DNA from: an uncultured delta proteobacterium | GTDB taxonomy: Bacteria > Desulfobacterota > Desulfobacteria > Desulfobacterales > JAFDCJ01 | Direction: 5' to 3' | DNA length: 64,000 bases | Assembly: GCA_963769935.1 (NCBI GenBank) | Contig: CAVYNY010000035.1 | Span: 147,676 to 211,675, forward strand | Shown: positions 1 through 64,000 of the stretch, in pieces | How the letters are laid out: the number at the start of each line of letters is the position of its first letter | How positions within the stretch are numbered: the first letter of the stretch is position 1 | Position numbers and translations under genes: made by a program | The notes under the pieces: generated by a model | Seen by the model: the letters and a program-made list of their open reading frames with translations, nothing else | The model's database searches: none | Told to the model about the DNA's origin: nothing

Positions 1-505
1 GGCGGGCATTTTGCATTGTTGCGCGGCCGCCAGGAAAACTTTGCGAATGATAGGGCCACCTAGCCCGCAAACTGTTGGAACGGGTTTGCTCACCCGTGAG
101 GGTGTTGCCGACGATTACCCCCGTGCGCCGGCCGGGAAAATCGTCGGCATTGAATCCGGCGTCCGCGATGGCCTGCAGCGCAGTGTCAAGGGCGAGCCAA
201 TGGACGATGTCCGTTGCTTCGTAGGTTGATTTGGGTATGCGGTGGGCCGACCAGTCAAATTCGAATCCGTCGATGACCGCAGCCTGCCGGGCATAGGATT
301 TGTCCGGGGTTTTGACGTCTTCGTGATAATAGTCGGCTAATGGCATGCGACAATCGGGCATCCGTCTGAATTGACGCCGGCGACCGAGCACGTTTTCCCA
401 CAATTGCCGCGGGGAGGAAGATCCCGGATAGCGGCAACCCATACCGATCACGGCGATGGGGATCGAAAACCGTTTTCTGTTCAATTGAGTCCCTTCCTTA
501 CCCAT
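1..505 (-). CDS. pksE: N-terminus (KS domain) of an enediyne PksE-like iterative type I polyketide synthase, partial (runs off the window)
   Basis: Manual translation: IPIAVIGMGCRYPGSSSPRQLWENVLGRRRQFRRMPDCRMPLADYY...AAVIDGFEFDW...STYEATDIVHWLALDTALQAIADAGF...RTGVIVGNTLTGEQTRSNSLRARWPY. This matches the PksE KS N-terminus (HWLALD, GNTLTGE, RWPY). Start is ATG 505 or TTG 484 after AAGGAAGG. Probable +1 indel near nt 50, since IRKVFLAAA continues in another frame. Confidence 0.8.
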   Translation of the reverse strand, partial: MGKEGTQLNRKRFSIPIAVIGMGCRYPGSSSPRQLWENVLGRRRQFRRMPDCRMPLADYYHEDVKTPDKSYARQAAVIDGFEFDWSAHRIPKSTYEATDIVHWLALDTALQAIADAGFNADDFPGRRTGVIVGNTLTGEQTRSNSLRARWPYHSQSFPGGRATMQNAR

Positions 506-902
506 GCTCTCAAGGCCACTCCAATTTGGGGTGGTTCACTTCATTAAGTAACAAATATTGCGATATGCAATGCGCTGACTTGTGTTTGTCGCGCCCGAAT
601 GCATCGTAAGGCTGGAAACGCGGAAAGTTCTAAAGAATTTCACCATTTTACCGATAATAAACCTGAATTGCTACTAACATGGAGGCAATAAAGAATCAAG
701 TCCTAACAGAATAAATATTAAAAAAATCAGATAGTTAATAAATTTTATTTTTCAAATGAATTTTCAAAGGCCTCTTAATTCAAAAAACAAACTGATTTGG
801 CTTCAGTTTGTATATTTTAAAGGAAGATTTACCTTTTGCCATTCATATTTGCTAATAATTAGCCGGACTATATTTCTGTTTTCGAGGGAATCCCGACAGT
901 AA

Positions 903-3272
903 ATGAATCCAATATGTCTCAAAGATATTTTACTTTCCGGAAATCACCGGACATCCACTGCCGTTAAGCTCAAGATCAATCCACTTACACTTTCCTTCCG
1001 TGAAGAACAGGCTGGTCTCGAGAAGCTTTTCTCCTCCAATTATTTTAGTACGAATCTCAAGCATTCAAGACTGTGTCATCTTTTTGCCATATTCTTTTAT
1101 GGTATCAGCGGGATTCTGGAATTGGTATTATTTCCAGATTCTAAAGGGGTGGTTTGGACAATCCGCTACGGTATCGTCATCCCCATATTTATCACAGGTC
1201 TGCTGTTTTCCTTTTCGACCTATTACGCTAAATTCTGGCAATTAATTCATGGGATTTACATTATGGCAACCGGTATCGGTTTTTTAGCGATGATTATTTT
1301 TGGACCGAAACCCGCAGTTTTTTCATACTATGTTGGCATCATCATGAGCATGTTTTTCGGTTATACGTTTATTCGCGAGCGCTTTATTTTTGCCTCCACA
1401 TCAGGTTGCCTGCTTCTGATCTCCTACTTATTAGCCTCAATATATGTAATCGGTACGCCGTTTAACATCCTATTTCACGACACCTTATATCTGAGCTGTG
1501 CGAATCTGCTGGGAATGATGATCTGCTATTTCATGGAGTACTCCGCCCGAAGAGATTTTTACCTAGTGAATCTATATCAGGAAGAAAGAGAGAAGGTTAA
1601 CGTTGCAAACCAAGAACTGGAGCGCCGAGTCAGGGATCGCACCAATGAACTGTGGCAAACCAATAGCAATCTGAGACAGGAAATCATCGAGCGCCAGCGT
1701 GCTGAAAGCGCCCTGCGGGAGTCTGAAGAAAAATATCGTTTGCTGATCGACAATGCGGACACGGCAATTTTTATCGCTCAGGACGGGGTTATCAAATTTC
1801 CAAACCCGAAAACCATGGAGTTAACCGGCTATATCGCGCAGGAATTGGCCACCAAACCCTTTTCCAATCTCATTCATCACAATGACCGGGACCTGGTCAT
1901 GGAACGGCACCGGGCTAGGCTGGCGGGAGAAGATCTGCCCGGCAGCTATGAATTCAGGTTTTTAAACAAGGATGGTCGGGAACTGTGGGGCCATCTCAAC
2001 ACAGCCGTGATATCCTGGGAAAGACGCCCGGCAACTCTGAATTTTTTGCGTGATGTCACATCCCAGAAGATTTTGGAAAACAAGTTGAGACAGGCCCAAA
2101 AATTGGAAGCCATCGGCACGGTGGCCGGGGGTGTCGCCCATGACCTGAATAACATTTTATCGGGTGTTGTCAGTTACCCGGAACTTCTGCTGCTGGATTT
2201 GCCTGCTGACAGCCCCTTGAGAGCGCCTATCGAAACCATTCAGGAAACTGGGAAAAAAGCCGCCGCCATTGTGCAGGACATGCTGACGCTGGCCAGACGG
2301 GGCGTAGAAGTTTCCGAGGTTATAAATTTGAACCAGATTGTCGCTGACTATCTGAGCAGTCCGGAGTATGAAAAGCTATGCTCCTATCATGAGCAGATGT
2401 CAGTTGAAATGGATATGGATCCGAATTTGCATAACATATCAGGGTCCCCCATTCATATTTTAAAAACCATCATGAATCTAGTTTCGAACGCCGCCGAAGC
2501 CATGCCGGAAGGCGGAACTATCCAAATCTCAACCAAAAACTGCAATATCGCCGGATCTCATAAAGAAATAGAGAAAATTGCGCCGGGTGAATACGCCACC
2601 CTGTCCATCGTCGACAGCGGGACAGGAATCTCGGCGCAGGATCTGGACCGGATATTTGAACCTTTCTTCACCAAGAAGAAGATGGGCCGGAGCGGAACCG
2701 GTTTGGGAATGGCCGTGGTATGGGGAACGGTCCATGACCATAATGGCCATATCGAAGTTCAAACGACGGAGGGCAAAGGTACGGCCTTCACCCTTTACTT
2801 TCCCACCACCAGTGAACCGTCGCTGCAAGATAAACCGAAGCCGTCCCTAAATGATTTGAAAGGCCATGGAGAGTCAATCCTTGTCGTCGACGATGTCCGG
2901 GAACAAAGAGAGATTGCCTCCAAGATATTAAAAAAATTGGGATATATGGTGACAACCGCTGCGAGCGGCGAGGATGCCGTTCAATATCTGAAAGAGAAAT
3001 CCGCCGATCTGCTGATTCTGGATATGATTATGAGTCCGGGGATTGACGGACTTGAGACTTATCAACGCGCACTGGAGATACGGTCAGATCAGAAGGCAAT
3101 TATCGCCAGCGGTTTTTCGGAAACGGAGCGTGTCAAAGAGGCTCAGCTTTTAGGGGCAACGAAATATGTAAAAAAGCCATATTCAATCGAAAAAATCGGT
3201 GAAGCAGTGAAAGCGGAGCTGCACGGCGGCAGAACCAACAGCCGGATTAAAACCAGATCAGTTGAGCATTAG
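903..3272 (+). CDS. Membrane-bound hybrid sensor histidine kinase (multi-TM, PAS, HisKA, HATPase, REC)
   Basis: Hydrophobic N-terminal helices; H-box AGGVAHDLNNIL; NLVSNAAEAM; DSGTGI; GTGLGM; C-terminal receiver (VVDD...LDMIM...KP). Confidence 0.93.
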   Translation: MNPICLKDILLSGNHRTSTAVKLKINPLTLSFREEQAGLEKLFSSNYFSTNLKHSRLCHLFAIFFYGISGILELVLFPDSKGVVWTIRYGIVIPIFITGLLFSFSTYYAKFWQLIHGIYIMATGIGFLAMIIFGPKPAVFSYYVGIIMSMFFGYTFIRERFIFASTSGCLLLISYLLASIYVIGTPFNILFHDTLYLSCANLLGMMICYFMEYSARRDFYLVNLYQEEREKVNVANQELERRVRDRTNELWQTNSNLRQEIIERQRAESALRESEEKYRLLIDNADTAIFIAQDGVIKFPNPKTMELTGYIAQELATKPFSNLIHHNDRDLVMERHRARLAGEDLPGSYEFRFLNKDGRELWGHLNTAVISWERRPATLNFLRDVTSQKILENKLRQAQKLEAIGTVAGGVAHDLNNILSGVVSYPELLLLDLPADSPLRAPIETIQETGKKAAAIVQDMLTLARRGVEVSEVINLNQIVADYLSSPEYEKLCSYHEQMSVEMDMDPNLHNISGSPIHILKTIMNLVSNAAEAMPEGGTIQISTKNCNIAGSHKEIEKIAPGEYATLSIVDSGTGISAQDLDRIFEPFFTKKKMGRSGTGLGMAVVWGTVHDHNGHIEVQTTEGKGTAFTLYFPTTSEPSLQDKPKPSLNDLKGHGESILVVDDVREQREIASKILKKLGYMVTTAASGEDAVQYLKEKSADLLILDMIMSPGIDGLETYQRALEIRSDQKAIIASGFSETERVKEAQLLGATKYVKKPYSIEKIGEAVKAELHGGRTNSRIKTRSVEH

Positions 3273-3399
3273 ATGAAAAACCCTGGGATGCCAACGCAAA
3301 ATCTTCCATTATTCTTGACAGGTATGATCGATTCTCATATGCTTTCATACGGTTTTATCTGGACTATTATGGTTTTAAAATAGGAGATTAAGAAAAGAA

Positions 3400-3678
3400 A
3401 TGACCACAGAAGAACGCGGGGTAGGCGTGGACGATGTAGCCGTCCACCTCGGGGTGGCCAAGGACCCGGTGTATAGATGAATCGAGCAACGGAAGCTTCC
3501 TGCTCACCGAGTGGGATGACTCTTTCGTTTCAAGTTATCCGAAATAGACGAGTGGGTGCGCCAAGACAACGAGCGGGAGCAGTCCCCAAATTTCGTCAAA
3601 AGCCGACCCTCCTCGAAAACAGATGCAAATCAATCAACAACAAAAACACGCTCACGTAAGATAGGCTGGAATGAGTAG
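3400..3678 (+). pseudogene. Excisionase-family HTH DNA-binding protein, two internal TGA stops
   Basis: MTTEERGVGVDDVAVHLGVAKDPVYR*IEQRKLPAHRVG*LFRFKLSEIDEWVR matches the Xis/HTH_17 pattern (...VYRWIE...AHRVGRLFRFKLSEIDEWV). Confidence 0.8.
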
Positions 3679-3842
3679 CAATCTGCTCACATCTCAGATA
3701 GGGCAGCGGATATTGCTCCGTGGGCACTTTGATGTTCTCGTGGCCCTGGAAGATGCGCGACCGCTCGGCTCTGATGATTCGGCAGGCTTTGAGTGCCGTG
3801 TTTATCTTTCTGACGGTTCATTGGAAGAAGCTGTTATTTCCG
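3671..3842 (+). pseudogene. 5' fragment resembling the N-terminus of SNF2-type defence helicases
   Basis: IGQRILLRGHFDVLVALEDARPLG...FECRVYLSDGSLEEAVIS overlaps the excisionase stop, and similarity is lost after nt ~3842. Family assignment from recall only. Confidence 0.45.
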
Positions 3843-3849
3843 GGAAAGG

Positions 3850-4575
3850 GTGGCGGCACGGTTCTATCAGGAGTATCTCCCCAATGCAGTAGCTCCCGAT
3901 ATCCTGGCAACCAATGACCGATCTTACGAAGAAAAGCTGGCCTCTTGTCGAATGATCGCCTCAGTGGACGATCCTACGCCAACGATTCTGGGCGTGCTGG
4001 TCCTGGGTGTGTCGTCGCGGGATTGGATTCCCGGCGCTTACATCCAATTCCTTAAAGGCGGTGTCGGAAAAACATCCCTCGTGTATCACCTGGCTTGGAT
4101 GTTTTCTGAACTCGGCCATACAGTTGTGGCCGTTGATCTGGACGCTCAGGCCAATTTGACCGCAGCCTATCTCGATGAAGACGAGCTTGAGCGGCTGTGG
4201 GAAAATGAAAAAACTCCAACGACGATTTATCGGGCCATAGAACCGCTGACTCGGGTGGGGGATATATTAGAGCCCTATGTCGAAAAGGTGACGCAAGGTC
4301 TGTATTTAATTCCCGGGGATGTGGCCTTGGCTTCATTCGAGGACACCTTATCCGAATCTTGGCCGACCAGCATGGGTGATGCCAATTTATATCGCCCCTT
4401 TCGTATGCTGTCCGCGTTCTGGCAGGTCGCACAAATGGCGGCGAAACAGGTAAGCGCGAATATCATCCTGGTGGATGTCGGTCCCAACCTCGGGGCCATC
4501 AACCGGTCGGCCCTTATCGCTACCGATTAGGTTGCCATTCCCTTGGGAGCCGATCTTTTTTCTCTTCAAGCGATT
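3850..4575 (+). pseudogene. Chimeric remnant: internal piece of an AlbA_2/HATPase-type protein fused in frame to an internal ParA/Soj ATPase
   Basis: QEYLPNAVAPDILATNDRSYEEKLASCRMIASVDDPTPTILG...PGAYIQFL switches abruptly at ~4054 to KGGVGKTSLVYHLAW...VDLDAQANLT...VDVGPNLGAINRSAL. A TAG at 4528 is followed by VAIPLGADLFSLQ. Confidence 0.7.
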
Positions 4576-4593
4576 CAGGCGATAATGGCATTA

Positions 4594-4844
4594 GGTCGGA
4601 CCACGGTGAATGCTTGACGATTAATGATTTATGGTAAAAATCGTACCTTTCTTTTGGGGGCTTAAAGTGATGTTTCTGACACAAAAAAAGGCGGTTTAAG
4701 AAAAAGCAAACTACTGGACCTGCACCCAACCGCCATTTTTCTTAAAAGCACCTTTTTGATTGTAAAAAGGGCATTCTAAGGCTTGAAAAGGCCCTTGTTT
4801 TCAAGCTCATGCCTTAGTTGGCAGCGCTCTGCCTTGGTCCGACC
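4594..4844. mobile_element. Small inverted-repeat-bounded non-coding element (possible IS/MITE remnant)
   Basis: GGTCGGACCACGG (4594) and CCTTGGTCCGACC (4832-4844) form a 13-bp inverted repeat with 1 mismatch. It lies where the ParA remnant ends. Confidence 0.35.
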
Positions 4845-4892
4845 CCAATTCTTTCTTTGCAGGTATTAAAAACTAAAGAGGGAGACTTAATT

Positions 4893-5633
4893 ATGAGGAA
4901 AAAAAAAGAGGAAAAAGAGGAAAAAGAGGGAAGTTTGTTGAAGGAGCTGTGCGGAGATGATACAAAATTATATAATTTTCTCAGTAGTTGTTTGTATCTA
5001 AATCCGTTAGCGGCCATATCCAAAGAGGATCTCGATATCCTCATAGAAGAGGCGGAAACAAGCGGCAACTTTAGACCGGCAATGGATAAGGCCATTTTCG
5101 AATCCGCTCAAGACATGGGGAAAAGGGAAGGATACATCAAAGTTATCCAAAACCTAGCGTCGAAGAGCATGCACACAACGGAGCAAGAAAAAGAAAAGCT
5201 AGAGAAGGAAGGACACACCGATCAAGCTGCTTCTCTTGAGAGAAAAATTGAAAAAAATAAATTTATGAGTGAAAGAGCCGAAGACATTATAAACGTAGCT
5301 TTTAAATTCTACAATGAGATATTGGTGGAACTGGGGGAAAACACCAGAAGAGAAGAGAGAGGAGAAGAGCGAAGAGGAACTGAATGGGAAGAAAGGAGAA
5401 TTGAGGGACTTGAAAAGGCGGGGCGAGAAGCAAGAAAACGAGAAAGAAGAGGGATGGGAAGAAAAGAGAAAAGGGTATCTAAGAAACAAGATAAAAGAGA
5501 AGAGCTGGCAGCTAAAGAACGGAAAGAAGCCAGAGGAGAAGAGAGAAAAGAAGGCGAAAGAGAAGAAAGGAGAATAGGGGAGCTTGAAAAGGCGGGACGA
5601 GAAGCAAGAAAAAAAGAAAGAAGGGGGGATTAA
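4893..5633 (+). CDS. Hypothetical protein with E/R/K-rich duplicated C-terminal helix
   Basis: RBS GGAGA before ATG 4893; purine-rich sequence with AGA-biased codons; repeat EERRIEGLEKAGREARKRERRG / EERRIGELEKAGREARKKERRG. Confidence 0.75.
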   Translation: MRKKKEEKEEKEGSLLKELCGDDTKLYNFLSSCLYLNPLAAISKEDLDILIEEAETSGNFRPAMDKAIFESAQDMGKREGYIKVIQNLASKSMHTTEQEKEKLEKEGHTDQAASLERKIEKNKFMSERAEDIINVAFKFYNEILVELGENTRREERGEERRGTEWEERRIEGLEKAGREARKRERRGMGRKEKRVSKKQDKREELAAKERKEARGEERKEGEREERRIGELEKAGREARKKERRGD

Positions 5634-6023
5634 AATTTTGTCCCAAGGAATTTGGGGACATTCCATTGGATTATTGGTTTATTTTTTCTTTGCCCCCGCC
5701 CAGCACATCAAGTTCCTGGCCATCAGTTTCTGAGATCGAGCACTATGGATTGGGGCCGACATTATCGAGGTTGATTACCCTGCGTATCTTATAATCATAA
5801 AAAATGATCTTTTCTGATATGCATCTTTCCCCTCAGGATATCAGCCACATCAAAAACCTGCGATATGTCTGACGTTTGACTGCTTTTTATTAAAATTCAA
5901 ACTGATTTCTAATTTCTTCGACCTCACAACATTTTTACTCCAAATAGTTTATCAGATATCGGAACATGTATAGAGGGCAGTTGTTAAACAGGATTTTGTT
6001 TTCGTGAAGAAATTAAGTGGCTC

Positions 6024-6179
6024 TTGAAAACCAGTAATGGCAAAACTATCGTAACGATTGTTGGTGAAAATGTACCCAAAAGGAAAAATTATTTTTTGTC
6101 GTGGGTTGGTAAATTTATATTTGCAATATTCGGATGGGGTTTAAAAAATGAATTTCCCAATATCCCCAAGTTTCTATTG
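6024..6179 (+). pseudogene. 5' fragment resembling a lysophospholipid acyltransferase
   Basis: VGENVPKRKNYFLSWVGKFIFAIFGWGLKNEFPNIPKF resembles the PlsC-like N-terminus that precedes APHTSNWD. It is cut at the repeat starting 6180. Confidence 0.45.
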
Positions 6180-6261
6180 GATTGAGATTGAGGATTTACG
6201 TGAAGTTTCTCTTTATTCGCACCTGAATTTTTCTGAACCTGTGGTCCATTTCTGAGATCAA
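6180..6261. repeat. Dispersed ~80-bp repeat, copy 1 (copy 2 at 9755-9836)
   Basis: GATTGAGATTGAGGATTTAC...CTGAGATCAA occurs in both places. CAAAAACCTGCGATA is also shared (5851 and 9724). Confidence 0.75.
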
Positions 6262-6335
6262 TCAATATTTCAGCATCCGACCCGGAGGCTTTGCACGAAT
6301 GGCCATCAATCTATCAACACAGGGAGTATCCATTT

Positions 6336-8222
6336 ATGGAGCGAGACAGACTTCAGCAGCGGGTTGAGCGAGCGCGGGCTTTGTCCGTGGCCGGATCTTT
6401 GCCGGCAGCGCTTGAAAAGGGTGATCTGCCGATTTCAGCCGATATAACCTTGTCGGAAATCATCGTAATCGGGCTATGGGCGCAGGGTGTCAGGAATTTT
6501 GTCGGGATCTTTGGGCACGGTTCGACGGAGATCGGCGACGTCTTGCGGGTTTATGAAGCCGCCGGCCTGGTAAAGATGTACGCCGTTCGACATGAGACCG
6601 CAGCCGTGCATGCGGCCACGGCCCTGCGCTGGGTGGCCGGCGAGAAGGCAGCGGTGGTGACTTCCATCGGCCCGGGGGCTTTGCATGCCCTGGCCGGAGC
6701 CTTGACGCCTGCCAGCAACGGCATCGGTGTCTGGTTTCTGCTGGGTGACGAGACCACCGAGGATGAAGGTCCTAATATGCAACAAATTCCCCGGGCAGAG
6801 CAAAATCTTTTCCTGCGCTTGTTTGCCGCCATGGGGCCGACATATACACTGCACACACCCGGTGCGGTAAGTACGGCCTTAAGACGCGGTCTGGTGGCAA
6901 CCGAACACCCTTATCGGCCCGGTCCTTTTTTCCTGTTGATGCCGATGAACACGCAACCCCTGGTCGTTCCAGGTTTTAATTTAGAAGAAATACCCATAGT
7001 CGGGCCTCCGCAGCTGGGGGCGGCGGCCGACAACGGCACCTATGACGAAGCGGCCGATGCAATCGCAGCGGCCAAGCGGGTGGTAATTAAAATCGGTGGC
7101 GGGGCCCGCCTGGCCGGCCCGGAATTGCTGGCACTGCTCGAGTTGGCCGATGGCGTGGCGGTCCACAGTCCACTGGCCTCAGGTGTCATTCCTTTTGATC
7201 ATCCCCGCAACATGACGGTTGGTGGTTCCAAAGGGTCGCTCAGCGGCAATTTTTCCATGGAAGAGGCCGATTTGCTGGTTGCCTGCGGGACACGCTTCGT
7301 ATGTCAATCCGACTGCTCAAGGACCGGCTATCCGAAGGTAAAAAACGTAGTCAACATCAATGGGGACCCCGGCACGGCGACCCATTATGGCAAATGTCGG
7401 CCGCTGATTGGAGATATCCCTGCCACCCTAAAGCACTTGAACCAGGTTCTAAAATCGAAAACCGCCAAAACATCTCCCAACCCGTCAGAATGGCTCCAAA
7501 TGTGCCGGGCCAAGCGCCGGGAATGGGATGCCTTTCGGGAAGAACGGTATCGCACCGCATCTTTATTTGATGAGGCTTGGGGGATGGACGTCCTGACCCA
7601 GCCGGCGGCTATTAAAGCGGCTACGGATTGGGCGCGGGCCAACAACGCGGTGGCCTTTTTTGATGCCGGTGATGTGCAGGCCAACGGTTTTCAGATTGTG
7701 GAGGACGACCGCCTGGGCCGAACGTTTACCGACACAGGGGCCAGCTATATGGGCTTTGCGGTCTCGGCCCTGATGGCTACGGCCATGGCATCCAAGCCGT
7801 TTTATGGGCTCGCGCTGACCGGCGACGGGTCCTTTACAATGAACCCGCAAATTCTGATCGATGGGATCGCGCATGGGGCCCAGGGTTGTATTCTAATTTT
7901 GGATAACCGCCGAATGGGGGCGATTTCCGGGCTGCAGTCAGCCCAATACGATGCAATTTATGCGACCAGCGATCAGGTCGAAATCGACTATGTCGCCTGG
8001 GGCCGAGCGATCAAGGGCGTCATGGCATTGGACGGTGGCCGGACCACCGAATCGCTGGTCACGGGCTTGGATACAGCCCGGGCTCAGGGCGGACTGGCAC
8101 TCATTCATGTGCCTGTCTATTTTGGTCCGGATCCCCTGGGGGACATGGGCGTTTTTGGTCGTTGGAATGTGGGCAACTGGTGTGAGGCGACGCAGACCAT
8201 GCGGCACAGGATCGGTCTCTAA
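6336..8222 (+). CDS. ThDP-dependent enzyme, IolD-like (trihydroxycyclohexanedione acylhydrolase family)
   Basis: GIFGHGS, RHETAAVHAA, TSIGPG, DAGD, SYMGF and the ThDP motif GDGSF...DNRRMGAI. RBS AGGGAG before ATG 6336. Confidence 0.75.
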   Translation: MERDRLQQRVERARALSVAGSLPAALEKGDLPISADITLSEIIVIGLWAQGVRNFVGIFGHGSTEIGDVLRVYEAAGLVKMYAVRHETAAVHAATALRWVAGEKAAVVTSIGPGALHALAGALTPASNGIGVWFLLGDETTEDEGPNMQQIPRAEQNLFLRLFAAMGPTYTLHTPGAVSTALRRGLVATEHPYRPGPFFLLMPMNTQPLVVPGFNLEEIPIVGPPQLGAAADNGTYDEAADAIAAAKRVVIKIGGGARLAGPELLALLELADGVAVHSPLASGVIPFDHPRNMTVGGSKGSLSGNFSMEEADLLVACGTRFVCQSDCSRTGYPKVKNVVNINGDPGTATHYGKCRPLIGDIPATLKHLNQVLKSKTAKTSPNPSEWLQMCRAKRREWDAFREERYRTASLFDEAWGMDVLTQPAAIKAATDWARANNAVAFFDAGDVQANGFQIVEDDRLGRTFTDTGASYMGFAVSALMATAMASKPFYGLALTGDGSFTMNPQILIDGIAHGAQGCILILDNRRMGAISGLQSAQYDAIYATSDQVEIDYVAWGRAIKGVMALDGGRTTESLVTGLDTARAQGGLALIHVPVYFGPDPLGDMGVFGRWNVGNWCEATQTMRHRIGL

Positions 8223-8275
8223 ATTTTGAGCAGATGTCATATTTTTGTTCCGAATGGGTTGCAATCACCAACCGA

Positions 8276-8303
8276 GTAGGGGCGGGTTTTATACCCGCCC
8301 GCA
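8276..8303. repeat. REP-like palindrome
   Basis: GTAGGGGCGGGTTTTATACCCGCCCGCA; related copies at 37352-37423. Confidence 0.7.
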
Positions 8304-8321
8304 AAGCTTATCGAAGAACAC

Positions 8322-8573
8322 CAGGAGATTTATATCAAAGGCAAGTCGAAACGGATTGCGCCGGATATTATTAAAAGGGCCGTTCGTCGCCTGGAATATT
8401 TAGATTTGGCAACTTGCCTGGAAGATTTAAAAGTACCGCCGAGCAATAGGCTGCATGGACTCGAGGGGGACCGAAAAGGGCAATACGCTATATCGATCAA
8501 TGACCAGTGGCGGATATGCTTCAAATTTGTTGATGGCGACGCCGATGAGGTAGAAATAACAGATTACCACTGA
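8322..8573 (+). pseudogene. higB: HigB (RelE/ParE-family) toxin, 5'-truncated
   Basis: QEIYIKGKSKRIAPDIIKRAVRRLEYLDLATCLEDLKVPPSNRLHGLEGDRKGQYAISINDQWRICFKF...VEITDYH*. There is no in-frame ATG/GTG/TTG between the upstream TAG (8277) and the conserved body. Confidence 0.85.
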
Positions 8574-8583
8574 GAGGAAAACA

Positions 8584-8898
8584 ATGATCATACAAAATAC
8601 GAAACCGCGTGAAATAGCACCGACTCATCCCGGTGAGATGCTGCGGGAGGATTTCATGCCTGATTATAATCTAACGACGACCGGCCTTGCTGAAAAATTG
8701 GGCGTCTCGCGTCAAACTGTAAACGAGCTGTTGTTGGAGCGCCGGTCGGTGTCTCCAGCCATGGCTTTGAGACTATCCAGGCTGTTTGGAAACACGCCGG
8801 AGTTCTGGTTAAATGCACAGCGTGTGGTGGATCTCTGGAATGCCAAAAAGGAAATCAAACAAGATATTGAAAAAATCAGGCCGCTTCAGGCTGCCTGA
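8584..8898 (+). CDS. higA: HigA family antitoxin
   Basis: PTHPGEMLREDF...LGVSRQTVNELL...MALRLSRLFGNTPEFWLNAQ; lies directly after higB. Confidence 0.93.
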   Translation: MIIQNTKPREIAPTHPGEMLREDFMPDYNLTTTGLAEKLGVSRQTVNELLLERRSVSPAMALRLSRLFGNTPEFWLNAQRVVDLWNAKKEIKQDIEKIRPLQAA

Positions 8899-8977
8899 TC
8901 AAAATCTAATTTGGACAGCTGCTGAGATTTAAGGCGGATTGTCGCAAATTTAAATAGTGAGCAAAGCGGAGAGGTAA

Positions 8978-9205
8978 GTCAACTCGGTCAACAACGTCCC
9001 CAAGATTTCCCTGGGGAAAGCATTCATTCTTTCATTAAAAGAAATTGTTCCTTTCCCTCTTGATGAATTCCCGGAAAAGCCGGAAGCCGGTGCTTTGCTC
9101 AAGCCTTTTGGGTTTGAAATAGAAACGTTCATTGACGAACCCCAGCTTTACATCCTGGTTGCCACAAAATGCAGGTTCGAGGCGGCAGTTGACAAGGTTG
9201 AATAA
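8978..9205 (+). pseudogene. 3' fragment, probably of a class I SAM methyltransferase
   Basis: ISLGKAFILSLKEIVPFPLDEFPEKPEAGALLKPFGFEIETFIDEPQLYILVA; no start codon; family assignment from recall. Confidence 0.35.
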
Positions 9206-9297
9206 CTGAGTGTGGCTGAAAATCAAAGACTTTTAGACGGCAAGATGCGTCAGACATCCAAAATATCGAAAATGTAAACTGAAAGGAAACGATTAAG

Positions 9298-9621
9298 ATG
9301 AACGAGCAAAGAGACGCCTACGTGCAAAAGCTGAAAGCTCAATTGGACGAATGGAACGCCGATATCAACAAGCTGGAAGCTAAGGCTGATCAGGCAGAGG
9401 CCGGGGCGAAAATCGAGTATCACAAACGGATTGATGATTTACGTGCAAGGCTTAAAGAAGTTGGGGATAAGATCGGGGAACTGCAACAGACCGGCGAAGG
9501 CGCCTGGGAAGATCTTAAGCAGGGGCTTGAAAATTCATGGGAAATTCTCAAGTTAAGTTTCATAAAAGCCAAGTCCGAGTTCGAGCGGGGATACAAAGAA
9601 GGCAGGGAAGATTCCAAGTAA
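9298..9621 (+). CDS. Small coiled-coil protein (sll1863-like)
   Basis: RDAYVQKLKAQLDEWNADINKLEAKA...AWEDLKQGLENSW; RBS GAAAGGA. Confidence 0.8.
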   Translation: MNEQRDAYVQKLKAQLDEWNADINKLEAKADQAEAGAKIEYHKRIDDLRARLKEVGDKIGELQQTGEGAWEDLKQGLENSWEILKLSFIKAKSEFERGYKEGREDSK

Positions 9622-9754
9622 AACGTTGGTTCCAAAACAACTTATGAAAATTTAATCGAGACTTGAGATTTGATCGTGCTTAATCTGTGATATCCCTCTG
9701 TCAGATCGAAAAACCGCCCATCTCAAAAACCTGCGATAATTCTGACGTCTTGTA

Positions 9755-9836
9755 GATTGAGATTGAGGATTTACACGAAGTTAATCTTTATCTGCACCTA
9801 AATTTTTTTGAACCCGCAGTCCATTGCTGAGATCAA
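9755..9836. repeat. Dispersed ~80-bp repeat, copy 2
   Basis: Aligns by eye with 6180-6261. Confidence 0.75.
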
Positions 9837-9970
9837 AGGTTTACCAAATCGCAAAAAGTACCAGATATCAACGCGGGGTTCATCTGAGAATAGAATTCGG
9901 TTCAGCTTCAGCACGGAAGGCGCGATCTGAGAACGTCGATACAGCAAATAATCAAGCCCTGTCAAGTCAT

Positions 9971-10212
9971 TTAGATGTAGGCCGCCACATCAACCAGGTC
10001 GGCCATGGTGTTGAAGGCCTTGAACGCTTCCAGAAAATCGCGGCCGGAAAATCGCTCCGTCGCCCCGTCGACCCGCTCCACGCCCGGCATGTGCAGCACG
10101 CGATCAGCGGAAGAGGCCGTGGTGAAGCGCACCTGCAGTAAGGCCGGGCCGTCAATGCGAAACGGCCGCCATCCAGCGGCCCTTGGCATCGCTCGTTTGG
10201 CGCCTTCTATCC
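9971..10212 (-). pseudogene. 3' fragment of an M55 (DppA-type) D-aminopeptidase
   Basis: IEGAKRAM...PFRIDGPALLQVRFTTASSADRVLHMPGVERVDG...DFLEAFKAF resembles the M55 C-terminus; the N-terminal metal-binding part is absent. Confidence 0.55.
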
Positions 10213-10272
10213 AGTCTGGGGTGCCCATGGGTTTATAGAACGCAGACGAAGCCGGGCAGAATGCATAGGGGC

Positions 10273-10893
10273 CTATTTTGCTGTGTCGCCGTGAGGTTTG
10301 TAAAAAACATGCTCGCCGACCTCGACCGTCTTGATGTATTCCGCGGACCAACTGGGGGTTGCTTCGCGCTGGTGGAAATACAATGCGCCACCGGTTCGGT
10401 CCGTTAGTTGCCGGTTGAGAGCTTTTCGAGCTATTTCCTTGGCGATCGCGTATGATTTATCCTCCTCTGCGTCATCCGAACGGCCATCGCACCACCACGA
10501 GAACTGGCAGGCACCCTGCTCGCTGCCTTGCCTGACAACTTCACAAATCGTGTTTGGAAAGCCCTCATGGCCTAGCCGGTTCATAACAACATTGGCGACT
10601 GCTTCCATGCCGGCAGCCCCCTCGCCCCTGGCCTCCCAATAGATGGTGCGTGAAAGACAAGTAATCGCATCGCTCAAGGGCTCTTCGCCGACCGGATCGA
10701 CCGCCTGCGCTTCAGGCTTCGTGATGATCTCGGATGGAGAAGGGAGCGCTTTGCTGCCCCCGGCCGCTGCGTTCTTCTCTAGTACCCCAGCTTTGCTCTC
10801 AGCGGTTTCCGCCTTCTGGTCCCGGTCAGCCGCGATCGCCTGGCCCACGAGAAGGATTGTCGCAAAGCAGGTCGCAATCCATATCCGGCGCAT
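10273..10893 (-). CDS. Secreted cell wall hydrolase (SleB/Hydrolase_2 family)
   Basis: Signal peptide MRRIWIATCFATILL; CLSRTIYWEARGEG...VANVVMNR...FPNTICEVV...CQFSW...GALYFH...HVFY. Confidence 0.9.
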   Translation of the reverse strand: MRRIWIATCFATILLVGQAIAADRDQKAETAESKAGVLEKNAAAGGSKALPSPSEIITKPEAQAVDPVGEEPLSDAITCLSRTIYWEARGEGAAGMEAVANVVMNRLGHEGFPNTICEVVRQGSEQGACQFSWWCDGRSDDAEEDKSYAIAKEIARKALNRQLTDRTGGALYFHQREATPSWSAEYIKTVEVGEHVFYKPHGDTAK

Positions 10894-11234
10894 GGTCGAA
10901 CCTCCTGGATGAATCAAACATGGCCCCCCGCCCGCACGATATGTCCGACGGGTCATTTCCGCCGGACAAGCAATTATACGGGACTGGATATCATCACCTC
11001 CGTAATGTTATTCGTTAAAGTACGCGATTTCGTGGCACAATAAAGATACATTTAATTCGTGGTTATTTGTGTCCCTTCGTGGCCAACTCATATTTTAAAA
11101 GACTAAAATCATATCCGGAATCTAATTAACTTGTGTTGCAGGGCTAAAATCGCATAAAATATTGCATTGGACTTAAGCTGTTCCGACGAAAACCCGTGTC
11201 AACGTTAATGTATACTATGGAAAAGATTGAAAAG

Positions 11235-11318
11235 GCAAAGTATAATCAGTTGCTGCGCATCGAAGAGGCGCTGGAAACTTCGGCAAAATTTGCAGGAATA
11301 AGGGCATTTAAACAATAA
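11235..11318 (+). pseudogene. eno: Extreme 3' remnant of enolase
   Basis: [27 protein letters not shown] is the conserved enolase C-terminus; upstream sequence is unrelated. Confidence 0.8.
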
Positions 11319-11338
11319 AAATGGAGGGAACGAATCCG

Positions 11339-12088
11339 ATGCATAAACTCGTTCTACTGAGACATGGTGAAAGCACCTGGAACAAGGAAAACCTCTTTAC
11401 GGGTTGGACGGACGTGGACCTTTCAGATAAGGGCGTCGAAGAGGCCATGGAAGGAGGTCTGGTGCTCAAAGAGCAGGGATATACCTTTGATATCGCCTTC
11501 ACCTCTGTTTTGAAGCGGGCGATACGAACCCTTTGGTTCGTCCTGGACGAATTGGATCTCGTGTGGATTCCTGTGGTGCGGGACTGGCGCCTGAACGAAC
11601 GACACTACGGCGCTCTGCAAGGTCTCAACAAAGCTCAAACGGCCGAGAAGTATGGAGACAAACAGGTCCATATTTGGAGGCGAAGCTACGACATCCGTCC
11701 CCCGGCCTTGGAGGAAACCGACCCCCGGAATCCGGCGAAGGATTTGCGTTATAAGGAATTGAAGAAAGAGCAGGTTCCGCTCACAGAATGCCTGAAGGAC
11801 ACAGTGGCACGCTTTCTTCCGTGCTGGCATGAAGTGATTGCGCCTGCCGTCCGCTCCGGGAAAAAAGTCCTCATCGCCGCCCACGGCAACAGCCTGCGGG
11901 CGCTTGTAAAGTATCTCGACAACATACCTGACGATGTGATCCCGGGAGTCAATATTCCTACGGGGATGCCTCTGGTCTACGAGTTGAAAGACGATCTAAA
12001 GCCGATACGGAACTATTATCTTGGCGATCCTGAAAAGGTTAAAAAGGCCATGCAGGCGGTGGCGAACCAGGCCAAAGTCAAGAAGTAG
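11339..12088 (+). CDS. gpmA: 2,3-bisphosphoglycerate-dependent phosphoglycerate mutase
   Basis: [48 protein letters not shown]. Confidence 0.97.
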
Positions 12089-12338
12089 AACCGCAAGAAA
12101 AATTTGCAGATTCGGTAAATGCACTCGAGCGGGCTCTGGATGCGGTTCAAACCTTAGGTTCAATGGCTGAAAAAAAGACCTTATATTGTGGCCTTAGCTA
12201 TTCCGTGATAGGGTGCATTAAGATTTCAACCCACTCCGGATTCCGTCCTGACTTAACACCGCATTCCGGCAGGCAATTTTTTGTATCGGGCCAATACGAC
12301 CGCTGCCACCAATATCTTTTTTCAAAAGGAGGCGCCAC

Positions 12339-13985
12339 ATGAGTCTTCCTGACCGCAACAATCCATATTCCTTTGACGCATTTCTCAATCTACTTCACAG
12401 CTTCGATTTTTACGCCGATGATCCTTTTCTGCAAAAGAGTTTAAACTATTTTGCAGGCGATGAGTTTGTCGAGCTGGATCGCAAGCTGCGGGAGTTCTCA
12501 CCCAAGGTTTCCTTCCGTTGGCGGCCCTTGGCCGATAGCGGCGGTCATCCGAACAAACTGCCGCAGGTAGTGCATTACAATGCTTACAACCGCCGCATTG
12601 ACCGCATTGTTCGTCCAGCTGAAACGCTGCAACTGGAGCAGGAGATTTTCGCGGAAGGCCTTTTTTCGTCCAAGGTAACGGCCTGGGAGAACCTGGCTAA
12701 GCGGTATTTATTGCACCAGCTGGGTGAATTTGGGGTGATGTGTCCTGTCACCTGCACGGAAGGATTGGTGGCTCTGATCAAACAATTTCCCGAAGACCAC
12801 ATCCCCGAAGTCAAAGCCATGCTGGAGCATTGTACGCAGGGGGTTGACGGAGATTTCGGCATCGGCGCCCAGTTCATGTCCGAGATTCAGGGGGGCTCGG
12901 ACATCCCGGCCAACCTTTTGGAGGCCGTTCCGGAAAATGACCACTTTCGGCTGTATGGCGCCAAGTTTTTCACCTCGGCAATCCACGCCGACTACGCCGT
13001 AGTTACAGCGAAGATCTCCGGCAGCGAGGATGTCGGTACCTTCGTGGTTCCGGCCTGGATGCCGGGCAACAAGGACAAGGAAATCCGCAATAACTTCTGC
13101 GTCAACCGCATCAAGTGGAAGATGGGCACGGCCGAGGTGCCGACCGCCGAGTTGGATTACGAAGGCGCTGTTTGCTACGCTGTCGGTCCAACGAATCGGG
13201 GGGTTGCCAACGCGGTTGGCATTGTCCTGAGCCTGTCGCGCATTTCAGTCGGCATCAACAGCGCCGCAAGCATGACCCGTGCCGCTCGTGAGGCCCAACT
13301 CTATGCGGAGTTTCGGGACGTATTCGGTGCAAAGATCGGTGAATGGGCCCTGGCCAACCAGCAAATTCGTGATTTGGTGCACGAGGCGCAACGCTGTCTG
13401 GCAGGGCTGTGCAAAATTTATGCTCTGTTTCAGGACCTGGGTGGACGTCTGCAGCCCGGCCTGGCCTCGGATGAACCGCTGGAGATAAGGCGCAGGCGTT
13501 TCCTGCTGCGGGAGTTGGTCATCATTCAGAAACTGGTAACTGCCTATGATGCGGTAGATGTGCTCCGCAAGGGTATCAGCATTTTTGGTGGTCACGGGGT
13601 AATCGAAGATTTCTGCTCGCTGCCACGCATATTCCGCGATGCAGCAGTTAATGAGTTGTGGGAAGGACCCCGGAACGTTCTCTTAATGCAGGTGTTTCGA
13701 GATCTGGGACGGGCGGCGGAATTTTATCCTCACGACCGATTTTGGGGCGATCTTCTTGCAGGCGCTGTAGAGGCTGAGATAGCAGATTTAAGTCGTCGCG
13801 CCTTGGAATTCTCAGATAATCCACCATTTCAAAAATTGGATCAAGCGTCCCGCTGTCGGGCGGCAGCCTGGGAGGAGTTCATTGTGGATGTGTTTCGGAT
13901 TTACCAGGAGACAGCCCTGCGGGAAGTGGGGCCTGAGCCCATAATAGGATCAGGCAAAATGAGGATGCCGGAAATTTGGCGGTAG
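12339..13985 (+). CDS. Acyl-CoA dehydrogenase family protein (AidB-like)
   Basis: AQFMSEIQGGSD, LYGAKFFTS, RIKWKMGT, FGGHGVIED, LWEGPRNV. Confidence 0.88.
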   Translation: MSLPDRNNPYSFDAFLNLLHSFDFYADDPFLQKSLNYFAGDEFVELDRKLREFSPKVSFRWRPLADSGGHPNKLPQVVHYNAYNRRIDRIVRPAETLQLEQEIFAEGLFSSKVTAWENLAKRYLLHQLGEFGVMCPVTCTEGLVALIKQFPEDHIPEVKAMLEHCTQGVDGDFGIGAQFMSEIQGGSDIPANLLEAVPENDHFRLYGAKFFTSAIHADYAVVTAKISGSEDVGTFVVPAWMPGNKDKEIRNNFCVNRIKWKMGTAEVPTAELDYEGAVCYAVGPTNRGVANAVGIVLSLSRISVGINSAASMTRAAREAQLYAEFRDVFGAKIGEWALANQQIRDLVHEAQRCLAGLCKIYALFQDLGGRLQPGLASDEPLEIRRRRFLLRELVIIQKLVTAYDAVDVLRKGISIFGGHGVIEDFCSLPRIFRDAAVNELWEGPRNVLLMQVFRDLGRAAEFYPHDRFWGDLLAGAVEAEIADLSRRALEFSDNPPFQKLDQASRCRAAAWEEFIVDVFRIYQETALREVGPEPIIGSGKMRMPEIWR

Positions 13986-14145
13986 CCCCTTGAGAGCGGG
14001 AGGAGTCTATTTTTAAATTGAAAATGCAGACAATTTTCGTATAGAGTAGGGGAAAACATTTTCGTCCGAACATTATCAGTCCCCCTATTTTATAAAAAAG
14101 ACTGAGCCTAGCTAAACCACAAATTAGAGGATCTGAAGCAAAGCA

Positions 14146-15651
14146 ATGAACGATAAGAAAAATCCCTATGAAGACCGGGCCCAACGCATGGTCGAGCGCT
14201 GGGCTGGAAAACGCATTGAAGCCAATCGAAGCCATCCCTCCGTGGAAAACATTCACCAGCGAAACGTCCCGCACCCGTTTATAGATCGGGACACCGATCA
14301 AATTGTTGAACCGCAAAGAAATATTCCAGTCCTCGATGAATGTGATGTGCTCGTAATCGGAGGAGGTCCCGCCGGTCTATCGGCGGCCTTATCCGCCAGG
14401 CGCGCCGGTGCAGATACGATTTTATTGGAGCGATACGGGTGCTTTGGCGGTGTCATCACCACCGTGGGAATGGAAACCATTGCCTGGTATCGTTATGAAG
14501 GCACTGTAGATTCCGAAGGCATCGGAGTCGAAATGGAAAAATTGGCGGCCAAAATGGGCGGTACCATTAAATGGCCGTATAACGACAGTGAATGCCTCGA
14601 CGCCGATTTTTTTAAAATCGTCGCGGACCATCTCGTGACAGAAGCCAAGGTGCGCCCCTACCTGCATTCTCTTGCCACAGAAGTCATCATGGCCGGCAAT
14701 GTGATTAAAGGGGTAATCACGGAAAGCAAATCGGGACGATATGCCATTCTGGCGCAGCGCGTTATCGATTGTACCGGTGATGCCGATATCGCCCATCTGG
14801 CCGGCGCGCCCTATCGCAAAACGCCGAAAGAAGAGATGATGGGAGTAACCACCGTTTTCAATTGTGCGGGCGTCAACAAAGAAAAATTTTTGCGATACAC
14901 CCGGGAGAATCCCGCCACATATGCCGATTGGGGGCAAACCTGGGATCAGGAAACCACGGGCAAAGAAGACGATTTGCGGACCCCGTATCTCGGAAAGGAA
15001 TTTGTTAAAGCCAAAGAGATGGGCATTATGCCGAAAACCCTCGATACCATCAGCGGCTCGTGGTCGGCCCTCAGCGACGCCGGCGAAGCAACGAATCTCA
15101 ACCTCGTCCATATGAAGGGCATCGACTGCACCGATGTAAAGGATCTAACGAAAGCCGAAATGCAGGGAAGAAGAGAAACCCTGTATGCGTTGGAAGCGTT
15201 GAAGGCGGTGGTCCCGGGTTTTGAAAACGCCAAACTTCGCAATTTCGGGATGACCTTGGGTGGTCGGGATTCCCGCAAAATTATCGGCCGGTATTCATTA
15301 ACAGAAAACGATGTTAAAAACCAAGCGCGTTTCAAAGACTCGGTCGGCATCTTTCCCGAGTTTTTAGACGGCTACAATGTGCTTATCTTACCCACCACAG
15401 GACGTTACTTTCAGGTGCCTTATGGCTGCCTGGTGCCCCAAGCGGTTGAAAATTTACTCGTGGCCGGTCGATGTGTGGCCGGCGATAAAATCTCCCATTG
15501 CGCCATGCGAAATATGATGGCATGTACGGTAACCGGGCAAGGCGCCGGTGCGGCCGCGGCGGTATCGCTGCAGGCAGGAAAAACGACCGGTACGGTAAAC
15601 ATCACCAAGGTGCAGGAGGAATTGGAACGGCAAGGGGTTCGAATTCGGTAG
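14146..15651 (+). CDS. FAD-dependent oxidoreductase
   Basis: DVLVIGGGPAG, IDCTGDAD, VPYGCLVP...NLLVAGRC, GQGAGAAAA. Confidence 0.88.
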   Translation: MNDKKNPYEDRAQRMVERWAGKRIEANRSHPSVENIHQRNVPHPFIDRDTDQIVEPQRNIPVLDECDVLVIGGGPAGLSAALSARRAGADTILLERYGCFGGVITTVGMETIAWYRYEGTVDSEGIGVEMEKLAAKMGGTIKWPYNDSECLDADFFKIVADHLVTEAKVRPYLHSLATEVIMAGNVIKGVITESKSGRYAILAQRVIDCTGDADIAHLAGAPYRKTPKEEMMGVTTVFNCAGVNKEKFLRYTRENPATYADWGQTWDQETTGKEDDLRTPYLGKEFVKAKEMGIMPKTLDTISGSWSALSDAGEATNLNLVHMKGIDCTDVKDLTKAEMQGRRETLYALEALKAVVPGFENAKLRNFGMTLGGRDSRKIIGRYSLTENDVKNQARFKDSVGIFPEFLDGYNVLILPTTGRYFQVPYGCLVPQAVENLLVAGRCVAGDKISHCAMRNMMACTVTGQGAGAAAAVSLQAGKTTGTVNITKVQEELERQGVRIR

Positions 15652-15798
15652 CGAGCGTCCATATAAGGCAAATTGAAATCGGCTTGTTGATATTTTTACG
15701 ATGAACGCCTCTGCTCAACCATTATAGCCGTATATTTCAGATTTGGGATGGTGAAGCAGGCATCGGAAAAATACAAAATGTTGATGAGAGGAAAAATC

Positions 15799-16500
15799 TC
15801 AATTAAAAAATACCTCTACGATACTGAAATCATCGTCAAATGTTACATTTTGGGATAATTGCTGTGTATAATTCAAAAGACCGTCCAAATAAGAGTGATC
15901 TGAAGAGGAAGGTTGCGTCATAAACTCCAAAAACTCGTTGTATCCCCAGATTGATCCATCACCTTTTGTAATATCGAAAACCCCGTCAGAAAAAATGAAT
16001 AAACGTGCGGGGCTCTGAATCTCCTGGATCCTGCTTTGATAAATGGTGTCCGGTCGGCCTCCTATAATAAAGTTGGGAGTCCTCAGCTGTTTTATTTGAG
16101 CATTATCCAAAGAAAAACCGGAAAATAATAGCGCCGGAGGGTGGCCGCCGCTGGCATATGTTAATTGGCGAGAAGATGAGCTATAAACACCATACCAAAT
16201 CGTAAAAAACATATCATTTTTCTGATCTGTGACATCTCTGGCAACTTCAACGGCACCCATGATTTTTCCTTCTGCATCCCTGATGGCTGCTGAACTGATT
16301 TCGACCAATGAGATACCGCCATCCGGCAGTGGAATATCTCTGATTCCTCTTCTTTCTCTGCCGTCCTGGAGAACGTCGAGTACCATGCAGTCACCACAGG
16401 GCTCTTTTCGATTGCGGTAGGCCGCATAGCAATGCTCACCAATTTTTGAACCGAATAATTGAACAATGGTTTTATTTTGATATTGGAAAGATTTTGACAC
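15799..16500 (-). pseudogene. PAS fragment fused to the C-terminal half of a PP2C/SpoIIE phosphatase (deletion chimera)
   Basis: The PAS ending ...GAVEVARDVTDQK joins directly to NDMFFTIWYGVY...YASGGHPP...FSDGV...DDDFS. The N-terminal PP2C motifs (GGD, DVSGHG) are missing. Confidence 0.7.
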
Positions 16501-16597
16501 ATCGGCAGGATTCAGCTAAACATATTGTTTTATATTTTCGACTTTCGTCAAATTAGCGTTTTACACCAACAAACAACAGGCAAGGAAATCATACTTC

Positions 16598-19500
16598 ATG
16601 TCATCCATTGTGCAACATGCCCCGCGGTTCAGCGCCGAAGACGCCGTCCGGGTTGCCGAAGAATTATTTGGAATCGATGTTACTGCCGGCCGGCTGCCCA
16701 GTGAGCGGGATCAAAATTTTCATCTGGCTGCCTCCGGCGGGCCGGAATATGTGCTCAAACTGGCCAACTCCACCGAACTGCCGGAAGTGCTCGATTTCCA
16801 GAATAAGGCCATGCTGCACATTGCCGCCCAGCGGGATTTATTCGACCCGATCACATCGGTTGTGCCCGTCGTGTGCGCGACAAAAAAAGGCGAGCAGATT
16901 ACTTCAATCCAGGGCCCCGACGGGACCCGTCATTTTGTGCGCCTGTTAACCTACCTGCCGGGCCGGCCGCTGGCGCTCGTTCGGCCCCATGATGCCCATT
17001 TATTGGCCAGCCTGGGAAGATTCTTCGGCAATATCGATCGTGCCCTGCAGGATTTTGACCATGCGGCCGCCCATCGCGATTTTCACTGGGATCTTAAAAA
17101 TGCCGGCCGCATAATACCGCGCTACCTTGATCTCATCGGAAGTCCGGCCGACCGGGATCTGGTCAAGGGTCTGTACGAGCGCTATCAGACGGCCGTCGAA
17201 CCACAGCTGCCGGATCTGCGGCGCGGGGTGATTCACAGCGATGCCAATGACTACAACGTGCTGGTGGAAGCGGACGGCAAATGGCAGCATCAGGTGACCG
17301 GCGTGATCGATTTCGGTGATATGGTTTACACCCAGACCGTCAATGAAGTCGCGATTGCCTGTGCCTATGCCATGCTGGACAAGGCCGATCCCCTGGCGGC
17401 CGCCAAATCAATTGTCGGCGGCTACCATCAAGTTTATCCGCTGGCCGAACCGGAACTGGCGGTTTTATTTGATTTGATCCGCATGCGCCTGTGCATGAGT
17501 GTCTGCCATTGCGCCCATCAATCCCACCAGGAACCGGAGAATCAATACCTGCGCATTTCGGAAAAGCCGGCCTGGGCCCTTCTTCGGAGGTTGGCGGACA
17601 TTCATCCGCGCCTGGCCGGCTATATGTTTCGTAATGCCTGCGGTTTGCCGCCGGTGCCGCAGCATGGTAGGATCGTTGCCTGGCTGAAAAAAGATCCCCT
17701 GCGCTGCGGCAAAGTTGTCGATGAAGACCTGCGAGCTGAAAAACAGCTGGTGCTGGATCTGAGTGTGGGCAGTCTGCTGTTGGGCGGCGACGGCCACGGC
17801 GCCGACATGGCGGCTGTTACGGATAAACTCTTCGGCCAAATGCGGGTCGCCCATGCCGCTGTCGGCATCGGACGCTACAATGAGGCCAGGCTGGTTTATA
17901 CGACCGAGCAGTTCAAAACCCAGACCGACGAAATAGCGGAACATCGGACGATCCATCTGGGAATTGATCTATACAAGCGCAGCGGCGAGCCGGTTTATGC
18001 CCCCTTCGACGGCAGCGTCCACAGCATCCAAAATAATACGGCGCCGCTTGACTACGGGCCCACCATTATTCTTGAGCACCAAACCGACGAGGACGATCGC
18101 TTTTATACCCTTTACGGCCATCTGAGTCCGGATTCGCTGAATGGGCTTGAAATCGGTCTGCCGATTGAAAAGGGTCGGCAAATCGCCCGGATCGGGGAGC
18201 CGAAGAGCAACGGGGGATGGCCGCCGCATCTGCATTTTCAGATTATACTGGACATGCTGGATGAGAACGGCAATTTCCCCGGCGTCGCCCGGCCGAGTGA
18301 ACGTGATATCTGGCTGGGCATCTCCCCCGATCCCAATCTCGTGCTGGGCATTCCAGAAAGCTGTTTTCCCTCCGGCGGCCGGAGCAATGCTGAAATTCTA
18401 ACACTGCGCCGCCGGATGCTGGGCCGCAACCTGAGCATCTCCTATAAAAATCCCTTAAAGATCGTAAGGGGCCGGGGACAGTATCTTTACACCGAAGACG
18501 GCTGGACATATCTGGATGGTGTCAATAATGTGTGCCATGTGGGTCACTGTCATCCCCATGTCGTCCGGGCGGCTCAGCTCCAGATGCCGGTTCTCAACAC
18601 CAATACGCGCTATCTGCACGACACCATTATCGAATATGCCCGTCGTCTGCTGGCAAAATTCCCGCAACCATTGGAGGTTTGCTATTTTGTCTGTTCCGGC
18701 AGCGAAGCCAATGAGCTGGCGCTGCGCCTGGCCCGCACCTATACCGGACGGCAGGACATTATCATGGTGGACGGCGCCTACCACGGTAACACCCAGGCTT
18801 TGATCGATATCAGTCCTTACAAGCATGATGGTTCCGGGGGGCGCGGGGCTCCGGCCTGGGCGCACAAAGTCCCCAGTCCCGACGGCTACCGGGGACCCCA
18901 CAAGGGCCGCGGCCCGGAGACCGGTATCCGCTATGCGGCCTATGTCAACGATGCGGTTCAACGGAGTCGGGTCGCGGGGCCGGGGCCGGCCGCCTTTATT
19001 TGTGAGAGTATGCTGGGCTGTGCCGGTCAGGTGGTGCTGCCGGACAACTACCTGGCTGAAGCATTCAAGCCTGTGCGGGCAGCGGGCGGGGTTTGCATCG
19101 TCGATGAGGTGCAGGTGGGTTTCGGGCGTGCCGGCACTCATTTCTGGGCCTTTGAAACCCAGGCCGTGGTGCCCGATATCGTGACGCTGGGCAAGCCGAT
19201 GGGCAACGGACATCCGCTGGCGGCCGTCATTACGACGACTGCCATTGCCGATGCCTTTGACAACGGTATGGAGTATTTTAATACTTTCGGCGGCAATCCG
19301 GTATCCTGTGCCGTCGGTATGGCCGTGCTGGACGTCATTGAAAATGAAGGATTGCAGCAAAATGCCTGCCGGGCCGGCAAGCGTCTGCTGAGCGGCCTGC
19401 GGGAATTGAAGCAAAAATATCCGCTCATCGGTGATGTGCGCGGTTTGGGTCTGTATGTCGGCGTTGAACTGGTTGTAAACCGCGGGACGTTGGATCCCGC

Positions 19501-19684
19501 TGCCGAACAGGCCGACTATATTATCAATCGCATGCGCGACCACGGCATATTGATCAGCACCGACGGTCCGCTGGAGAATGTGCTGAAAATAAAACCCCCG
19601 CTCGTTTTCAGTGAGCAAAACGCGGATGAGATTGTCGCCACGCTGGATAAAGTGCTGGGGGAGGACTGTCTGAAGGTCTGTTGA
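16598..19684 (+). CDS. Three-domain fusion: APH-like kinase, M23-like domain, class III aminotransferase (hydroxylysine kinase/phospho-lyase-like)
   Basis: [22 protein letters not shown] (kinase); HLGID...YGHL...PHLHFQ (M23-like); [33 protein letters not shown] (aminotransferase III). Confidence 0.92.
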
Positions 19685-19758
19685 TTTGGCGTATAGGTTA
19701 TAGGCTTAATTATGATTAATTAGTCCTTTTTGGGTTCCGGCACAGCCGGCTCAGGTCT

Positions 19759-20197
19759 ATGCAAAATCAAATAAAATTGATGTCCAGGACGTTTTTGGGC
19801 TTGTGGATTTTTCTGACAGCCGTGATTCTGGGCAACGGCTCCTGGGCAGCTGATGTCGCGGTAATCAGGGTCAAATATCGCTGGGCGTCGGAGATGCTGC
19901 CGATTGTGCAGAGCATGCGCTCACCGCGAGGTTGAAACCGGTTTTGAGGTTACACCGATCGTCGCCGGTGAAAATGTACATCTGCGGATCGTGCCCAGGA
20001 TCGCCTACGGTGACCGGAACGATGCAATTATCCGCTTTTTCGGTGCGCAGACTGAATTAACCGTGCCTTTTGGGCGCTGGGTGGAAATCGGCGGGTCAAA
20101 TACGCACAGCAATGAGGTCATCGAAGAAATCCTTTCCCGGGGCAGCGAAAGCAGACGCAGTTCGATGACCATGTCGCTGATGGTGGAAAAGCCCTGA
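19759..20197 (+). pseudogene. Secretin-N/NolW-like exported protein with a large internal deletion
   Basis: Signal peptide plus VAVIRVKYRWASEMLPIVQSMRSPRG* in one frame; REVETGFEVTP...GRWVEIGG in another frame from ~19925. Confidence 0.55.
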
Positions 20198-20204
20198 TGG
20201 TACA

Positions 20205-20675
20205 GGGTTCGGCCCAGCCGCCGGCCACAAGCGTTCAGTCTGTTCAGATAAAAAACTTTATAATTGGAAAGAAAAAGAGGAATGGATTCTTATTTTAAAG
20301 AATATAATTGGACAGGATCAACAGGATCGTTAGGATAATGCGGCCTTCGGCCGAAAAGCCTTTCGCCGCAGGCGAAAAAATTCCTGATAATCCTGTCTAA
20401 ATGAAAATAAAAATCGAATCCATTCCACATACCTTCATTGAAGTTTCACACGAGCACCGCCGCTGGTCGCGAGCGTCCAGTCTAATCGATAAAAGAAACT
20501 TTTAGGAACTCGGACACAGTTGGATTTAATATCACGCCCACTTTCAGGCTTCGCTCTTCGAGCTACGACCCGACAAGCCGTTAGAGCTCACAGAGACCGC
20601 GGAGAACATTTTTCTTTCGCCGCAGGCGGCTGTAACCCCAAACCTCTGTGATCTCTGAGCGCTCTGTGTGAGATG
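20205..20675. repeat. Cluster of short palindromic or tandem intergenic repeats
   Basis: CCCAGCCGCCGGCC, ACAGGATCAACAGGAT...AATCCTGT, TTCGCCGCAGGCG, GCTTCGCTCTTCGAGCTACGAC (also at ~46657), CACAGAG/CTCTGTG. Confidence 0.6.
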
Positions 20676-20699
20676 TAGTTTCATATAAGCGTTCTCTTA

Positions 20700-20996
20700 C
20701 TAACAGTATTTCAAGCCGAATCCAAACGAATATGGGGAGTTGTTTTCGGATAAGTACCGCCGCCATCTGACTTCGGCGAGGCAGGTTGGAACGGTAAAAA
20801 TATCGGGGGCGCCGTTGATATGGAGGCGCAATTTGCGTCCCGGGCGCGGGGCATAAGCCGATTCCAGATAGACGCCATCGGCGCTGTAATTATAGATGAC
20901 GCCATTATAATTGAAGCCGGTTCTAAAATCTTCTATCATAACAGGAGCTTGTACTTCAAATCGCTCGCTGCCGCGCTGGTAGGCCAATGCAATCAT
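20700..20996 (-). CDS. PilZ domain protein
   Basis: QRGSERF (RxxxR) and NYSADG (NxSxxG), AEVRW. Confidence 0.8.
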   Translation of the reverse strand: MIALAYQRGSERFEVQAPVMIEDFRTGFNYNGVIYNYSADGVYLESAYAPRPGRKLRLHINGAPDIFTVPTCLAEVRWRRYLSENNSPYSFGFGLKYC

Positions 20997-21060
20997 TTAA
21001 GGTTTTCCCTTTATTTGATCATCCGGTTGAATCCAAATATTAAGACAGCTTTGCGGCGTG

Positions 21061-22054
21061 TCAAAGGGTAACTTGTCTCAGCGCATCAAACGTGTCGACA
21101 ATATAATCCGCGCCGGCCCGTATCATTTCCTTTCTGAGGCCGGCCTTGTCCGGTGCCGACATCAGCAGGCCGATTCCTTTATATTTTGCTTCGGATCGGG
21201 CGGCAGCCAGCATGTCATCCGGCATGTCGCCGACATAATAACACTGGGCAAACGTTTCCCGGTGAGCTTTTGCAATCGCGTCCAGCATAAAAGGATCGGG
21301 TTTGCTCAATGATACGATCCTGTGCTCCTCGGCCAGAATTCGATTTTCTTCCCTGAGACAGTCGTCCAGGGTCATAACCATCGAAAAATATAGATTTAAT
21401 TGATGATGCTTCAGCGGATATTCTGCTTCCGCTTTAGGCCGGCCGGTGGCTACGGCCAGCACATTACTTTTTGAAAGCTCAGCCAAAATGCCGCCGGTCG
21501 ATAAGTACCCTTTCTCGCAGGATAAAACCGTCCCCCCGGTATACGGCGGGATCCAGGTTGTAGGTCGAGCGGAAGAGATCGGGGCCGAGGTAGATTTCCT
21601 GAAATATCTGTTTGATGATGTTGCCGCTGCCGACATCACCTTGGTGCAGGCTTTTGATAAATTCATTTTCAAGCTTCTTGTGCTGTTTTAGCAGCGATAC
21701 CAGCGGCATATCCGTTGACCGCAAAAAGGCGGCCATGGGTGCTGCATCACAGCGGCGGATGTTTGCATGATACCGTTTCCAGGGGTCCCGGATTTCATGG
21801 ATTGTGAATTTAGGCGTCAGAGCGAACAGCAGCTTGATCACCAAATAAGTAAGGTCCCAGTCATTATTGAGCCCACCGCTTTGTTTGACTGCGGCCAGAT
21901 CGGCCAGGTCAAAAAGCGGGTCCGGCAATTTTTCCGTTCCCCGGGCCGGTTGAAAAAACAGTCCGGCCGTATGGCGGACCACGTCCCGATAGGAAGCGGA
22001 CACATCCATAATCACGCCGTCCATGTCAAATACGATCAGGTTTCTGGATTTCAT
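21061..22054 (-). CDS. HAD-superfamily hydrolase, split by one frameshift at ~21490
   Basis: FDMDGVIMDVSASY...GLNNDWDL in the upstream frame; ATGRP...KPDP...VGDMPDD in the downstream frame. Confidence 0.85.
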
Positions 22055-22112
22055 ATCCGTACCGATTGGATAAATTAAGTATCTTTTGAGGCATGTGTAT
22101 TTGGTTCTATCC

Positions 22113-22277
22113 CGGAATGTTGGAATAGTGGAACGATGGAATAGTGGGTTTTTGATGGATTTTATCTATTCTAACTTCAAAGTCAGAATGAACTTTGCCA
22201 TTTACCCAATATTGCAGTATTCCAAGACCCATTCTTCCAATATTCCAACTTTCCACAGTTCCAATTGAGGCGAAGCC
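22113..22277. repeat. Inverted arrays of TGGAATAG/ATTCCA-type 8-mer repeats
   Basis: GGAATGTTGGAATAGTGGAACGATGGAATAG ... ATTCTTCCAATATTCCAACTTTCCA. Confidence 0.65.
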
Positions 22278-22278
22278 A

Positions 22279-22989
22279 CTAACTTGTTTTTACAATATCT
22301 AAAACTTCGGTCAAAGACTGCACAAAGTGATAATTTTTCCGGGCATATTTTATTTGTTTTTTCCCGGTCCTGTCCACCAGCACCGGAATTTTAGCCCAAT
22401 CCAAAAGCGGTATATCCGTATATCCATCCCCCACGGCCATGCACCGGCCGGGATCGATCCGCTGTTCAACCAGAAATCTGACTTTATCCTCCGGGTTGGG
22501 GATGTGCAGGGTCATACCGTCGATTCGTCCGTTTATGGTTTCAAACCGGTTTCCGGCGATGGTCGCAAAGCAACCGGCCAACCCCGCATTTTCAAGGGTG
22601 CGTTCACTCAAATTCACTGTTCCACAGCTTAATACCACCATAGAGTGGCCCTCTTTTGCCAGTCGCACCAACGCCGCCCGGTCGGCACCGGAGATCCGAT
22701 CGGACAATCGCCTGCAAACCGGCTCAAGTATATCTACGGCCGTCCCCTTCATCAGCCAAATGTAAAATCTTTTAAATACTTTTCGCAGATTCTCCTTTTG
22801 ATCGGCATAAAGCAGTATCCGGGCGAGGTTACGGATGAAAAACGGTATTTTTTCGCCGGACTCATACAACTTGTACATCATCAGAGACTGTTCGCTGTCA
22901 TAGGGATCATTCGGCAGCAGAGTCCCGTCAAAGTCCCATATGATTTTACATTTCCCCACTTTTACCGCGCTATGGCCTTTCAGTAACAT
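22279..22989 (-). CDS. HAD-IB family phosphatase
   Basis: WDFDGTL, LSCG, K, VGDGYTD. Confidence 0.85.
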   Translation of the reverse strand: MLLKGHSAVKVGKCKIIWDFDGTLLPNDPYDSEQSLMMYKLYESGEKIPFFIRNLARILLYADQKENLRKVFKRFYIWLMKGTAVDILEPVCRRLSDRISGADRAALVRLAKEGHSMVVLSCGTVNLSERTLENAGLAGCFATIAGNRFETINGRIDGMTLHIPNPEDKVRFLVEQRIDPGRCMAVGDGYTDIPLLDWAKIPVLVDRTGKKQIKYARKNYHFVQSLTEVLDIVKTS

Positions 22990-23027
22990 GCAAACCCTTC
23001 TTTAGGTTTCCAAAATTGAAAATTAAG

Positions 23028-23606
23028 TCAGGATGTGCTCGGCTGAATTCCATCTTTCCAGTCCCGGTACTCCGCCAATTCTTTCTGCAGGGAGTTGATG
23101 ATGGCCGACAATACGGCGTAATCATCCAGCAGACCGACAACCGGTATGTAGTCCGGTATTAAATCCAGCGGGATGATGAAATACAGCAACCCGCCGCCGA
23201 TGAGACCGATGAGGGCCGGATGCAGATTGTATTTCCCTTTAACCGAATCCACGAAAAGGCCGTACAGGTTTTTCAAATTTTCCAGGATCTGCCTCAGAGC
23301 AGGGGAGGCTTTTTCTACTTTCTTCCAGAATGCCGTTGCATCTAAAACCTTGCCGAAATCCTTGCCCCGGGTATAACGCAATACTCTGTCATATTGCCGG
23401 CGTCTGTCCGGATCGCTCAAGGTATAAAAAGCCTGGTTCAAACTCTTGGTCGTTTCCTCGGCCTCATTAAGCCGGTCAAGGTTCTTGTCCGGATGCCATT
23501 CCTTCAGCTTATTACGGTAGGCCTGCTTTATTTCTGCAGAATCTGCCTTGGGATCGATTCCCAACAATTCGTAGTAATCAACAATCTTATTCGAGGTTTT
23601 GTTCAT
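23028..23606 (-). CDS. DnaJ domain plus DUF1232 (YkvA) membrane domain
   Basis: DYYELLG...WHPDKN; LLYFIIPLDLIPDYIPVVGLLDD. Confidence 0.9.
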   Translation of the reverse strand: MNKTSNKIVDYYELLGIDPKADSAEIKQAYRNKLKEWHPDKNLDRLNEAEETTKSLNQAFYTLSDPDRRRQYDRVLRYTRGKDFGKVLDATAFWKKVEKASPALRQILENLKNLYGLFVDSVKGKYNLHPALIGLIGGGLLYFIIPLDLIPDYIPVVGLLDDYAVLSAIINSLQKELAEYRDWKDGIQPSTS

Positions 23607-23998
23607 GGAATAATATCCTGTACTTTCTAAAATTAGCGGGTCTGAAATTCGAAAGCGGCTTATCTATCGCGGGAGCTTTCAATTTCAACCGATTTGCTTT
23701 CATTAGTTGAGGAAAAGATCAAAGTCAATTATTTCGTACAGATCGAATTCTCACTTTATTTTAATATAAAAAAAATGCAATGCTAACATTTTCTATTGAA
23801 AATAGCGATTGAACATTTTCCGGCAGCATGCAATGAGAATTTGAAGACTTTCTCCAGATTTATGTTGCTTTTCACTTCGTTTATGGTATCAATTTTTGTA
23901 GCCGAATTTTCGATCTATAATTATATTTCCTGTGAAATTAAGGCATTGACTGTTAATTGGATCAATCAACAACATTAAACCTAAAAAGGAGGCAAACA

Positions 23999-25080
23999 AT
24001 GAAAAAGAGTTTGATTATGATCCAGATTATTTTAATCGTTGTCGCGGCCATGGTTTTTGCGACTACTTCGCATTCCGCCGATTCAAAAGTTCTGAGGCTT
24101 ATCTCCTGGACCGGCTACGCCCCGCCTGAATTGATTGCCAAATTCGAAAAAGAAACCGGCATCAAGGTGGAGGTAACTTACAGTAACAACGAAGAGATCA
24201 TGTCAAAACTGCGCGCCACCAGGGGCGGCGGGATTTGATTTGGCCCAACCCAGTCAGGACAGAATCACTGCCGTTCAGCAACAATACGGCATCTATCAAC
24301 CGATTGATTATTCAAAGGTGAATACCTCTCAGATCGAAGCAAATATGCTGGCTGCGGTGAAGGCCAACACGTTGGTGGATGGAAAATCCTACGCCGTGCC
24401 CCATGTCTACGGGACGAATGGGCTTGTTTCAAATAGAGCCAAAGTTCCGGACGCAAAGGATTGGAAGGACCTGCTTAATCCAAAGTATACAGGCCGCGTC
24501 TCTATGAGATTGAAGCGACCGGTCCTTGTTGGAATGGGATTCTCTTACGGATACGACGTTTTTAAACTCTACAATGACAGAGAGGGGTACCAGAAATTTC
24601 TTGATAAGATGGAAGAAGGTTTATCAAAGGTAAACCGGTCTTAAAAACCTACTTTGATAATGCCGATGCCTTAATCGGGTTGATGAGATCCGGGGAGGTG
24701 TGGCTCTCTGATTGTTGGGAACAGGCGGCCTGGAAGCTTCATGAAGAAAATCCGGACATCGATTACTTAGCTCCCTCAAGTGGTCCCTTGGCATGGATTG
24801 ATACGTTTGCCATTCCCGCTAAGTCGGAAAACCTGGACGGAGCCTACAAGTGGATCAATTTTCTTTGAGACCGGAGAATGCGGCTCTTTTTACGAACAAA
24901 GAAAAATATGGTACCGCTTCCAAGCCGATGCCGTGAAAATATATGAACCCTGAAGTAAAGGGCAATTTCGAACGCTGTTTTCCCCTGGAGGCCATTGCCA
25001 ATATAAAATGGTATCCGCCCGTTCCTCCAAACTGGAAGAAATTGAAGGCATGATCTGGACAAGTCAAGGCCGCCAGGTAG
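23999..25080 (+). CDS. PotD/PotF-like ABC substrate-binding protein (multiple frameshifts)
   Basis: Signal peptide; WTGYAPPELIAKFEKETGIKVEVTYSNNEE, DLAQPSQDRI, WIDTFAIPAKSENLDGAYKWINF across successive frames. Confidence 0.8.
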
Positions 25081-25334
25081 TCGGACAGAATATTTGAATA
25101 AGTGACTGCTCAATCTAAACATTAGTTTCGCATGGTCTGAAGGAATCTCGGATGTTGGATAATGGGCTCTTTAAGCGGCATTGGTTCTGAGCTTTAAATG
25201 AAGAAAAAGAAGTTAACCGATATTCTGACCCATTATCCATGTCCACCAAGGCGGTGTCCAGAGAGCAGGATCTTCATCGTCGTTGGATCATTAATATCCG
25301 CATGTTAGTTCCAACTCTTCCGGTAAGGGGCAAT

Positions 25335-26433
25335 ATGCAATTGATCAGTCTGTCAAAAATGTCATCAAAATATTTGGAGATTTCATGGCGGTGAACAAAG
25401 TTTCCTTTCGAAGTTCAGGATGGTCGATTCTTTTCCATCCTCGGCCCCTCGGGCTGTGGCAAAACAACCCTGCTGCGGATGATCGCCGGCCTGACGGAGC
25501 CCACGGATGGTACGATCAAAATTCGCGGTCAAAACATGATCGGCGTCTCACCTAATAAGAGTCCGGTTAACTTGATTTTTCAAAATCTGGCCCTGTTCCC
25601 CATGATGGATGTCCGGGAAAATATGGCCTTCGGCTTAAGCGACGCGGCGAAGCGCAAATCCTCCATCGAAGGAAAGGTCGAGGCTATTCTGGAGCGCGTG
25701 GATTTAGCAGGATTCGGCGAGAAAAAAAATAGAACAATTCTCCGGTGGGCAGAAACAACGGGTAGCGATTGCCCGCTGCCTGGTTTTAGATCCTGCGGTT
25801 TTGTTGCTGGATGAACCGCTGGGGGCGTTGGATCTAAAACTCCGGGAGCACATGAAGGTCGAATTGAAAAGTCTCCAGGCCAAAGTCGGCACCACTTTCA
25901 TCTATATCACCCACGATCAGTCCGAAGCCCTCGTGATGTCTGACAAAGTGGCTGTCATGAACAAGGGAATTTTTGAACAAATCGACACCCCCGAGAATCT
26001 CTACAATCATCCAGCTTCATCTTTCGTGGCCCAGTTTGTGGGAGAGAACAATAAATTCACCGGCAAAACTCGATAAAAATGCTTCACGGCCGATGTCGTT
26101 CTCGAGGACGGCAAAATTTCGGGATAAAGGTTTCCAACCATAAACCCGGGGACGGGGGTCGACTTATTCTAAGACCGGAGGCCTTACTATTAATCCGCAG
26201 CCCGGCCTGAGGACGTAAATGTCCTGGAAGTAAAAGTTAATTCGATTCTCTTCGACGGTGGTAACAGCAGACTGCTCGTGACGGCTGGGAGATCAGCGAA
26301 AGAGCTCATGGTGGCTCTACCTCAGACCGGGCATGACCACGTAAAACCGAACGATGAAATTGGAATTGGTTGGAGCACTGCTGCATCGGTATGCTTTAAA
26401 GATACGGGTGTGAAGACGAATGATGAACTATAA
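25335..26433 (+). CDS. PotA-like ABC ATP-binding protein (multiple frameshifts)
   Basis: [51 protein letters not shown]. Confidence 0.85.
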
Positions 26434-27291
26434 GCACTCCAGGATAAAGTGGAGTTTTTTTCGTATTTTTTATCTCCGGTCCTCCTGTGGCTGATGCTGC
26501 TTTTCGTGCTCCCCAACTTAGAATTAGTCAGAATGTCTTTTATGGGGGCGGGCATGATGGCAAGTCAGGCTGAGACCCTTTCGAAACTATACTGAATTTT
26601 TTATGAGAGCCGATATACTGGCTGACATTTTCAAGAACGGGGGTATTCCATAGTGGTACATTTTTAGACCTTCGTTATCGCGTTGCCTGTGGCGTTTTAC
26701 ATACCAAAGTTGTGGCGCTGAAGTATCACGGGATTTCCTCGTGACCTGATACTGGTTGCCGTTCTGGGTCAGTGAGCTCGTGCGGGTATACGGATGGATA
26801 ATTCTGCTGCGCGAGAGCGGCATCATTAATCATTTTTGATCAAATTCGGAATCTTGCAACAGCCGGTGGAAATGCTTTATCGAGATTCGACGATGATTCT
26901 CGGCCTGGTATACACCTCCATGTTATTTATGGTAGTTCCGATTGTCTCGGTGCTGGAGAGCCTCGATGACAGCCTGATCGAAGCCGCCTACGATTTGGGG
27001 GCCAATATGTGGAGCATCCGCTTCAAGATCATCATACCCCATGCCACGCCCGGTATCATATCCGGATCGATTGTGGTGTTTATGCTGACGCTGGGCAACT
27101 ACCTTACCCCGAACCTGATGGGCGGTAAAAATTCACTGTGGTTCACCGAACAGATTTACAATCAGTTTATTGCCAGTTTTAACTGGAATCAGGGATCGGC
27201 CTTTGGGTTTCTGCTGCTGGTGCTCTCCTCTCTGGTGGTGTGGCTGGGATTAAAACTGACCCGGCAAAATCTGAAAAAGGTGGTGCAATGA
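26420..27291 (+). CDS. PotB-like ABC permease (frameshifted 5' half)
   Basis: PFWVSELVRVYGW; EAA motif LIEAAYDLGA; NWNQGSAFG. Confidence 0.8.
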
Positions 27292-28162
27292 TACGGACGC
27301 TGCCGACTTCAAAAACATATGATCGGCTGCTTTAAGTTGTACGTAATTTTATATTTCTACGTTTCTCTTTTCACCGCTGCTGGTTACCTGCGTGCTGGCC
27401 TTTAATAATTCTCAATTTCCCTCTCTGCCCTGGAAAGGATTTACCCTGGAATGGTTTACCGCCAATTTGCCGGAACGGGTAGGGATTTTTCACGATCAAA
27501 TCAACCTGGACAGCATCTGGGTCAGTTTCCGAGTGGCATTTTTTGTCACCATCCTGTCGACGATGGTCGGTACCTGCGGTGCGTTTCTCTTTGAACAGGA
27601 AGATTTTCGTTTCAAGCAACTGCTTGTATTTTCTGATGCTCGCGCCCCTGGTGATTCCGGGAGTGATTCTGGGAATTTCGATCCTGTTGCTCAGCAATAC
27701 CCTGGGAACCTATTTTGAAGACCACTGGAATCTGGATATCGAGCTGTTTCGTCCCGGATTCTGGCTGGTGGTATCTGGGCCAGTTTTCATTCATTGCGAC
27801 GCTGGTTACGCTGGTGGTTTCGGCGCGCTTGAAGAAATTCGACCGCACCCTGGAAGAAGCCGCTCTGAACCTGGGTGCCAACCGGTTTGAAGTTATCTGG
27901 CATATAACGTTGAAGTTTTTGCGGCCGGCCATTATCGGGCGCTGCGGCCGTGGCCTTTCTGATGTCCTTTGAAAACTTCAATACGACCCTGTTTCTGACA
28001 GGCGCGGAAGCGACGCTGCCGATTACCCTTTTTACGCAGATAAGGGACGGCTCCACCCCCGTTGTCAACGCGGTTTCCTTTGTTTTGATTCTCGGTGTCT
28101 CTACGATAGCGCTGGGGAACTTCCTGGTGAGTTCGAGGAGATCGAAGACCGGCGGCGCATAG
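27288..28162 (+). CDS. PotC-like ABC permease (multiple frameshifts)
   Basis: PWKGFTLEWF, PLVIPGVILG, LEEAALNLGA, SFENF, TPVVNA. Confidence 0.8.
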
Positions 28163-28281
28163 GCTGGTTAGCCGGTTTGCCCGTTTAATGAACCAGGCCA
28201 ACGGGCTTAAAGGCTCAACGGGTTAACCGGCCAACGGGCTAACTTTATTCAACCAGTTGCAGAAATTCCAAGGCAAATAAA

Positions 28282-29157
28282 TTATCCTGCAAATTCCGGT
28301 TCGACAATTCCCCTGACATCCGTCTTGATGCGGAAGAGGTCGCCGGCCAGAGGCTGCTCTTTGCGCTGGCTTTCGCTCAAGTTGTACCAGGCGGTGGTGA
28401 TGTACAGTTCATCCAGGTGTTCGCCGCCAAAGCCGATACAGGTGACCAGTTCGACCGGAAGGCGGATTTCCCGCTCGAGTTTTCCGGCGGGATCATAACG
28501 CGTTACGCGCCAGCCGCCCCAGTGGGCGGCCCAGACAAATCCCTGGCTGTCCACCGTGAGTCCGTCCGGCATTCCCGCCTCTTTTGGTATTTCAACAAAC
28601 ACGCGGCGGTTGCCGACACCACCCGTCTCGGCTTCATAATCGTAGGCCGTGATTTTATTGGCAAACATTTCGGAAACATACAACGTCCTGCTGTCCGGGC
28701 TGACGGCAATGCCGTTGGATAGAACCAGGTTTTTATCGAGTTTGTGAAGACCGCGGTCCGGATCCAGGCGGAAAAGAGAACCGTCCGCCGCCTCGAGCCG
28801 CGCGGAATTGTATGATCCGACCACCAATCGTCCCTGCCGGTCGATCATGCCGTCGTTGCACTGAATGTCAGGATTCCCGGCAAAGGGATCGACGATAAAT
28901 TCACACGCATTGGATTGCCGATCCCAAAAGGCCAGACCGGAATCGGTGACCAGGAGCCAGCCGTCGGCCGTTCTGCGGCACAACCCTCTCACCGGCATGT
29001 CGGGCTTGAACGACGCATACGCGGCTGTTGCGGGGTCGAGGCGGTAAATCGTGTGGGCTCCGATGTCGACCCAATACAGGGCTTTTTCTTCCGGGACCCA
29101 GATGGGGGTCTCGCCCAACTCATTCTGCACGGGTAAGTAGTGTTCCAGGCTGCTCAT
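28282..29157 (-). CDS. SMP-30/gluconolactonase family sugar lactonase
   Basis: LGETPIW, LYWVDI, CNDG, SNGI, PDGLTVD, FGG...LYITTA. Confidence 0.92.
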   Translation of the reverse strand: MSSLEHYLPVQNELGETPIWVPEEKALYWVDIGAHTIYRLDPATAAYASFKPDMPVRGLCRRTADGWLLVTDSGLAFWDRQSNACEFIVDPFAGNPDIQCNDGMIDRQGRLVVGSYNSARLEAADGSLFRLDPDRGLHKLDKNLVLSNGIAVSPDSRTLYVSEMFANKITAYDYEAETGGVGNRRVFVEIPKEAGMPDGLTVDSQGFVWAAHWGGWRVTRYDPAGKLEREIRLPVELVTCIGFGGEHLDELYITTAWYNLSESQRKEQPLAGDLFRIKTDVRGIVEPEFAG

Positions 29158-29216
29158 ACACCATCGCTCCTTTTTTAGTATAGCATTGAAAACCTGGTCC
29201 TATGGGCCAGGCTTCA

Positions 29217-30323
29217 TTACTCAGCTAAGGTTTTGCGACTGCGACCCAGCCTATCGGCTGCGACCAGGGCGCTGTACATATCAAAAGGGCTGACGGTAAA
29301 CACATGGTTGTGCGTGATCTGTCCGGGTGCACACAGTACCTCGGCAAAGTGTTTGAGCGCTTCAGGCGTAATATCGCCCAGACCCAAATCCTCCAGAGTT
29401 ACCGGCAAACCGACCTCAACCATAAAATCAAAAACCACCAGGCGCTCATCCGGATCGATGTCTTCATCCAGGCAAAGTTGGGTGGCGACGCCGAAGGCAA
29501 CCTTTTCGCCATGGGAGTAGGGCCTGCATTCTTCAAATTCGGTCAGGGCGTTGCCGACGGCATGTGCCGAAGCAACACCGGCGCTTTCAAACCCCAAACC
29601 CGACAGCAGGGTGTTGGCCTCGATAACCCGATCCACTGCCGGCGTGACGACATGTTCGGCACAGTCCCGGACCGCATCGATCCCAAAATCCATCAGCGTG
29701 TCGTAGCACAATCTCGCCAACGCCAGGGATGCCTGGGTTGCCACGCCGCCCGCCAGGGCGACCCGCCGGCCCTTGTAGGCCGCTTCCGCCTCAAACCAGG
29801 TTGCCAGCCCGTCGCCGATGCCCGAAATCAGCCACCGGACCGGTGCGGCCACGATCACTTCGGTGTCCACCAGAACCAGGTCGGGATTGCGCGGCCAGAT
29901 CGCCCAACCGTCAAAGCTGCCCTCTTCGGTATAGTAAACCGTGGCGGCACTGGTGGGCGCATCGTTGCTGGCAATGGTCGGCGCGGTGACCAGCTTGGCA
30001 TCGATGTCCAACGCCACAGCTTTGGCCAGATCGATGGCCTTGCCGCCGCCAAGTCCCACGACCACCTCGGCCTTTTCAGCCTTGGCCTTTTCGATGCCCA
30101 ACCCGATTTGCCCGCGATCACATTCGCCCGAGAACTTGAAAGGAATCAGCAAAAGATCATGTTCTTCAAAGCTTTGTTTGACGATCGCGCTGAATTGTTC
30201 GCTGACCACCGGGCCCCAGGCGACGAGTACGCGTTTGCCCAAGGGGGCCACGTATTTGCCGATGTCTTTCAACACCCCCGCACCTTGAATATAACGCCGT
30301 GGCGCAATAAATACTTTTATCAT
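29217..30323 (-). CDS. gldA: Glycerol dehydrogenase-like (family III metal-dependent polyol dehydrogenase)
   Basis: APRRYIQG, GGGKAID, PTIASNDAPTS, GIGDGLATWFEA, GFES...AH, HGEKVAFG. RBS GAGGAGG. Confidence 0.88.
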   Translation of the reverse strand: MIKVFIAPRRYIQGAGVLKDIGKYVAPLGKRVLVAWGPVVSEQFSAIVKQSFEEHDLLLIPFKFSGECDRGQIGLGIEKAKAEKAEVVVGLGGGKAIDLAKAVALDIDAKLVTAPTIASNDAPTSAATVYYTEEGSFDGWAIWPRNPDLVLVDTEVIVAAPVRWLISGIGDGLATWFEAEAAYKGRRVALAGGVATQASLALARLCYDTLMDFGIDAVRDCAEHVVTPAVDRVIEANTLLSGLGFESAGVASAHAVGNALTEFEECRPYSHGEKVAFGVATQLCLDEDIDPDERLVVFDFMVEVGLPVTLEDLGLGDITPEALKHFAEVLCAPGQITHNHVFTVSPFDMYSALVAADRLGRSRKTLAE

Positions 30324-30375
30324 CTTCACACCTCCTCTATTTTTCGTGATACAAAGACCAATCCGGACGAGCCGG

Positions 30376-30515
30376 AATTGAAGATTGGAGATTGCAAATT
30401 GAATATTTGTGGATGTCACTCGCGTAGCGCAGGCGCCGCGTGTCGCTCCGTCTTTTTTAAAATATAATCCGCCGCGGACCATAAATATTCAATATTCATT
30501 CGAAACTATTCAATC
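30376..30515. mobile_element. MITE-like element family B (ATTGAAGATTG.../...AATATTCAAT ends)
   Basis: Inverted heptamer-array ends and an internal TGTCGCT motif; related copies at 42737, 50321, 51286 and a partial copy at 40166. Confidence 0.6.
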
Positions 30516-30516
30516 T

Positions 30517-30870
30517 TTATGCCTGCATCTGTCGCAGCAGGTCGCCGCTGTCAAATATCTCCCAGGCTTCCACCAGCAGGCCGTTTTCGACACGGAAGGT
30601 ACTGACGGCCGGACAGCGGATCTGGTTGCCTTTGGGAGCGATGCCCGCAAACTCGCCTGTGTGCTTTCCAAGCAGGGCAAAGTGGCAATCCACCTTGTCG
30701 CCTTCGGCGATACAATAATCAATTTCAATCCGCATGTCACTGAAGACGCTGCCCAAAATGCCGCTAAAAAACTGGCGCACGCCTTCCGGGCCGGCGGGCG
30801 TGCCGGGCGGGAAATGATGATCGACAAAGCTTGCGGCGACTACCTCGCCGATTCCTGACAGGTTCCCCAT
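30517..30870 (-). CDS. SnoaL-like ester cyclase family protein, probably 5'-truncated
   Basis: FVDH...GPEG...IAEGDKV...GKHTGEFAGIAPKG...FRVENG. Lacks the usual first helix; a repeat lies immediately upstream. Confidence 0.75.
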   Translation of the reverse strand: MGNLSGIGEVVAASFVDHHFPPGTPAGPEGVRQFFSGILGSVFSDMRIEIDYCIAEGDKVDCHFALLGKHTGEFAGIAPKGNQIRCPAVSTFRVENGLLVEAWEIFDSGDLLRQMQA

Positions 30871-30927
30871 GGCCGCTTTTCAGGTCGGCGGCTGGGCTGA
30901 CACCTGACACGTGTAACCTGCAATTAT

Positions 30928-31956
30928 CTACTCATTGATGCCCTTGGTGCCGCGCCGTTTCAGGTACTTGTCCCAGTAGAAGTCATCGGCATTTTCTTTT
31001 GTGACCAGCGCCAGTCCGTTGTCGCAATACGGGATCTGCATCGGGTTGTAGCCCATGCGTTTGTAGTCGTTCATCGGGTCGATCAGATCCGAATGTTTGG
31101 CCAGATACAAAAACAGCATGCCGAAATAGCCCTGCACCCCCTGGTTGGGGTTCAGCGCGCCCCAGATATCGCCCTCCTTGATCATGTCCAGAACCTTGAC
31201 ATTCACATCGGTGCAAAGAATTTTGATCTTCCCGCCCAGTTCCTTGGCGGCCTGGGCCGCACCCATGGCCGAGCTGGCTTCCGGCATGAATACTGCGCCG
31301 AGGTTCGGATGTGCCTGGGCCATGGTGAGCACCGCCTGGTAGGCTTTCTGGGGATCCTGCATGGTCGCTGCGCGTGCGACGACTTTTATACCGGGATGGT
31401 TGGACTGAATTCGGGCGACAAATCCCTGGGTTCGGCGGTCATGGTTGTCCTGGCCGGGGTTTTCCAGCACCGCCACCTCGCCCTTTTCGCCCAGCTCTTT
31501 TGCCAGCGTGTCGGCTGCAAAAATGGCCTCGCGGGCATTATCCGAAGTGATATACGAGACGCGCTTGCTGTTCGGGGAATCCGCGGCAAAGGTAACCACG
31601 GGCACCCCCATTTCATAGGCGCGATTGATGGGCTCGATAAACGGGTCGGGGTTGATGGGCGCTATAAAAATGCCGGCCGGCTTGCGGGCCAATACCTGCT
31701 CAAAGACCGCCAAATGCTTATTGACATCATATTCGGGGGTGCCCAGATATTTCGTTTTAACGCCCAACTGCTGTCCGGCCTGCTTGAACATTTCATAAAC
31801 CGGGAACCAGTATTCCACCCCGGAGACAAACGGCACCATGTAATATACTTCATCTTTACTTCCCTGAAGGAAAGATTTATTCTCCGCACCAAAGGCTGAA
31901 AATGCCGTTAAGCCAACCACCAGAACGATGACAATTGCAATGCCTGTCTTTTTCAT
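30928..31956 (-). CDS. Sugar ABC transporter substrate-binding protein (RbsB-like)
   Basis: Signal peptide; GVPVVTFAADSPNS; paralog of 40374-41427. Confidence 0.9.
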   Translation of the reverse strand: MKKTGIAIVIVLVVGLTAFSAFGAENKSFLQGSKDEVYYMVPFVSGVEYWFPVYEMFKQAGQQLGVKTKYLGTPEYDVNKHLAVFEQVLARKPAGIFIAPINPDPFIEPINRAYEMGVPVVTFAADSPNSKRVSYITSDNAREAIFAADTLAKELGEKGEVAVLENPGQDNHDRRTQGFVARIQSNHPGIKVVARAATMQDPQKAYQAVLTMAQAHPNLGAVFMPEASSAMGAAQAAKELGGKIKILCTDVNVKVLDMIKEGDIWGALNPNQGVQGYFGMLFLYLAKHSDLIDPMNDYKRMGYNPMQIPYCDNGLALVTKENADDFYWDKYLKRRGTKGINE

Positions 31957-31986
31957 AAACTTGCTCCTTGTATTTGCTGTTTGTGT

Positions 31987-33018
31987 CTAAACCTGAATTG
32001 GATAATTGCAATACTTCTTGTGAGTTTCCATCATCGCGATGTAATTCTCCGGTTTCACGGCTGAATGGATGCTGTTGCCGGATGAAAAAATATAGCCGCC
32101 GCCGGGTCCGGCTATCCGGATGCACTCTTTTGACTCGGCAATCGTTTGCTCGACACTGCCGAAGGTGAGCGTTTGGGCGCAATCGACATTGCCTTTGATC
32201 GCAATCCGTCGGCCGTATCTGGTTTTAATTTCAGCTAAATCCATGCCCGCTGTAGGATCGATAGGATCCAGGCAATCGATGCCCGCGTCGACAATCATAT
32301 CGATCAGGGGCATGATTTCCCCGTCGGTATGTTTGATGATGTACAGACCGCGATCTTTATACCCTCCCATGACTTTGCAAAGCGGCGGGAAGAATAGTTT
32401 TTTGAAATGGGCGGGCGAAACCATCGGGCCGTGCTTGTGGGCAAAGTCATCGCCGGTGTAAATAATTTTAACGCCTCTTTTGACGGCTTCATCGGCCATT
32501 TTCAGATTGACCGCGACACACATTTCAATGAGGCCTTCGATCAGTTGCGGGTCCTGGATGAGGGTCATCAGAAAGTGTTCAAAACCCATCAATCGGCTCG
32601 GTATTGAAAACACATCGTTCAGGTGCAGAATAACGGCTTTTTTGCCTCGATGCGCTTTAAGCTCGGATTCCAGCGTTAAATATCGCTCCGGTGCGTGGGG
32701 ATCGGGCGGCTCATATTTATCCAGATCCCGCCTGGTTTTTATCGGCCCGTCAACCGGATAGGTGTGGGACTCCCCGGTATCCTTTTTGACAATGCCCCAC
32801 TCATCCCGGTAAACATGGGGTTCGAGTTCTTCACTTTGATAGTCCAAATCAACACAGATGGCATCCTGGTCGGCTTTGTAGACAAATTCCTGATAGCTCA
32901 AGCCGGGATAAATGGCCTCGATGACCTTTTTATCCACAAACCATTCAAAGGTCGGTATGCGATCGACCGCTTCTCGCCGCAGCGTTTTCAGGATTCTTTC
33001 CTCTGAAGTCATTGTCAT
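31987..33018 (-). CDS. Uroporphyrinogen decarboxylase-like (URO-D/MtaA-CmuA superfamily) protein
   Basis: VDRIP, DEWG, GDDFA, KHTDG, KGNVD, GGGYIFSSGNSIH, PEN. Confidence 0.85.
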   Translation of the reverse strand: MTMTSEERILKTLRREAVDRIPTFEWFVDKKVIEAIYPGLSYQEFVYKADQDAICVDLDYQSEELEPHVYRDEWGIVKKDTGESHTYPVDGPIKTRRDLDKYEPPDPHAPERYLTLESELKAHRGKKAVILHLNDVFSIPSRLMGFEHFLMTLIQDPQLIEGLIEMCVAVNLKMADEAVKRGVKIIYTGDDFAHKHGPMVSPAHFKKLFFPPLCKVMGGYKDRGLYIIKHTDGEIMPLIDMIVDAGIDCLDPIDPTAGMDLAEIKTRYGRRIAIKGNVDCAQTLTFGSVEQTIAESKECIRIAGPGGGYIFSSGNSIHSAVKPENYIAMMETHKKYCNYPIQV

Positions 33019-33031
33019 AATTGGGCGCTCC

Positions 33032-34579
33032 TTATGATTTGAACCTGTCAAAGATGTCATGATTCACTTCTTTGAGGCTCGGCTGCAGCTTTTTAAAAAT
33101 CCGGTAATAGTCCTCATATTCATTCTGTCGATTGAGATTCGGCTCATAGATCCGGCCTTCTTTGTAAGTTTGTTGAAACGCATCCTGTTCGTCCTGGTAG
33201 AGACCCAGGCCGATGCCGGCCAGCAGCGCGGCCCCCAATGTCGTTGCCTCTTCCAGGGCGGGTACCTCAATGACTTTTCCGGTTACATCGGCTTTGTTTT
33301 GCATCCACAACTGATTGCGCACGGCGCCCCCGACCGCAATGATCTTTTGAATGCGGCCCGGCAACGCTCTTTCAAAGGAAAACAAAATGTCTTTAAATTG
33401 GTAGTCCAGACCTTCAACAATCGCCCGCAGCATGCAGCCCTTATCGGCTGCGGGGCTCAATCCGATGAAGGCACCCAGCGAGCGGCTGTCGATATCCGGC
33501 GTTCCAGCACCCGCCAGGTGGGGCAGAAAAAAAACACCGTTGGACCCGCAGGGCGCTTTAGCCGCCTTTTCCATCAAAGACTCCCAGTCCCGTTTGCCGG
33601 TCCTGTTTTCAATCTCTTTTTCTTCGAAACCGTAATTGTCCCTGAACCATTCCAGCATCAAGGCCGAAGGCGAATATCCTGCGAGCAGATAGGCCTTTTG
33701 GGCGACATGGGCTTCGACGTTGATCCCGGCTTCAAAGATTTCCTTTTCAAGAACGAGCCGGGGCAGGGTACGAATAATAATTTCCCAGGTTCCGGTGACA
33801 TCCATGATGACATCCGGAACAAAAGCCCCGACAGCCAGGCCGGCGCAGATATAGTCGTGACCGCCCAGAACAACCGGGGTTCCCGCCTTCAAGCCGATTT
33901 TATCGGCAGCTTTTTGGGTGACGCCCCCTAAAACCGTCCCGCTCGGCAGCGCTTGCGGGAAAAGCGCTTTGTCCAGGCCGGCACTGTCGAAGAGGGCATC
34001 AGACCAATTCAGCGTTTGCTGGTCAAACAGGGAGGTGCAGGATGCCATGGTATAATCGGTGGCCCGGCGGCCGCACAGCATGAAGTTTATGAAATCCTCT
34101 ATAAGCAGCCATTTGTCTGTTTTGGAAAGTATTTCCGGGTGATTTTCTTTCATCCAGATCAGCCGATACAGGGTGTCGATGTGCAGCACCTGTTTGCCGG
34201 TGATGGAAAAGATTTTTTCCGCCCCGAATTTCCGGCTGAAAGCCCGGCTTTGCGATTCCGTGCGGGTGCATTGCCAGGAAATAAAGGGGTAGAGCCATTG
34301 ACCGTTTTGATCCAGAGGCACGCCGTCCATGCCCATACCGGTTACCGCAATCCCCTCGATATCGGCTGGGTTGCCGGTTTGATTCAACACGTTTTTTATG
34401 ACCGTGACGGTACTGTTCCAGACAACTTCCGGATCCCAGAAGGCCCAGGTCGGGTGGTCCGGGTCCAAATGCTTGACTTCGGCCGGGACGCTGTGCATGG
34501 CGGCGATGTTGCCCGCTAAATCATAGGCGACCGCTTTAATTGAGGTTGACCCTAAATCGATTCCTAGCAGATAACCCAT
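33032..34579 (-). CDS. FGGY carbohydrate kinase (xylulokinase-like)
   Basis: GIDLGSTSIK, GGHD, TGTWE, PHLAG, VGG...W, LGAALLAG. Confidence 0.92.
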   Translation of the reverse strand: MGYLLGIDLGSTSIKAVAYDLAGNIAAMHSVPAEVKHLDPDHPTWAFWDPEVVWNSTVTVIKNVLNQTGNPADIEGIAVTGMGMDGVPLDQNGQWLYPFISWQCTRTESQSRAFSRKFGAEKIFSITGKQVLHIDTLYRLIWMKENHPEILSKTDKWLLIEDFINFMLCGRRATDYTMASCTSLFDQQTLNWSDALFDSAGLDKALFPQALPSGTVLGGVTQKAADKIGLKAGTPVVLGGHDYICAGLAVGAFVPDVIMDVTGTWEIIIRTLPRLVLEKEIFEAGINVEAHVAQKAYLLAGYSPSALMLEWFRDNYGFEEKEIENRTGKRDWESLMEKAAKAPCGSNGVFFLPHLAGAGTPDIDSRSLGAFIGLSPAADKGCMLRAIVEGLDYQFKDILFSFERALPGRIQKIIAVGGAVRNQLWMQNKADVTGKVIEVPALEEATTLGAALLAGIGLGLYQDEQDAFQQTYKEGRIYEPNLNRQNEYEDYYRIFKKLQPSLKEVNHDIFDRFKS

Positions 34580-34619
34580 TTTTCCGATCTCCCCAATTTT
34601 ATGGTTATTTCAATCGATT

Positions 34620-35402
34620 TTAAAGAGGCAGGGCGCTGACACCCAAAGTCGACAGTGTCTGCAATTTTTCTGCAAATTCATCGATGCTCACTACCTGATA
34701 TCCGAAATCTTTTGCCGTCCGGGCGTCATCCGGCCCGGCGTAGCCCCAGGTGGCAAAAATGAGCGAGATCGTCTTTTCTCCCCGATTGAAGTGTTCGTCG
34801 AGTTCGCGCAAGTTTTTCACGGAATCATCGATGAATGCATAGGTCGGCTTGCTGAACCGCCGCATGATCTGCGTCATATTCTGGATCTTAGTGGTGCCGT
34901 TATCGCCCGAGTAGATGTTGTCCCTGCTGATCTGCAGACCGAAATAATTGCAAAGGTACTGGGTGGCTTCATAATTTTTATTGGTCAGCAACACCAGGTC
35001 GCTGCCTTGTCTTTCAACGATAATCCGCCACAACGGCTGCACCGGTTGATTGAGTGCTGTCCAGGCCTTGATGTCCTTTTCCTTAAAGCGGCGGCGGGTC
35101 TGAAAAAAGCGAATCGTCCGGTCGGCCACAGGCTCTTCGATCCGGCTGATGAGGTCATCATACTGCTGGGGGCTCAACAGTTTGTGCGGCGTCGACCCGG
35201 CGGCCTCAAGACACCATTGCATCAGAACCGGTGCATCGCCGATGGGCTGGACATGAAAACGGTTTTTCAGAAATAAATCGAGCGCCTTCTGCGGCAGCTG
35301 GTCCAGGCGGGAGGCAACATCTCCCTTCAGCATGTTGTAAACCGTAACCGCAACCTCAGGCAATGAGTCCATCAGCACCCCGTCAAAGTCAAATATCAGC
35401 AT
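34620..35402 (-). CDS. HAD-superfamily hydrolase
   Basis: FDFDGVLMDS, LTNK, FIDD, TWGY. Confidence 0.85.
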   Translation of the reverse strand: MLIFDFDGVLMDSLPEVAVTVYNMLKGDVASRLDQLPQKALDLFLKNRFHVQPIGDAPVLMQWCLEAAGSTPHKLLSPQQYDDLISRIEEPVADRTIRFFQTRRRFKEKDIKAWTALNQPVQPLWRIIVERQGSDLVLLTNKNYEATQYLCNYFGLQISRDNIYSGDNGTTKIQNMTQIMRRFSKPTYAFIDDSVKNLRELDEHFNRGEKTISLIFATWGYAGPDDARTAKDFGYQVVSIDEFAEKLQTLSTLGVSALPL

Positions 35403-35493
35403 TGAGTTACTCCCATCGACCCGGTTACAGCTTCAGGGTCGAATTTGTGACCAATGCAAGCCGGGCAGTTAATTCTAGTTATTGAATACAGAA

Positions 35494-35692
35494 GGTTTCA
35501 GGTGTCGGGTTTCAGGTGTCAGCAATGGATTAAGGTCAAAGGATAAAGGCTAAAGGTAAAAGGATATAGCCGTAAAGCTGAAGGCGAGTGGTACGTAGGG
35601 ATGGACAACGATCCGATGTGTTGCTTTCCAGCTTGCAGGCCGCCCAGCCTCTAATTTCTGACATCTGTCTTCTGTCCTCTGACACCTGAAAC
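35494..35692. mobile_element. MITE-like element family A, copy 1
   Basis: Ends GGTTTCAGGTGTC...GACACCTGAAAC; its reverse complement aligns internally with 40204-40364. Confidence 0.7.
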
Positions 35693-35768
35693 TCTATCCC
35701 TTAAGTTTAGGTATAATTTTAGGATAAAAATGAAGCAATGATTATGTTTGTTTTTCCCCCACGCAGCG

Positions 35769-37307
35769 TTACCCTTGCGCCAGCCGGCTCAAGCGGTCCC
35801 AGGGCTCCCGCATGCCTTCCACCAGTCTTTTATACTCCGTGTAGCGGGCCAGATAGGAGGGTGCCGCTGCGGGGTTGGGTTCCTGGCGGCGCTCAACCCT
35901 AACGGCCGTTTCGACCGCATCGGCATGGTCCTTGTAGACACCGACACCGATTCCGGCACTCATGGCTGCGCCGCGGGCACCGATTTCGATTCCATCCGGT
36001 ACTTCCATCGGCAGCCGCAGCGTGTCGGCAAATATCTGGGTCCAGACGGCACTGTGGGCGCCGCCGCCGCTTAGGCGTACCGCTTCAATGTGAATGTCGG
36101 ACCCGCGGGCATCACGCAATTTTTCCAGATGGCTCAAGTGGCTGTAGACAACACCTTCATAGAGCGACCGCAGCATATGAGCCTTGGTGTGCCACCCGGC
36201 GATGCCGTAAAATCCGGCCCGGGCGGTTGCCTGCACGTTGGAGCCGAAAAGGAAAGGATGGAAAATAATGTCGCTGCCGCCCGGCGGCAGGCTGTCCACG
36301 ATTTCACTGCAAACGTCGTAAACCGAAATTCCGCGCTCGGCGGCCATGGCTTTCTCTTCGGCACAAAATTGGGTGACGAACCATTCCAGGTTGGTGGCCG
36401 ATGTTGCACTGGCTTCTACGGTAAGCCATAAATTTGGAACGGTAAAGATGGTGGTCATAAACAACGCGGGGTGGACGATCGGATCGGAGGTGACAATTTC
36501 GTTAATGCTCCAGGTTCCGGCAATGATGCTCACCTGGTCCGGCCGATAAACTCCGGCGCCCAGTGCGGAGGCATCCACGTCAAAAAGGCCGCCGACGACC
36601 GGTGTTCCGGCGGCCAGCCCCGTGGCCCGGGACGCATCCGGCGTCACCCGGCCGGCAATGTCAAAGCTTTGCACCAGCGCCGGCAGGGCCGGGCGCAATT
36701 CTTTTAAATCGTAAAGATCCAACAGTTCATCGGAGTAACACTTATTGCGCACATCCAGCAGGCTGGTGGCGCTCATGTCGGTATAGTCGGACGTGATTTC
36801 ACCCGTCAGGCAATACTTGATGTAGTCTTTGACCATCAGGACGGCCCCGACGCGCCGGTAGACCTGGGGCTCGTTGCGTTTGATCCAGGTCAGCAAGGCA
36901 TTCGGCTGGGCGGGCCAGAAAGACTGGGTCGTATAAGGAAAGACCTGATCATGCAGGCGGCTGCGGTTCCAGGTATCGATAATATCGGCCGCGCGGGTAT
37001 CCAGCGACTGGATGCCGGGACGGGCCGGACGCCCTTCTTTGTCGATCAGGTACAGCCCGTTGCCGTGGCCCGTCGTGCCGACAGCGATGATTTGCTCCGG
37101 CTTGATACCGGACAGGTTCACGGCTTCTTTAATCGTCATGGCCGTTTTCTGCCATAGCGCGTCCATGCTTCTTTCGGTCCAGCCCTGCCGAGGATACTCG
37201 GATTCAACTTTGCGGCTGGTCACCTGGATTTCGCGGCCCTGCAGGTCAAAAATTGCCGCTTTGGAGATCGTGTTGCCGTTGTCGATGCCAAGCAGATATT
37301 CAGACAT
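35769..37307 (-). CDS. lyxK: FGGY kinase, L-xylulose/3-keto-L-gulonate kinase (LyxK)-like
   Basis: GHGNGLYL, SLDTRA, KDY, GGLFDV, AGTWSIN, ATSATNLEWF, HPFLFGS are typical of the LyxK subfamily. Confidence 0.75.
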   Translation of the reverse strand: MSEYLLGIDNGNTISKAAIFDLQGREIQVTSRKVESEYPRQGWTERSMDALWQKTAMTIKEAVNLSGIKPEQIIAVGTTGHGNGLYLIDKEGRPARPGIQSLDTRAADIIDTWNRSRLHDQVFPYTTQSFWPAQPNALLTWIKRNEPQVYRRVGAVLMVKDYIKYCLTGEITSDYTDMSATSLLDVRNKCYSDELLDLYDLKELRPALPALVQSFDIAGRVTPDASRATGLAAGTPVVGGLFDVDASALGAGVYRPDQVSIIAGTWSINEIVTSDPIVHPALFMTTIFTVPNLWLTVEASATSATNLEWFVTQFCAEEKAMAAERGISVYDVCSEIVDSLPPGGSDIIFHPFLFGSNVQATARAGFYGIAGWHTKAHMLRSLYEGVVYSHLSHLEKLRDARGSDIHIEAVRLSGGGAHSAVWTQIFADTLRLPMEVPDGIEIGARGAAMSAGIGVGVYKDHADAVETAVRVERRQEPNPAAAPSYLARYTEYKRLVEGMREPWDRLSRLAQG

Positions 37308-37351
37308 TTAGCATCCTCCTTGGAAAATCTTTATCTGAATAGACAAATCCT

Positions 37352-37423
37352 GGCGGGGGTAAACCCCGCCGCTACCTGGTAGGTAGGATATCTTGTGCAG
37401 GGGCGGGGTTTATCCCCGCCCGC
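37352..37423. repeat. Pair of REP-like palindromes
   Basis: GGCGGGGGTAAACCCCGCCGCTAC and GCAGGGGCGGGGTTTATCCCCGCCCGC. Confidence 0.7.
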
Positions 37424-37539
37424 AAGCGCTAAGTTGCTTTTAAAAGATGTTCTTTTTTGGATATAAACCGCCACACTCCTCGAAACCCTGAACGCTGAAC
37501 CCTGAATGCTGAATCAATGAACCCTGAACGACATAAACC

Positions 37540-38544
37540 TCAGCTGCGTTTTCTGGTATGGCGGATGTGATCCAGGGAAACCGCGCCCAGCAGGATGCCG
37601 CCGCGGATCAGATCCTGCCAGTAGGGGGAGACATCCAGCAGAACCATCGAGCCGGTGATGGTCTGCAGCAGGGCAATGCCCAGAATCGAGCCCAGCACCG
37701 TTCCCACGCCGCCGGTCAGGCTGGCCCCGCCGATGACCACCGCCGAGATGGCGTTCAACTCCAGACCGATGCCGAAGCCCGGAATCGAGGCGCCGAAGCG
37801 CGACATGTAAACGATGCCGGCCAGCCCGGATAGGGTGGAGCACAATATGCAGGTGACGATCTTCACCCGGTGGGTTTTGATGCCGGAAAAAATCGCGGCC
37901 TTTTCGTTGCTGCCGGTATAAAACACCTTGCGTGCCAGCGACGATTTGCGCATTAAATAATCGCTGATCACCACAATGACGGCAAAAAGGAATATGGTAA
38001 AGGGGAGACTGTAGACGGTGCCCTGGCCGATGAACTTAAAGGACTTGGGCAGGGCAAACAGCGACAGCGGCGTGCCCTGGGTGATCACAAAACACAACCC
38101 CCGTGCAATGCCCATAAACGCCAGGGTCGTTATGAAAAAATTCAACCCGACTTTGGTGACAAAGATGCCGATTGTAAAGCCGATCAGGCTGCATATCACG
38201 ATGCCGATCAGGCTGGCCAGCCAGGGATCGATTCCCAGCAGAAAAAGCTTGCCGCCAATGACCATCGCCAGGCACATCACCGAGCCCACCGACAAGTCAA
38301 AGCCGCCGACCACCAGGATCAGCGTCATGCCCACCACGACGATGCCCTCGGTGGAAAACGACAGCAGGATGGCTTTGATGTTGGGCCAGGTTAAAAAATA
38401 CGGTGACACAAAACTCATGATGATGCACACCGCCACAATGATCAGTATCAGGGTGCCTTCCCGAAACCCCCGGATAGCCTCGAAAACATTGCTGACCTTG
38501 GCGGTGGATACCTTGTCTGTTGGAACCATGCCGACACTGTCCAT
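37540..38544 (-). CDS. Sugar ABC permease (RbsC-like)
   Basis: GGFDLSVGS, FITTLA, GSNEKAAIFSGI, ELNAISAVVIGG. Confidence 0.93.
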   Translation of the reverse strand: MDSVGMVPTDKVSTAKVSNVFEAIRGFREGTLILIIVAVCIIMSFVSPYFLTWPNIKAILLSFSTEGIVVVGMTLILVVGGFDLSVGSVMCLAMVIGGKLFLLGIDPWLASLIGIVICSLIGFTIGIFVTKVGLNFFITTLAFMGIARGLCFVITQGTPLSLFALPKSFKFIGQGTVYSLPFTIFLFAVIVVISDYLMRKSSLARKVFYTGSNEKAAIFSGIKTHRVKIVTCILCSTLSGLAGIVYMSRFGASIPGFGIGLELNAISAVVIGGASLTGGVGTVLGSILGIALLQTITGSMVLLDVSPYWQDLIRGGILLGAVSLDHIRHTRKRS

Positions 38545-38643
38545 AGTTCAATTCCTTTGATATTGAAATCCTGATCCTGGCTTATGAGTTGGTATCGATC
38601 ATAGTCCCAAGACTCATTACCCCAACACTCCGCCCTTCTTCTT

Positions 38644-40146
38644 TCACACACATATCCCGGAAGCCAGCTGAATGATGCGCTGCTCGGTAATCTGATCGCC
38701 GGTGATGATGTCGCACTGCCGTCCTTCGTGCATCACCAGCACCCGGTCGCACATGCCGATGACTTCCGGCAGCTCCGATGATATCATGATCACGCCGATG
38801 CCCTGTCCGGCCAGTTCGCGCAGCAGGCGATGGATCTCGGATTTGGCGCCCACATCAATGCCGCGGGTGGGTTCATCCATGATGATGACGGCCGGATTGA
38901 TAGACAGCAGCTTGGCGATTAATACTTTTTGCTGATTGCCCCCGCTCAAAGAGGAGACCAGCTGAACCAGGGAATGATATTTGATGTTCAATTTGTCTGC
39001 CAGCCGGCTGGAAAGCTCGCGGGTGAGCTTGCGGTCGACAAACCCCCGGTATGAAACCTGCTTCAGATTCATGGCCGTGATGTTGCTGCCGATGGGCATC
39101 TCCAGAAACAATCCCTCAGATTTGCGGTCTTCGGTCAGATAAACGATTCCCTGCCGGATCGCATCTTCATAGCTGTTCACATTCAGAGGTCGGCCCTTGA
39201 AGACGACCTCGCCGGCTTTTTTAGGATACAGCCCGCAAATGGCCTTGGCCAGCTCGCTGCGCCCGGCACCCACCAGGCCGGAAAATCCCAGAATTTCGCC
39301 CTCAAACAGATCAAAGTTGATGTCGTGGAAGCGACCCTCGTTCGAGAAGCCGCGAATCTGCAGCAGCACATTGGCCGGCTCGGCCGGCTGCTTGGCTTTG
39401 GCCGGGTACAGGTCGCCGATCTCCCGGCCCACCATTTTATTGACCACTTCGGTCGAAGTGGTCTGGTCCACGTCGTAGGTGCCGATATACCGGCCGTCCC
39501 TGAGAACCGACACCCGGTCGCAATGGGCGAAGACCTCCGCCATGCGGTGGCTGATGTAGATAATGCTGATGCCCTGGTCCTTGAGCTTTTTCATGATCTG
39601 AAACAAGGCGTCCGTTTCACTCTCGGTCAACACCGCCGTGGGCTCATCCAGGATCAATATCCGGCAGTCCAGCGTCAGCGCCTTGGCGATCTCCACCACC
39701 TGCTGGTTGGAGATGCTCAATTCGCCGACTTTTTTGTGGGGTTCGATGGGATGCAGGGATTGAAGGGCCCTGGCGGTCTTGGCGTACAGCTCTTTGTAAT
39801 TTACCAGCCACGCCTTGTCGGCATTGATCGAAGACATGTACAGGTTTTCAGCCACCGTGACATCGGGGCAAAGCGCGATTTCCTGGTGGACAAAACCGAT
39901 GCCGAGCCGTTGGGCGGCCAAGGGGTCTTTAATCTCCACTTTGCGGCCGTTGACAAAAATCTCGCCGGCGTCCGGTGTGTAGACGCCGTCAATCACGTTC
40001 ATCAACGTGGATTTGCCGGCGCCGTTTTCGCCCACCACCGCATGAATCTCACCTTTGCGCAGTTGAAAATTCACCTTGGAAAGAGCCTGGGTGCCGGGAA
40101 ACGACTTGTCAATGCCTCTGACTTCTAAAACCAATTCTTCGGTCAA
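38644..40146 (-). CDS. Sugar ABC ATP-binding protein (RbsA-like)
   Basis: GENGAGKST, LDEPT, LSGGNQQKV, DEPTRGIDVGAK. TTG start after a G-rich RBS. Confidence 0.95.
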   Translation of the reverse strand: MTEELVLEVRGIDKSFPGTQALSKVNFQLRKGEIHAVVGENGAGKSTLMNVIDGVYTPDAGEIFVNGRKVEIKDPLAAQRLGIGFVHQEIALCPDVTVAENLYMSSINADKAWLVNYKELYAKTARALQSLHPIEPHKKVGELSISNQQVVEIAKALTLDCRILILDEPTAVLTESETDALFQIMKKLKDQGISIIYISHRMAEVFAHCDRVSVLRDGRYIGTYDVDQTTSTEVVNKMVGREIGDLYPAKAKQPAEPANVLLQIRGFSNEGRFHDINFDLFEGEILGFSGLVGAGRSELAKAICGLYPKKAGEVVFKGRPLNVNSYEDAIRQGIVYLTEDRKSEGLFLEMPIGSNITAMNLKQVSYRGFVDRKLTRELSSRLADKLNIKYHSLVQLVSSLSGGNQQKVLIAKLLSINPAVIIMDEPTRGIDVGAKSEIHRLLRELAGQGIGVIMISSELPEVIGMCDRVLVMHEGRQCDIITGDQITEQRIIQLASGICV

Positions 40147-40203
40147 GAAGATCACCCCCCCCATGAATTGAAGATTGAAGATTGTAAATTTAATATTGTA
40201 ATA

Positions 40204-40364
40204 GGTTTCAGGTGTCAAGTGTCAGAAGACAGATATCAGAAGACAGAGTCCAGAGGCTGGGATGCTGGAAAGCAATACCTCAGATCTTTGTCCATCCCTT
40301 TGTACCGCTCGCCAGCAGCCTTTCGCCTTTTACCTTTATCCTTTGCTGACTGACACCTGAAACC
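40204..40364. mobile_element. MITE-like element family A, copy 2 (inverted relative to copy 1)
   Basis: Perfect terminal inverted repeat GGTTTCAGGTGTCA/TGACACCTGAAACC; core GCTGGAAAGCAA...TTGTCCATCCCT...CTCGCC shared with copy 1. Confidence 0.7.
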
Positions 40365-40373
40365 AGCAGTTAT

Positions 40374-41427
40374 TTACTCTTTGATGCCATTGGTGCCGCG
40401 TCGTTTCAGGTATTTATCCCAGTAAAAGTCGTCGGCATTCTCCTTGGTGACCAGTGCCAGCCCGTTGTCGCAATAGGGGATCTGCATCGGGTTGTAGCCT
40501 TTGCGTTTGTAGTCGTTCATCGGATCGATCATATCCGAATGCTTGGCCAGGTACAAGAACATCATGCCGAAATACCCCTGCACCCCCTGGTCGGGGTTCA
40601 GCGCGCCCCAGATATCGCCTTCCTTGATCATATCCAGAACTTTCTGGTTAACATCGGTGCAAAGAATTTTGATCTTCCCGCCAAGTTCCTTGGCGGCCTG
40701 GGCCGCACCCATGGCCGAGCTGGCTTCGGGCATGAAAATTGCGCCGAGTTCGGGGTGTCCCTGGGCCATGGTCAGGGTCGCCTGATAGGCCTTGTTGGCA
40801 TCCTGGTTGGAAGCGGCGGTGGCAACGACCTTGATGCCCGGCCACTTGGTTTCAATGCGTTTGGTAAATGACTTGACCCGCAGGTCATGATTGTCCTGGC
40901 CGGGGTTTTGGAGGGTCGCCACTTCGCCCTTGCCCCCTAAGTAGTTCCCCTACTTTGTCGGCCGCAAAGTAGCCTTCGCGAACGTTGTCGGAAGTGATAT
41001 AAGATACGCGTTTGCTGTTCGGGGAGTCCGCGGCAAACGTGACCACGGGAATACCCATTTCATAGGCCCGGTTAATGGGTTCAATGAAAGGATCCGGGTT
41101 CATGGGATGCAGGAATATACCGGCCGGCTTTTTGGCCAGGATTTGCTCGAACACGGCCAGTTGTTTATTGACGTCATATTCCGCTGTGCCGGTGTAGACG
41201 GTTTTTACTCCCAGCTGCCAGCCGGCCTGCTTGAACATTTCATAAACCGGAAACCAGTACTCCACGCCCGAAACCATCACACACATGTAATAGGTTTCGT
41301 TCGGATCTCCCTTAAAGGGGTTCTTTGCACGCCAGAATTTTTCCAGCGATGACTGTCCTGCCAGGGTTGCACCTGCGGTGAGAATCATCAGGGAAACGAT
41401 CAGCATTGCTATTACTATTCTTTTCAT
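40374..41427 (-). CDS. Sugar ABC substrate-binding protein, one frameshift at ~40935
   Basis: The two ORFs join into a full paralog of 30928-31956 (…GKGEVATLQNPGQDNHD…). The indel is at or next to a G run. Confidence 0.88.
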
Positions 41428-41750
41428 TGTCTTCCTCCCGTTGTAGTGTTAGTTTTACCTCTTGCTCGTTGCTCTATTATAAACAAAATCTGTCATTCGT
41501 GACGCGGTGGATTTATTAAATCGGGATATCCCGCAATAAAAAAATATCAGCACGCCACTGCTGTCAAATGGATATCACCTCCTTTAATGGCCGGTCTCTG
41601 AGAACTATCTCTCCGATTCCGTCATTGCCGCCGCTTGTCGAAAGCGGCAGGCCAGATTTTATAAAATGGTCTGCTATTTAAAACGCCATTTTATATTTGT
41701 CAATAACCAGACTTTGAACCCGTCTTTGGATGGATCTTCAACTTGCATCT

Positions 41751-42716
41751 TTACCCTTCGACCTTTGTGGTTATCAGCGTGTAAACGGCGACCGTGCCGA
41801 TGAGCACGATGCCTTTGGCAAAAGACTGCCAGTAGGGGGGTATCCATAGAACGGTCATACCGATCGACACGCACATGATGATCAGGGCGCCGACGACCGT
41901 CTTCAACACGGACCCCTCACCGCCGTAAAAACGGGTGCCGCCCAGAAGAATGGCAATGATGGCTTCCAGTTCCATCAGATTGCCGGTCATCGGATCGCCC
42001 ATGGACAGGTAACTTGCTCTGGCTATGCCGCCGATGGCAGAAAGAAAGCCGGTAATCATATACAGCACCCAGATCGTCCCGACAACATTGATGCCGGATA
42101 GTTCCGCCGCCGTCATGTTGCCGCCGATGGCCGCGGTATACTTGCCGAGCACCGTCTTTTTTTGAACAATGACCATGATGACGATGACCGCCACCGCAAC
42201 GTAAAACGCTGCCGGCAGTCCCAGGAACACGGGCGCCCGGGCGAAATCATTGATGCCCGCCGGCATGTTGCCTTTAATCAAGCCGATCTGGCGCGGGGTC
42301 AGGGTCCAGGCAATCCCCCGAAACAGGTACAGGGTCACCAGCGTGGCGATGACGGACACAATGCGCAGCTTCATCACCAGCAGGCCGTTGATGTAGCCCA
42401 TCAAAACCCCCAGTCCCATGGTCAGCAGCGTGCCCCAGAAGAAGCCAAACCCGTTTTTCAGCAGGATGCAATAGACGACACCGCTCAAGCTGACCATGCT
42501 GCCCACCGACAGATCGATCTGAGCGGCGATCATGATGAGGGTGGCGCCGCAGCTGACCAGCAATATCGGTACGGACATTCGCAGAATATTGACAATGTTG
42601 GCCGGATTCAAAAAGTTCATAGACACCGCACTGAACCCGATGACAATCAAAGCCAGCACGAGGAACACAAAGATGTTCTTGAAGGTCGTCCAGGTGAATT
42701 TGCTTTGCATTTCCAT
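41751..42716 (-). CDS. Sugar ABC permease
   Basis: IDLSVGS, GGNMTAAELSGI, ELEAIIAILLGG. Confidence 0.92.
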   Translation of the reverse strand: MEMQSKFTWTTFKNIFVFLVLALIVIGFSAVSMNFLNPANIVNILRMSVPILLVSCGATLIMIAAQIDLSVGSMVSLSGVVYCILLKNGFGFFWGTLLTMGLGVLMGYINGLLVMKLRIVSVIATLVTLYLFRGIAWTLTPRQIGLIKGNMPAGINDFARAPVFLGLPAAFYVAVAVIVIMVIVQKKTVLGKYTAAIGGNMTAAELSGINVVGTIWVLYMITGFLSAIGGIARASYLSMGDPMTGNLMELEAIIAILLGGTRFYGGEGSVLKTVVGALIIMCVSIGMTVLWIPPYWQSFAKGIVLIGTVAVYTLITTKVEG

Positions 42717-42736
42717 AATTAGCGTTCCTCAATGTG

Positions 42737-42858
42737 ATTGAAGATTGAAGATTTGTAGTTGTCGCTTCGCTCCGTCACCTTTTAGATAAATCTTTATAAA
42801 ATCGACCCGCCGCAGGCGGACATTAAATATTCAATTTACAATCTTCAATTTTCAATTC
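42737..42858. mobile_element. MITE-like element family B copy
   Basis: GATTGAAGATTGAAGATTTG...AAATATTCAATTTACAATCTTCAATTTTCAAT. Confidence 0.6.
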
Positions 42859-42861
42859 CGG

Positions 42862-43869
42862 TCATGTTGTTCTGTGGTCCAATGCAAAACGTTGCGATAG
42901 AATCGCGATCAGCGTGATGCCGCCCTTTACGATCGTCTGGATATCCGGCGACAACCCCAGCATGTTCAGCGAGGTGGACACGATGCCGAGGATGAATGCA
43001 CCCACGACGGCGCACATAACTGAGCCGAAACCGCCGAAAATGCTGGTTCCGCCCAGCAGGGTGATTACCAGCGCATCAAATTCAAAACCTTCGCCCAAGC
43101 TGGAAATACCCGCGTTGTGAATGGAACCCATGATGACCCCGATCAGCCCGGCTAGAAATGAACTTGCCAGGTATAGGATCGAAATGTGCCTTTCGACTTT
43201 GATGCCGGAGAGTTTGGCGGCTACCGGATTTGCGCCGATGTAATAGGTCCGGCGGCCGAAGACAGTCTTTTTTTCAATAACCAGCGCTATAATTACCAGT
43301 ATGACCATCAAAATAACCGAAGCATTGACCGTGCCGATCAGAGAGAATTCACCGAATTTTTTGAATACATAAGGCAGGCCGGCGTTGCGCTGCGAGCCCT
43401 GGGTGATAATCAGCGCAATGCCGCGCGCCAGCGACATGGTGCCCAGCGTGACAATAATGGATGCGACTTTCAAGCGGGTGACAAAAAAGGCGTTGATCGC
43501 ACCGATGAACATGCAGCAGACCAGGGTTGCTAAAATGGCAACACCGTAGGTCATGCCGAGCCCGCGGGCCAGTTCCATGCCGGCACCCGTGGGGGACTGG
43601 CAGAAATAGGCCGACAGGACGGCGCCCAAACCGACGATTCCGCCGACCGACAGGTCGAAATTGCCGCTGATTAAAAGAAACGTTACGAAAATTGACAGAA
43701 TGATAAGTTCCGCCTGCTGTGAAAGCTGATTTGAGATGGTATGGATATCAAAAAACCGGGGTACAAATCCGGATGCCGCGATGAAGAAAATGATCAACAC
43801 GCCGAACATGGATAAAACAATAAACGATTCATTGCTCATTTTTCCAATGGCTGATTTTTGTTCCGGCAT
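42862..43869 (-). CDS. Sugar ABC permease
   Basis: GNFDLSVGG, GANPVAAKLSGI, EFDALVITLLGG. Confidence 0.92.
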   Translation of the reverse strand: MPEQKSAIGKMSNESFIVLSMFGVLIIFFIAASGFVPRFFDIHTISNQLSQQAELIILSIFVTFLLISGNFDLSVGGIVGLGAVLSAYFCQSPTGAGMELARGLGMTYGVAILATLVCCMFIGAINAFFVTRLKVASIIVTLGTMSLARGIALIITQGSQRNAGLPYVFKKFGEFSLIGTVNASVILMVILVIIALVIEKKTVFGRRTYYIGANPVAAKLSGIKVERHISILYLASSFLAGLIGVIMGSIHNAGISSLGEGFEFDALVITLLGGTSIFGGFGSVMCAVVGAFILGIVSTSLNMLGLSPDIQTIVKGGITLIAILSQRFALDHRTT

Positions 43870-45353
43870 TATTCGCCTCCCGTGCAAATATGGAGCAGTT
43901 TTTCACTGTCGATATCCCGGCAGTTGTCCAGTCCCGCTCTCAGGTTCCCGTCATAGAGCAGAAAGATCCGATCGCACATGTTCATGATTTCCGGCAATTC
44001 GGAGGAGCAGAAGATGATGGACTTGCCCTCCTGTGATAACTGGCGCACGATTTTGTAAATCTCGCTTTTGGCCCCCACATCGACCCCGCGGGTCGGCTCA
44101 TCCAGGATGAGCAGATCCGCTTCGGCAAAAAGGCACTTGGCAAAGACGACTTTTTGCTGGTTCCCGCCCGAGAGTTTGGCAACTTCTTTTTCGGCGCTGC
44201 TGGTCATGATAGCCAGGCGCTTGATGAAGTCCAGGGTGGCGTGCAGATCTTGGCGGCTGTTGATAAAACCCATCTTTGAAATTTTGCGCATGTTCATGAC
44301 GGGGATATTGCTTCTGATCGTCAGGAGCGTGAAAAGGCCCTGCGATCTTCTTTCTTCCGGCACCATCGCGATGCCCGCGCGGATCACCTTGTCCGGCAAA
44401 TGTTCAAGCTTTTGGCCTTTGAAAATAATCTCGCCCGTGTATTTGTCCGCGCCGTATATGGCCCGGGCCAGCTCGGTCTTGCCGGCACCCACCAACCCGT
44501 AAAACCCCACAATTTCGCCGCGCTTTACCTCGAAGGAAATATCCTTCAGTTTTTTGGTGCTCAGATTTTTTACGACCAGCAGGTTGGCGGCATCGGTCAG
44601 GTCCCTGGCAACGTATTGCTCGTAGACCGTCTTGCCGATCATCAGTTTGATGAGCTCACCGCGGTCTTTTACCTCGGTGATCGGCTTGGTGTCGATATGC
44701 TTTCCGTCCCGCAAAACCGTAACATAATCTCCGAGTTCAAAAATTTCGTCCAGGCGATGGGAGATATAGATAACGGTGACGTTTTTCGCTTTAAGGCCCT
44801 TTATAATTTTGAAAAGCCGCTGAATTTCTTCCTCTGAAATGGCTGCCGTCGGCTCATCCATTATAATAACGTCCGATTCCGATGCCACGGCCCTGGCAAT
44901 TTCGACCATCTGCTTCTGGGCCACACTCAACTCCGATACCCGCTGTTTGGGGTTGATGGACGGATCGATGGTTTCCAGCGCATTGACCATTTTTTTGATC
45001 TTGTCGGTTTTGCGCAGAAAACCAAACCAGGTGTCCTCCATGCCGAGGGTCAGGTTTTCTTCAATGGTGAGCTGGTCGACGACATTCAACTCCTGAAACA
45101 GGGTGCTGACGCCTTTTTGTTTGGCATCCCTGGGATTCTGCGCAATATACTCTTTGCCGTTCATGAGGATGGTGCCGGCGGTCCTGGCAAGCGCGCCGGT
45201 GAGGATTTTGATCAGAGTGGATTTGCCGGCCCCGTTTTCTCCGACCAGGCAGTGAACGGTGTTTTTATTGATGTTGAAGCTGACATCATCAACGGCCCGA
45301 ACGCCCGGGAACTCTTTGGTCAGGTTTTTTATCTCCAGCAGAACAGCGCTCAT
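43869..45353 (-). CDS. Sugar ABC ATP-binding protein
   Basis: GENGAGKST, MDEPT, LSGGNQQKV, DEPTRGVDVGAK. Confidence 0.95.
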   Translation of the reverse strand: MSAVLLEIKNLTKEFPGVRAVDDVSFNINKNTVHCLVGENGAGKSTLIKILTGALARTAGTILMNGKEYIAQNPRDAKQKGVSTLFQELNVVDQLTIEENLTLGMEDTWFGFLRKTDKIKKMVNALETIDPSINPKQRVSELSVAQKQMVEIARAVASESDVIIMDEPTAAISEEEIQRLFKIIKGLKAKNVTVIYISHRLDEIFELGDYVTVLRDGKHIDTKPITEVKDRGELIKLMIGKTVYEQYVARDLTDAANLLVVKNLSTKKLKDISFEVKRGEIVGFYGLVGAGKTELARAIYGADKYTGEIIFKGQKLEHLPDKVIRAGIAMVPEERRSQGLFTLLTIRSNIPVMNMRKISKMGFINSRQDLHATLDFIKRLAIMTSSAEKEVAKLSGGNQQKVVFAKCLFAEADLLILDEPTRGVDVGAKSEIYKIVRQLSQEGKSIIFCSSELPEIMNMCDRIFLLYDGNLRAGLDNCRDIDSEKLLHICTGGE

Positions 45354-45382
45354 GGTTGTGCTCCCCCGTTTTATCGTTTCAA

Positions 45383-45412
45383 GGGGAGGAAGCCGTGGGG
45401 CGGCTCCCTCCC
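45383..45412 (-). terminator. GC-rich hairpin after the binding-protein gene (partial terminator or mRNA stabiliser)
   Basis: GGGAGGAAGCCG-TGGGG-CGGCTCCCTCCC, between the binding-protein and ATPase genes. Confidence 0.45.
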
Positions 45413-45460
45413 GTCTAAAGATAAATTAAGCGTTAACCCGGATGTGAATTGCTGCCGCGA

Positions 45461-46477
45461 TTAGAATTTAGGCATTTTGGCATTGGCCTGAAACTCATCA
45501 TTGTACCATTTCACGGCCTCATCCGGTGTCATGCTCCAGTAGCCGACCAGGGAGTTGGGGATAAAGATCGGTTTGCGGTTCGCCGGGTCAACCTGCTTGA
45601 TTTTGCCGCTTTTGATGTCGAACAGGTTGTCGATCCGGCCCATGCCGGTTTCACGCGGCGGCAGGCCCATTGACATTTTCAGGGAGGAGCTTGGATCGAA
45701 TACTTCATACAGTTCATTTTCCGGGCAGTCCACACTGATCACGATTTCGGTCAGGGGAACACCGTCTTTCATCTTACCGCGGCCAATCGCTCGCAACCCG
45801 GGCATGGTGCCGTCGGTCAGGTTGGCAGCCTCGGAGTAGATGATGCAAAGGTCCGGATGCGCCTGAACCAGGTCCTGGATGGTTTTCTTGGCCACATCCG
45901 GACCCCGGCTGGAATCAAAGCAGCCCAGATCTACCGCATCGGGGGCCACCGACTTGACGCCCTTGACGAATGGAACCGTGCGTCCCTCTGCAACCGCTTC
46001 ATTGTCCGGCCATCCCAATTCAACCATCACAATGGGTTTGTCGGGATGGGCTTTGATCCACTGCTCGGCCGCAATTTTGCCCATTTTAAAGGAAATTTCC
46101 GCTTCACCGGGTCGGATACACGGAATATCTATGGGCATTTGATCGAAGTAACTGTTGAGAATGATGCCCTTTTTCAGGGCTTCTTCAAGGCCGGGTTTGG
46201 CAGATTCACCCTGCCAGATGTGAAGGGTTGCCATGTTCATGCCCTGGGCAATCATCTGGTCGACGTTGGCGGTCATGGTAGCGACATCGGATTTGCCGTC
46301 AAAGACCTGGACATCGGCACCGTATTTTTCTTTGGCGTATTTTTTGGCCCAGTAGGATTGGGCCTGATGAAAGCCGTTTTTCAGATCGGAGACAAAATAG
46401 GCGATTTTTATGGAATCTGCATAAGCGGTAGCTGCAAAAGCCAACATAACGATGCACACCAATACGATTTTTTTCAT
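45461..46477 (-). CDS. Sugar ABC substrate-binding protein
   Basis: Signal peptide MKKIVLVCIVMLAFAATAYA; periplasmic binding protein type I pattern; first gene of the ABC operon. Confidence 0.82.
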   Translation of the reverse strand: MKKIVLVCIVMLAFAATAYADSIKIAYFVSDLKNGFHQAQSYWAKKYAKEKYGADVQVFDGKSDVATMTANVDQMIAQGMNMATLHIWQGESAKPGLEEALKKGIILNSYFDQMPIDIPCIRPGEAEISFKMGKIAAEQWIKAHPDKPIVMVELGWPDNEAVAEGRTVPFVKGVKSVAPDAVDLGCFDSSRGPDVAKKTIQDLVQAHPDLCIIYSEAANLTDGTMPGLRAIGRGKMKDGVPLTEIVISVDCPENELYEVFDPSSSLKMSMGLPPRETGMGRIDNLFDIKSGKIKQVDPANRKPIFIPNSLVGYWSMTPDEAVKWYNDEFQANAKMPKF

Positions 46478-46765
46478 TTTTCTTTCTCCTTTTGGGGTTG
46501 GGTTGTTTTTCGTTGTTTCTTCCTCCCGCTTGAAATGTGTCTTGCTGATTTCAGCCGCCTCCTTTCTGACGAATTTCCGTCATTGGTTGTGTTTGCATTT
46601 GCATGTGAAAAGGTTCAGCGTTCAGGGTTCAAGGGTTTAAGGTTCAAAGGTTTGGGGCTTCGCCCTTCGAGCTACGACGGGACAAGACGACCCCACACGC
46701 AGGGTTCAGGGTTCGGTTTATATTGTAACGCTATACTGCCAAACCGGTCTTGGTGCAAATGGCAA

Positions 46766-47764
46766 TTACGCTTCCGGCGCTCCCAGCGCTTCGACATCCC
46801 GGCGGATTCGTTTCAGGTCGCCAGCCTCTATCACAAGGTCGCCCGCCTTGACATTGTCCTTGACGTGCGCTGGTTTTCTGGCACCGCACAGGACGAAGGT
46901 GATGCCCTCCTGCGCCATGGTCCAGGCAATCACCAGCTGGGATAATGAGCAATCGTATTTTGACAGCAGATCGGTCCAACCCTCGAGCATATTCAGAACT
47001 TTTTTGCGGTTCACCGGCTGAAACCAGGGAATATTATTGCGGTAAGCACCTTCCGGAAACGTCTGACCCATGCCGATTTTGCCCGTCAGCAAACCCTGCT
47101 CGAGCGGAGAATAGGCCAGCGCGCTGATGCTGTTGGCGTGGCAGTACGGCAGTATTTCTTTTTCGATCTCCCTGTCCAGCATGCTGTATTTGGGCTGAAT
47201 GGCGTCCAGGATGCCGGCGGCCTGGTATTGTTTTATGTGTTCAAGGTCCACGTTGGAGGCGCCGATGGCTCGAATTTTACCTTCTTCTTTGAGCTTCAGC
47301 AGGCATCGCATGGTATCCTCAATAGGATACTTGTCCGGTTCCAGCGACTGCCAGTGGGTGTGGTACAGATCTATATAATCGGTACCCAATCGCTTGAGGC
47401 TGTCCTCGAGTTCTTCCACGATCGTTGCCGGAAGCAGGCAGCGCTTGACATGCTTGTCGCCCATCTCAAAAAATGAAGAGCCTCTGTCATCTTTCCACCA
47501 CAAGCCGCATTTGGTGGATAAAATCACCTTATCCCGTTGTCCCTTGATGGCCTTGCCCACGACCGTTTCACTGTGACCCCAGCCGTAGGCGGGGGCGGTA
47601 TCAATCATGGAAATCCCTGCCGCAATGGCGGCCTGAATGGCCTTGATGGATTGATTGTCGTCTGAATCGCCCCACCAGGGCCCGCCGCCGACCGCCCAGG
47701 TACCGAGCGCGACCGCCGAAGCTGAGATGTTCGTTTTACCCAGGGTTCGATATTGCATTTTCAC
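46766..47764 (-). CDS. Aldo/keto reductase
   Basis: LGTWA, IDTAPAYGWGHSE, STKCG, SLKRLGTDYIDLY, IGASN, AYSPL. Confidence 0.93.
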   Translation of the reverse strand: MKMQYRTLGKTNISASAVALGTWAVGGGPWWGDSDDNQSIKAIQAAIAAGISMIDTAPAYGWGHSETVVGKAIKGQRDKVILSTKCGLWWKDDRGSSFFEMGDKHVKRCLLPATIVEELEDSLKRLGTDYIDLYHTHWQSLEPDKYPIEDTMRCLLKLKEEGKIRAIGASNVDLEHIKQYQAAGILDAIQPKYSMLDREIEKEILPYCHANSISALAYSPLEQGLLTGKIGMGQTFPEGAYRNNIPWFQPVNRKKVLNMLEGWTDLLSKYDCSLSQLVIAWTMAQEGITFVLCGARKPAHVKDNVKAGDLVIEAGDLKRIRRDVEALGAPEA

Positions 47765-47846
47765 CTCCTGTAACGATGGTTGAGATTAACTTGCTCTATA
47801 ACTCAATGGCCCCATGCTCAAATTTCAATGACCAAGGTTTTTTTGC

Positions 47847-47875
47847 TATATAGAACGCTATTTTATACCTGTCAA
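47847..47875 (-). promoter_or_regulatory. Putative sigma70 promoter of the sugar operon with an overlapping IclR-type operator
   Basis: Minus-strand TTGACA (47875-47870)-N17-TATATA; TATATAGAA-CGCTA-TTTTATACC covers the spacer and -10. Confidence 0.5.
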
Positions 47876-48064
47876 TAATTATTTTCAAAAAATAAAAAAA
47901 AATTATCTATTGACATTCTAGATAGATAGTATAGAAGATTGTCTGAAAACGCATTTTAACTATATTTAAGAGGATTAAATTGCAGTTGATGGAATCGACG
48001 CTTCGATTAATTTGTCGGTATAACGAGGCCGGAGAGGTTGATAATTTGAAACAATTTTTTATCG

Positions 48065-48087
48065 TATATAAAACAATTTTTTATATA
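48065..48087. promoter_or_regulatory. Perfect palindrome, candidate IclR operator
   Basis: TATATAAAA-CAATT-TTTTATATA upstream of iclR; similar to 47847-47869. Confidence 0.55.
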
Positions 48088-48186
48088 ATAGAATTTTCGA
48101 GGGGCCAAGGGACCCGGCAATTCTGCCCGGGTCGGTAAGAAACAGATAGCTTTAAACAGAGCAGTTAAAAAGGATTGTGAAGTCGA

Positions 48187-48975
48187 ATGGGAAACAACTA
48201 TATCATACCTAGTCTGGACCGAGCGCTCGAGATCATTGGATTTCTGGCAAAGCAGCCCAAGGGGTGCGGCATTACGACCATTGCGGATAAATTGGGGTAT
48301 CCCAAGAACAGCGTATTCCGTATCTTAAGGACCCTGGCCAACAAAGGGTATATTATTGAAGCCGATCGGCTGTATCAGCTTTCCGCCAAATTTCTTGCTG
48401 TCGGCTATTCCGCGGTAGGTGAAGCACACATGGTGGAAAAGGCGATCGATGTTATGCGGGAACTCAGAGATGAAGTCAACGAGACCGTCCTGCTCGGCAC
48501 TCTCGTCGGCAACAGGGGCGTCATATTGGAACAGGTTCTCAGCACGCAGCCACTGAAGGTGATGGTCGATCCGGGCCATAATTTCGCGCTGCACACGGCC
48601 GCGCCCAGCAAAGCCATGCTGGCCTATATGAACCCGGAAGACCAGAACAAAATTATTGATTCGATCACTTATACCCGCTTTAACGAGAACACGATAATTA
48701 CCAAAGGACAGTTTGTAAAAAATTTAAAAGAGGTCAGGGAGAAAGGTTACGCAACCGATCTGGCGGAAGAAATCATCAACCTGCACTGCGTGGCCTGCCC
48801 GATTTTTAATCATAAACTGGAACCGATTGCTTCGATTTGGATCACCGGACCCTCCGACCGATTGCAGCCGGAGCGTTTTGATGAGTTCGGCGGTATTATC
48901 GGGGAATTCGCGCTGAAGATTTCACGACGCTTGGGCTATGAGCCGGAATTAAACGGGCACAGCGCCTATAAATGA
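48187..48975 (+). CDS. IclR family transcriptional regulator
   Basis: SLDRALEII...YPKNSVFRILRTL; HTAAPSKAMLA, GYATD..E, CVACPI. Confidence 0.95.
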   Translation: MGNNYIIPSLDRALEIIGFLAKQPKGCGITTIADKLGYPKNSVFRILRTLANKGYIIEADRLYQLSAKFLAVGYSAVGEAHMVEKAIDVMRELRDEVNETVLLGTLVGNRGVILEQVLSTQPLKVMVDPGHNFALHTAAPSKAMLAYMNPEDQNKIIDSITYTRFNENTIITKGQFVKNLKEVREKGYATDLAEEIINLHCVACPIFNHKLEPIASIWITGPSDRLQPERFDEFGGIIGEFALKISRRLGYEPELNGHSAYK

Positions 48976-49143
48976 CGGCGGTGATGAACTTTTAGTGTTA
49001 GCTTAATTCGAATCTGTTCTATGGTTTCAGGTGTCAGCGTAGCTTCTGAACGTTGAAGTTTAGCTACCTTGGGAGGGGGGGCAATTGATTAAAGATGAAA
49101 CTTCAACTGATTTAGGGTTATATTTCGGTTGAAGTAAATGCCT

Positions 49144-49217
49144 GGCGGGAGCGGTTTCCAACCGCGATTATAGATGTTGACCCGACCGGGTAAATCGCGG
49201 TTAAAAACCGCTCCCAC
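49144..49217. repeat. Inverted REP-like pair
   Basis: GGGAGCGGTTTCCAACCGCGAT ... ATCGCGGTTAAAAACCGCTCCC. Confidence 0.7.
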
Positions 49218-49442
49218 AACATCTTAAAGCTTTCTCAGCTTCCCCAAGAAGTTTCGTCTTCGATTATACTGGTCACTTTTCAGGCCAGCGGCGGGGCTGC
49301 TTGCCCTGCGTAGCCCGAAAGGCGAAGCAGGGACCCCCGGAACCTGCCCCCCGAAACCTGCCCTCCGAAACTTACTGGCAAGCGGCATCGCCCACACTAT
49401 TTCTCCGCTTGAACCAAAGCCGGCTTACCGGTCCCGGATTTT

Positions 49443-50291
49443 TTATCCCAGCTGGCTCAGCAGCTTGTCAAGCTCCCGCTCGTCGAGACTGTAGCTGTGC
49501 TGTTCGGTGGGAAACTGACCCGATTCAACCTCGTTGCGAAATTGGGTTATGGCCGAAACGGTGACCTGCTGCAGATCGGCGTAGACTTTCAGAAACCGGG
49601 GCGACAGCTCCTTGAACAGGCCCAACATGTCATGGGTCACCAGGCCCTGTCCATCGCAGTGCACGCCGGAGCCGATGCTGATGACGGGAATTTCCAGGCT
49701 GCGGGTGATTATTTCACCCAGGCTCACGGGCAGGCACTCGATGATCAGCCCAAAGGCCCCGCTTTTGGCCATGGCCAGGGCATCGTTGATCATTTGTTTT
49801 GAAGATTCGGCATCCTTGGCCGGCAGGCTGATTTTGCCGGAAAGCACAATCCGCTGTTTGGTGACCCCGATGTGGCCCAACACGGGAATGCCCGATTCTA
49901 CGATGCCGCGGACAATCTCGGCCGAGCGGGCGGTTCCTTCCAGGTGGACGGCATCCGCCCGGCCCTCCTTCATGATGCGGGCGGCGTTGCCGACCGCTTC
50001 GCTGACGCCGTTGTATGAACCGAACGGCAGGGTCGTCACAACCAGGGCGGATTTGACGCCGTTTCTTACCGCCCGGGTGTGGTAGGTCATTTCATCGATT
50101 GTGACCGAAACCGCTTCGGGACGGCCGTTGCCGATGGTTCCCACCGCATCACTCACCAGGACAATGTCGATTCCAGCCTGGTCCAGAAACGAAGCCATTG
50201 GATAGTCATAAGCCGTGAGGAGCGTTATTTTCCGGTTGCTCCTTTTTTTGCTTTGAAGCGCTGCGACGGTCATTTTAGGACGGGTATTCAT
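49443..50291 (-). CDS. Ketopantoate hydroxymethyltransferase (PanB)-like protein with a divergent active site
   Basis: LTAYDY, GHIG, IECLP, ISIGSG..CDGQ.LV.HDMLG. Has LVSDAVG (vs LVGDSLG), VTTLPF (vs ADLPF) and VHLEG (vs VKIEG). Confidence 0.85.
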   Translation of the reverse strand: MNTRPKMTVAALQSKKRSNRKITLLTAYDYPMASFLDQAGIDIVLVSDAVGTIGNGRPEAVSVTIDEMTYHTRAVRNGVKSALVVTTLPFGSYNGVSEAVGNAARIMKEGRADAVHLEGTARSAEIVRGIVESGIPVLGHIGVTKQRIVLSGKISLPAKDAESSKQMINDALAMAKSGAFGLIIECLPVSLGEIITRSLEIPVISIGSGVHCDGQGLVTHDMLGLFKELSPRFLKVYADLQQVTVSAITQFRNEVESGQFPTEQHSYSLDERELDKLLSQLG

Positions 50292-50320
50292 TGGATGTTC
50301 CTCGGCCGGCCAAGCCGGCA

Positions 50321-50521
50321 TTGAAAATTGAAGATTGTAAACTGAATATTTGTGGCTGTCGCCCCCGCAGCGCCAGCGCTTGCGTGGCGTGTGCGCCGCA
50401 TGTCGCTCCATCCTTAGCAGAAGGGGATCGTATCCTCTCCGAGCCGTAGGATTTACGAGCCGGAGGCTTAAATATTCAATACCTGTTCGCCTCCGGAGGA
50501 TTCAATCGACAATATTCAATC
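50321..50521. mobile_element. MITE-like element family B copy inside the BMC operon
   Basis: ATTGAAAATTGAAGATTGTAAACTGAATATTTG...AATATTCAAT. Confidence 0.6.
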
Positions 50522-50567
50522 ATTTAAAGATGAAGAAAATATTACTTACCGAATTTGCGAATCTATA

Positions 50568-50903
50568 TTAGACAATAATTTTGGGCAGCAGATCCTCCAC
50601 CATCAGATTGGGGTTCGGCAGCATTTTGACCGACTCGACTTCGCCGACCAGTTTGGCCGCCTTGGCCCCGGCCTCCAGAGCGGTGCGCACCGCTCCCACA
50701 TCGCCCCTCACCATGATCGTCATGTAGCCGCCGCCGATGGCACACCGCTGCGTCAAGACGATATTGGCCGCTTTGGCCATTGCATCCGCCGCCTCGATAC
50801 ATGCCACCAAACCTTTGGTCTCAATCATTCCCAGAGCCCTCATTTCAGGGTCAAGGGCGCCAGCCGCCTGCGAGTTTTGATTTTCCATAATCTTTTTAGC
50901 CAT
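50568..50903 (-). CDS. BMC-H hexameric shell protein
   Basis: ALGMIETKGLVACIEAADAMAKAANI...IGGGYMTIMVRGDVGAV. Confidence 0.95.
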   Translation of the reverse strand: MAKKIMENQNSQAAGALDPEMRALGMIETKGLVACIEAADAMAKAANIVLTQRCAIGGGYMTIMVRGDVGAVRTALEAGAKAAKLVGEVESVKMLPNPNLMVEDLLPKIIV

Positions 50904-50906
50904 GAT

Positions 50907-51197
50907 TTATTCCTTTCTGTAACGTATTTTATCATCGTATTGAAGCGAGTCTAATATGCCGACAATCGCGGCATCAACCGGCGAGTTCTTGTAATCCGTG
51001 GCCAGGCGGGCTGAGCTTCCCCGGCTGACCATGACCAGTTCACCCGGCCCCGAACCGACCAGGTCAACAGCCAGCAAAGGATCTCCGCTGATGTCCCCAT
51101 CGATATTGGTCGGGCAGATAATTAATATTTTTGTAGAGCTCAGCGCCGCATGTTTGACGGTTGCCACTGCCGTGCCCATAACCTTAGCGATTATCAT
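50907..51197 (-). CDS. BMC-P vertex protein (EutN/CcmL family)
   Basis: MIIAKVMGTAVATVKH...AVDLVGSGPGELV...GSSAR...PVDAAIVGILD. Confidence 0.95.
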   Translation of the reverse strand: MIIAKVMGTAVATVKHAALSSTKILIICPTNIDGDISGDPLLAVDLVGSGPGELVMVSRGSSARLATDYKNSPVDAAIVGILDSLQYDDKIRYRKE

Positions 51198-51285
51198 GGA
51201 TGACCTCATTTCATATGTTACGGTTAGTTTTAATTTCTACCAGTTAATGTTTGCTTACCCTAACTCGGAGCCACAGAGGGCGTAG

Positions 51286-51396
51286 AATTGAAAATTGAAG
51301 ATTGTAAATTGAATATTTGCGGATGTCGCTTGGCGCCGTTCATTTTAACCGGAAAGAATACCTTAAATATTCAATATTCAATCGAAAATATTCAAT
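51286..51396. mobile_element. MITE-like element family B copy inside the BMC operon
   Basis: AATTGAAAATTGAAGATTGTAAATTGAATATTTG...AAATATTCAATATTCAATCGAAAATATTCAATT. Confidence 0.6.
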
Positions 51397-51459
51397 TGTT
51401 ACAAGTTGGCGATCATGTTCAAGTACAATTTCTTTGGTACAAATTTTATTTCAAGGATC

Positions 51460-51801
51460 CTACTGGTTCTTGATGCGCTTAATCCTTTCGACCAGCTTAT
51501 CTACGACCGGCCGGGATTGGGTGGCCGGCTTGCCGGACGCCGCTGCTGTTCTCGCTGCCGGCCGTCTCTGGCATCCCCTGGGTTTGCCGCTGAACGTGTG
51601 TACTCTGCCGACGGATTGGGGACGCGCAGGATTGAATGTCTCCATCGATGCGCCGGACGCTCTTTCCGTTATGCGCAGGCCCAGCATGGCAGCGGTCTGC
51701 TTTGCCAGGTCCGTCAGCACGACGTTTTTATCAACGCAGATCTCACTTTGGCCCTGATCGGCAAAATTTTCAATGTCTTCAGCCGAATAAAAAGTCTTCA
51801 T
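51460..51801 (-). CDS. BMC-associated protein: EutQ-N-terminus-like domain, linker, putative encapsulation peptide
   Basis: FYSAEDIE...ICVDKNVVLTDLAKQTAAMLGLRITE resembles the EutQ N-domain; A/P/R/S-rich linker; terminal amphipathic helix VVDKLVERIKRIK. Confidence 0.65.
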   Translation of the reverse strand: MKTFYSAEDIENFADQGQSEICVDKNVVLTDLAKQTAAMLGLRITERASGASMETFNPARPQSVGRVHTFSGKPRGCQRRPAARTAAASGKPATQSRPVVDKLVERIKRIKNQ

Positions 51802-51834
51802 TTCAAGCGATCTCCTTTGTCCGCCTCCGGCGGA

Positions 51835-52434
51835 TTAAATGCCCTTTATGGCTTGCACAGCCGCTTCGCGGCCGACCATCACCTCCGAGTCGCTGCCGGC
51901 GATATACAACCGTCCATAGCGTCCGGAAGGCTGATAGTTTACCAGGGTGATGTTGGCCGCCTTTTCCGCTTCGTTGGCCGCCAGCCAGACATAGGCCGCC
52001 GGCGCAATTTCCAGGACGCACAGCGTCTGGCCTGCCAGCAGCAAACCGCCGCGGCTGGTCTGGTTTACCAGCTGAGCTTCGTACGGGTTTACCTTGGAGA
52101 CCATTTTAACGGAGACAACCTCCGGCTTTATGCGGTCGCGCTCAGTCAGGCCAAAACGCCCCAGAGCATTTTGCCCGGCGACCTGAACCGCCTCCTGAAA
52201 GGCGCTGTGAATCTCAAGTGTGCCGTACTCTCTTTCAACCCGCAACAGGCCGGGGCGCACGTCCGCAGTTTTCAAAGCGGTGTCCAGAACCTCGTATACG
52301 TCGCCGGCAGGTGCCAATTCCATAAATACTTCCGCCATGCCTTCCACCGGCACATCGCCCTGCAGCAGGATGCCGGTGAGGGCGGCAAATTGCGGTTGCA
52401 TCGAATCTATCAGAATGTAGGTTCTAAGCTCCAT
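51835..52434 (-). CDS. BMC-T shell protein, double-stacking CcmP/CsoS1D type
   Basis: MELRTYILIDSMQPQFAA...ELAP...VEREYG.LEIH...LEIAPAAY...ANEAEKAA...GRYGRLY. Confidence 0.9.
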   Translation of the reverse strand: MELRTYILIDSMQPQFAALTGILLQGDVPVEGMAEVFMELAPAGDVYEVLDTALKTADVRPGLLRVEREYGTLEIHSAFQEAVQVAGQNALGRFGLTERDRIKPEVVSVKMVSKVNPYEAQLVNQTSRGGLLLAGQTLCVLEIAPAAYVWLAANEAEKAANITLVNYQPSGRYGRLYIAGSDSEVMVGREAAVQAIKGI

Positions 52435-52472
52435 TTTACATTTCCTTTGCAATGTTTCTTTAAGCCGTTGAA

Positions 52473-52793
52473 TTAATCTGCCAATGACCGGACCACCTTG
52501 CGGTCCCCATTGGGAATGATTGCCTCGGTAAATCGGTGCGGCCGCGCAATGACGTGGCCCGCGATCAATTGACCTGCCTTTTTTGCGGCCGCCACGCCGG
52601 CATCGACCGACGCCTGGACGGCACCGACTTCGCCGCGCACCATAATGGTCACGTATCCGCCTCCGATTTCCTCCCGGCAGGTGATACTGACATTGGCGAC
52701 TTTGGCCATTGCATCCGCCGCCTCGATGGAGGCAACCAGCCCGACGGTTTCGACCATGCCAAGTGCAGTTTTTTGCAAATGCTGTTTTTCCAT
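52473..52793 (-). CDS. BMC-H hexameric shell protein
   Basis: ALGMVETVGLVASIEAADAMAKVANV...IGGGYVTIMVRGEVGAV...HVIARPH. Confidence 0.96.
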   Translation of the reverse strand: MEKQHLQKTALGMVETVGLVASIEAADAMAKVANVSITCREEIGGGYVTIMVRGEVGAVQASVDAGVAAAKKAGQLIAGHVIARPHRFTEAIIPNGDRKVVRSLAD

Positions 52794-52977
52794 AACGATT
52801 CTCCTGTTTGTTGGGTTGCTTGGTTGTAAAACTGAAATTTGGGTAACACTTTAAATGCCTGGAAAAGCCACGGAATGGCCGAATATTCACGAAATTAATT
52901 TTTCATTTTAAGGTTCCCTGCTTTTATCCATTGCAATTATTCGTGGTTATTCGTGTAAATTCGTGGCTTACTATTCA

Positions 52978-54051
52978 TTAAATTCCGAGTATCTGGTTGG
53001 CCGCAGCGATACCCGAATTTAAATCGACCCTGTGCCCGAGCCCGGCCAGCGCATTGCCGGCTGCCGTCAATAGCTGAATAACCTTGCCGGAAGAAAATTC
53101 CGAGATCTGGGCCGGGTCGAGATAGAAGGCGCTGTGATCGACTTGGCCGAAGGCTTTGCTCGGCCCGAAAATCCGCTCGATTCCTTTTACGAGGTCGTTG
53201 ACATTGATGCCCTCGGGGGCAAAAATGGCCGTGCTGGTTCCTTGGCAAAATTTTCCGGGGGCATCACAGCCGGGACAATCGGCGCCATCGTTGGTCAGCA
53301 GCAAATCCATCTCGCTGACACCCCAGCGGACCGCTTTGGCGGCCGTCTCGTAGTCGGAAGCATCCGTTTTGCGCGCGGCAGAACCCGGCCGGGGTGCGCC
53401 CCACAGGCGGGCGATCGTCGAACGGATGGCCATGGCCGCTGCGACCGGGTCTTTGGCTGCGTGAATCGCACGCCCGGTAATAAGGGCAGTGACCGGAAGG
53501 CTTTGAAAAAATGGAATGGACTCAAGGGTTATCCCGCCGGTGACCGTAACTTTGTACCCCATGTCGATCAAGCGCTGAATGGTGTCCAAATCGTTTTGAG
53601 ACCACTGGCGGTTGGAGGCCTCCTCGTCCCAACCGCGATGGTATACCATCCATTCGATCCCGACCTGCCGCCATTCCTTGGCGCGGGCGATAATGTCCCG
53701 CACGCCGGTAAGTTCCATCAGCACCGCTTTGCCATATTCATTGGCGGTTTTCAGGGCGGATTCGACGGTGGCCATGGGGGCGCCGCCAATAACCGTCATC
53801 AGGTCCGCTCCGGACTCAAAGGCCATCTTGGCTTCCAGCCAGCCGACGTCGGGCGTTTTAAAGTCGGCCAGAATCAGGTTGTCCGGACAAACCTCGCGCA
53901 CGGCTCTGATGGCGTCCAGCCCGGCGGCCTTGCAAAGGGGGGTGCCGATTTCAAAAATGTCGACGTGCGGCGCCGTTTTGGAGGCTATGGCGATGGCCGG
54001 GGGCAGGGTGATGAAGTCTAACGCAAATTGTAACATTGGAATTGTGCTCAT
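52978..54051 (-). CDS. KGPDC/HPS-family (OMP decarboxylase fold) enzyme fused to an extra ~125-aa C-terminal domain
   Basis: LQFALD, EIGTPL, ADFKTPD (DxKxxD), ELTG, YHRG, VTVTGG, GRAI, ending RLWG as in UlaD/SgbH. A linker follows, then a domain resembling the class V aminotransferase small domain, with CPGC-x6-C. Confidence 0.88.
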   Translation of the reverse strand: MSTIPMLQFALDFITLPPAIAIASKTAPHVDIFEIGTPLCKAAGLDAIRAVREVCPDNLILADFKTPDVGWLEAKMAFESGADLMTVIGGAPMATVESALKTANEYGKAVLMELTGVRDIIARAKEWRQVGIEWMVYHRGWDEEASNRQWSQNDLDTIQRLIDMGYKVTVTGGITLESIPFFQSLPVTALITGRAIHAAKDPVAAAMAIRSTIARLWGAPRPGSAARKTDASDYETAAKAVRWGVSEMDLLLTNDGADCPGCDAPGKFCQGTSTAIFAPEGINVNDLVKGIERIFGPSKAFGQVDHSAFYLDPAQISEFSSGKVIQLLTAAGNALAGLGHRVDLNSGIAAANQILGI

Positions 54052-54088
54052 TTCACGATATCCTTTATGCTGATTGTGGTTGTTGTCC

Positions 54089-54961
54089 TTAAAGCTGCAT
54101 CCCAATGGGATTGTAATAGGTCCTGAGCGCAGCGGCGGTTGCTTCCAGGTTGCGCTTCAGAGGCCGGCCCAGTTTGAACAAAACTCCCAGATACAATAAA
54201 TCCACCAAGTACAGTTGGCACACCTTGGCGTCGATGGCCCCGCCGTACAGCGGCGTGTCCCTGTATTCGAGGGGTGTGGCCAGGCATATTTCGGCCGTCC
54301 GGGCCAGGGCGGATTCGCGATCACTGGTCAGGGCGATGGTTGTGGCGCCGTTTTTAGCGGCAATCTTAACGGCATCGACCACATGTTTGGTAATGCCGGT
54401 GTTGGAGACGCCGAAAGCCACCATTTTGGGTTTGATCATGGACGCCGAAACGGTCTGCATATAGCCGTCGGCGTAGATCACACAGTTGAGGCCGGCTTTG
54501 GTAAACAGGTGATGGGCGGCGTGAGCAATGATGGCCGAGCCGCCGATGCCGTAAATATAGATTTGCCCGGCACGGGCAATGGCGTCGATGGCGTTGTTCA
54601 TGTCTTCGACATTCAGACTTTGCTGGGTCTTAGCGATGGAGCCGGACAGGGATTCGGACAGCTTGCGGCCGATTTCGGGCGTGGCGTCGCCTTCATGAAT
54701 GGCCGGCGGTATGTTTTTAAATTCATCCACCGGACTTGAAGATGCGGCCATCGATAGTTTGAGGTCCTGAAATCCCTGGAGGCCGATGACCCTGCAAAAG
54801 CGGCTGACCGTTGTTTCGCTGACCTTCAATCTTTTGGCCAATTCCGTTATTGAAAAATCAAGCCGTTCCTGGGCGTGCTGCTGCAGATAGTCCGCAATTT
54901 TTTTCTCTGATTTCCTCAAAATCGAATAATTGGCCTGAAGATGTTGAACGAAATTGTTCAT
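54089..54961 (-). CDS. RpiR/MurR family transcriptional regulator (HTH plus SIS)
   Basis: LRKSEKKIADY...SITELA...VSETTVSRFCR.IG..GFQDLK; YGIGGS, SNTG.T. Confidence 0.95.
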   Translation of the reverse strand: MNNFVQHLQANYSILRKSEKKIADYLQQHAQERLDFSITELAKRLKVSETTVSRFCRVIGLQGFQDLKLSMAASSSPVDEFKNIPPAIHEGDATPEIGRKLSESLSGSIAKTQQSLNVEDMNNAIDAIARAGQIYIYGIGGSAIIAHAAHHLFTKAGLNCVIYADGYMQTVSASMIKPKMVAFGVSNTGITKHVVDAVKIAAKNGATTIALTSDRESALARTAEICLATPLEYRDTPLYGGAIDAKVCQLYLVDLLYLGVLFKLGRPLKRNLEATAAALRTYYNPIGMQL

Positions 54962-55005
54962 AATAATAAGGAAATATTTTTCATAAATAGTAAAAAATAA
55001 AATAA

Positions 55006-55051
55006 TGTAAAAAATTTTTTCCATAATAGACGAGTAAAAACGGACTGTCAA
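55006..55051 (-). promoter_or_regulatory. sigma70 promoter of the BMC operon plus a near-perfect palindromic operator
   Basis: Minus-strand TTGACA (55051-55046)-N17-TATTAT (55028-55023); TGTAAAAAATTTTTTCCA (55006-55023) directly downstream. Confidence 0.65.
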
Positions 55052-55474
55052 GAAAAATTTTCACCAAATTTTCAGGGATGCGGGAAAAAATATTGAATCT
55101 GAGAATAGGGGTTAAGTTATTGAAATTGAATCTAATGGTGACGAGGGAGAATTCGTGGAATTTGAATTTTGAGTTTTTGCCGGAAAAATTATTCGAGACT
55201 ATCCAAAAAGTATAATTATATAGCCGAACTGCCGATAAAATAATGTTCTCAGCACTATTTGGCGGGCAATCCTGCAGATTTCCATACCCGGGTCGGTATA
55301 GTCGTATAAAATGTCAAGATCTTTTTAGGCTGGGCATAAAATTAATTCAATATGAGATCCTGTTCGCCTGAATTAATTAAATTTCATAAAATAGCTGGAA
55401 AGGGCCGGGCAATTCAGCTAATAATACCATGGTCGGCCTTCGGGCATTTTTTTTTGAGAGGTGAAAGGTTTCCA

Positions 55475-57778
55475 GTGATCAAAAAACTGATAATTTTTTG
55501 CGCCGCAATCTTTTTTATGGCTTGTCTTGGCGCGTTTTTCTATGGCTGGTATCTTGCCGGCCAGGTTGATGCACGATTTTCATCGCGCCGTTGGAGCATA
55601 CCGTCCAAAGTTTATTCAGATACAATGCTGCTGTATCCGGGGCAGCGAATAAACCGACAGCTGCTTAAAGAGAAGCTCAGCCGGATGGGGTACCGGGAAG
55701 TCCCCCGCCGTACGGAAAGAAAAGGGGAAATCCATACAGCTCAAAACGGATTGAGCCTGTTGCTATTTCTTAACGACCTCAACACTCCCTGGCAGAAAAG
55801 GCCGGGATTTCCTGTGAAAATCGAATTTAAAGAAAATACAATCGAATCCATCATGCGGGAAGATGACGGCGCCTCCGTGCCGCTGCTGGAAATTGAACCT
55901 GAAGAAATCAGCCTTTTCTTCGGCCGCGAGCGGGAGCGTCGTCAGCTGGTTGCGATTAAACAGGTCCCGGAGCACGTCATGCATGCCGTCTTAGCCGCCG
56001 AGGATCGCCGTTTTTTTAGCCACTGGGGGGTTGATCCGCGTGGAATTCTGCGAGCGTTGATAACCAACCTGAGGCATGGCAGCATTCGACAAGGCGGCTC
56101 AACCATAACGCAGCAAGTGGCCAAAAACTATTTTCTGACACCGGACAGAAATCTGACGCGCAAGCTCAAGGAAGTGGTGTTGGCTTTCACAATGGAATGG
56201 AAGTACACCAAAGAGGAAATTCTGGAGATCTACCTGAACGAAATTTACCTGGGTCAGAAAGGCTCCGTTGCGATCAACGGCATCGGCGAAGCTGCCGAAT
56301 TTTACTTCGGCAAATCGGTGCCGGAATTATCGCTCGCCGAGGCGGCCGCCATTGCCGGGCTTATCAAAGCTCCCAACAAATATTCGCCCTATGTCGATAA
56401 AGAGGCCTGCCGGTCTCGTCGCAATTTGGTTTTAACTATCATGCAGCGCCAGGGATGGATATCTGACCCGGTGCTGCAGGCCCAGCTAAAGGCTCCGGTC
56501 GAAACGGTCGGCTACAATGTATACGGCAAAAAAGCGCCTTACTATATCGATTACCTGACGCAGCAGCTGGAAGCGCTCTATAAACCTGAAGATCTGGCTG
56601 CGCTCGGACTCTCTATCTACACCACACTTGACTCCCAGGTTCAAATGGCTGCCGAAAAAGCGCTCACAGAAGGCTTACAGCGCCTGGAAAATAAAATTCC
56701 TTCCCTGAAACACAATGCATCCGATCAAAGCTTGCAGGGCGCGGTGGTTGTCATGCAGCCGAAAACCGGCCACATTCTTGCAATGGTGGGCGGGCGCAAT
56801 TACAATGAAAGCCAGTTCAACCGGGTGACCCAGGCTCGCCGCCAACCCGGCAGCGCCTTTAAACCCTTTGTCTACCTGACCGCTCTGGATAAATTTACCC
56901 CCCTAAGCGTTCTTTCCAATCAACCTAAAACTTATGTGGTCGACGGCAAAGCCTGGGAACCGAAAAATTTTGAACCGGCTGCGAAACCACAGGTAACACT
57001 TAGAGAAGCCATTGAAAACTCATACAACCTGGCCACGGTTGACCTGGCCATGCAGATCGGCCTGGACCCTATTATCGAAACGGCAACGCGCTTCGGCTTT
57101 TCAACCTCACTTGAACCCTATCCTTCGCTGGTGCTCGGCGCATTCGAGGTGATACCCTTGGAACTGGCACGGGCCTATTGCGTATTTGCAGCCGAAGGTA
57201 TGATGACGTTCCCGCTGGCTCTGAAAGCCGTCACCGATGAAAACGGCAAGGTGCTCGAGCAGCGCTATTTAAAAGTTGAACGTTTGATATCAGGCGCTAA
57301 AGCCTATATGATGAACTCGCTGCTGCAAGGTGTGATTGAGAACGGAACGGGCCGCTCGCTGAAAACGTTTGGAATCAACTGGCCGGTTGCCGGCAAGACC
57401 GGAACCAGCAATAATTACCGGGATGCCTGGTTCATAGGATACACTCCGGACATACTTGCCCTGGTTTGGGTGGGTTTTGACAACGGGGATTCGATCAAGG
57501 CCGCCGGTGCCGCAGCAGCGCTTCCCATCTGGGCGGAACTCATGAATGCGATTCCCCACTATATTTCCGAGAACAATTTCAGGGTGCCGGACGGCGTCGT
57601 AAAAAGGCTTGTCTGCACCGAAGACGGCAAGGCGTCGGTCTCAAAGAATTGCCCCCAGCCTTATGAAGAGTACTTTCTGGCTGAAAATGCGCCCCCGGAA
57701 TCCACCCGTTCCGGCGTCAAACCGGGGATTTTAGACCAACTGATCAAGGGTATCAAAGGGTTGTTCCAAAGGGATTGA
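55475..57778 (+). CDS. mrcB: Class A penicillin-binding protein 1B (UB2H, transglycosylase, transpeptidase)
   Basis: AEDRRFFSHWGVD, QGGSTITQQ, RKLKE, YLNEIYLGQ; GSAFKP, SYN, KTG; UB2H-like insert after the TM helix. Confidence 0.92.
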   Translation: MIKKLIIFCAAIFFMACLGAFFYGWYLAGQVDARFSSRRWSIPSKVYSDTMLLYPGQRINRQLLKEKLSRMGYREVPRRTERKGEIHTAQNGLSLLLFLNDLNTPWQKRPGFPVKIEFKENTIESIMREDDGASVPLLEIEPEEISLFFGRERERRQLVAIKQVPEHVMHAVLAAEDRRFFSHWGVDPRGILRALITNLRHGSIRQGGSTITQQVAKNYFLTPDRNLTRKLKEVVLAFTMEWKYTKEEILEIYLNEIYLGQKGSVAINGIGEAAEFYFGKSVPELSLAEAAAIAGLIKAPNKYSPYVDKEACRSRRNLVLTIMQRQGWISDPVLQAQLKAPVETVGYNVYGKKAPYYIDYLTQQLEALYKPEDLAALGLSIYTTLDSQVQMAAEKALTEGLQRLENKIPSLKHNASDQSLQGAVVVMQPKTGHILAMVGGRNYNESQFNRVTQARRQPGSAFKPFVYLTALDKFTPLSVLSNQPKTYVVDGKAWEPKNFEPAAKPQVTLREAIENSYNLATVDLAMQIGLDPIIETATRFGFSTSLEPYPSLVLGAFEVIPLELARAYCVFAAEGMMTFPLALKAVTDENGKVLEQRYLKVERLISGAKAYMMNSLLQGVIENGTGRSLKTFGINWPVAGKTGTSNNYRDAWFIGYTPDILALVWVGFDNGDSIKAAGAAAALPIWAELMNAIPHYISENNFRVPDGVVKRLVCTEDGKASVSKNCPQPYEEYFLAENAPPESTRSGVKPGILDQLIKGIKGLFQRD

Positions 57779-57779
57779 A

Positions 57780-58154
57780 TTGAAAAATTTTTTCATATTT
57801 ATTTTGCCGCTTTTTATCCTGCTGCTTTTCAGCTGCAGCACGCCCACGGCATATAAAACGGCCCGGCCGTCAAGCCCGCGCGAAGATGCCTCCACCCAGC
57901 TGACGATAGAAGCCCGGCAACTTCTGCAAGCCGGCAATTACGACAATGCTATCAGGCTGCTTGAACAAGCTGTCGGCCTCAATCCCGACAACGGCCAAAG
58001 CTATTATTATCTTGCCCAAGCCTGGTTGAAAAAAGGCGAGTTTTCGGAAGCGAAGGAATTTAATGGCCTAGCCCAGATTTACCTGAAAGAAGACAAGCAG
58101 TGGATGATCCGCGTGGAAAACCAGGCGAATCAGATTTCAAGATTGGAGCAATGA
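57780..58154 (+). CDS. TPR lipoprotein (LpoP-like)
   Basis: Lipobox LLFSC; TPR ARQLLQAGNYDNAIRLLEQAVGLNPDNGQSYYYLA; lies directly after PBP1B. Confidence 0.75.
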   Translation: MKNFFIFILPLFILLLFSCSTPTAYKTARPSSPREDASTQLTIEARQLLQAGNYDNAIRLLEQAVGLNPDNGQSYYYLAQAWLKKGEFSEAKEFNGLAQIYLKEDKQWMIRVENQANQISRLEQ

Positions 58155-58308
58155 GCTCTTATCATGTTTATTCCAACATTCCATTCTTCCATGGGTTAGC
58201 TGACAGCTACGGCCACCTCTCTGGGATGAAGTCAAAGTCTGACCCTCCCTCCGGGCTGTAAGCCCTACGGGCCGGAAGCTGGGCCAGGATTCTTTACATC
58301 AAAAGGCA

Positions 58309-59595
58309 CTATAACTTAGGGCCGCTAAATGATTTAACGGCGGCATAGGCGGTGGCCACCGACATACCCGAGCCGCACTTCATGCGGGTCCAGTCCTGAT
58401 GGGCCAGAATGATGCCGGCGGCAAAAAGCTTTTCAAACGCCGGGCTGCCGTCGGCGCCCAGCGGACGCAACAGGTCGTCGGTTTCCAGCCCGGCGCGGTT
58501 GACGGCATGGCCGCCCGGTTCGAAAAAGCGGTCGCTGTGCCAGCGGCTTCTGGCCTGCGGCTGAAATACCGGCAGATTGAAGATGCTCTCCTTTAGAGTC
58601 TCATGATCGGATTTCAATCCGCCCCCCAGAAACCGCCCGGTTGCCAGCAGGACACCGTCGGATCTGATTTCGGCCTCATGTTCGGTTCGGCCGACGTCCA
58701 GCAGGAAGCCCCCGTCCGAGGCCGGCACTGCCTTCAAGACGTGCTTTTGGAACATGCAGTGCACCTTTCTATCCGGCAAAAACCGAAGAAAGGCCTGCTT
58801 GAGGCGCATGCCGGGGATGGACGGCGGCATGGCCGGAATTTCAAAAACCGGTCTTCCGAGCAATTCAGCGATCGCCTGTACAACCTGGTCGGCCTGATTT
58901 ATACCCAGCACAGCCGGCAGCCCGACAAATTCGACATCCTTCACATGCGGTCTGATCAAGTCGGCGAGCCTTCCGCGATACTCCGCAGATTCCAGATCGT
59001 GGGCCAGCGGAACCGGGTTTATCTCGTGGAGCCGGTCGCCGTATATGGACGGGATGCTCACGGCTTTCAGAGCGGGCCATTCCGATTTCAATCGTTCGAC
59101 CAGCAAGCGCGCACTGAAGCCTTTGAGGCCCTGCAGATCGACAACCAGGCAGGGGGCCTTGCGGGAAAACGCCGTCACACCCGGCCACATGGTCTGCGGA
59201 ACGCCATGGGTTGTTTTGACGGCGCCGAAGGCGGTGATCAAATCAGAATTCCGGTCGTCCTGAAATCGATAGGGCAGGCCGGCGCCACTTAAAAAAGCGT
59301 AAAATTCCTGCAGCGCGGCTTCGATGTCTTCCTTGCGCAAACGGGCATACGGATGGCCGGGGAGATCTTTGGCAACGGCCTCAATGGCCGCCCAGGGATC
59401 ACGCCACCTCCTACCGTTTTCGATCGGGTGCACGCCCATCAAATCAATCAGGCCGCCGGTAAACCAGGACTCGCCCAATGAGCCCGCAACTACGGTTGAA
59501 ATTCCACGGTGGGCCGCAAACACGGCCGCCGCCATTCCGGCCATCCCCGTGCCGATAATAGCAAGGTCATACTTTTGATTGGTTGTGCTGGTCAT
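58309..59595 (-). CDS. glpB: Anaerobic glycerol-3-phosphate dehydrogenase subunit B
   Basis: DLAIIGTGMAG, HPYA, LPAVLG, PPSIPGMRL, LATGRFLGGGL, CGSG. Confidence 0.92.
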   Translation of the reverse strand: MTSTTNQKYDLAIIGTGMAGMAAAVFAAHRGISTVVAGSLGESWFTGGLIDLMGVHPIENGRRWRDPWAAIEAVAKDLPGHPYARLRKEDIEAALQEFYAFLSGAGLPYRFQDDRNSDLITAFGAVKTTHGVPQTMWPGVTAFSRKAPCLVVDLQGLKGFSARLLVERLKSEWPALKAVSIPSIYGDRLHEINPVPLAHDLESAEYRGRLADLIRPHVKDVEFVGLPAVLGINQADQVVQAIAELLGRPVFEIPAMPPSIPGMRLKQAFLRFLPDRKVHCMFQKHVLKAVPASDGGFLLDVGRTEHEAEIRSDGVLLATGRFLGGGLKSDHETLKESIFNLPVFQPQARSRWHSDRFFEPGGHAVNRAGLETDDLLRPLGADGSPAFEKLFAAGIILAHQDWTRMKCGSGMSVATAYAAVKSFSGPKL

Positions 59596-59821
59596 TTTGG
59601 AAATCTCATTAGCCTGTTCTATTATGTCCTTACCGGGTTTTATCTGAAAAGATGCTTTAAGATACTGAGGTGTCAGGTGTCATCGGTTTGGCAGTGGCGG
59701 TGCTAAACACCTTCCAGTCCGTAATTTCAGGCCGAGGCCTGAAATCTGCAATTGTTTGCATCATGCTAAAATTTCTATCACCACGGGACACGAAGTACAC
59801 GAAGAAAGTCTCACTCATTTA

Positions 59822-61449
59822 TTAAATTTTTTTCTTTGTGATTCCGCGTTCTTCGTGGTTTGTTATATTTTGCTTTGGCTCGTCCGGGTTTGGTAATTCA
59901 AGGTCAAACAACCCGCAATACATGGCCTCCTGCAACTCGGCCTGCTTGAGCTGTTCGCCGAAGAGAACCGGACGCTGCCCCTTCCAGCGTGAGTCGGTAA
60001 AATGAGTGAGGTCGGTGATTCCCTGATCCTGCTGAAATGTACCCTGGTCGTATAGTTGGGCGGTTAGACGCAGCCCGCAATAGGTCCCCTGGCAGGCGCC
60101 CTTGCCGATTCGACTGCGGGCACCGATATTGTGGAGTAAAACCGAATTATGGTGGCCGCCGATATTTTGCAGAATGGATTGGACCGCGCTTTTGGGCACC
60201 ATTTCACATTCGCACAGGATAATATCCTCGGGCCGCTGCTTTTCCAGCCAGGTTTTGGGCGACAGCCCCGGTTCGGTCCATTCGCAGTTCAAGGTGGACG
60301 GCAGGGGTTCCTGCCGGGTTCGGCAGGGCGCGTCAATATTGAGGCGGGCGCATATCCGGTCGCCGGCTCGCTCGGCCATCAGGCGAAAGATCGACAGTTT
60401 GCCGCCGGCAACGGTCAAAAAATTTTCGACCCCATCGGCGCTGTGATCGATCAGGTCAAATCCTCGGCTGATTTTACGATCGTCGGTTGTAACCCGCGGC
60501 TATTTTTCTTGGCGATGAGCGGACGCACACCCGAAAAAGCCCGAATATAGCGGCATTGCTTTAACGATGGTACGATGGGAACCCCCTGGTTGATAATGTG
60601 GTCGACTTCTTCAACGGTCGGTTTGATATCGTCCGGGGAAGTGAGGCGGATTGATGAAGGCCCCAGAATGGACACGGTTCCGCCGGGACACAACACATCG
60701 CCGTCCGAAGGCGGGCGCAGCCGCAGCAGCACGTGCTGCGCCAGTCTTGCATGGGTAACGATGAGAGTGCCTTTGGAGTAAAGAATTTCGATGGCTGCGT
60801 TGGCGAGGCCCGCAACCTGACCGACCCAGGCACCGGCGGCATTGACGACCTGCTGCGCTTCGATGGTTTGTTCCCGACCCGTAAATACGTCTTTAACGTG
60901 TGCGAGTTGAATCCTTTTATGGTCAATTTCGAAGCTTGTGACCGCGGTATACGGCATGAAAACATGTCCGTATTTTATGGCTTGGGACAGATTCTCGAAG
61001 GCAGCGCGAAAGGGGTCGATGCTCGAATCCTCCGTACGGTAGGCTGCGACAATATCCTTTGAAAGCGCGGGCTCCATCGCCAGTGCCTCCCCGACCTCCA
61101 GGGGCTCGCACGGGACGCCGCATTTTGCGCACAACTGCGGAAAATCAGCCAGGTACTTCTCATCATCTTCCTGGACGGCAATATAAAGGCCGCCGGTATT
61201 TTCGATGCAGTGCGGCGCCATTTTTTTGAGCAGTTCGTTTTCCTCTTTGCATTCGCGCGATGACTCCGGGTCGCTGGCCACGTAGCGTGCTCCGGAATGC
61301 AGGACCCCGTGATTGGCGCCCGATGCTCCCGCGTTGATGTGGCTGCGGTCAATTAGAATGCTGTTGACGCCGCGCAGCGCCAGGTCGCGGGCAATCGCCG
61401 TGCCGGTTATTCCGCCGCCGATAATCAGAACCTGTGTTTTTAAAGTCAT
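59822..61449 (-). CDS. glpA: Anaerobic glycerol-3-phosphate dehydrogenase subunit A, one frameshift at ~60500
   Basis: IGGGITG, GASGANHGVLHSGARY, GVRPL | DRKISRGFDLIDH...GGKL; C-terminal CECE...GACQGTYC Fe-S domain. Confidence 0.92.
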
Positions 61450-61983
61450 AATAATTAATCCGCCCTAAAATTGGGTTTTCTGGGTTGTAGACGGTTCTTT
61501 AAATACTGTAGAAAGCACTTGCTTCGAAGGTCCGGCGGATTAATTATCTAATGCTGCGCATTTTTTTATGCTGGTTTTATCCTTTTTATATCAGCCTGAA
61601 CCTCTTTCCATGTGGTGAAAAACATTATCAAAATACCCCCCCCCTTTAGGGGATTCATCATTCCACCTTGTTAAAGGGTGGCATCTGACATGTCTGCCAA
61701 CTTGTAATGACAACAATAGGGAAATCAAAAGGCAATGTCAAGTCAAAAAATATGAAATCAATTGATAAGAAAATATTTTTTTGCCGTTTAAATCTGTGTG
61801 TAGCAGTAAAGCAGTGCGAGAATAATGAATATAAATTAGGTCCTATCCCGCCAAGCAAAAAAAATATAAAAAAATTGTTGACTTTCAACCCGGCAATCTT
61901 GTAATTACAAGTATGCGTGAATTGTGTGTCAATTGGAAGGCAGCCGGCCACATCATGCGACCCCAACATGCGAATGGAATGAC

Positions 61984-63255
61984 ATGCTGTATTCGATAAC
62001 ATTTAATCTGGCATTGGCCGTTTTCATTCTGGGAATCATCTACCGGTGCGCCCGATGGGTTACGGTAAAGGTCGGCCCGGATGCCGGCCAATTTTCAGCC
62101 CGGACAAGACTGGCCCGGGCCTTTCAAGGCCTGGTTTCCGTTGTTTTCAGCCGCCGCATATTTCGGTTAATCTGGGTTTTCCTTGGCCGGGTCGTCCTGC
62201 AAGGGCACATCCTTAAAAAGGACCCCTGGCGCTGGTTGATGCATTTCAGCATTTTCGCCGGCATCCTGCTGCTGGTTTTATTCCACGCTCTGGATCGGCA
62301 GATCACGGCCCATTTATTTTCAGATTATTATTCTACCGTGAACCCGTTTCTTTTTTTACGAAATTTATTCGGGGCCATGGTGCTTCTGGGAATTGCGATC
62401 GCCGGATATCGTCGCCTGTCTTCCCGGGAGCTTAAAAAAATCTCGACATCACAGGACGCCCTGGCTCTCGTGTTGCTGGCGATTATTTTATTTTCAGGAT
62501 TTTTGCTGGAAGCCGCCCAGATTATTTCGGAGCCGGTTTTTGACGAGATGGTCGAGCAATACGCCGATTCCGAGGATTCCGAAGCGCGCTCGGCCTTGCA
62601 GAGCTATTGGGCCAAATATTACGGCGTGGTTTTTGCCGCTGCGCCTGATTTAAGCGACCCGGACCTCATCGAAGCCGGCCGGGAGGTTCATCAGGAAAAC
62701 TGTGCCGACTGTCATGCCCGACCCTCCGCGGCCTTTGTATCGAAACCGCTCAGCCGCATAATCAAACCGGCCGGAGTCTGGGCAAATTCGATTCGACTCG
62801 ATCTTATCCTGTGGCAGGTTCATTTTCTATGTTGCTTTGCGATGCTGGCCTATCTGCCTTTCAGCAAGTTTATGCATCTATTCACCAGTTCGGTCAGCTT
62901 AATGGTGCGCAGCCTGGAAGATCGCGGCGCCATGCAACCGGCCAACCGGATCACCCGGCGCGTCGTCTCCCTGGATGCCTGCATGAACTGCGGTCAATGC
63001 AGCCTGCACTGCTCGGTGAAGCCGATCAATCGGGCGCTGGGAAATCAAAACATTCTGCCTTCCCATAAACTGGGGTCATTAAAAAAATATGTTCAAAAAA
63101 GGTTGGCAACTGATCTTGAATTGTCAGCCTTTAATGAAGGCAGCTTTATCTGTACCGAATGTTATCGCTGCACCCAGGTTTGTCCGGCCGGGATAAATTT
63201 GCAGGACCTGTGGCTGGCTTCCAAGGACGACCTGGCATCCCAAGACAATGCGTAG
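61984..63255 (+). CDS. NarI-like membrane protein with a CxxCH heme-c motif and a 2x[4Fe-4S] domain, probably 3'-truncated
   Basis: RWLMH, HFL...YLPFSKFMH (heme b His); CADCH at 62701; CMNCGQCSLHC and CTECYRCTQVCP. Confidence 0.82.
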   Translation: MLYSITFNLALAVFILGIIYRCARWVTVKVGPDAGQFSARTRLARAFQGLVSVVFSRRIFRLIWVFLGRVVLQGHILKKDPWRWLMHFSIFAGILLLVLFHALDRQITAHLFSDYYSTVNPFLFLRNLFGAMVLLGIAIAGYRRLSSRELKKISTSQDALALVLLAIILFSGFLLEAAQIISEPVFDEMVEQYADSEDSEARSALQSYWAKYYGVVFAAAPDLSDPDLIEAGREVHQENCADCHARPSAAFVSKPLSRIIKPAGVWANSIRLDLILWQVHFLCCFAMLAYLPFSKFMHLFTSSVSLMVRSLEDRGAMQPANRITRRVVSLDACMNCGQCSLHCSVKPINRALGNQNILPSHKLGSLKKYVQKRLATDLELSAFNEGSFICTECYRCTQVCPAGINLQDLWLASKDDLASQDNA

Positions 63256-63352
63256 TGTTATGTCGTTTGCTTGGTTCAGTTCGTGTGCTCCCTGCCGACT
63301 GTTGATCTTGCTTCTGGAGAATCGAACGCACGAAATCTTGGAAATTCATACC

Positions 63353-64000
63353 GTGAAAGCAATCACACATTTACAAAAACGACTAATCTAACGGTATTGG
63401 GCCTACCAAAATTCTTACTTCTCTGATTGGTCAAAGTTTTTTGAACGTCCATTCGCCCAAGATGGACGTCCGCCCGTGTTTCTCCCACAAGAAGCATGGC
63501 GAAACGTTATCATCAACCCCCACACGCGTCGACCAGAGTCCAACAAATTGCTTGCGTAATTCCTAGCCAGACAGACACAAGTGGTTCCGTAGCATGAACA
63601 GCTCACAGGCTTTAGCTCAGAGTGTTTTTGGCAACTTGGCAGTATGTGGATATTTACACTGTTTAACTGAACTTCAAGATGATGAAGGCGAATCCTTGCT
63701 AAGGTAAAGCGCAAGTATCGCATGACAACTTTTGGATGGAATTCAAGGTTAGTCATCTGGGAGAGCCACGTCCTACAAGTTTCGATAGATAACTTAGGTG
63801 ACTATCGAGTATCCATCGAATGCAAATTTACAGAGGGAGAAATAGGGACTTGCTCTCGTCCACGATTGGCACCAAGCGGTGAAAACTATGATTATCAGTA
63901 TTGCAATGGTCGTTATTCCAAGCAAAGAACAAGGAAGGAACGATGCTTGGTCAACCAACATTGGTGTGCAGGTGCTTGGCATGTGTTCATCTTATTTTTA
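63353..64000 (+). pseudogene. Degraded PD-(D/E)XK putative restriction endonuclease (PGN_0703-like), partial
   Basis: Across shifting frames: RYWAYQ...DGRPPVF; HKWFRSMNSSQALAQSVFGNL; HLGEPRPTSFD; VSIECKFTEGEIGTCSRP...YCNGRY. Confidence 0.6.

Follow-up and report, generated by a model that had tools for sequence, protein, structure and literature searches.

A shell-gene cassette pairing a KGPDC-clade fusion enzyme with a remodelled PanB paralog as a candidate sugar-acid microcompartment

We find that an uncultured delta proteobacterium carries a short cassette encoding a complete bacterial microcompartment (BMC) shell set together with a KGPDC-clade fusion enzyme and a PanB paralog with a remodelled site. 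Most catabolic microcompartments share a common core, an aldehyde-forming enzyme plus an aldehyde dehydrogenase (AldDH) and CoA recycling. The cassette described here, whose seven genes are short enough to be expressed whole, lacks both parts of that core and points to an organelle chemistry of sediment bacteria not yet worked out. Our favoured explanation, to which we assign a probability of roughly 0.45, is an organelle that stands alone, uses no cofactors and removes CO2 from a 3-keto-aldonate 6-phosphate, this substrate being made available through enolisation by the PanB paralog. Within this proposal, the architecture of an organelle joined to a sugar pathway is very probable, decarboxylation as its reaction is probable, and an isomerase role for the PanB paralog, given decarboxylation, is an even bet.

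Table 1. Features of the cassette and of the linked sugar cluster, in window coordinates
Feature	Coordinates	Strand	Basis
Sigma-70-like promoter TTGACA-17-TATTAT	55023..55051	-	11/12 consensus; consensus match only
RpiR/HexR-family regulator (HTH_6 + SIS sugar-phosphate sensor)	54089..54961	-	PF01418+PF01380
KGPDC-clade TIM barrel, residues 1-220 of 357	53392..54051	-	PF00215
C-terminal tail of fusion (130 residues), class V aminotransferase small domain	52978..53370	-	hmmsearch, Foldseek
BMC-H 1 (KAA..RPH-type hexamer)	52473..52793	-	PF00936 E 2.5e-24
BMC-Tdp, CcmP-like gated trimer	51835..52434	-	NF053796 E 1e-62
orf113 adaptor, 113 aa	51460..51801	-	alignment of 26
BMC-P pentamer	50907..51197	-	PF03319; genome's only BMC-P
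BMC-H 2, ~20-aa N-terminal extension	50568..50903	-	PF00936
PanB paralog, remodelled site	49443..50291	-	PF02548
IclR regulator, first gene of linked sugar cluster	48187..48975	+ (convergent)	beside akr also in relatives
Aldo-keto reductase, YdjG-like (below cut-off)	46766..47764	-	conserved in cluster
Monosaccharide-type ABC importer (binding protein, ATPase, two permeases)	41751..46477	-	co-occurrence with fusion
FGGY kinase, LyxK-like (L-xylulose/3-keto-L-gulonate kinase)	35769..37307	-	co-occurrence
HAD-family phosphatase adjoining kinase	34620..35402	-	conserved in L099, L100, L101, L141
SMP-30/gluconolactonase-family lactonase	28282..29157	-	PF08450

Eight genes lie on the minus strand in the order and with the families first described, rpiR-[PF00215 fusion]-BMC-H-BMC-T(dp)-scaffold-BMC-P-BMC-H-PanB-like (Pfam scan and open reading frame list of the window, i.e., the whole 64,000-nucleotide stretch analysed). 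The promoter proposed upstream of rpiR is present as a consensus match, and its position places the rpiR start at ATG 54961 rather than TTG 55051; the starts of the fusion (ATG 54051), T-dp (ATG 52434) and PanB-like (ATG 50291) genes were also corrected. The boundaries named earlier are confirmed, with a divergent PBP1B gene on the plus strand (55352-57778) on one side and the convergent iclR on the other. An rpiR gene is found in Desulfobacterales-type loci, and the distant group is without it or has a SorC/DeoR-type gene instead.

The shell set (H, T and P) is complete as claimed, with two BMC-H, one BMC-Tdp and one BMC-P, and a check for a separate main BMC locus elsewhere in this 96.7% complete MAG reveals no other shell genes. 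The top PDB matches of the BMC-Tdp protein are CcmP and HO T-dp; it shares 53% identity with the T-dp protein from a BUF3-like locus of another genome (G151) and 39-43% with six MIC6-like T-dp proteins, and a sugar-phosphate conduit role has been proposed for T-dp pores (PMC11585597). The scaffold, orf113, gave no match in the Pfam scan; an alignment of 26 resolves an N-domain of ~45 aa, an invariant P-x-G-C-Q motif and a C-terminal amphipathic helix (mean hydrophobic moment 0.69) that resembles an encapsulation peptide. Between its N-domain and the extensions of other BMC cargo proteins there is weak similarity (E 5e-5 to 5e-4; 320 ORFs), the aminotransferase of the G151 BUF3-like locus included. 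No encapsulation peptide is visible on the PF00215 enzyme or the PanB paralog.

The cassette order recurs in 86 loci (6 GTDB, 80 metagenome), wherever the contig is long enough, so the gene set is not a chance assembly, and the synteny of PF00215, PF02548 and shell genes on which the preliminary description depended is conserved. Its members are 53-97% identical across Desulfobacterales and apparently Anaerolineae hosts, two widely separated groups of anaerobes abundant in sediments. Linkage is near-invariant for BMC-P (27/28 loci), T-dp (35/36) and BMC-H (56/57), and the PanB paralog is present in all 25 loci with at least 4 kb of downstream sequence, these counts including near-identical MAGs and thus not being independent. 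In all long loci the shell genes lie between those of the two enzymes; as a control, none of 34 fetched plain HPS-family loci has either the fusion tail or shell genes. This linkage, together with the restriction of shell genes to the cassette in this genome, argues for a stand-alone organelle.

We find no acylating AldDH (PF00171) in the window or in the 86 loci (open reading frame list of the window; tblastn with two BMC-type queries), only 21-29% identity matches to those queries in the genome, and no PduL (PF06130) match in the genome (control positive in 2/14), so that the reported absence of both from the window stands and a canonical metabolosome (PDU/EUT/GRM/PVM/SPU/RMM/MIC/MUF) is rejected. 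In the type descriptions and HMM table of the 2021 BMC catalog (PMC8217296), neither the PF00215 nor the PanB-like family appears as cargo and no type compared on that basis matches the locus, in agreement with the earlier view that this combination is an undescribed class. At the gene level it is a BMC main locus by the Sutter 2021 definition given there, and we infer that its enzymes are encapsulated in assembled shells. By the same descriptions it belongs with the BUF loci (unknown function, main locus without AldDH) and shares with BUF3 a shell of 2 H, 1 P and 1 T-dp as well as the T-dp likeness noted above, but the cargo listed for BUF1 (xanthine enzymes), BUF2 (methyltransferase-like plus Cys protein) and BUF3 (full class V aminotransferase, deamidase, POR/TPP, CoA-binding proteins) is absent, and only the small domain of the aminotransferase survives, as the fusion tail. 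SPU BMCs, as described (PMC8217296, PMC11585597), resemble the locus in a sugar-phosphate substrate, C-C cleavage as signature step, an often CcmP-like T-dp and occurrence in Chloroflexi and Deltaproteobacteria; they differ in having the DeoC aldolase, RpiB, AldDH and a BMC-P triplet, whereas PF01791 and PF02502 enzymes are not found in this unit by Pfam scan and the genome has a single BMC-P. On the three points where the preliminary description was most exposed, we thus find no known type among those descriptions, a conserved linkage, and no canonical locus to which these genes could be satellite.

The fusion barrel is 42% identical to UlaD (Foldseek TM 0.96), retains D12, E34, D63, K65, D68, E113, H138, T171 and R194, and groups with KGPDC at 100/100 support in a tree against 30 HPS. 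This grouping and the KGPDC-type E113, T171 and R194, which together with H138 match the UlaD pattern E112, H136, T169, R192, favour reading the reaction as a decarboxylation. Assignment as HPS (HxlA) is rejected, with D112/A169 absent, the TIGR03128 cut-off missed and a position outside the HPS group. The fusion also falls below both KGPDC NCBIfam cut-offs (210 < 250 and 208 < 294 bits), and Arg139 of E. coli UlaD is replaced by W141, a tryptophan in 120/120 homologs; HPS likewise has a hydrophobic residue there in 30/30, and PDB titles list R139 among three positions mutated in solved KGPDC variants directed toward HPS. The tail matches serine-glyoxylate aminotransferase (hmmsearch E 5e-4) and is similar in structure to the class V small domain (Foldseek E 1e-5; VIA Z 15.0, rmsd 2.5, 115 aligned), with no match to the G151 BUF3-like aminotransferase. 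It carries three invariant cysteines, C259-x2-C262-x6-C269, a motif also present in the full-length aminotransferases P0130, P0139 and P0143.

The PanB paralog exceeds the TIGR00222 and NF001452 cut-offs (278 > 207.6 and 300 > 272 bits) and keeps the canonical fold and the equivalents of D45, E114, H136 and E181, but differs from canonical PanB in GDS to SDA, D84 to T87, K112 to H116 and P141 to K145, losing D84 and K112 of six strictly conserved site residues (PMC13488298). T and H occupy the D84 and K112 positions in 25/25 aligned linked copies, and in 118/120 and 119/120 homologs, respectively. It is the third copy in a genome with two canonical panB genes elsewhere, and does not adjoin panE. 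Invariant, non-random replacements look, from the alignments, like selection for a new site, and together with the known folate-free keto-acid aldolase activity of KPHMT (PMC7610986) they argue for a new reaction of the PanB fold, whose paralogs are now automatically annotated as pantothenate enzymes.

Beyond iclR lies a sugar cluster, missed in the preliminary description, that belongs to the microcompartment system. Its LyxK-like kinase (the name is that of the Atlas rank-2 cluster, score 0.98, a lead rather than an assignment) has the same occurrence as the fusion, in 6 of 23 genomes; an ortholog of the sugar-binding protein (at least 90%) is found in those six and one other, and in distant loci a homolog with 50-71% identity comes after the cassette. 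The lactonase ortholog lies within the cluster in 4/4 fetched relatives (L099, L100, L101, L141), and an oxidoreductase is co-inherited with the cassette, an AKR here and an SDR in the distant loci. L060 has UlaE after the cassette, which suggests L-xylulose 5-phosphate as product; no UlaE turned up in this genome or in 5/5 relatives, leaving that product without a known exit in these six Desulfobacterales genomes. L022 and L025/L026 have 2-hydroxyacid oxidoreductases, of two unrelated families, a short way downstream; these occur in the three loci only and have no ortholog in this genome. The kinase profile, the lactonase, UlaE and these oxidoreductases speak for the sugar-pathway reading. 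RNA contigs from relatives cover the locus and the sugar cluster in 4/4 sediment runs of one study. The 3-keto-L-gulonate pathway of E. coli (ula and yiaK-S, or sgb) offers a counterpart to the kinase, the KGPDC-clade enzyme and the UlaE of L060, but lacks the R139W change, the fused Cys-rich tail, the shell genes and the PanB paralog.

In the favoured scheme, an imported sugar or lactone would be converted to a keto-aldonate, receive a phosphate at C6 while in the cytosol, and pass the gated T-dp pore into the shell. The PanB paralog, with its Glu base kept and a His gained, would enolise the 2-keto-aldonate (6-phosphate) and re-protonate it to the 3-keto isomer, an unstable beta-keto acid that the KGPDC-clade enzyme would split into a pentulose 5-phosphate and CO2. 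Such a core could run without NAD, CoA or folate, and this would account for the absence of AldDH, ADH and PTAC. The EP-like helix of orf113 would tether cargo to the shell and the Cys-rich tail may be a structural or docking module; an adaptor encoded on its own and an aminotransferase domain put to a new use would then be possible cargo-loading parts. Against this scheme stand the E. coli KGPDC, which operates without a shell and leaves the reason for confinement unexplained, the missed KGPDC cut-offs, the HPS-like hydrophobic W141, the lack of a visible encapsulation peptide on either enzyme, and the restriction of the 2-hydroxyacid dehydrogenases to three other loci; loss of D84 and S46 could also abolish metal-bound keto-acid enolisation. 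Solving the cassette would reveal other purposes for a shell, be it an unstable beta-keto acid or enediol, CO2, or formaldehyde.

The preliminary description proposed that the shell confines formaldehyde or CO2/enediolate chemistry. We favour the latter, on a sugar acid; formaldehyde is not supported by the argument from canonical HPS and PanB chemistry, given the KGPDC grouping, the replaced D84 and K112 and the failure to find HxlB, the HPS partner, in this genome and 4/5 relatives, yet it is a live rival in another form, if a doubtful one. The W141 enzyme would then cleave 3-hexulose 6-phosphate, made by the kinase, e.g., from a hexitol oxidised at C3, into pentulose 5-phosphate and formaldehyde by a retro-aldol reaction, and the PanB paralog, its keto-acid half-site lost, would capture formaldehyde on tetrahydrofolate or a small keto acid. 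In this form the shell would do what shells usually do, hold back a volatile and toxic aldehyde, and the reading draws on the R139 variants, on the loss of PanB residues that we take to be substrate and metal ligands, on a host-encoded formyl-THF synthetase and on an HxlB homolog abutting the kinase cluster in one genome. Archaeal Fae-Hps (PMC5241800), of which this would be a folate analogue, is a precedent for joining a PF00215 enzyme to a partner that may capture formaldehyde, but it has the Fae fold, H4MPT, a true HPS and no shell. The KGPDC-type E113, T171 and R194, a lactonase suggestive of an acid substrate, HxlB in only 1/6 fusion-bearing genomes, and a folate that must cross or cycle within the shell although no enzyme to recycle it is encoded all speak against it. 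That a KGPDC-derived retro-aldolase and a folate-dependent, formaldehyde-activating PanB feed sugar carbon directly into C1 metabolism is unlikely; if true, synthetic C1 metabolism could take over the cassette as a ready-made scaffold. The hosts named for that route are sediment sulfate reducers, the Olavius Delta 1 symbiont and Anaerolineae.

The C1 relay first proposed, in which the PanB paralog takes the hydroxymethyl branch off a sugar acid for the PF00215 enzyme, as HPS, to fix the formaldehyde on ribulose 5-phosphate, fares worse and is very improbable: both folds can perform formaldehyde aldol chemistry and one genome has HxlB beside the cluster, but the fusion lacks HPS-type features as set out above, HxlB was not found in 5/6 genomes, and a hydroxymethyl-branched substrate would fit the LyxK-like kinase and KGPDC-type site poorly. 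Formaldehyde fixation by the organelle is unlikely. The PanB paralog could instead be a non-catalytic scaffold or ligand sensor that organises the lumen, leaving the KGPDC-clade enzyme as sole catalyst, in keeping with the lost catalytic residues, the two canonical panB genes and the five-fold rings into which PanB assembles; we consider this quite improbable, as the replacements do not vary among copies of 60-90% identity, and four residues with acid/base or metal roles are retained. Finally, there is a slight chance that these are satellite or relic shell genes of another BMC and the enzymes cytosolic, as the missing encapsulation peptides and the further BMC loci in 4/5 related genomes (MIC6-like in the three fetched) might suggest. 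A MIC6 satellite is rejected by the lack of other shell genes in this genome (97% complete) and in G155 (~90%), the cassette brings an H, T and P set of its own, flanked by the enzymes, and six other genomes of the genus have BMC-P without the fusion.

We find that the cassette, the minus-strand BMC unit running from rpiR to a PanB paralog (table below), is a real and conserved BMC type, apparently undescribed, in which two enzymes are remodelled and which has a defined sugar pathway upstream. Pfam scans and ORFs reproduce the unit of the preliminary description, with its gene order and with PBP1B (divergent) and iclR (convergent) on its two sides, and a consensus match places a promoter close to consensus at 55051-55023. 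Hidden genes in the long gaps on either side of BMC-P and the second BMC-H (51201-51460 and 50292-50567) were rejected, as these gaps hold short REP-like repeats present in >100 copies genome-wide. All three PF00936 matches and the single PF03319 match of the host genome (8.0 Mb, 96.7% complete) fall in the cassette, leaving no separate main BMC locus. The lack of AldDH and PduL in the window, also claimed earlier, holds: two BMC-type AldDH queries find no match there, with 21-29% identity only elsewhere in the genome, and PduL has zero matches genome-wide.

Genes of the cassette, in window coordinates
Feature	Position	Strand	Basis
rpiR	54089-54961	-	Pfam scan
PF00215 fusion, 357 aa	52978-54051	-	Pfam scan
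BMC-H (first)	52473-52793	-	Pfam scan
BMC-Tdp (T-dp), CcmP-like	51835-52434	-	HMM and PDB matches
orf113, 113 aa, no Pfam match	51460-51801	-	ORF and Pfam scan
BMC-P	50907-51197	-	Pfam scan
BMC-H (second)	50568-50903	-	Pfam scan
PF02548 protein (PanB paralog)	49443-50291	-	Pfam scan

A close-pattern scan of GTDB gives six loci, with titles naming Desulfobacterales, Desulfosarcina, uncultured deltaproteobacteria and the Olavius Delta 1 symbiont, and a metagenome profile scan gives 188 relatives, the best 80 of which were examined, for a total of 86 loci. Where enough sequence lies downstream of the fusion, BMC-H is found in 56 of 57 loci, T-dp in 35 of 36, BMC-P in 27 of 28 and the PanB paralog in 25 of 25, counts that are not independent as many of the 86 loci are near-identical. 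Gene order is invariant across these loci over an identity span of 53-97%, such that the synteny of PF00215 and PF02548 with shell genes, earlier left to a search of other genomes, is conserved wherever the sequence is long enough. The exceptions are a truncated match with sequence barely long enough (L059) and a locus in which fusion and BMC-H are followed by permease genes (L066). A distant group (53-65% identity) is probably from Anaerolineae, because one homolog is named 'Anaerolineales bacterium' and a homolog of the linked SDR 'Chloroflexi bacterium'. The cassette is patchy, occurring in 6 of 23 genomes of the host's family and, among 151 genomes sampled at the order level, in the host only, the two further matches being plain ula-type KGPDCs. 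As a control, an HxlA profile matches 41 of 401 phylum genomes, and none of the 34 stretches fetched from these carries the tail or a shell gene. The PF00215 tree, with the fusion clade open, gives no answer as to the donor lineage. In one study, four of four sediment RNA runs gave contigs over both the cassette and the sugar cluster, mostly at 90-99% identity, which reports presence in an RNA library rather than level or strand, with depth unable to rank genes; we draw nothing from the almost nil cover at 54869-55500.

We compared the cassette with the type descriptions and HMM table of the 2021 BMC survey (PMC8217296) and with part of its main text. By its definition the cassette is a BUF, a BMC of unknown function without AldDH, whose cargo, judged from the text descriptions and HMM table, fits none of BUF1-3. 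Among the types comparable from the text, BUF3 comes nearest in shell inventory and T-dp. PF00215, PF02548 and PF01418 are absent from the type descriptions and HMM table, in line with the earlier remark that this combination is not known as a described class, and an unnamed member could sit in the survey's 'unassigned' bin. Literature searches, outside subscription papers, found no paper linking a microcompartment with ketopantoate hydroxymethyltransferase, or panB with a shell protein, and no description of the locus in titles and abstract openings; parts of PMC4814558 and PMC10176493 provide further background.

The fusion barrel shares 42% identity with E. coli UlaD, on which it superimposes with a TM of 0.96, and a tree of 30 HPS, two KGPDC and 12 fusion rows places fusions and KGPDC together with support of 100/100, although the fusion scores under both the KGPDC and the HxlA cut-offs. 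Solved KGPDC variants carry three mutations toward HPS (E112D/R139V/T169A, from PDB titles); at these positions HPS rows have D, a hydrophobic residue and A, KGPDC rows E, R and T, and fusions E, W and T. R194 of the fusion is also KGPDC-type, and W141 is found in 120 of the 120 fusion homologs listed. The 130-aa tail, with three invariant cysteines, is a class V aminotransferase small domain by hmmsearch (E 5e-4), Foldseek (E 1e-5) and VIA (Z 15.0, rmsd 2.5, 115 residues). Three homologs (P0130, P0139 and P0143) are full-length class V aminotransferases with a matching C-x2-C-x6-C, possibly a metal site, in the small domain, and their subfamily is the likely source of the tail; descent from the BUF3 aminotransferase is not supported, as no match was found. 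The unit encodes no PLP-binding large domain, and the tail is therefore probably structural. A complex prediction of tail, Zn and orf113, testing a shared four-cysteine site, scored 0.03, which speaks neither for nor against such a site, and an Atlas search with the fusion picked up the TIM barrel alone.

The PanB paralog scores above the PanB HMM cut-offs. Among the aligned linked copies, with four partial or frameshifted ones left out, 25 of 25 have SDA in place of GDS, T in place of D84, H in place of K112 and K in place of P141, and retain the equivalents of D45, E114, H136 and E181; the same pattern recurs in 118-120 of the 120 homologs listed. According to PMC13488298, D84, K112, E114, H136 and E181 are strictly conserved among KPHMTs, and a folate-free KPHMT can work as a metal-dependent keto-acid aldolase (PMC7610986). 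The replacements are invariant, unlike decay, and so suggest a new catalytic site. Two further panB genes in the host genome score higher and have canonical motifs intact. A URO-D-family gene that follows panB in four of six genomes was rejected as a core member, having no ortholog in the host; counting the one after panB, three different URO-D/MtaA-family genes lie in or beside the sugar system (L022:8052-9158, window 31987-33060 and L141:4346-5401).

Neither the fusion nor the PanB paralog has an evident encapsulation peptide. Three blocks are conserved across 26 orf113 sequences: the N-domain, the invariant motif P-x-G-C-Q and, at the C-terminus, an amphipathic helix (mean hydrophobic moment 0.69) with the shape of such a peptide. 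An N-domain profile run against 320 ORFs from the relatives' other BMC loci gives weak matches to BMC-associated proteins only (E 5e-5 to 5e-4), namely three proteins of MIC6 loci and, in a BUF3-like locus, a class V aminotransferase matched in its N-terminal extension; BUF3 N-terminal extensions have been proposed as targeting signals (PMC8217296). Against the PDB, the orf113 profile finds nothing credible.

The pathway extends beyond the preliminary description, in that the sugar cluster past iclR (AKR, ABC importer, second importer, FGGY kinase, HAD phosphatase and lactonase) belongs with the cassette. Of the 23 family genomes, those with the kinase (35769-37307) are exactly the six that bear the fusion, and the binding protein (45461-46477), at an identity of at least 90%, occurs in these six and in one further MAG, 81% complete; this co-occurrence includes two genomes with cluster and cassette on separate contigs. 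The clusters fetched from relatives again contain AKR, importer, lactonase, kinase and HAD. In the distant group, panB is followed by an SDR and a homolog of the binding protein (55-71%), and what precedes the cassette is often a SorC/DeoR-type regulator or a complex resembling acetoin dehydrogenase. As a lead, the Atlas puts the kinase next to a cluster named L-xylulose/3-keto-L-gulonate kinase. PDB searches with SDR, kinase and binding protein name no substrate, and the SDR homolog search gives generic names only; the 249-aa SDR linked with the cassette in the distant group (L076:14012-14761) belongs to a large, very conserved family (120 homologs listed at ≥84%) with no close solved structure. 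UlaE is present in one distant-group locus (L060) and was not found in the host or in five of five relatives searched, which counts against a plain copy of the E. coli route. A second sugar-binding-protein gene (40374-41427, minus strand) is split into frames of 180 and 182 aa, probably by assembly error, since relatives have one ~340-aa frame and RNA contigs from each of the four runs show a one-base difference near 40940. glpA (anaerobic glycerol-3-phosphate dehydrogenase; 59822-61449, minus strand) is likewise in two frames and intact at ~530 aa in loci L001 and L020. Elsewhere in the host, a complete L-arabinose/galactose operon (G000:C18:110000-123400, L143; araB, galT, galK, araA, araD, galM-like) shows broad sugar use by this genome of a sulfate-reducer lineage; its AraD, belonging to that operon, was rejected as a member of the cassette system.

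The most likely account, with a rough probability of 0.45 for the whole chain, is one whose chemistry we infer from residues and neighbours. The LyxK-like kinase would phosphorylate a keto-aldonate, which would enter the shell via the T-dp pore; the PanB paralog could then convert the 2-keto to the 3-keto isomer via an enediolate, with E185 as base and H116 as second acid/base, by the logic of the 2-oxo- to 3-oxo-tetronate route, and the fusion would decarboxylate the 3-keto isomer to a pentulose 5-phosphate. The roles of these KGPDC and PanB site residues are those that we take them to have, and a literature search found no paper giving them. A core of this kind can run without NAD, CoA or folate, in keeping with the lack of any recycling enzyme, and 2-hydroxyacid oxidoreductases directly downstream in L022 and L025/L026, while not general, fit a 2-keto acid intermediate. 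The T-dp pore has been proposed as a sugar-phosphate conduit (PMC11585597). The weak point of the decarboxylation chain is why a shell is needed. A reason is supplied if formaldehyde were released by retro-aldol cleavage of 3-hexulose 6-phosphate and captured by a PanB lacking the keto-acid half-site, much as Fae beside archaeal HPS is proposed to do (PMC5241800), and the host has a formyl-THF synthetase. HxlB, however, was not found in the host or in four of five relatives, its sole occurrence being in the Olavius symbiont, where it abuts the kinase cluster, which counts against forward formaldehyde fixation; with this and the KGPDC grouping, the formaldehyde reading of the preliminary description is possible but not the best-supported, and we consider such an organelle doubtful, though the next most likely of the readings. 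A scaffold-only role for the PanB paralog, set beside its invariant replacements, is improbable, and the originally proposed C1 relay from a branched sugar highly improbable.

That these are satellite shell genes serving another BMC is unlikely, and the least probable of the readings weighed here. Four of five relatives do have further shell genes elsewhere, but the host and one relative (G155) have none, the cassette supplies H, T and P of its own, and BMC-P occurs without the fusion in six family genomes. Three of the further loci, fetched as L095, L096 and L097, are MIC6-like (AldDH, PF01266, PF04324 and PduS) and adjoin what we take, in part, to be glutamine-synthetase-/glutamate-synthase-like genes and sarcosine/proline-oxidase-like FAD/FeS subunits, neighbours that hint at an amine as the substrate of MIC6, of which the survey has three loci only (PMC8217296). 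One Desulfobacterales genome (G151) additionally has a compact BUF3-like locus (L098:4441-8701, on contig C18) comprising a class V aminotransferase extended at its N-terminus, together with P, H, T-dp and an amidohydrolase; the survey's BUF3 loci come from Clostridia and one spirochaete only (PMC8217296). POR-like genes lie upstream of this BUF3-like locus.

Follow-up and report, generated by a model that had tools for sequence, protein, structure and literature searches.

Within the window, by which we mean the whole 64,000-nucleotide stretch of DNA analysed here, positions 49443-55051 of the minus strand contain, in order, a promoter-like site and genes for an RpiR-family regulator, a KGPDC/HPS-family enzyme, a BMC-H shell protein, a BMC-T shell protein, a 113-aa adaptor-like protein, a BMC-P shell protein, a second BMC-H and a PanB-like protein. 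The first-pass annotation had described an eight-gene minus-strand unit here, and all eight genes were found where it had placed them using Pfam and NCBIfam models. Three of its printed ORF starts (55051, 54105 and 50411) were not retained; these genes likely begin at 54961, 54051 and 50291. The sigma-70-like promoter site 5′ of rpiR (55023..55051, minus strand; TTGACA-17-TATTAT, 11/12) is a consensus match only. The regulator itself (HTH_6 and SIS domains; PF01418 E 3.5e-22, PF01380 E 4.1e-18) occupies 54089..54961 of the minus strand, the ORF spanning 54089-55051 and the likely ATG lying at 54961. On one side the unit is flanked by PBP1B (55352-57778, plus strand), and on the other it is bounded by a convergent IclR-family regulator (48187..48975, plus strand; PF01614, PF09339) that scores 168 bits with the BhcR model, below the cut-off of 350. 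The unit contains gaps of 184, 250 and 276 bp. The latter two hold a short dispersed repeat, with one copy in the gap between the second BMC-H and PanB genes (50320..50543, no strand assigned; direct and inverted repeats) and a second in the gap between the small-protein and BMC-P genes (51287..51419, no strand assigned). The head of this element is present in four copies in the window, against none expected by chance.

The shell set (H, T and P) is complete, as had been claimed, with two BMC-H proteins, one CcmP-like BMC-T and one BMC-P. The first BMC-H hexamer protein (52473..52793, minus strand; PF00936 E 2.5e-24) has PduA, EutM and CsoS1 as homologues in the PDB, and the second (50568..50903, minus strand) matches the same family with E 3.2e-24. 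The tandem-domain BMC-T (51835..52434, minus strand) is of the CcmP-like, double-stacking type; it matches the NCBIfam CcmP model with E 9.7e-63 and 211.6 bits, under the cut-off of 340, and its PDB matches are CcmP (4ht5, E 2e-51) and H. ochraceum HO-5816 (E 7.5e-50). The BMC-P pentamer (vertex) protein (50907..51209, minus strand; PF03319 E 2.9e-26) has EutN and CcmL as PDB homologues and matches the NCBIfam CcmL model. Because the NCBIfam shell models are mainly those of carboxysomes and Eut, such nearness to the carboxysome carries little weight.

The fused OMPdecase-family protein (52978-54051; PF00215 E 2.7e-32) combines a catalytic barrel with an added C-terminal domain of ~120 residues. 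Its earlier placement as KGPDC/HPS stands at the level of the family, and the enzyme is KGPDC-like rather than HPS-like at two of three discriminating positions (E112 and T169). Among NCBIfam models the highest scores are 209.9 bits for KGPDC, whose cut-off is 250, and 180.3 bits for HPS, whose cut-off is 200, all KGPDC model scores and the HPS score thus being under their cut-offs; comparison with the PDB gave 172 bits for KGPDC versus 143.5 for HPS. The barrel (53398..54051, minus strand; residues 1-218 of P0001; PF00215) can be aligned over its full length with that of E. coli KGPDC (1kv8, E 1.5e-49) and retains E33, D62, K64, D67, E112, H136 and T169, while R139, part of the KGPDC proton relay, is replaced by tryptophan. 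The same pattern was seen in 76/76 relatives (position 169 being T or A), all of which have the tryptophan at position 139. KGPDC and HPS reportedly proceed through a common enediolate, each being promiscuous for the other's reaction.

The C-terminal domain (52981..53346, minus strand; residues ~236-357) is conserved in 55 aligned sequences and has invariant CPGC...C cysteines. No Pfam family matched it; its AF2 model (pLDDT 78, pTM 0.72) was related by Foldseek to the small domain of class V aminotransferases (2z9u, E 6e-6, TMq 0.66). A simple encapsulation peptide was considered for this part of the protein and rejected, since AF2 and Foldseek indicate a folded domain. Among the related loci compared, the domain occurs only where shell genes come next.

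The PanB-like protein (49443..50291, minus strand; PF02548 E 4e-91), a divergent member of the ketopantoate hydroxymethyltransferase family, has GAGGAA 7 nt 5′ of its ATG and scores 277.7 bits with TIGR00222, over the cut-off of 207.55. While the family assignment made previously was confirmed, this is not a standard PanB: its residues T87 and H116 occupy sites that are D and K in 137 of 150 family representatives, and in its clade two otherwise conserved active-site residues are altered (D84 to T and K112 to H). In the structure of E. coli PanB, Mg and the oxoacid are reportedly held by D84 and K112. The reaction of PanB is the transfer of a hydroxymethyl unit. The C-terminal tail of the PanB-like protein gives no direct sign of encapsulation because it is not specific, tails of 13-30 residues in a similar style being found in 47/139 PanB family representatives.

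The 113-aa protein (51460..51801, minus strand) comprises a folded N-terminal domain, a disordered linker with a KPxGCQ motif and a C-terminal helix; in the AF2 model residues 1-46 have pLDDT ~90 and the helix spans residues 98-111. No Pfam family matched the protein, and 22 of 35 members of its family match the EutQ model over its initial 60 residues (best E 5.3e-6). Salmonella EutQ attaches to the shell through helices H1/H2 and to cargo peptides through H3/H4 (PMC12487888). The likeness is to this shell-binding N-terminus, matched by the first ~50 residues of the small protein, whereas the cupin / acetate-kinase domain is missing and the remainder consists of the linker and the single terminal helix. 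The scaffold role proposed earlier is thus plausible, with the EutQ-like domain and the AF2 shape pointing to a shell-cargo adaptor.

The database contained 788 relatives of the fused enzyme; among the best 120 of these, 118 extend over no less than 94% of the query at identities of 58-97%, and the other two are 273-aa pieces. In species-representative genomes a relative was encoded in 126 of 171 candidate stretches, and 80 loci were kept. The C-terminal domain is present in 72 of them, and the 61 of these with at least 3.3 kb downstream form the informative set (five Desulfobacterales-type records, almost all others being titled Chloroflexota). Both BMC-T and at least two BMC-H genes are found in 61/61 informative loci, BMC-P in 60/61 and PanB in 59/61 (it is missing from L064 and L066), while the small protein gene was detected in 57/61 by tblastn and in two more by clustering. 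PanB comes after the last shell gene in 59/61 loci, often with gaps of 20-50 bp. This arrangement is far beyond chance, the order recurring in 59-61 of 61 loci of other genomes, and the conserved synteny of both enzymes with shell genes, which the first-pass annotation had set beforehand as a test, is present across genomes. RpiR lies upstream in L001-L005, with SorC-type regulators instead in the Chloroflexota-titled loci; L001 and L005 also have an IclR gene close to the cassette.

Eight loci in which the match ends at residue 218-236 provide natural shell-less controls, with neither a shell gene nor PanB in the available sequence. They have genes in common with the shell-linked loci (SorC, lactonase, ABC transporter, SDR, epimerase, PDH-like), and the ends of the PDH-like E1/E2, SDR and epimerase neighbours are alike in the two kinds of locus. 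In a quick tree the shell-less forms are interleaved with the fused forms (L077/L078 are sister to L006/L063, support 99).

Neighbouring genes in the window or related loci encode an SMP-30 lactonase, AKR, SDR, reductases/dehydrogenases, FGGY kinases and Ula-type PTS IIA/IIB/IIC, together with an L-ribulose-5-P 3-epimerase that passes TIGR00542 and an L-ribulose-5-P 4-epimerase that passes NF005123. Judged from its genes, this neighbourhood is one of Ula/Yia-like sugar-acid catabolism; nothing in it points to a hydroxymethyl-branched sugar, the substrate suggested earlier. The IclR regulator may possibly control the adjoining sugar genes. DeoC-family genes in some flanks have ADH-synthase or class I aldolase as best models, not DERA. 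A 6-phospho-3-hexuloisomerase gene lies beside the cassette in L064 (215 bits versus a cut-off of 160), and its cluster also takes in genes in L010 and L011. Close to the cassettes of L002, L003, L005, L007 and L014, and at 31987-33060 of the window, there are genes of the MtaA-like (URO-D family), corrinoid-binding and RACo kinds; none of the conserved flanking genes of the related loci is linked to folate. AldDH and PduL, already reported as missing from the window, were found in none of 46 window ORFs scanned (10 + 36), the remaining 17 ORFs of the 60-ORF window list, outside the scan, all being <150 aa. Neither is conserved in the flanks of the 80 related loci (up to 10 kb per side, as contigs reach), where Aldedh was matched by 1/103 scanned singleton ORFs and 0/57 cluster representatives.

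Taken together, we assign a probability of about one half to a model in which the locus encodes a self-contained microcompartment module that lacks AldDH, carries two putative cargo enzymes and acts within Ula/Yia-like sugar-acid catabolism. The module would sit in an operon that serves to break down a sugar acid or ascorbate-like compound taken up by the cell. One cargo would be the KGPDC/HPS-family Mg-enediolate enzyme, probably recruited via its aminotransferase-small-domain-like C-terminal domain, which would remove or add C1 of a 3-keto-hexonate or 3-hexulose 6-phosphate, giving a pentulose 5-phosphate; the other would be the divergent PanB-like enzyme, and sugar phosphates could pass via the gated BMC-T. 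The gene content, its conserved order, the domain folds, the residue patterns and the shell-less controls are observations, whereas encapsulation, the direction of the reactions and which species is confined we infer. Tentatively, a formaldehyde-level one-carbon fragment might be handled inside the shell, released by one enzyme and trapped by the other on an enolate or tetrahydrofolate, and thus kept out of the cytosol. Because E112 and, mostly, T169 are as in KGPDC and the epimerases are those of its CO2-releasing route, CO2 is a serious alternative to formaldehyde. In related genomes members of this enzyme subfamily do without a shell or PanB, and the fragment released there cannot be intolerable. 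A shell without AldDH, accompanied by one enzyme of the sugar-phosphate decarboxylase/aldolase type and a modified PanB-type enzyme, would probably mean chemistry undescribed for such organelles.

Were CO2 the product, the enzyme would be a 3-keto-aldonate 6-phosphate decarboxylase and the shell would confine CO2 or a reactive enediolate / beta-keto acid, with no formaldehyde; the PanB-like protein would then perform enolate chemistry on a 2-oxoacid, for example CO2 recapture or side-product processing. This possibility, which we hold to be doubtful, agrees with KGPDC being the best NCBIfam and PDB match, with E112 and T169 of the KGPDC type, with neighbours that reproduce the Ula/Yia route (3-/4-epimerases, PTS, FGGY kinases, lactonase, AKR and SDR) and, for the little that it weighs, with shell proteins closest to the carboxysomal CcmP and CcmL models. 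However, anaerobes are neither poisoned by CO2 nor short of it, the restriction of PanB to shell loci is left unexplained, the proton-relay R139 is tryptophan in all 76 sequences and KGPDC scores are under cut-off. An improbable variant is carboxysome-like formaldehyde fixation, in which the PanB-like protein would free formaldehyde from methylene-tetrahydrofolate within the shell (the carbonic anhydrase role) and the HPS-like enzyme would join it to pentulose 5-phosphate (the RuBisCO role), bringing C1 units of anaerobic demethylation into sugar metabolism. The presumed Mg and oxoacid holders are the residues altered in the shell-linked PanB clade, a hexuloisomerase adjoins some cassettes, and several have MtaA-like, corrinoid-binding and RACo genes close by. 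The CcmP-like gated BMC-T also suits sugar phosphates (PMC8217296). Yet the corrinoid genes occur in a minority of loci, the flanks have no conserved folate enzyme, the shell-less relatives sit in ordinary sugar-acid operons, the HPS score is under cut-off, and Glu112/Thr169 differ from the residues introduced in the KGPDC variants of the PDB (E112D/R139V/T169A).

It is highly improbable that there is no dedicated organelle, with the shell genes being satellites of a canonical locus, PanB a housekeeping pantothenate gene and neither enzyme encapsulated. Passage of the PanB equivalog cut-off, a tail that is not BMC-specific and, at this locus, the 276-bp gap with its repeat element between PanB and the shell genes would all fit; against them stand the shell-PanB order in 59/61 loci, whose records bear the names of two main phyla in their titles, the absence of PanB from all eight shell-less loci and the two altered active-site residues of the clade. 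The satellite part of this reading is unlikely because H, T and P genes are all present in the cassette itself and the presence of the enzyme's C-terminal domain coincides exactly with that of shell genes.

No such BMC type is described in the literature searched, including the main text and Supplementary Data 6 of the 2021 catalogue; comparison with the catalogue, which has 68 types, comprised that text and this one HMM table. In the main text, the BUF class (BUF1-3) consists of BMCs of unknown function without AldDh (Sutter et al., PMC8217296), and the cassette likewise has complete shell genes without AldDh; in contrast, PF00215 and PF02548 are not in the HMM table. BUF1/BUF3 markers (isochorismatase, UbiD, adenine deaminase; PFOR, class V aminotransferase, CoA-binding) were absent from the scanned window and locus ORFs, and the separation covers these two types, the main text giving for BUF2 only its confinement to one phylum. 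SPU metabolosomes share the sugar-phosphate context, the double-stacking BMC-T and occurrence in Chloroflexota (SPU6 of Anaerolineae), but according to PMC11585597 and PMC8217296 all SPU loci have AldDh and DERA, usually with RpiB, whereas the cassette has none of these. The beta-carboxysome (CcmK, CcmL, CcmP) is similar in its shell, CcmP and HO-5816 being the nearest solved relatives of the BMC-T and the BMC-P matching the CcmL model; RuBisCO, carbonic anhydrase, CcmM/N and CsoS2 were found in none of the 46 window ORFs scanned.

With the E. coli Ula and Yia-Sgb systems (UlaD/SgbH KGPDC, UlaE, UlaF) the cassette shares a homologous barrel with Mg and Lys/Asp/His catalytic residues, neighbouring genes for a 3- and a 4-epimerase and for either a Ula-type PTS or an FGGY kinase, and a regulator of the IclR or RpiR family. 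Those L-ascorbate and 2,3-diketo-L-gulonate pathways are cytosolic, whereas the cassette enzyme has tryptophan for R139, KGPDC scores under the cut-offs and an added domain, with shell and PanB-like genes coming after it. In archaeal Fae-Hps, the formaldehyde-activating enzyme is fused to hexulose-phosphate synthase and the cofactor is tetrahydromethanopterin. The barrel matches the Fae-Hps model NF009833 (E 1.2e-33), and this coupling of an HPS-family barrel to a pterin-using formaldehyde handler is the logic proposed for the PanB-like partner, although there the two are joined by fusion rather than by a compartment, and the partner is Fae rather than PanB.

The microcompartment cassette occupies positions 49443-55051 of the window as a single minus-strand unit, bounded by two plus-strand genes encoding PBP1B and a convergent IclR regulator (Pfam/NCBIfam). 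It opens with a promoter-like sequence (TTGACA-17-TATTAT, 55051-55023) and a gene for an RpiR regulator (ORF 54089-55051, likely ATG at 54961; Pfam/NCBIfam), followed by the OMPdecase-family gene (52978-54051; Pfam/NCBIfam) encoding P0001, a 357-residue KGPDC/HPS-like fusion protein. Downstream are a first BMC-H gene (52473-52793; PF00936, E 2.5e-24), a tandem-domain BMC-T gene (51835-52434; CcmP model, E 9.7e-63), an ORF for the 113-residue adaptor-like protein P0002 (51460-51801), a BMC-P gene (50907-51209; PF03319, E 2.9e-26), a second BMC-H gene (50568-50903; PF00936, E 3.2e-24) and, after a gap of 276 bp, a PanB-family gene (49443-50291) with GAGGAA 7 nt ahead of its ATG. Comparison of the BMC-T with solved structures in the PDB returned CcmP (E 2e-51) and H. 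ochraceum HO-5816 (E 7.5e-50). The complete shell set (H, T and P) claimed by the first-pass annotation was therefore found, as two PF00936 genes, one PF03319 gene and the tandem BMC-T. A terminator scan gave only three sites, all within genes and in a number below chance expectation. The two long gaps of the operon, 250 and 276 bp in the window versus 78 and 34 bp in the related locus L001, host a dispersed short element with inverted ends (50320-50543 and 51287-51419) that also lies at 30377-30409 and 42824-42856; its 33-nt head has four copies in the window, with none expected by chance.

The protein collection contained 788 relatives of P0001, and among the best 120 of these, 118 covered at least 94% of the query at 58-97% identity, the other two being 273-residue pieces. 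A one-genome-per-species scan yielded 171 candidate stretches, of which 126 encode a P0001 relative and 80 were kept as loci. The whole of P0001 was matched in 72 loci, placing the cassette in at least that number within this collection: five (L001-L005, 83-87% identity) carry delta-proteobacterium or Desulfobacterales titles, and nearly all others are from Chloroflexota, mostly Anaerolineae. Sequence extended at least 3.3 kb downstream in 61 of the 72, and gene order was identical in all of these informative loci. The conserved synteny of both enzymes with shell genes, proposed earlier as a check, held across them, with BMC-T and two or more BMC-H genes in 61/61, BMC-P in 60 (L064 without) and PanB in 59 (L064 and L066 without). 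The small protein was detected by tblastn in 57 of the 61; clustering added L053 and L068, and it was not seen in L060 or L064. The latter two loci share one contig, about 25 kb apart, so that a single genome carries a pair of cassettes; that of L064 consists of HPS-like, BMC-H, BMC-T and BMC-H genes, lacks BMC-P, the small protein and PanB, and has PDH-like genes after it. A weak BMC-H-like match (46% identity) was noted at 764-901 (minus strand) of L059, 9 kb upstream of the cassette; this ORF had no Pfam match at E <=1e-15.

In eight further loci (L073-L080) the match was restricted to P0001 residues 1 to 218-236, and neither shell genes nor PanB was found within their available sequence. 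To characterize the surroundings, 1301 ORFs of all loci were clustered and the cluster representatives scanned with Pfam/NCBIfam. Neighbours were common to shell-less and shell-linked loci, and the difference between L078 and L063 is essentially an inserted block. Conserved neighbours included SorC regulators, a double periplasmic binding protein with an ABC transporter, an SDR, PDH-type E1/E2(/E3), a Zn-ADH, a DeoC-family aldolase, an SMP-30 lactonase, an L-ribulose-5-P 3-epimerase clearing TIGR00542, an L-ribulose-5-P 4-epimerase clearing NF005123, and a Ula-type PTS (IIA, IIB, IIC-GAT, HPr, EI). One further cluster spans L010, L011 and L064, and its scanned member, from L064, clears the 6-phospho-3-hexuloisomerase cut-off (215 bits against 160). 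In the window itself, the minus strand downstream of the cassette (28-47.7 kb) encodes the enzymes aldo-keto reductase, two FGGY kinases, HAD hydrolases, a glycerol-dehydrogenase-like Fe-ADH and an SMP-30 lactonase; sugar ABC transporters and an MtaA-like URO-D protein are encoded there as well. In the E. coli Ula and Yia-Sgb route a lactone is opened, the product is reduced or oxidised to a 3-keto acid and a kinase or PTS phosphorylates it, after which a KGPDC-type enzyme removes C1 and epimerisation yields D-xylulose 5-P; the neighbourhood families tested in the window and at the related loci match this route. The PDH-like E1/E2, the SDR and the epimerase were considered as cargo and rejected, because their termini are alike in shell-linked and shell-less loci, and they were treated as cytosolic.

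A barrel tree (quick search, SH-aLRT support, midpoint root) scattered the shell-less forms at five or more places among the fused forms. In the same tree, the six Desulfobacterales-type rows formed one clade (support 100) within a Chloroflexota group (support 91). The Desulfobacterales-type copies (L001-L005 and the window) use RpiR, and the Chloroflexota-titled loci use SorC. The scattered shell-less forms and the nested clade thus indicate that the shell module was lost or gained repeatedly, and suggest that the cassette was transferred between phyla. The loci titled Patescibacteria (L036) and Bacteroidota (L049) fall among Chloroflexota rows and their cassettes are nearly identical to those of Chloroflexota neighbours (for example, L034 versus L036); these titles are probably binning errors.

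Several other observations were made at or near these loci. L058 (5560-6222 and 8463-9542) and L061 (7155-7811 and 10001-11071) each encode an unfused and a fused KGPDC-like copy in the same genome, arranged back to back in divergent operons; in both, the unfused copy accompanies PDH-like E1/E2 and the fused copy accompanies shell genes. MtaA-like URO-D genes adjoin or lie near the cassette in L002 (11366-12472), L003, L005 and L064, and in the window at 31987-33060; two other loci (L007, 237-872; L014, 2104-3834) have genes for a corrinoid-binding protein and a RACo activator nearby. A link to methyl or C1 metabolism is possible. The window also encodes a 1028-residue protein (16598-19684, plus strand) combining phosphotransferase (APH), Peptidase_M23 and class III aminotransferase domains; microcompartments of the RMM type use enzymes of the APH and class III aminotransferase families, but no shell gene is near. 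A periplasmic sugar-binding protein at 40374-41427 (minus strand) is split into two overlapping ORFs, each holding half of Peripla_BP_4, through a frameshift, a pseudogene or a sequencing error.

Residues 1-218 of P0001 align without notable gaps to E. coli KGPDC, a UlaD/SgbH-type decarboxylase, through its last residue (1kv8, E 1.5e-49), and the barrel also matches the hexulose-phosphate synthase (HPS) 3ajx (E 7.4e-41). Its scores fall under the NCBIfam cut-offs both for KGPDC (NF009832, 209.9 versus 250 bits; NF009831, 207.7 versus 294 bits) and for HPS (TIGR03128, 180.3 versus 200 bits). Of the KGPDC residues (E. coli numbering), E33, D62, K64, D67, E112, H136 and T169 are kept and R139 is replaced by Trp. 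The pattern, including this Trp, recurs in 76/76 relatives, except that position 169 is Ala rather than Thr in 10/76. Positions 112/139/169 are consequently Glu/Trp/Thr in P0001 versus Asp/Val/Ala in the KGPDC mutants 1xbx and 1xby, which we take to mimic the HPS residues. The substitutions in these KGPDC variants, E112D, R139V and T169A, were reportedly introduced to strengthen a side activity as HPS. PMC5980557 cites the papers of Wise and Yew (2005). By these sequence comparisons the barrel is best placed as a third branch of the KGPDC/HPS group, nearer KGPDC.

The barrel is followed by a variable linker and an extra C-terminal domain (residues ~236-357) that is conserved in 55 aligned sequences, with three invariant cysteines (C42, C45 and C52 of the alignment) in a CPGC...C loop at P0001 residues 259-269. 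A Pfam search allowing E values up to 10 returned no family for either this domain or the small protein, and the Protein Atlas gave no usable match for the domain. In structure comparison, an AF2 model of the domain (pLDDT 78.2, pTM 0.72; low confidence in the Cys loop) superposed on the small domain found at the C-terminus of class V aminotransferases (2z9u, E 6e-6, TMq 0.66), and nine further structures matched at E up to 3e-4. This fold is in line with a weak match in NCBIfam, to BhcA residues 296-383. The domain is folded in the model, lacks the PLP-binding part and, among the related loci, occurs only beside shell genes. Stand-alone homologues amounted to 67 proteins of 77-245 residues, mostly pieces on short contigs, and none of these is fused to another enzyme. 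We infer that the extra domain is a recruiting or clustering module.

The small protein family (35 aligned members) shares a conserved head of ~50 residues, a linker rich in Pro, Ala and Ser whose KPxGCQ motif contains an invariant Cys (residue 77 of P0002), and a terminal VVDxLVxxVK helix. AF2 models the head of P0002 with confidence (1-46), predicts the middle to be disordered and places a helix at 98-111. The first ~60 positions of the EutQ model were matched by 22/35 members (best E 5.3e-6; window protein, E 0.0014), and TIGR02536 by 11/35. Unlike EutQ, which has a C-terminal cupin domain (PF06249), P0002 had no cupin in a Pfam scan and matches only the EutQ N-terminus. In Salmonella, according to the accessible text of PMC12487888, this N-terminus bridges shell and cargo, with H1/H2 binding the EutM/EutL interface and H3/H4 binding cargo peptides. 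By analogy, the small protein resembles the shell-cargo bridge of EutQ in free-standing form. Its Cys and the three of the extra domain could conceivably share a metal or redox site.

The PanB-like protein scored 277.7 bits, above the TIGR00222 equivalog cut-off of 207.55, and aligned end to end with five solved PanBs. Its candidate active site is altered: D45, D84, K112 and E114 of E. coli PanB, presumably the Mg and oxoacid ligands, correspond to D48, T87, H116 and E118. T87 and H116 each reach at least 90% conservation across 46 shell-linked sequences. Among the 150 best PanB-family representatives, 137 carry D, D, K and E; T and H together occur in just three, all fragments of the shell-linked clade, and T alone in one truncated fragment. 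The shell-linked proteins also have a tail of 15 residues beyond EHSY, absent from the five solved PanBs, in which ELxKLLxQ is conserved in 46/46. This tail was rejected as an encapsulation peptide, since tails of similar style (13-30 residues) are common in the family (47/139 representatives) and are thus not evidence of targeting. Of the candidate cargo signals, the extra domain of the KGPDC-like enzyme tracks shell genes across loci; the PanB tail is non-specific.

To the sugar-acid route the module would contribute its shell, the bridge protein and, as a third element, PanB with the extra domain; this points to a C1-cleaving (or C1-adding) step as the enclosed one. Both enzyme families work via Mg-stabilised carbanions on one-carbon electrophiles, and the PanB reaction transfers a formaldehyde-level unit to an enolate. 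We favour a model in which, within the shell, the KGPDC/HPS-family enzyme and the re-tooled PanB would shuttle a C1 unit at the formaldehyde level between a sugar phosphate and an acceptor, either an enolate or a folate. The confined intermediate would then be formaldehyde, or a fragment at the formaldehyde level that one enzyme hands to the other, a tentative reading to which we assign a probability of about 0.3 and which is favoured because PanB performs this chemistry and occurs only with the shell. Nearly as likely is that the barrel acts as a plain decarboxylase releasing CO2, with PanB in another role; the residues at positions 112 and 169 and the epimerase neighbours favour this, and the restriction of PanB to shell-linked loci speaks for the formaldehyde-level fragment.

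The remaining alternatives concern the direction of the reaction and the standing of the locus. Operation in a carboxysome-like, formaldehyde-fixing direction appears improbable. That the cassette is a satellite locus with a housekeeping PanB is very unlikely: the protein does clear the PanB equivalog cut-off, and its substituted residues are those of a shell-linked clade with a conserved gene order. Transfer of a formaldehyde-level unit inside the shell remains the preferred reading. If formaldehyde is confined, the system would be of interest for engineering synthetic methylotrophy.

Marker enzymes of known organelles were sought in 46 window ORFs (17 others of the 60-ORF list, all below 150 residues, were left out). 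None encoded AldDh, PduL, RuBisCO, carbonic anhydrase, CcmM/CcmN or CsoS2, so the earlier statement that the window holds no AldDh or PduL stands for these 46 ORFs, and the enzymes of carboxysomes are likewise absent from them. In the related loci, Aldedh (PF00171) and PTAC (PduL, PF06130) matched 0/57 conserved-cluster representatives; the 103 singleton ORFs of suitable length gave one Aldedh match (L006) and no PTAC match. RpiB (PF02502) was not seen in the window or related-locus ORFs scanned, and the cassette contains no DERA. DeoC-family genes flank eight loci, with top scores to ADH synthase or class I aldolase models.

To our knowledge, all catabolic microcompartments characterised by experiment combine an acylating aldehyde dehydrogenase with a signature enzyme. 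AldDh is described as a core enzyme of many metabolosomes in the accessible text of the 2021 BMC survey (PMC8217296), and by the definition given there the cassette is a locus of the BUF class, microcompartments lacking AldDh. BUF2, named in that text only as confined to one phylum, is a possible match; in the literature searched, it is named nowhere beyond the survey and its preprint. Neither enzyme family appears in the main text of the survey, and PF00215 and PF02548 are missing from its HMM table and from the four supplementary files searched, the type-by-type account of 68 types excepted. With the same exception, the literature searched yielded no account of shells with KGPDC/HPS or PanB, and PMC12313526 and PMC7542362 are, in their accessible parts, unrelated to such shells.

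At the least, the cassette is an uncharacterised type for which predicted cargo and natural controls are defined here. The controls are built in, as the same operon exists with and without the shell module, and at ~5 kb the cassette is small enough to be expressed as a whole. It thus gives direct access to a new encapsulated chemistry, to a minimal EutQ-like adaptor and, if the relic small domain of an aminotransferase has the role proposed for it, to a novel type of domain for cargo recruitment. In contrast to the canonical metabolosomes (PDU, EUT, GRM, PVM, SPU), which have AldDh (PF00171) and PduL (PF06130), the cassette has neither. It also lacks the SPU signature of DERA (PF01791), RpiB and AldDh, and an SPU assignment is excluded because all SPU loci contain AldDh and DERA, as stated in the accessible text of PMC11585597. 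Compared with the AldDh-type organelles, a full shell is here combined with a different enzyme pair. If formaldehyde is what it confines, the cassette would represent a third microcompartment logic beside CO2 fixation and aldehyde-to-acyl-CoA oxidation and, were it also assimilatory, a formaldehyde analogue of the carboxysome.

Follow-up and report, generated by a model that had tools for sequence, protein, structure and literature searches.

A KGPDC/HPS-family barrel fused to an aminotransferase-derived domain at the head of a bacterial microcompartment operon

Signature enzymes serve to classify bacterial microcompartments (BMCs), whose cargo is believed to enter via short peptides. The locus described here raises the question of why an enzyme of the KGPDC/HPS family carries, at its C-terminus, a folded domain resembling part of an aminotransferase, and why the gene of this fusion protein stands directly in front of a set of shell genes. 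It lies in a window of 64,000 nucleotides (the whole stretch of DNA analysed) from an uncultured member of the Desulfobacterales, in which all features of the locus are on the minus strand.

Architecture and spread of the fusion protein

The fusion gene (52978..54051, including the stop codon) encodes 357 residues. Its ATG at position 54051 has an AAGGA motif 9 nt upstream, and both the N-terminus MSTIPMLQ and the length of 357 residues are those of most homologues. The protein consists of a (beta/alpha)8 barrel of the OMPDC suprafamily, KGPDC/HPS branch (residues 1-218, 53398..54051), a linker rich in Pro, Ala and Arg (residues 219-230, 53362..53397) and a C-terminal domain, hereafter CTD, corresponding to the small C-terminal domain of an AGT-like class V aminotransferase without its PLP domain (residues 231-357, 52981..53361). 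The linker, GAPRPGSAARKTDASDYE, which the initial annotation had already recognized by its composition, varies in both length and sequence among the family members and is modelled with a pLDDT below 50.

Of the 120 protein clusters listed as matches, 118 are nearly complete, spanning at least 94% of the query with identities of 58-97%. Loci were sampled from one-genome-per-species contigs with two barrel motifs as seeds, MELTGVRD and VYHRGWDE, and the best 80 of 126 relatives' loci were kept, so that exceptions could lie among the other 46; the CTD is carried by 72 of these 80, in species genomes of two phyla that are mostly Anaerolineae, and the operon has been transferred into the Desulfobacterales. 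The initial annotation had allowed for a fusion unique to this contig, produced by chimeric assembly or left behind by a deletion. The window does contain other split ORFs, such as a periplasmic binding protein (40374-41427), and one CTD match, P0130 (289 aa, the N-terminal part of Asd followed by the CTD), does look chimeric; as a lone representative without the first helix of the CTD, it was discarded as a real architecture. Since the fusion recurs with the same architecture and length in the 118 clusters and the 72 species genomes, and since both domains and their junction are conserved across the family, the probability that it is a chimera, a scar or a pseudogene is negligible.

Residues 3-218 align with residues 2-216 of E. 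coli UlaD (1kv8; E 1.5e-49), much as the alignment by eye of the first ~217 residues with UlaD/SgbH had suggested, and the Foldseek comparison of the full-length model with the KGPDC structures 1so4 and 1kv8 (TM 0.96, rmsd 1.2-1.3 A) places the barrel in the OMPDC suprafamily. With UlaD/SgbH (1kv8) the barrel has 42-43% identity, the fold, the Mg ligands and K64, D67, E112, H136, T169 and R192 in common. Counted through the alignment, E34, D63, K65, D68, E113 (ELTG), H138, T171 (VTGG) and R194 of the fusion protein are equivalent to E33, D62, K64, D67, E112, H136, T169 and R192 of UlaD. The catalytic set of UlaD is thus complete except for R139, and the catalytic residues are invariant in 28/28 aligned family members; the R139 position is occupied by W141 (YHRGWD), with Trp again in 28/28. 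The KGPDC-type residues at positions 113 and 171 and the Trp had been correctly read in the initial annotation, which had also described the N-terminal half as HPS-like. This mixed character is borne out by the scores: for residues 1-105, M. gastri HPS (3ajx) gives 89.3 bits and UlaD 64.2, whereas for residues 106-218 UlaD gives 95.4 bits and HPS 43.2. The NCBIfam profiles for UlaD (NF009831, 207.9 for a cut-off of 294), for the SgbH type (NF009832, 210.1 for 250) and for HxlA (TIGR03128, 180.5 for 200) are all matched below cut-off. The Trp in place of R139, the scores below cut-off and an N-terminal half nearer to HPS set the barrel apart from UlaD and support its assignment to a distinct KGPDC/HPS subfamily with mixed features, which may use a new substrate.

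UlaD itself has neither the tail of ~140 residues nor a BMC operon, and no equivalent of ulaG or ulaF is found in the fusion-gene operon of the window; a likeness to the UlaD pathway appears in the UlaE-like epimerase genes beside 9/72 CTD-bearing loci. HPS (HxlA, 3ajx) has the suprafamily and the Mg-enediolate chemistry in common with the barrel and matches residues 1-105 best, but the KGPDC-type positions 113 and 171 distinguish the two. As for the partner of HPS, no 6-phospho-3-hexuloisomerase (PHI) above cut-off is encoded in the window's genome. In L010 and L064, PHI genes passing the curated cut-off adjoin the locus; by tblastn, 4/72 CTD-bearing loci contain PHI-like genes.

The tail had been interpreted as the small C-terminal domain of class V aminotransferases deprived of the PLP domain, and the structure comparisons agree. 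The best Foldseek match of the CTD is 2z9u (E 7e-6), followed by 6pk3, 3nnk, 3isl and 3zrr, with TMq values of 0.63-0.70. VIA-align gives Z scores of 15.0, 14.7, 14.2 and 13.9 with the C-terminal domains of 3zrp, 2z9u, 6pk1 and 3nnk, the common fold extending over 118-121 residues, and the next tier does not exceed 10.7. At the sequence level, residues 267-354 give a weak NCBIfam match (E 1e-3) to positions 296-383 of the 395 of the BhcA profile, and HMMER connects the CTD to two full-length Aminotran_5 proteins. These AGT-like enzymes possess the PLP-binding large domain; in the fusion protein neither a match to PF00266 nor that domain with its Schiff-base Lys is found, and the barrel stands in that region. 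In addition, Tyr takes the place of the F-R-V-G Arg in every one of the 31 full-length rows of fusion CTDs displayed, whereas the Arg is kept in P0138, P0141 and the canonical enzyme and gives way to His in P0145. On the basis of the missing PLP domain and of this replacement, the CTD is best read as a catalytically dead class V aminotransferase remnant.

When 1.84 billion representatives were searched exhaustively with HMMER, the CTD was found in no more than 25 proteins. Those outside the fusion family include the two full-length Aminotran_5 proteins and a fragment, which have the CPGCDSPxRxC loop in common. Several of the 25 are long repeat proteins, rejected as relatives judging by P0135, a polyubiquitin, and P0142, whose Pfam profile is unrelated to the CTD.

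The CTD contains a loop (residues 255-269, 53245..53289, DGADCPGCDAPGKFC) in which C259, C262 and C269 are invariant in 36/36 rows, with D255, G256 and D263 conserved close by. It is modelled by AlphaFold with low confidence and represents a candidate metal site. The initial annotation had regarded this motif as inserted into the co-opted domain. The loop is indeed ~10 residues longer than its equivalent in a canonical AGT-like aminotransferase also encoded by this genome, and canonical AGT-like enzymes are devoid of the three Cys; the part of the claim that does not stand is the insertion after co-option, since a CPGCDxPxxxC loop is also found in rare full-length aminotransferase relatives. 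Because these relatives occupy the same BMC slot (see below), the three-Cys loop was inherited from the donor and predates the fusion.

The microcompartment operon and its association with the CTD

Directly upstream of the fusion gene lies a regulator of the RpiR/HexR family (HTH_6 + SIS, 54089..55051), conserved at 81-85% in 5/5 Desulfobacterales relatives and replaced in the Chloroflexota loci by a regulator of the SorC/DeoR type. Downstream are found a first BMC-H shell protein (52473..52793), a tandem-domain, CcmP-like BMC-T (51835..52434; 211 bits for a cut-off of 340) whose C139 is invariant in 71/71, a protein of 113 residues considered as a candidate adaptor and hereafter called orf113 (51460..51801), a BMC-P vertex protein of the EutN/CcmL type (50907..51209), a second BMC-H (50568..50903) and a PanB paralogue of the ketopantoate hydroxymethyltransferase family (49443..50291). 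The orf113 protein is composed of a conserved N-terminal domain of ~45 residues, a Pro/Ala-rich linker, a K-P-x-G-C motif whose C77 is Cys in 67/67 homologues, and a C-terminal amphipathic helix; a protein-atlas search returned only hypothetical clusters and a sub-threshold lead to an EutQ fragment at 0.83. The likely start of PanB is Met41 of a longer ORF (49443-50411), and the protein passes the cut-offs of both TIGR00222 (277.7 for 207.55) and NF001452 (299.3 for 272). It is the third panB of the genome, and its active-site motifs diverge from those of the housekeeping paralogues. Its C-terminal helix (ELDKLL) was considered as an encapsulation peptide and rejected, the same tail being present on the two housekeeping PanB paralogues. 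Neither an aldehyde dehydrogenase nor a redox partner (PduS, ferredoxin) is encoded in the BMC operon of the window. The BMC locus is the only one in the window's genome, as in G003, which indicates an autonomous organelle locus.

This arrangement is conserved. In 70/72 CTD-bearing loci the fusion gene heads a BMC operon whose shell genes begin a median of 57 nt downstream, and the contigs of the remaining two end 7 and 57 nt past the fusion gene. The order is BMC-H, CcmP-like BMC-T, orf113, BMC-P, BMC-H and usually the PanB paralogue, all six being present in 57/72 loci. The linkage to BMC genes that the initial annotation had proposed to look for is tight, and it has a counterpart in eight CTD-less orthologues (barrels 65-70% identical, sequence available for at least 1.3 kb downstream), where BMC-operon genes are found in 0/8. 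The CTD-less genes nevertheless have outer flanks in common with the BMC loci, namely an SDR, a sugar-binding protein and an E1/E2 2-oxoacid dehydrogenase, from which it follows that the BMC module and the CTD behave as one cassette. In a quick maximum-likelihood tree rooted with E. coli UlaD, in which support is given as SH-aLRT only and many forks are open, the eight CTD-less rows fall in three or four separate places within the CTD-bearing clade; for instance, 99% support joins L077 and L078 to their sisters L006 and L063. This scatter indicates that the CTD and the BMC genes come or go together more than once. As the DNA encoding the CTD adjoins the shell genes, a single deletion could take out the two even if they were functionally uncoupled, and this adjacency may account in part for the three or four co-losses.

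The same chassis also houses aminotransferases. Both metagenome contigs encoding CPGC-loop aminotransferases, the only two aminotransferase-type loci found with genomic context, are BMC loci. In L082 the order is aminotransferase, BMC-H, BMC-T, orf113-like, BMC-P, BMC-H, i.e., the order of the window with the aminotransferase replacing the fusion, and in L081 it is orf113-like, aminotransferase, BMC-P, BMC-H, PanB.

Possible role of the C-terminal domain

The initial annotation had considered oligomerisation, shell docking and metal or redox sensing as roles of the tail, and comparative genomics relates the domain to the BMC whichever of them applies. The occurrence of the CTD only beside BMC shell genes makes it probable that it links the enzyme to a protein organelle of a type not yet described. 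The explanation that we hold to be reasonably probable is that the fusion protein is the lead cargo enzyme of a compact BMC without aldehyde dehydrogenase, in which the barrel has replaced a PLP domain and the tail has been kept as a BMC-association module. The barrel would be a Mg-dependent sugar-phosphate enzyme acting via an enediolate intermediate. The donor would have been a class V aminotransferase formerly resident in the same BMC chassis, whose PLP domain would have been exchanged for the barrel during evolution, the small domain and its three-Cys loop being retained since they would tether the enzyme to the organelle. We infer a physical docking of the CTD, most likely to orf113 or to the shell as its partner, together with a possible metal site made of the three CTD Cys and the invariant Cys of orf113. 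The absence of a BMC-specific extension on PanB leaves the encapsulation of the second enzyme unexplained and counts against this cargo reading, as does the departure of the CTD from a canonical encapsulation peptide.

The CTD could instead be an accessory acting within the protein or in oligomerisation, as a lid, a stabiliser or part of a higher-order assembly, its link to the BMC being due to shared descent and adjacency. The small domain of a class V aminotransferase rests against the large catalytic domain within one polypeptide, an arrangement that the CTD might reproduce with the barrel; the full-length AlphaFold model, with a pTM of 0.67, does not settle the relative placement of the two domains, and the deletions discussed above can take the CTD and the shell genes at once. 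However, not one of the 70 assessable CTD-bearing loci is without shell genes and none of the eight CTD-less loci has them, the CTD-less barrels have lost none of the catalytic motifs and lie between the same flanks, which implies that the barrel does not need the CTD, and the CTD is kept on an unrelated catalytic domain, that of PLP enzymes, in the same chassis. An accessory role is for these reasons unlikely. The invariance of the three Cys and of their neighbours, together with the low model confidence expected of a site that requires a ligand, would also suit a sensor of metal or redox state, based on Zn, Fe-S or a CxxC disulfide, that switches the enzyme inside the organelle rather than docking it. 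We regard this as very unlikely, since the same loop on full-length aminotransferases, i.e., on a different catalytic domain, speaks against a sensor tuned to one enzyme and since the operon is devoid of a redox partner; such a sensor would moreover be compatible with docking, as a metal could bridge to C77 of orf113.

The cargo reading can be extended to a whole family of BMCs without aldehyde dehydrogenase, in which a divergent PanB would form the aldehyde-handling core and in which the lead enzymes generating the aldehyde would be swappable, either a class V aminotransferase or a barrel performing a retro-aldol reaction with release of formaldehyde or another small aldehyde, all on a shared aminotransferase-derived docking domain clamped to orf113 by a metal held between the three Cys and the single one. 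This extension is speculative and, in our view, quite unlikely; if true, it would describe the first natural organelle confining formaldehyde, a C1 aldehyde, and provide a ready-made targeting tag of domain size.

Relation to known microcompartments and significance

The nearest precedent for a targeting appendage is the DERA of the SPU6 BMC, whose N-terminal extension of ~70 residues is described as a cargo-targeting device (PMC11585597). As with that extension and with encapsulation peptides, the appendage of the fusion protein is found only on BMC-linked copies of the enzyme and follows a variable linker. It differs from these devices in being C-terminal, in its three-Cys loop and in being a folded domain of 125 residues recycled from another enzyme; where a canonical encapsulation peptide is a terminal amphipathic helix of ~18 residues on a flexible linker, the CTD is of the alpha/beta type. 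According to the 2021 BMC catalogue of Sutter et al., SPU6 of Chloroflexi has the host class Anaerolineae, a double-stacking-type BMC-T and a short Pfam-less protein (~130 aa in SPU6) in common with the fusion loci (PMC8217296). The SPU6 enzyme set of AldDh, DERA (PF01791) and RpiB (PF02502) is absent from the operon and from its neighbours in the window, the signature genes here being PF00215 and PF02548; LsrF-like PF01791 genes occur beside 6/72 CTD-bearing loci. The BUF3 BMC is likewise without aldehyde dehydrogenase and holds a pfam00266 aminotransferase, but this enzyme differs, by its description there, in an N-terminal extension and in the accompanying enzyme set (PMC8217296). The terms pfam00215, pfam02548, OMPdecase and pantoate do not appear in the text or readable supplements of the catalogue, whose larger archives may list such loci, for example among the SPU6 'duplicate sets' (PMC8217296). 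Literature searches on microcompartments with hexulose, gulonate, formaldehyde, PanB or an aminotransferase C-terminal domain returned neither a description of this locus nor a targeting appendage like the CTD.

At least 72 species genomes contain the operon, in which a KGPDC/HPS-family barrel is paired with PanB, neither enzyme having been reported in BMCs. The lead enzyme has seemingly had its catalytic domain exchanged while the folded tail was kept, pointing to a principle of targeting or assembly at the level of domains. If docking is confirmed, the domain of 125 residues would offer a new means of filling engineered shells. Related genomes with and without the BMC cassette constitute a natural experiment on the benefit of encapsulation for a sugar-phosphate pathway, and the chemistry of this BMC may reveal a new confined intermediate.

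The fusion gene and the shell operon

The fusion gene (52978-54051, minus strand) starts with an ATG at 54051, preceded by AAGGA, and encodes a protein of 357 aa, start and length being those of most homologues. The sole Pfam match was PF00215 (residues 5-208). Against NCBIfam, residues 4-219 scored 207.9 and 210.1 bits for UlaD/SgbH and 180.5 bits for HxlA, all three below the curated cut-offs, and residues 267-354 weakly matched the final part of BhcA, an aspartate-glyoxylate aminotransferase. Together with the structure searches, these matches confirm the gene read in the initial annotation, namely a KGPDC/HPS-family barrel followed by an aminotransferase-like tail (residues ~231-357, hereafter CTD).

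The fusion is not unique to this contig, a possibility that the same annotation had raised. The 120 best protein clusters comprise 118 with a query coverage of at least 94% and an identity of 58-97%, and two that are 273-aa fragments. A collection with one genome per species yielded 126 stretches coding for a relative; among the best 80 of these, which were kept as loci, the CTD was matched in 72, and the other eight match residues 1-218/236 only. The recurrence of the same architecture in the clusters and the loci rules out an assembly chimera as the origin of the fusion. The hosts are five Desulfobacterales or 'delta proteobacterium' MAGs (83-87% identity) and, for nearly all others, Chloroflexota, mainly Anaerolineae. 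A single representative of 289 aa, P0130, joins the N-terminal part of an aspartate-semialdehyde dehydrogenase to a CTD without its first helix; it is probably an assembly chimera and not a third CTD architecture.

Six genes follow the fusion gene on the same strand, in the order BMC-H (52473-52793), CcmP-like tandem BMC-T (51835-52434), orf113 (51460-51801; 113 aa, no family), BMC-P (50907-51209), a second BMC-H (50568-50903) and a PanB paralogue (49443-50291), and an RpiR-type regulator gene lies upstream. The longer PanB reading frame (49443-50411, minus strand) is probably too long, its Met41 aligning with the starts of the homologues. In the BMC-T protein, C139 (in T-L-C-V-L-E) is invariant in 71/71 homologues.

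The linkage to BMC genes that the initial annotation proposed to check was measured by tblastn of the operon proteins against the 80 kept loci. Shell genes come after the fusion gene in 70 of the 72 CTD-bearing loci (median distance 57 nt), and in the two others the contigs end 7 and 57 nt past the fusion gene. All six downstream genes were found at 57/72 loci, the shortfalls corresponding to contig ends, to a diverged orf113 (L053, L060, L068) or to the absence of PanB despite a flank of 8 kb (L064, L066). At the eight CTD-less orthologues, each followed by 1.3 kb of sequence or more, none of the six genes was detected. These orthologues keep the outer neighbours of the BMC loci: an SDR (5/8 versus 42/72), a sugar-binding protein (5/8 versus 33/72) and PDH-like E1/E2 (3/8 versus 23-24/72). 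The CTD, the shell genes and PanB therefore behave as one cassette within a shared sugar-catabolic neighbourhood. L060 and L064 lie on the same contig of one Chloroflexota genome and represent two fusion paralogues ~7 kb apart; L060 has the full cassette, and the sparse one has BMC-H, BMC-T and BMC-H only, then E1/E2, with UlaE-like and PHI genes before. The window's genome (8.0 Mb) and another one checked, G003, each have this as their sole BMC locus; among the other genomes checked, three have two BMC loci and one has three.

A quick maximum-likelihood tree was computed for 82 barrels, with E. coli UlaD as the root. In this provisional tree, with many open forks, the eight CTD-less rows occupy three or four separate positions within the clade of CTD-bearing rows (L080 by itself; L074, L075, L076 and L079 beside L015; L073 by itself; L077 and L078, whose sister rows are L006 and L063, support 99%). 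The window's sequence (locus 49443-55051) groups with the five Desulfobacterales sequences in a single clade (100%) within a 13-row Chloroflexota clade (97%), and the regulator is of the RpiR type in the former and of the SorC/DeoR type in Chloroflexota. This nesting, taken with the differing regulator, suggests that the locus moved into Desulfobacterales, the whole BMC cassette being acquired by horizontal transfer.

A barrel between KGPDC and HPS

Over its whole length, the barrel (residues 3-218) can be aligned with UlaD of E. coli (1kv8; E 1.5e-49), and the AlphaFold model of the fusion protein (mean pLDDT 84.5) superposes on KGPDC crystal structures with a TM of 0.96 and an rmsd of 1.2 Å. 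The UlaD active-site residues E33, D62, K64, D67, E112, H136, T169 and R192 are all kept in the alignment, R139 being the sole change. As initially read, E112 and T169 are of the KGPDC type and R139 is replaced by Trp (W141), found in 28/28 aligned family members. We take E112, R139 and T169 to be the positions telling KGPDC from HPS, in agreement with the PDB titles of E112D/R139V/T169A mutants among the structure matches. The mixed character of the barrel proved measurable: residues 1-105 score best with M. gastri HPS (89.3 bits versus 64.2 for UlaD) and residues 106-218 with UlaD (95.4 bits versus 43.2 for HPS). The barrel is a distinct subfamily, outside both characterised families.

Origin of the tail and its cysteine loop

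The model of residues 225-357 alone (pLDDT 87.2) resembles the small domain at the C-terminus of AGT-like class V aminotransferases. The Foldseek matches were 2z9u (E 7e-6), 6pk3, 3nnk, 3isl and 3zrr, and VIA-align, independent of Foldseek, gave Z values of 15.0, 14.7, 14.2 and 13.9 over 118-121 residues, with the next tier at 10.7 or less; the proposed class V assignment of the tail is thereby borne out. The Arg of W-R-V-G, presumably the binder of the substrate carboxylate in AGT, is kept in a canonical AGT-like aminotransferase of the window's genome and is Tyr (F-Y-L-D) in 31 full-length fusion CTD rows. The three Cys of the loop are present in 36/36 rows, whereas the loop of the canonical enzyme is ~10 residues shorter and without cysteines.

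An exhaustive HMMER search found the CTD in only 25 proteins of 1.84 billion representatives, most of them whole or fragmentary copies of the fusion. The non-fusion matches include the full-length Aminotran_5 proteins P0138 (411 aa) and P0145 (424 aa), and P0141, a fragment of such a protein, all three having an AAKAIR...CPGCDSPxRxC stretch within their own C-terminal domains. The CPGC motif was therefore not inserted into a co-opted domain, as first supposed. Given these relatives with the same loop, and the Tyr in place of the Arg, the CTD is a non-catalytic aminotransferase remnant, and a special subfamily of aminotransferases is the source of its three-Cys loop.

When metagenomes were scanned with the aminotransferase alignment, two contigs were retrieved, L081 and L082, both BMC loci whose lead enzyme is a full-length class V aminotransferase with a CPGCDSPxRxC loop. 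In L082 the order is aminotransferase, BMC-H (67% to that of the window), BMC-T (64%), orf113-like (38%), BMC-P (54%) and BMC-H (55%), the window's gene order with a full-length aminotransferase where the window has the fusion; in L081 it is orf113-like, aminotransferase, BMC-P, BMC-H and PanB (57%), with a EutJ-like gene nearby. The best family hints for the two enzymes, pyridoxamine-pyruvate and aspartate-glyoxylate transaminases, are far below cut-off. These loci are a sister BMC type with a shared shell, orf113 and PanB chassis. In the simplest history, the PLP domain of the lead enzyme would have been swapped for the barrel and the small domain kept.

Homologues of orf113 (n=67) have a conserved N-terminal domain of ~45 aa, a Pro/Ala-rich linker, a K-P-x-G-C motif (Cys in 67/67; His two residues on in 56/67) and a C-terminal amphipathic helix, an adaptor-like layout that may designate a candidate BMC adaptor and partner of the CTD. 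An intermolecular metal site between its invariant Cys and the three CTD loop Cys can be conjectured. The sole atlas lead for orf113 is a sub-threshold match to EutQ fragments.

Putative function of the organelle

The loci are flanked by sugar ABC transporters, SorC or RpiR regulators, SDR, SMP-30 lactonase and FGGY kinases, with a UlaE-like epimerase at 9/72 and an LsrF-like aldolase at 6/72, which point to putative sugar or sugar-acid phosphate catabolism. PHI occurs at 4/72 loci, two passing the curated cut-off; none above cut-off was found in the window's genome, which counts against a simple HPS/PHI route there. A large sugar-catabolic neighbourhood also lies at 28282-47764 (minus strand), with an SMP-30 lactonase, a glycerol-dehydrogenase-like Fe-ADH, SnoaL-like and MtaA/CmuA-like URO-D proteins, ABC transporters, two FGGY kinases and a HAD hydrolase, as well as a YdjG-like aldo-keto reductase; the CTD-less orthologues, too, have several of these families beside them. 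In an ABC-transporter cluster, a Peripla_BP_4 sugar-binding protein (40374-41427, minus strand) is split into two overlapping ORFs (profile 5-122 and 130-251) and looks like a frameshift or pseudogene.

The PanB paralogue, the third panB of the genome, scores above the curated PanB cut-offs, but compared with the two housekeeping copies its conserved motifs are changed (GDSLGM to SDAVGT, GDMPF to TTLPF, KLEGG to HLEGT, TPQ to TKQ), so that its activity may differ from that of a normal ketopantoate hydroxymethyltransferase. In one scheme, which fits both lead enzymes and seems to us rather unlikely, if conceivable, a small aldehyde would be set free by the lead enzyme, by retro-aldol cleavage in the case of the barrel and by amine transamination in that of the aminotransferase, and the PanB-like enzyme would join it to a 2-oxo acid.

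The operon has no aldehyde dehydrogenase, DERA or RpiB, and is thus not the SPU6 locus, defined by these three in the 2021 catalogue (PMC8217296). The main text and readable supplements of that catalogue do not mention PF00215 or PF02548, and our literature search returned no description of the operon, nor of such a domain as a BMC appendage.

Taken together, the initial interpretation of a non-catalytic, BMC-linked tail on a barrel with mixed features holds in outline and is sharpened, apart from the insertion of the Cys motif at the fusion. The CTD, linked to BMC genes, is what has been retained of an aminotransferase that resided in a BMC; it has a putative role in docking and is carried by a KGPDC/HPS subfamily. 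The BMC type seems undescribed, and the barrel is a new KGPDC/HPS subfamily.
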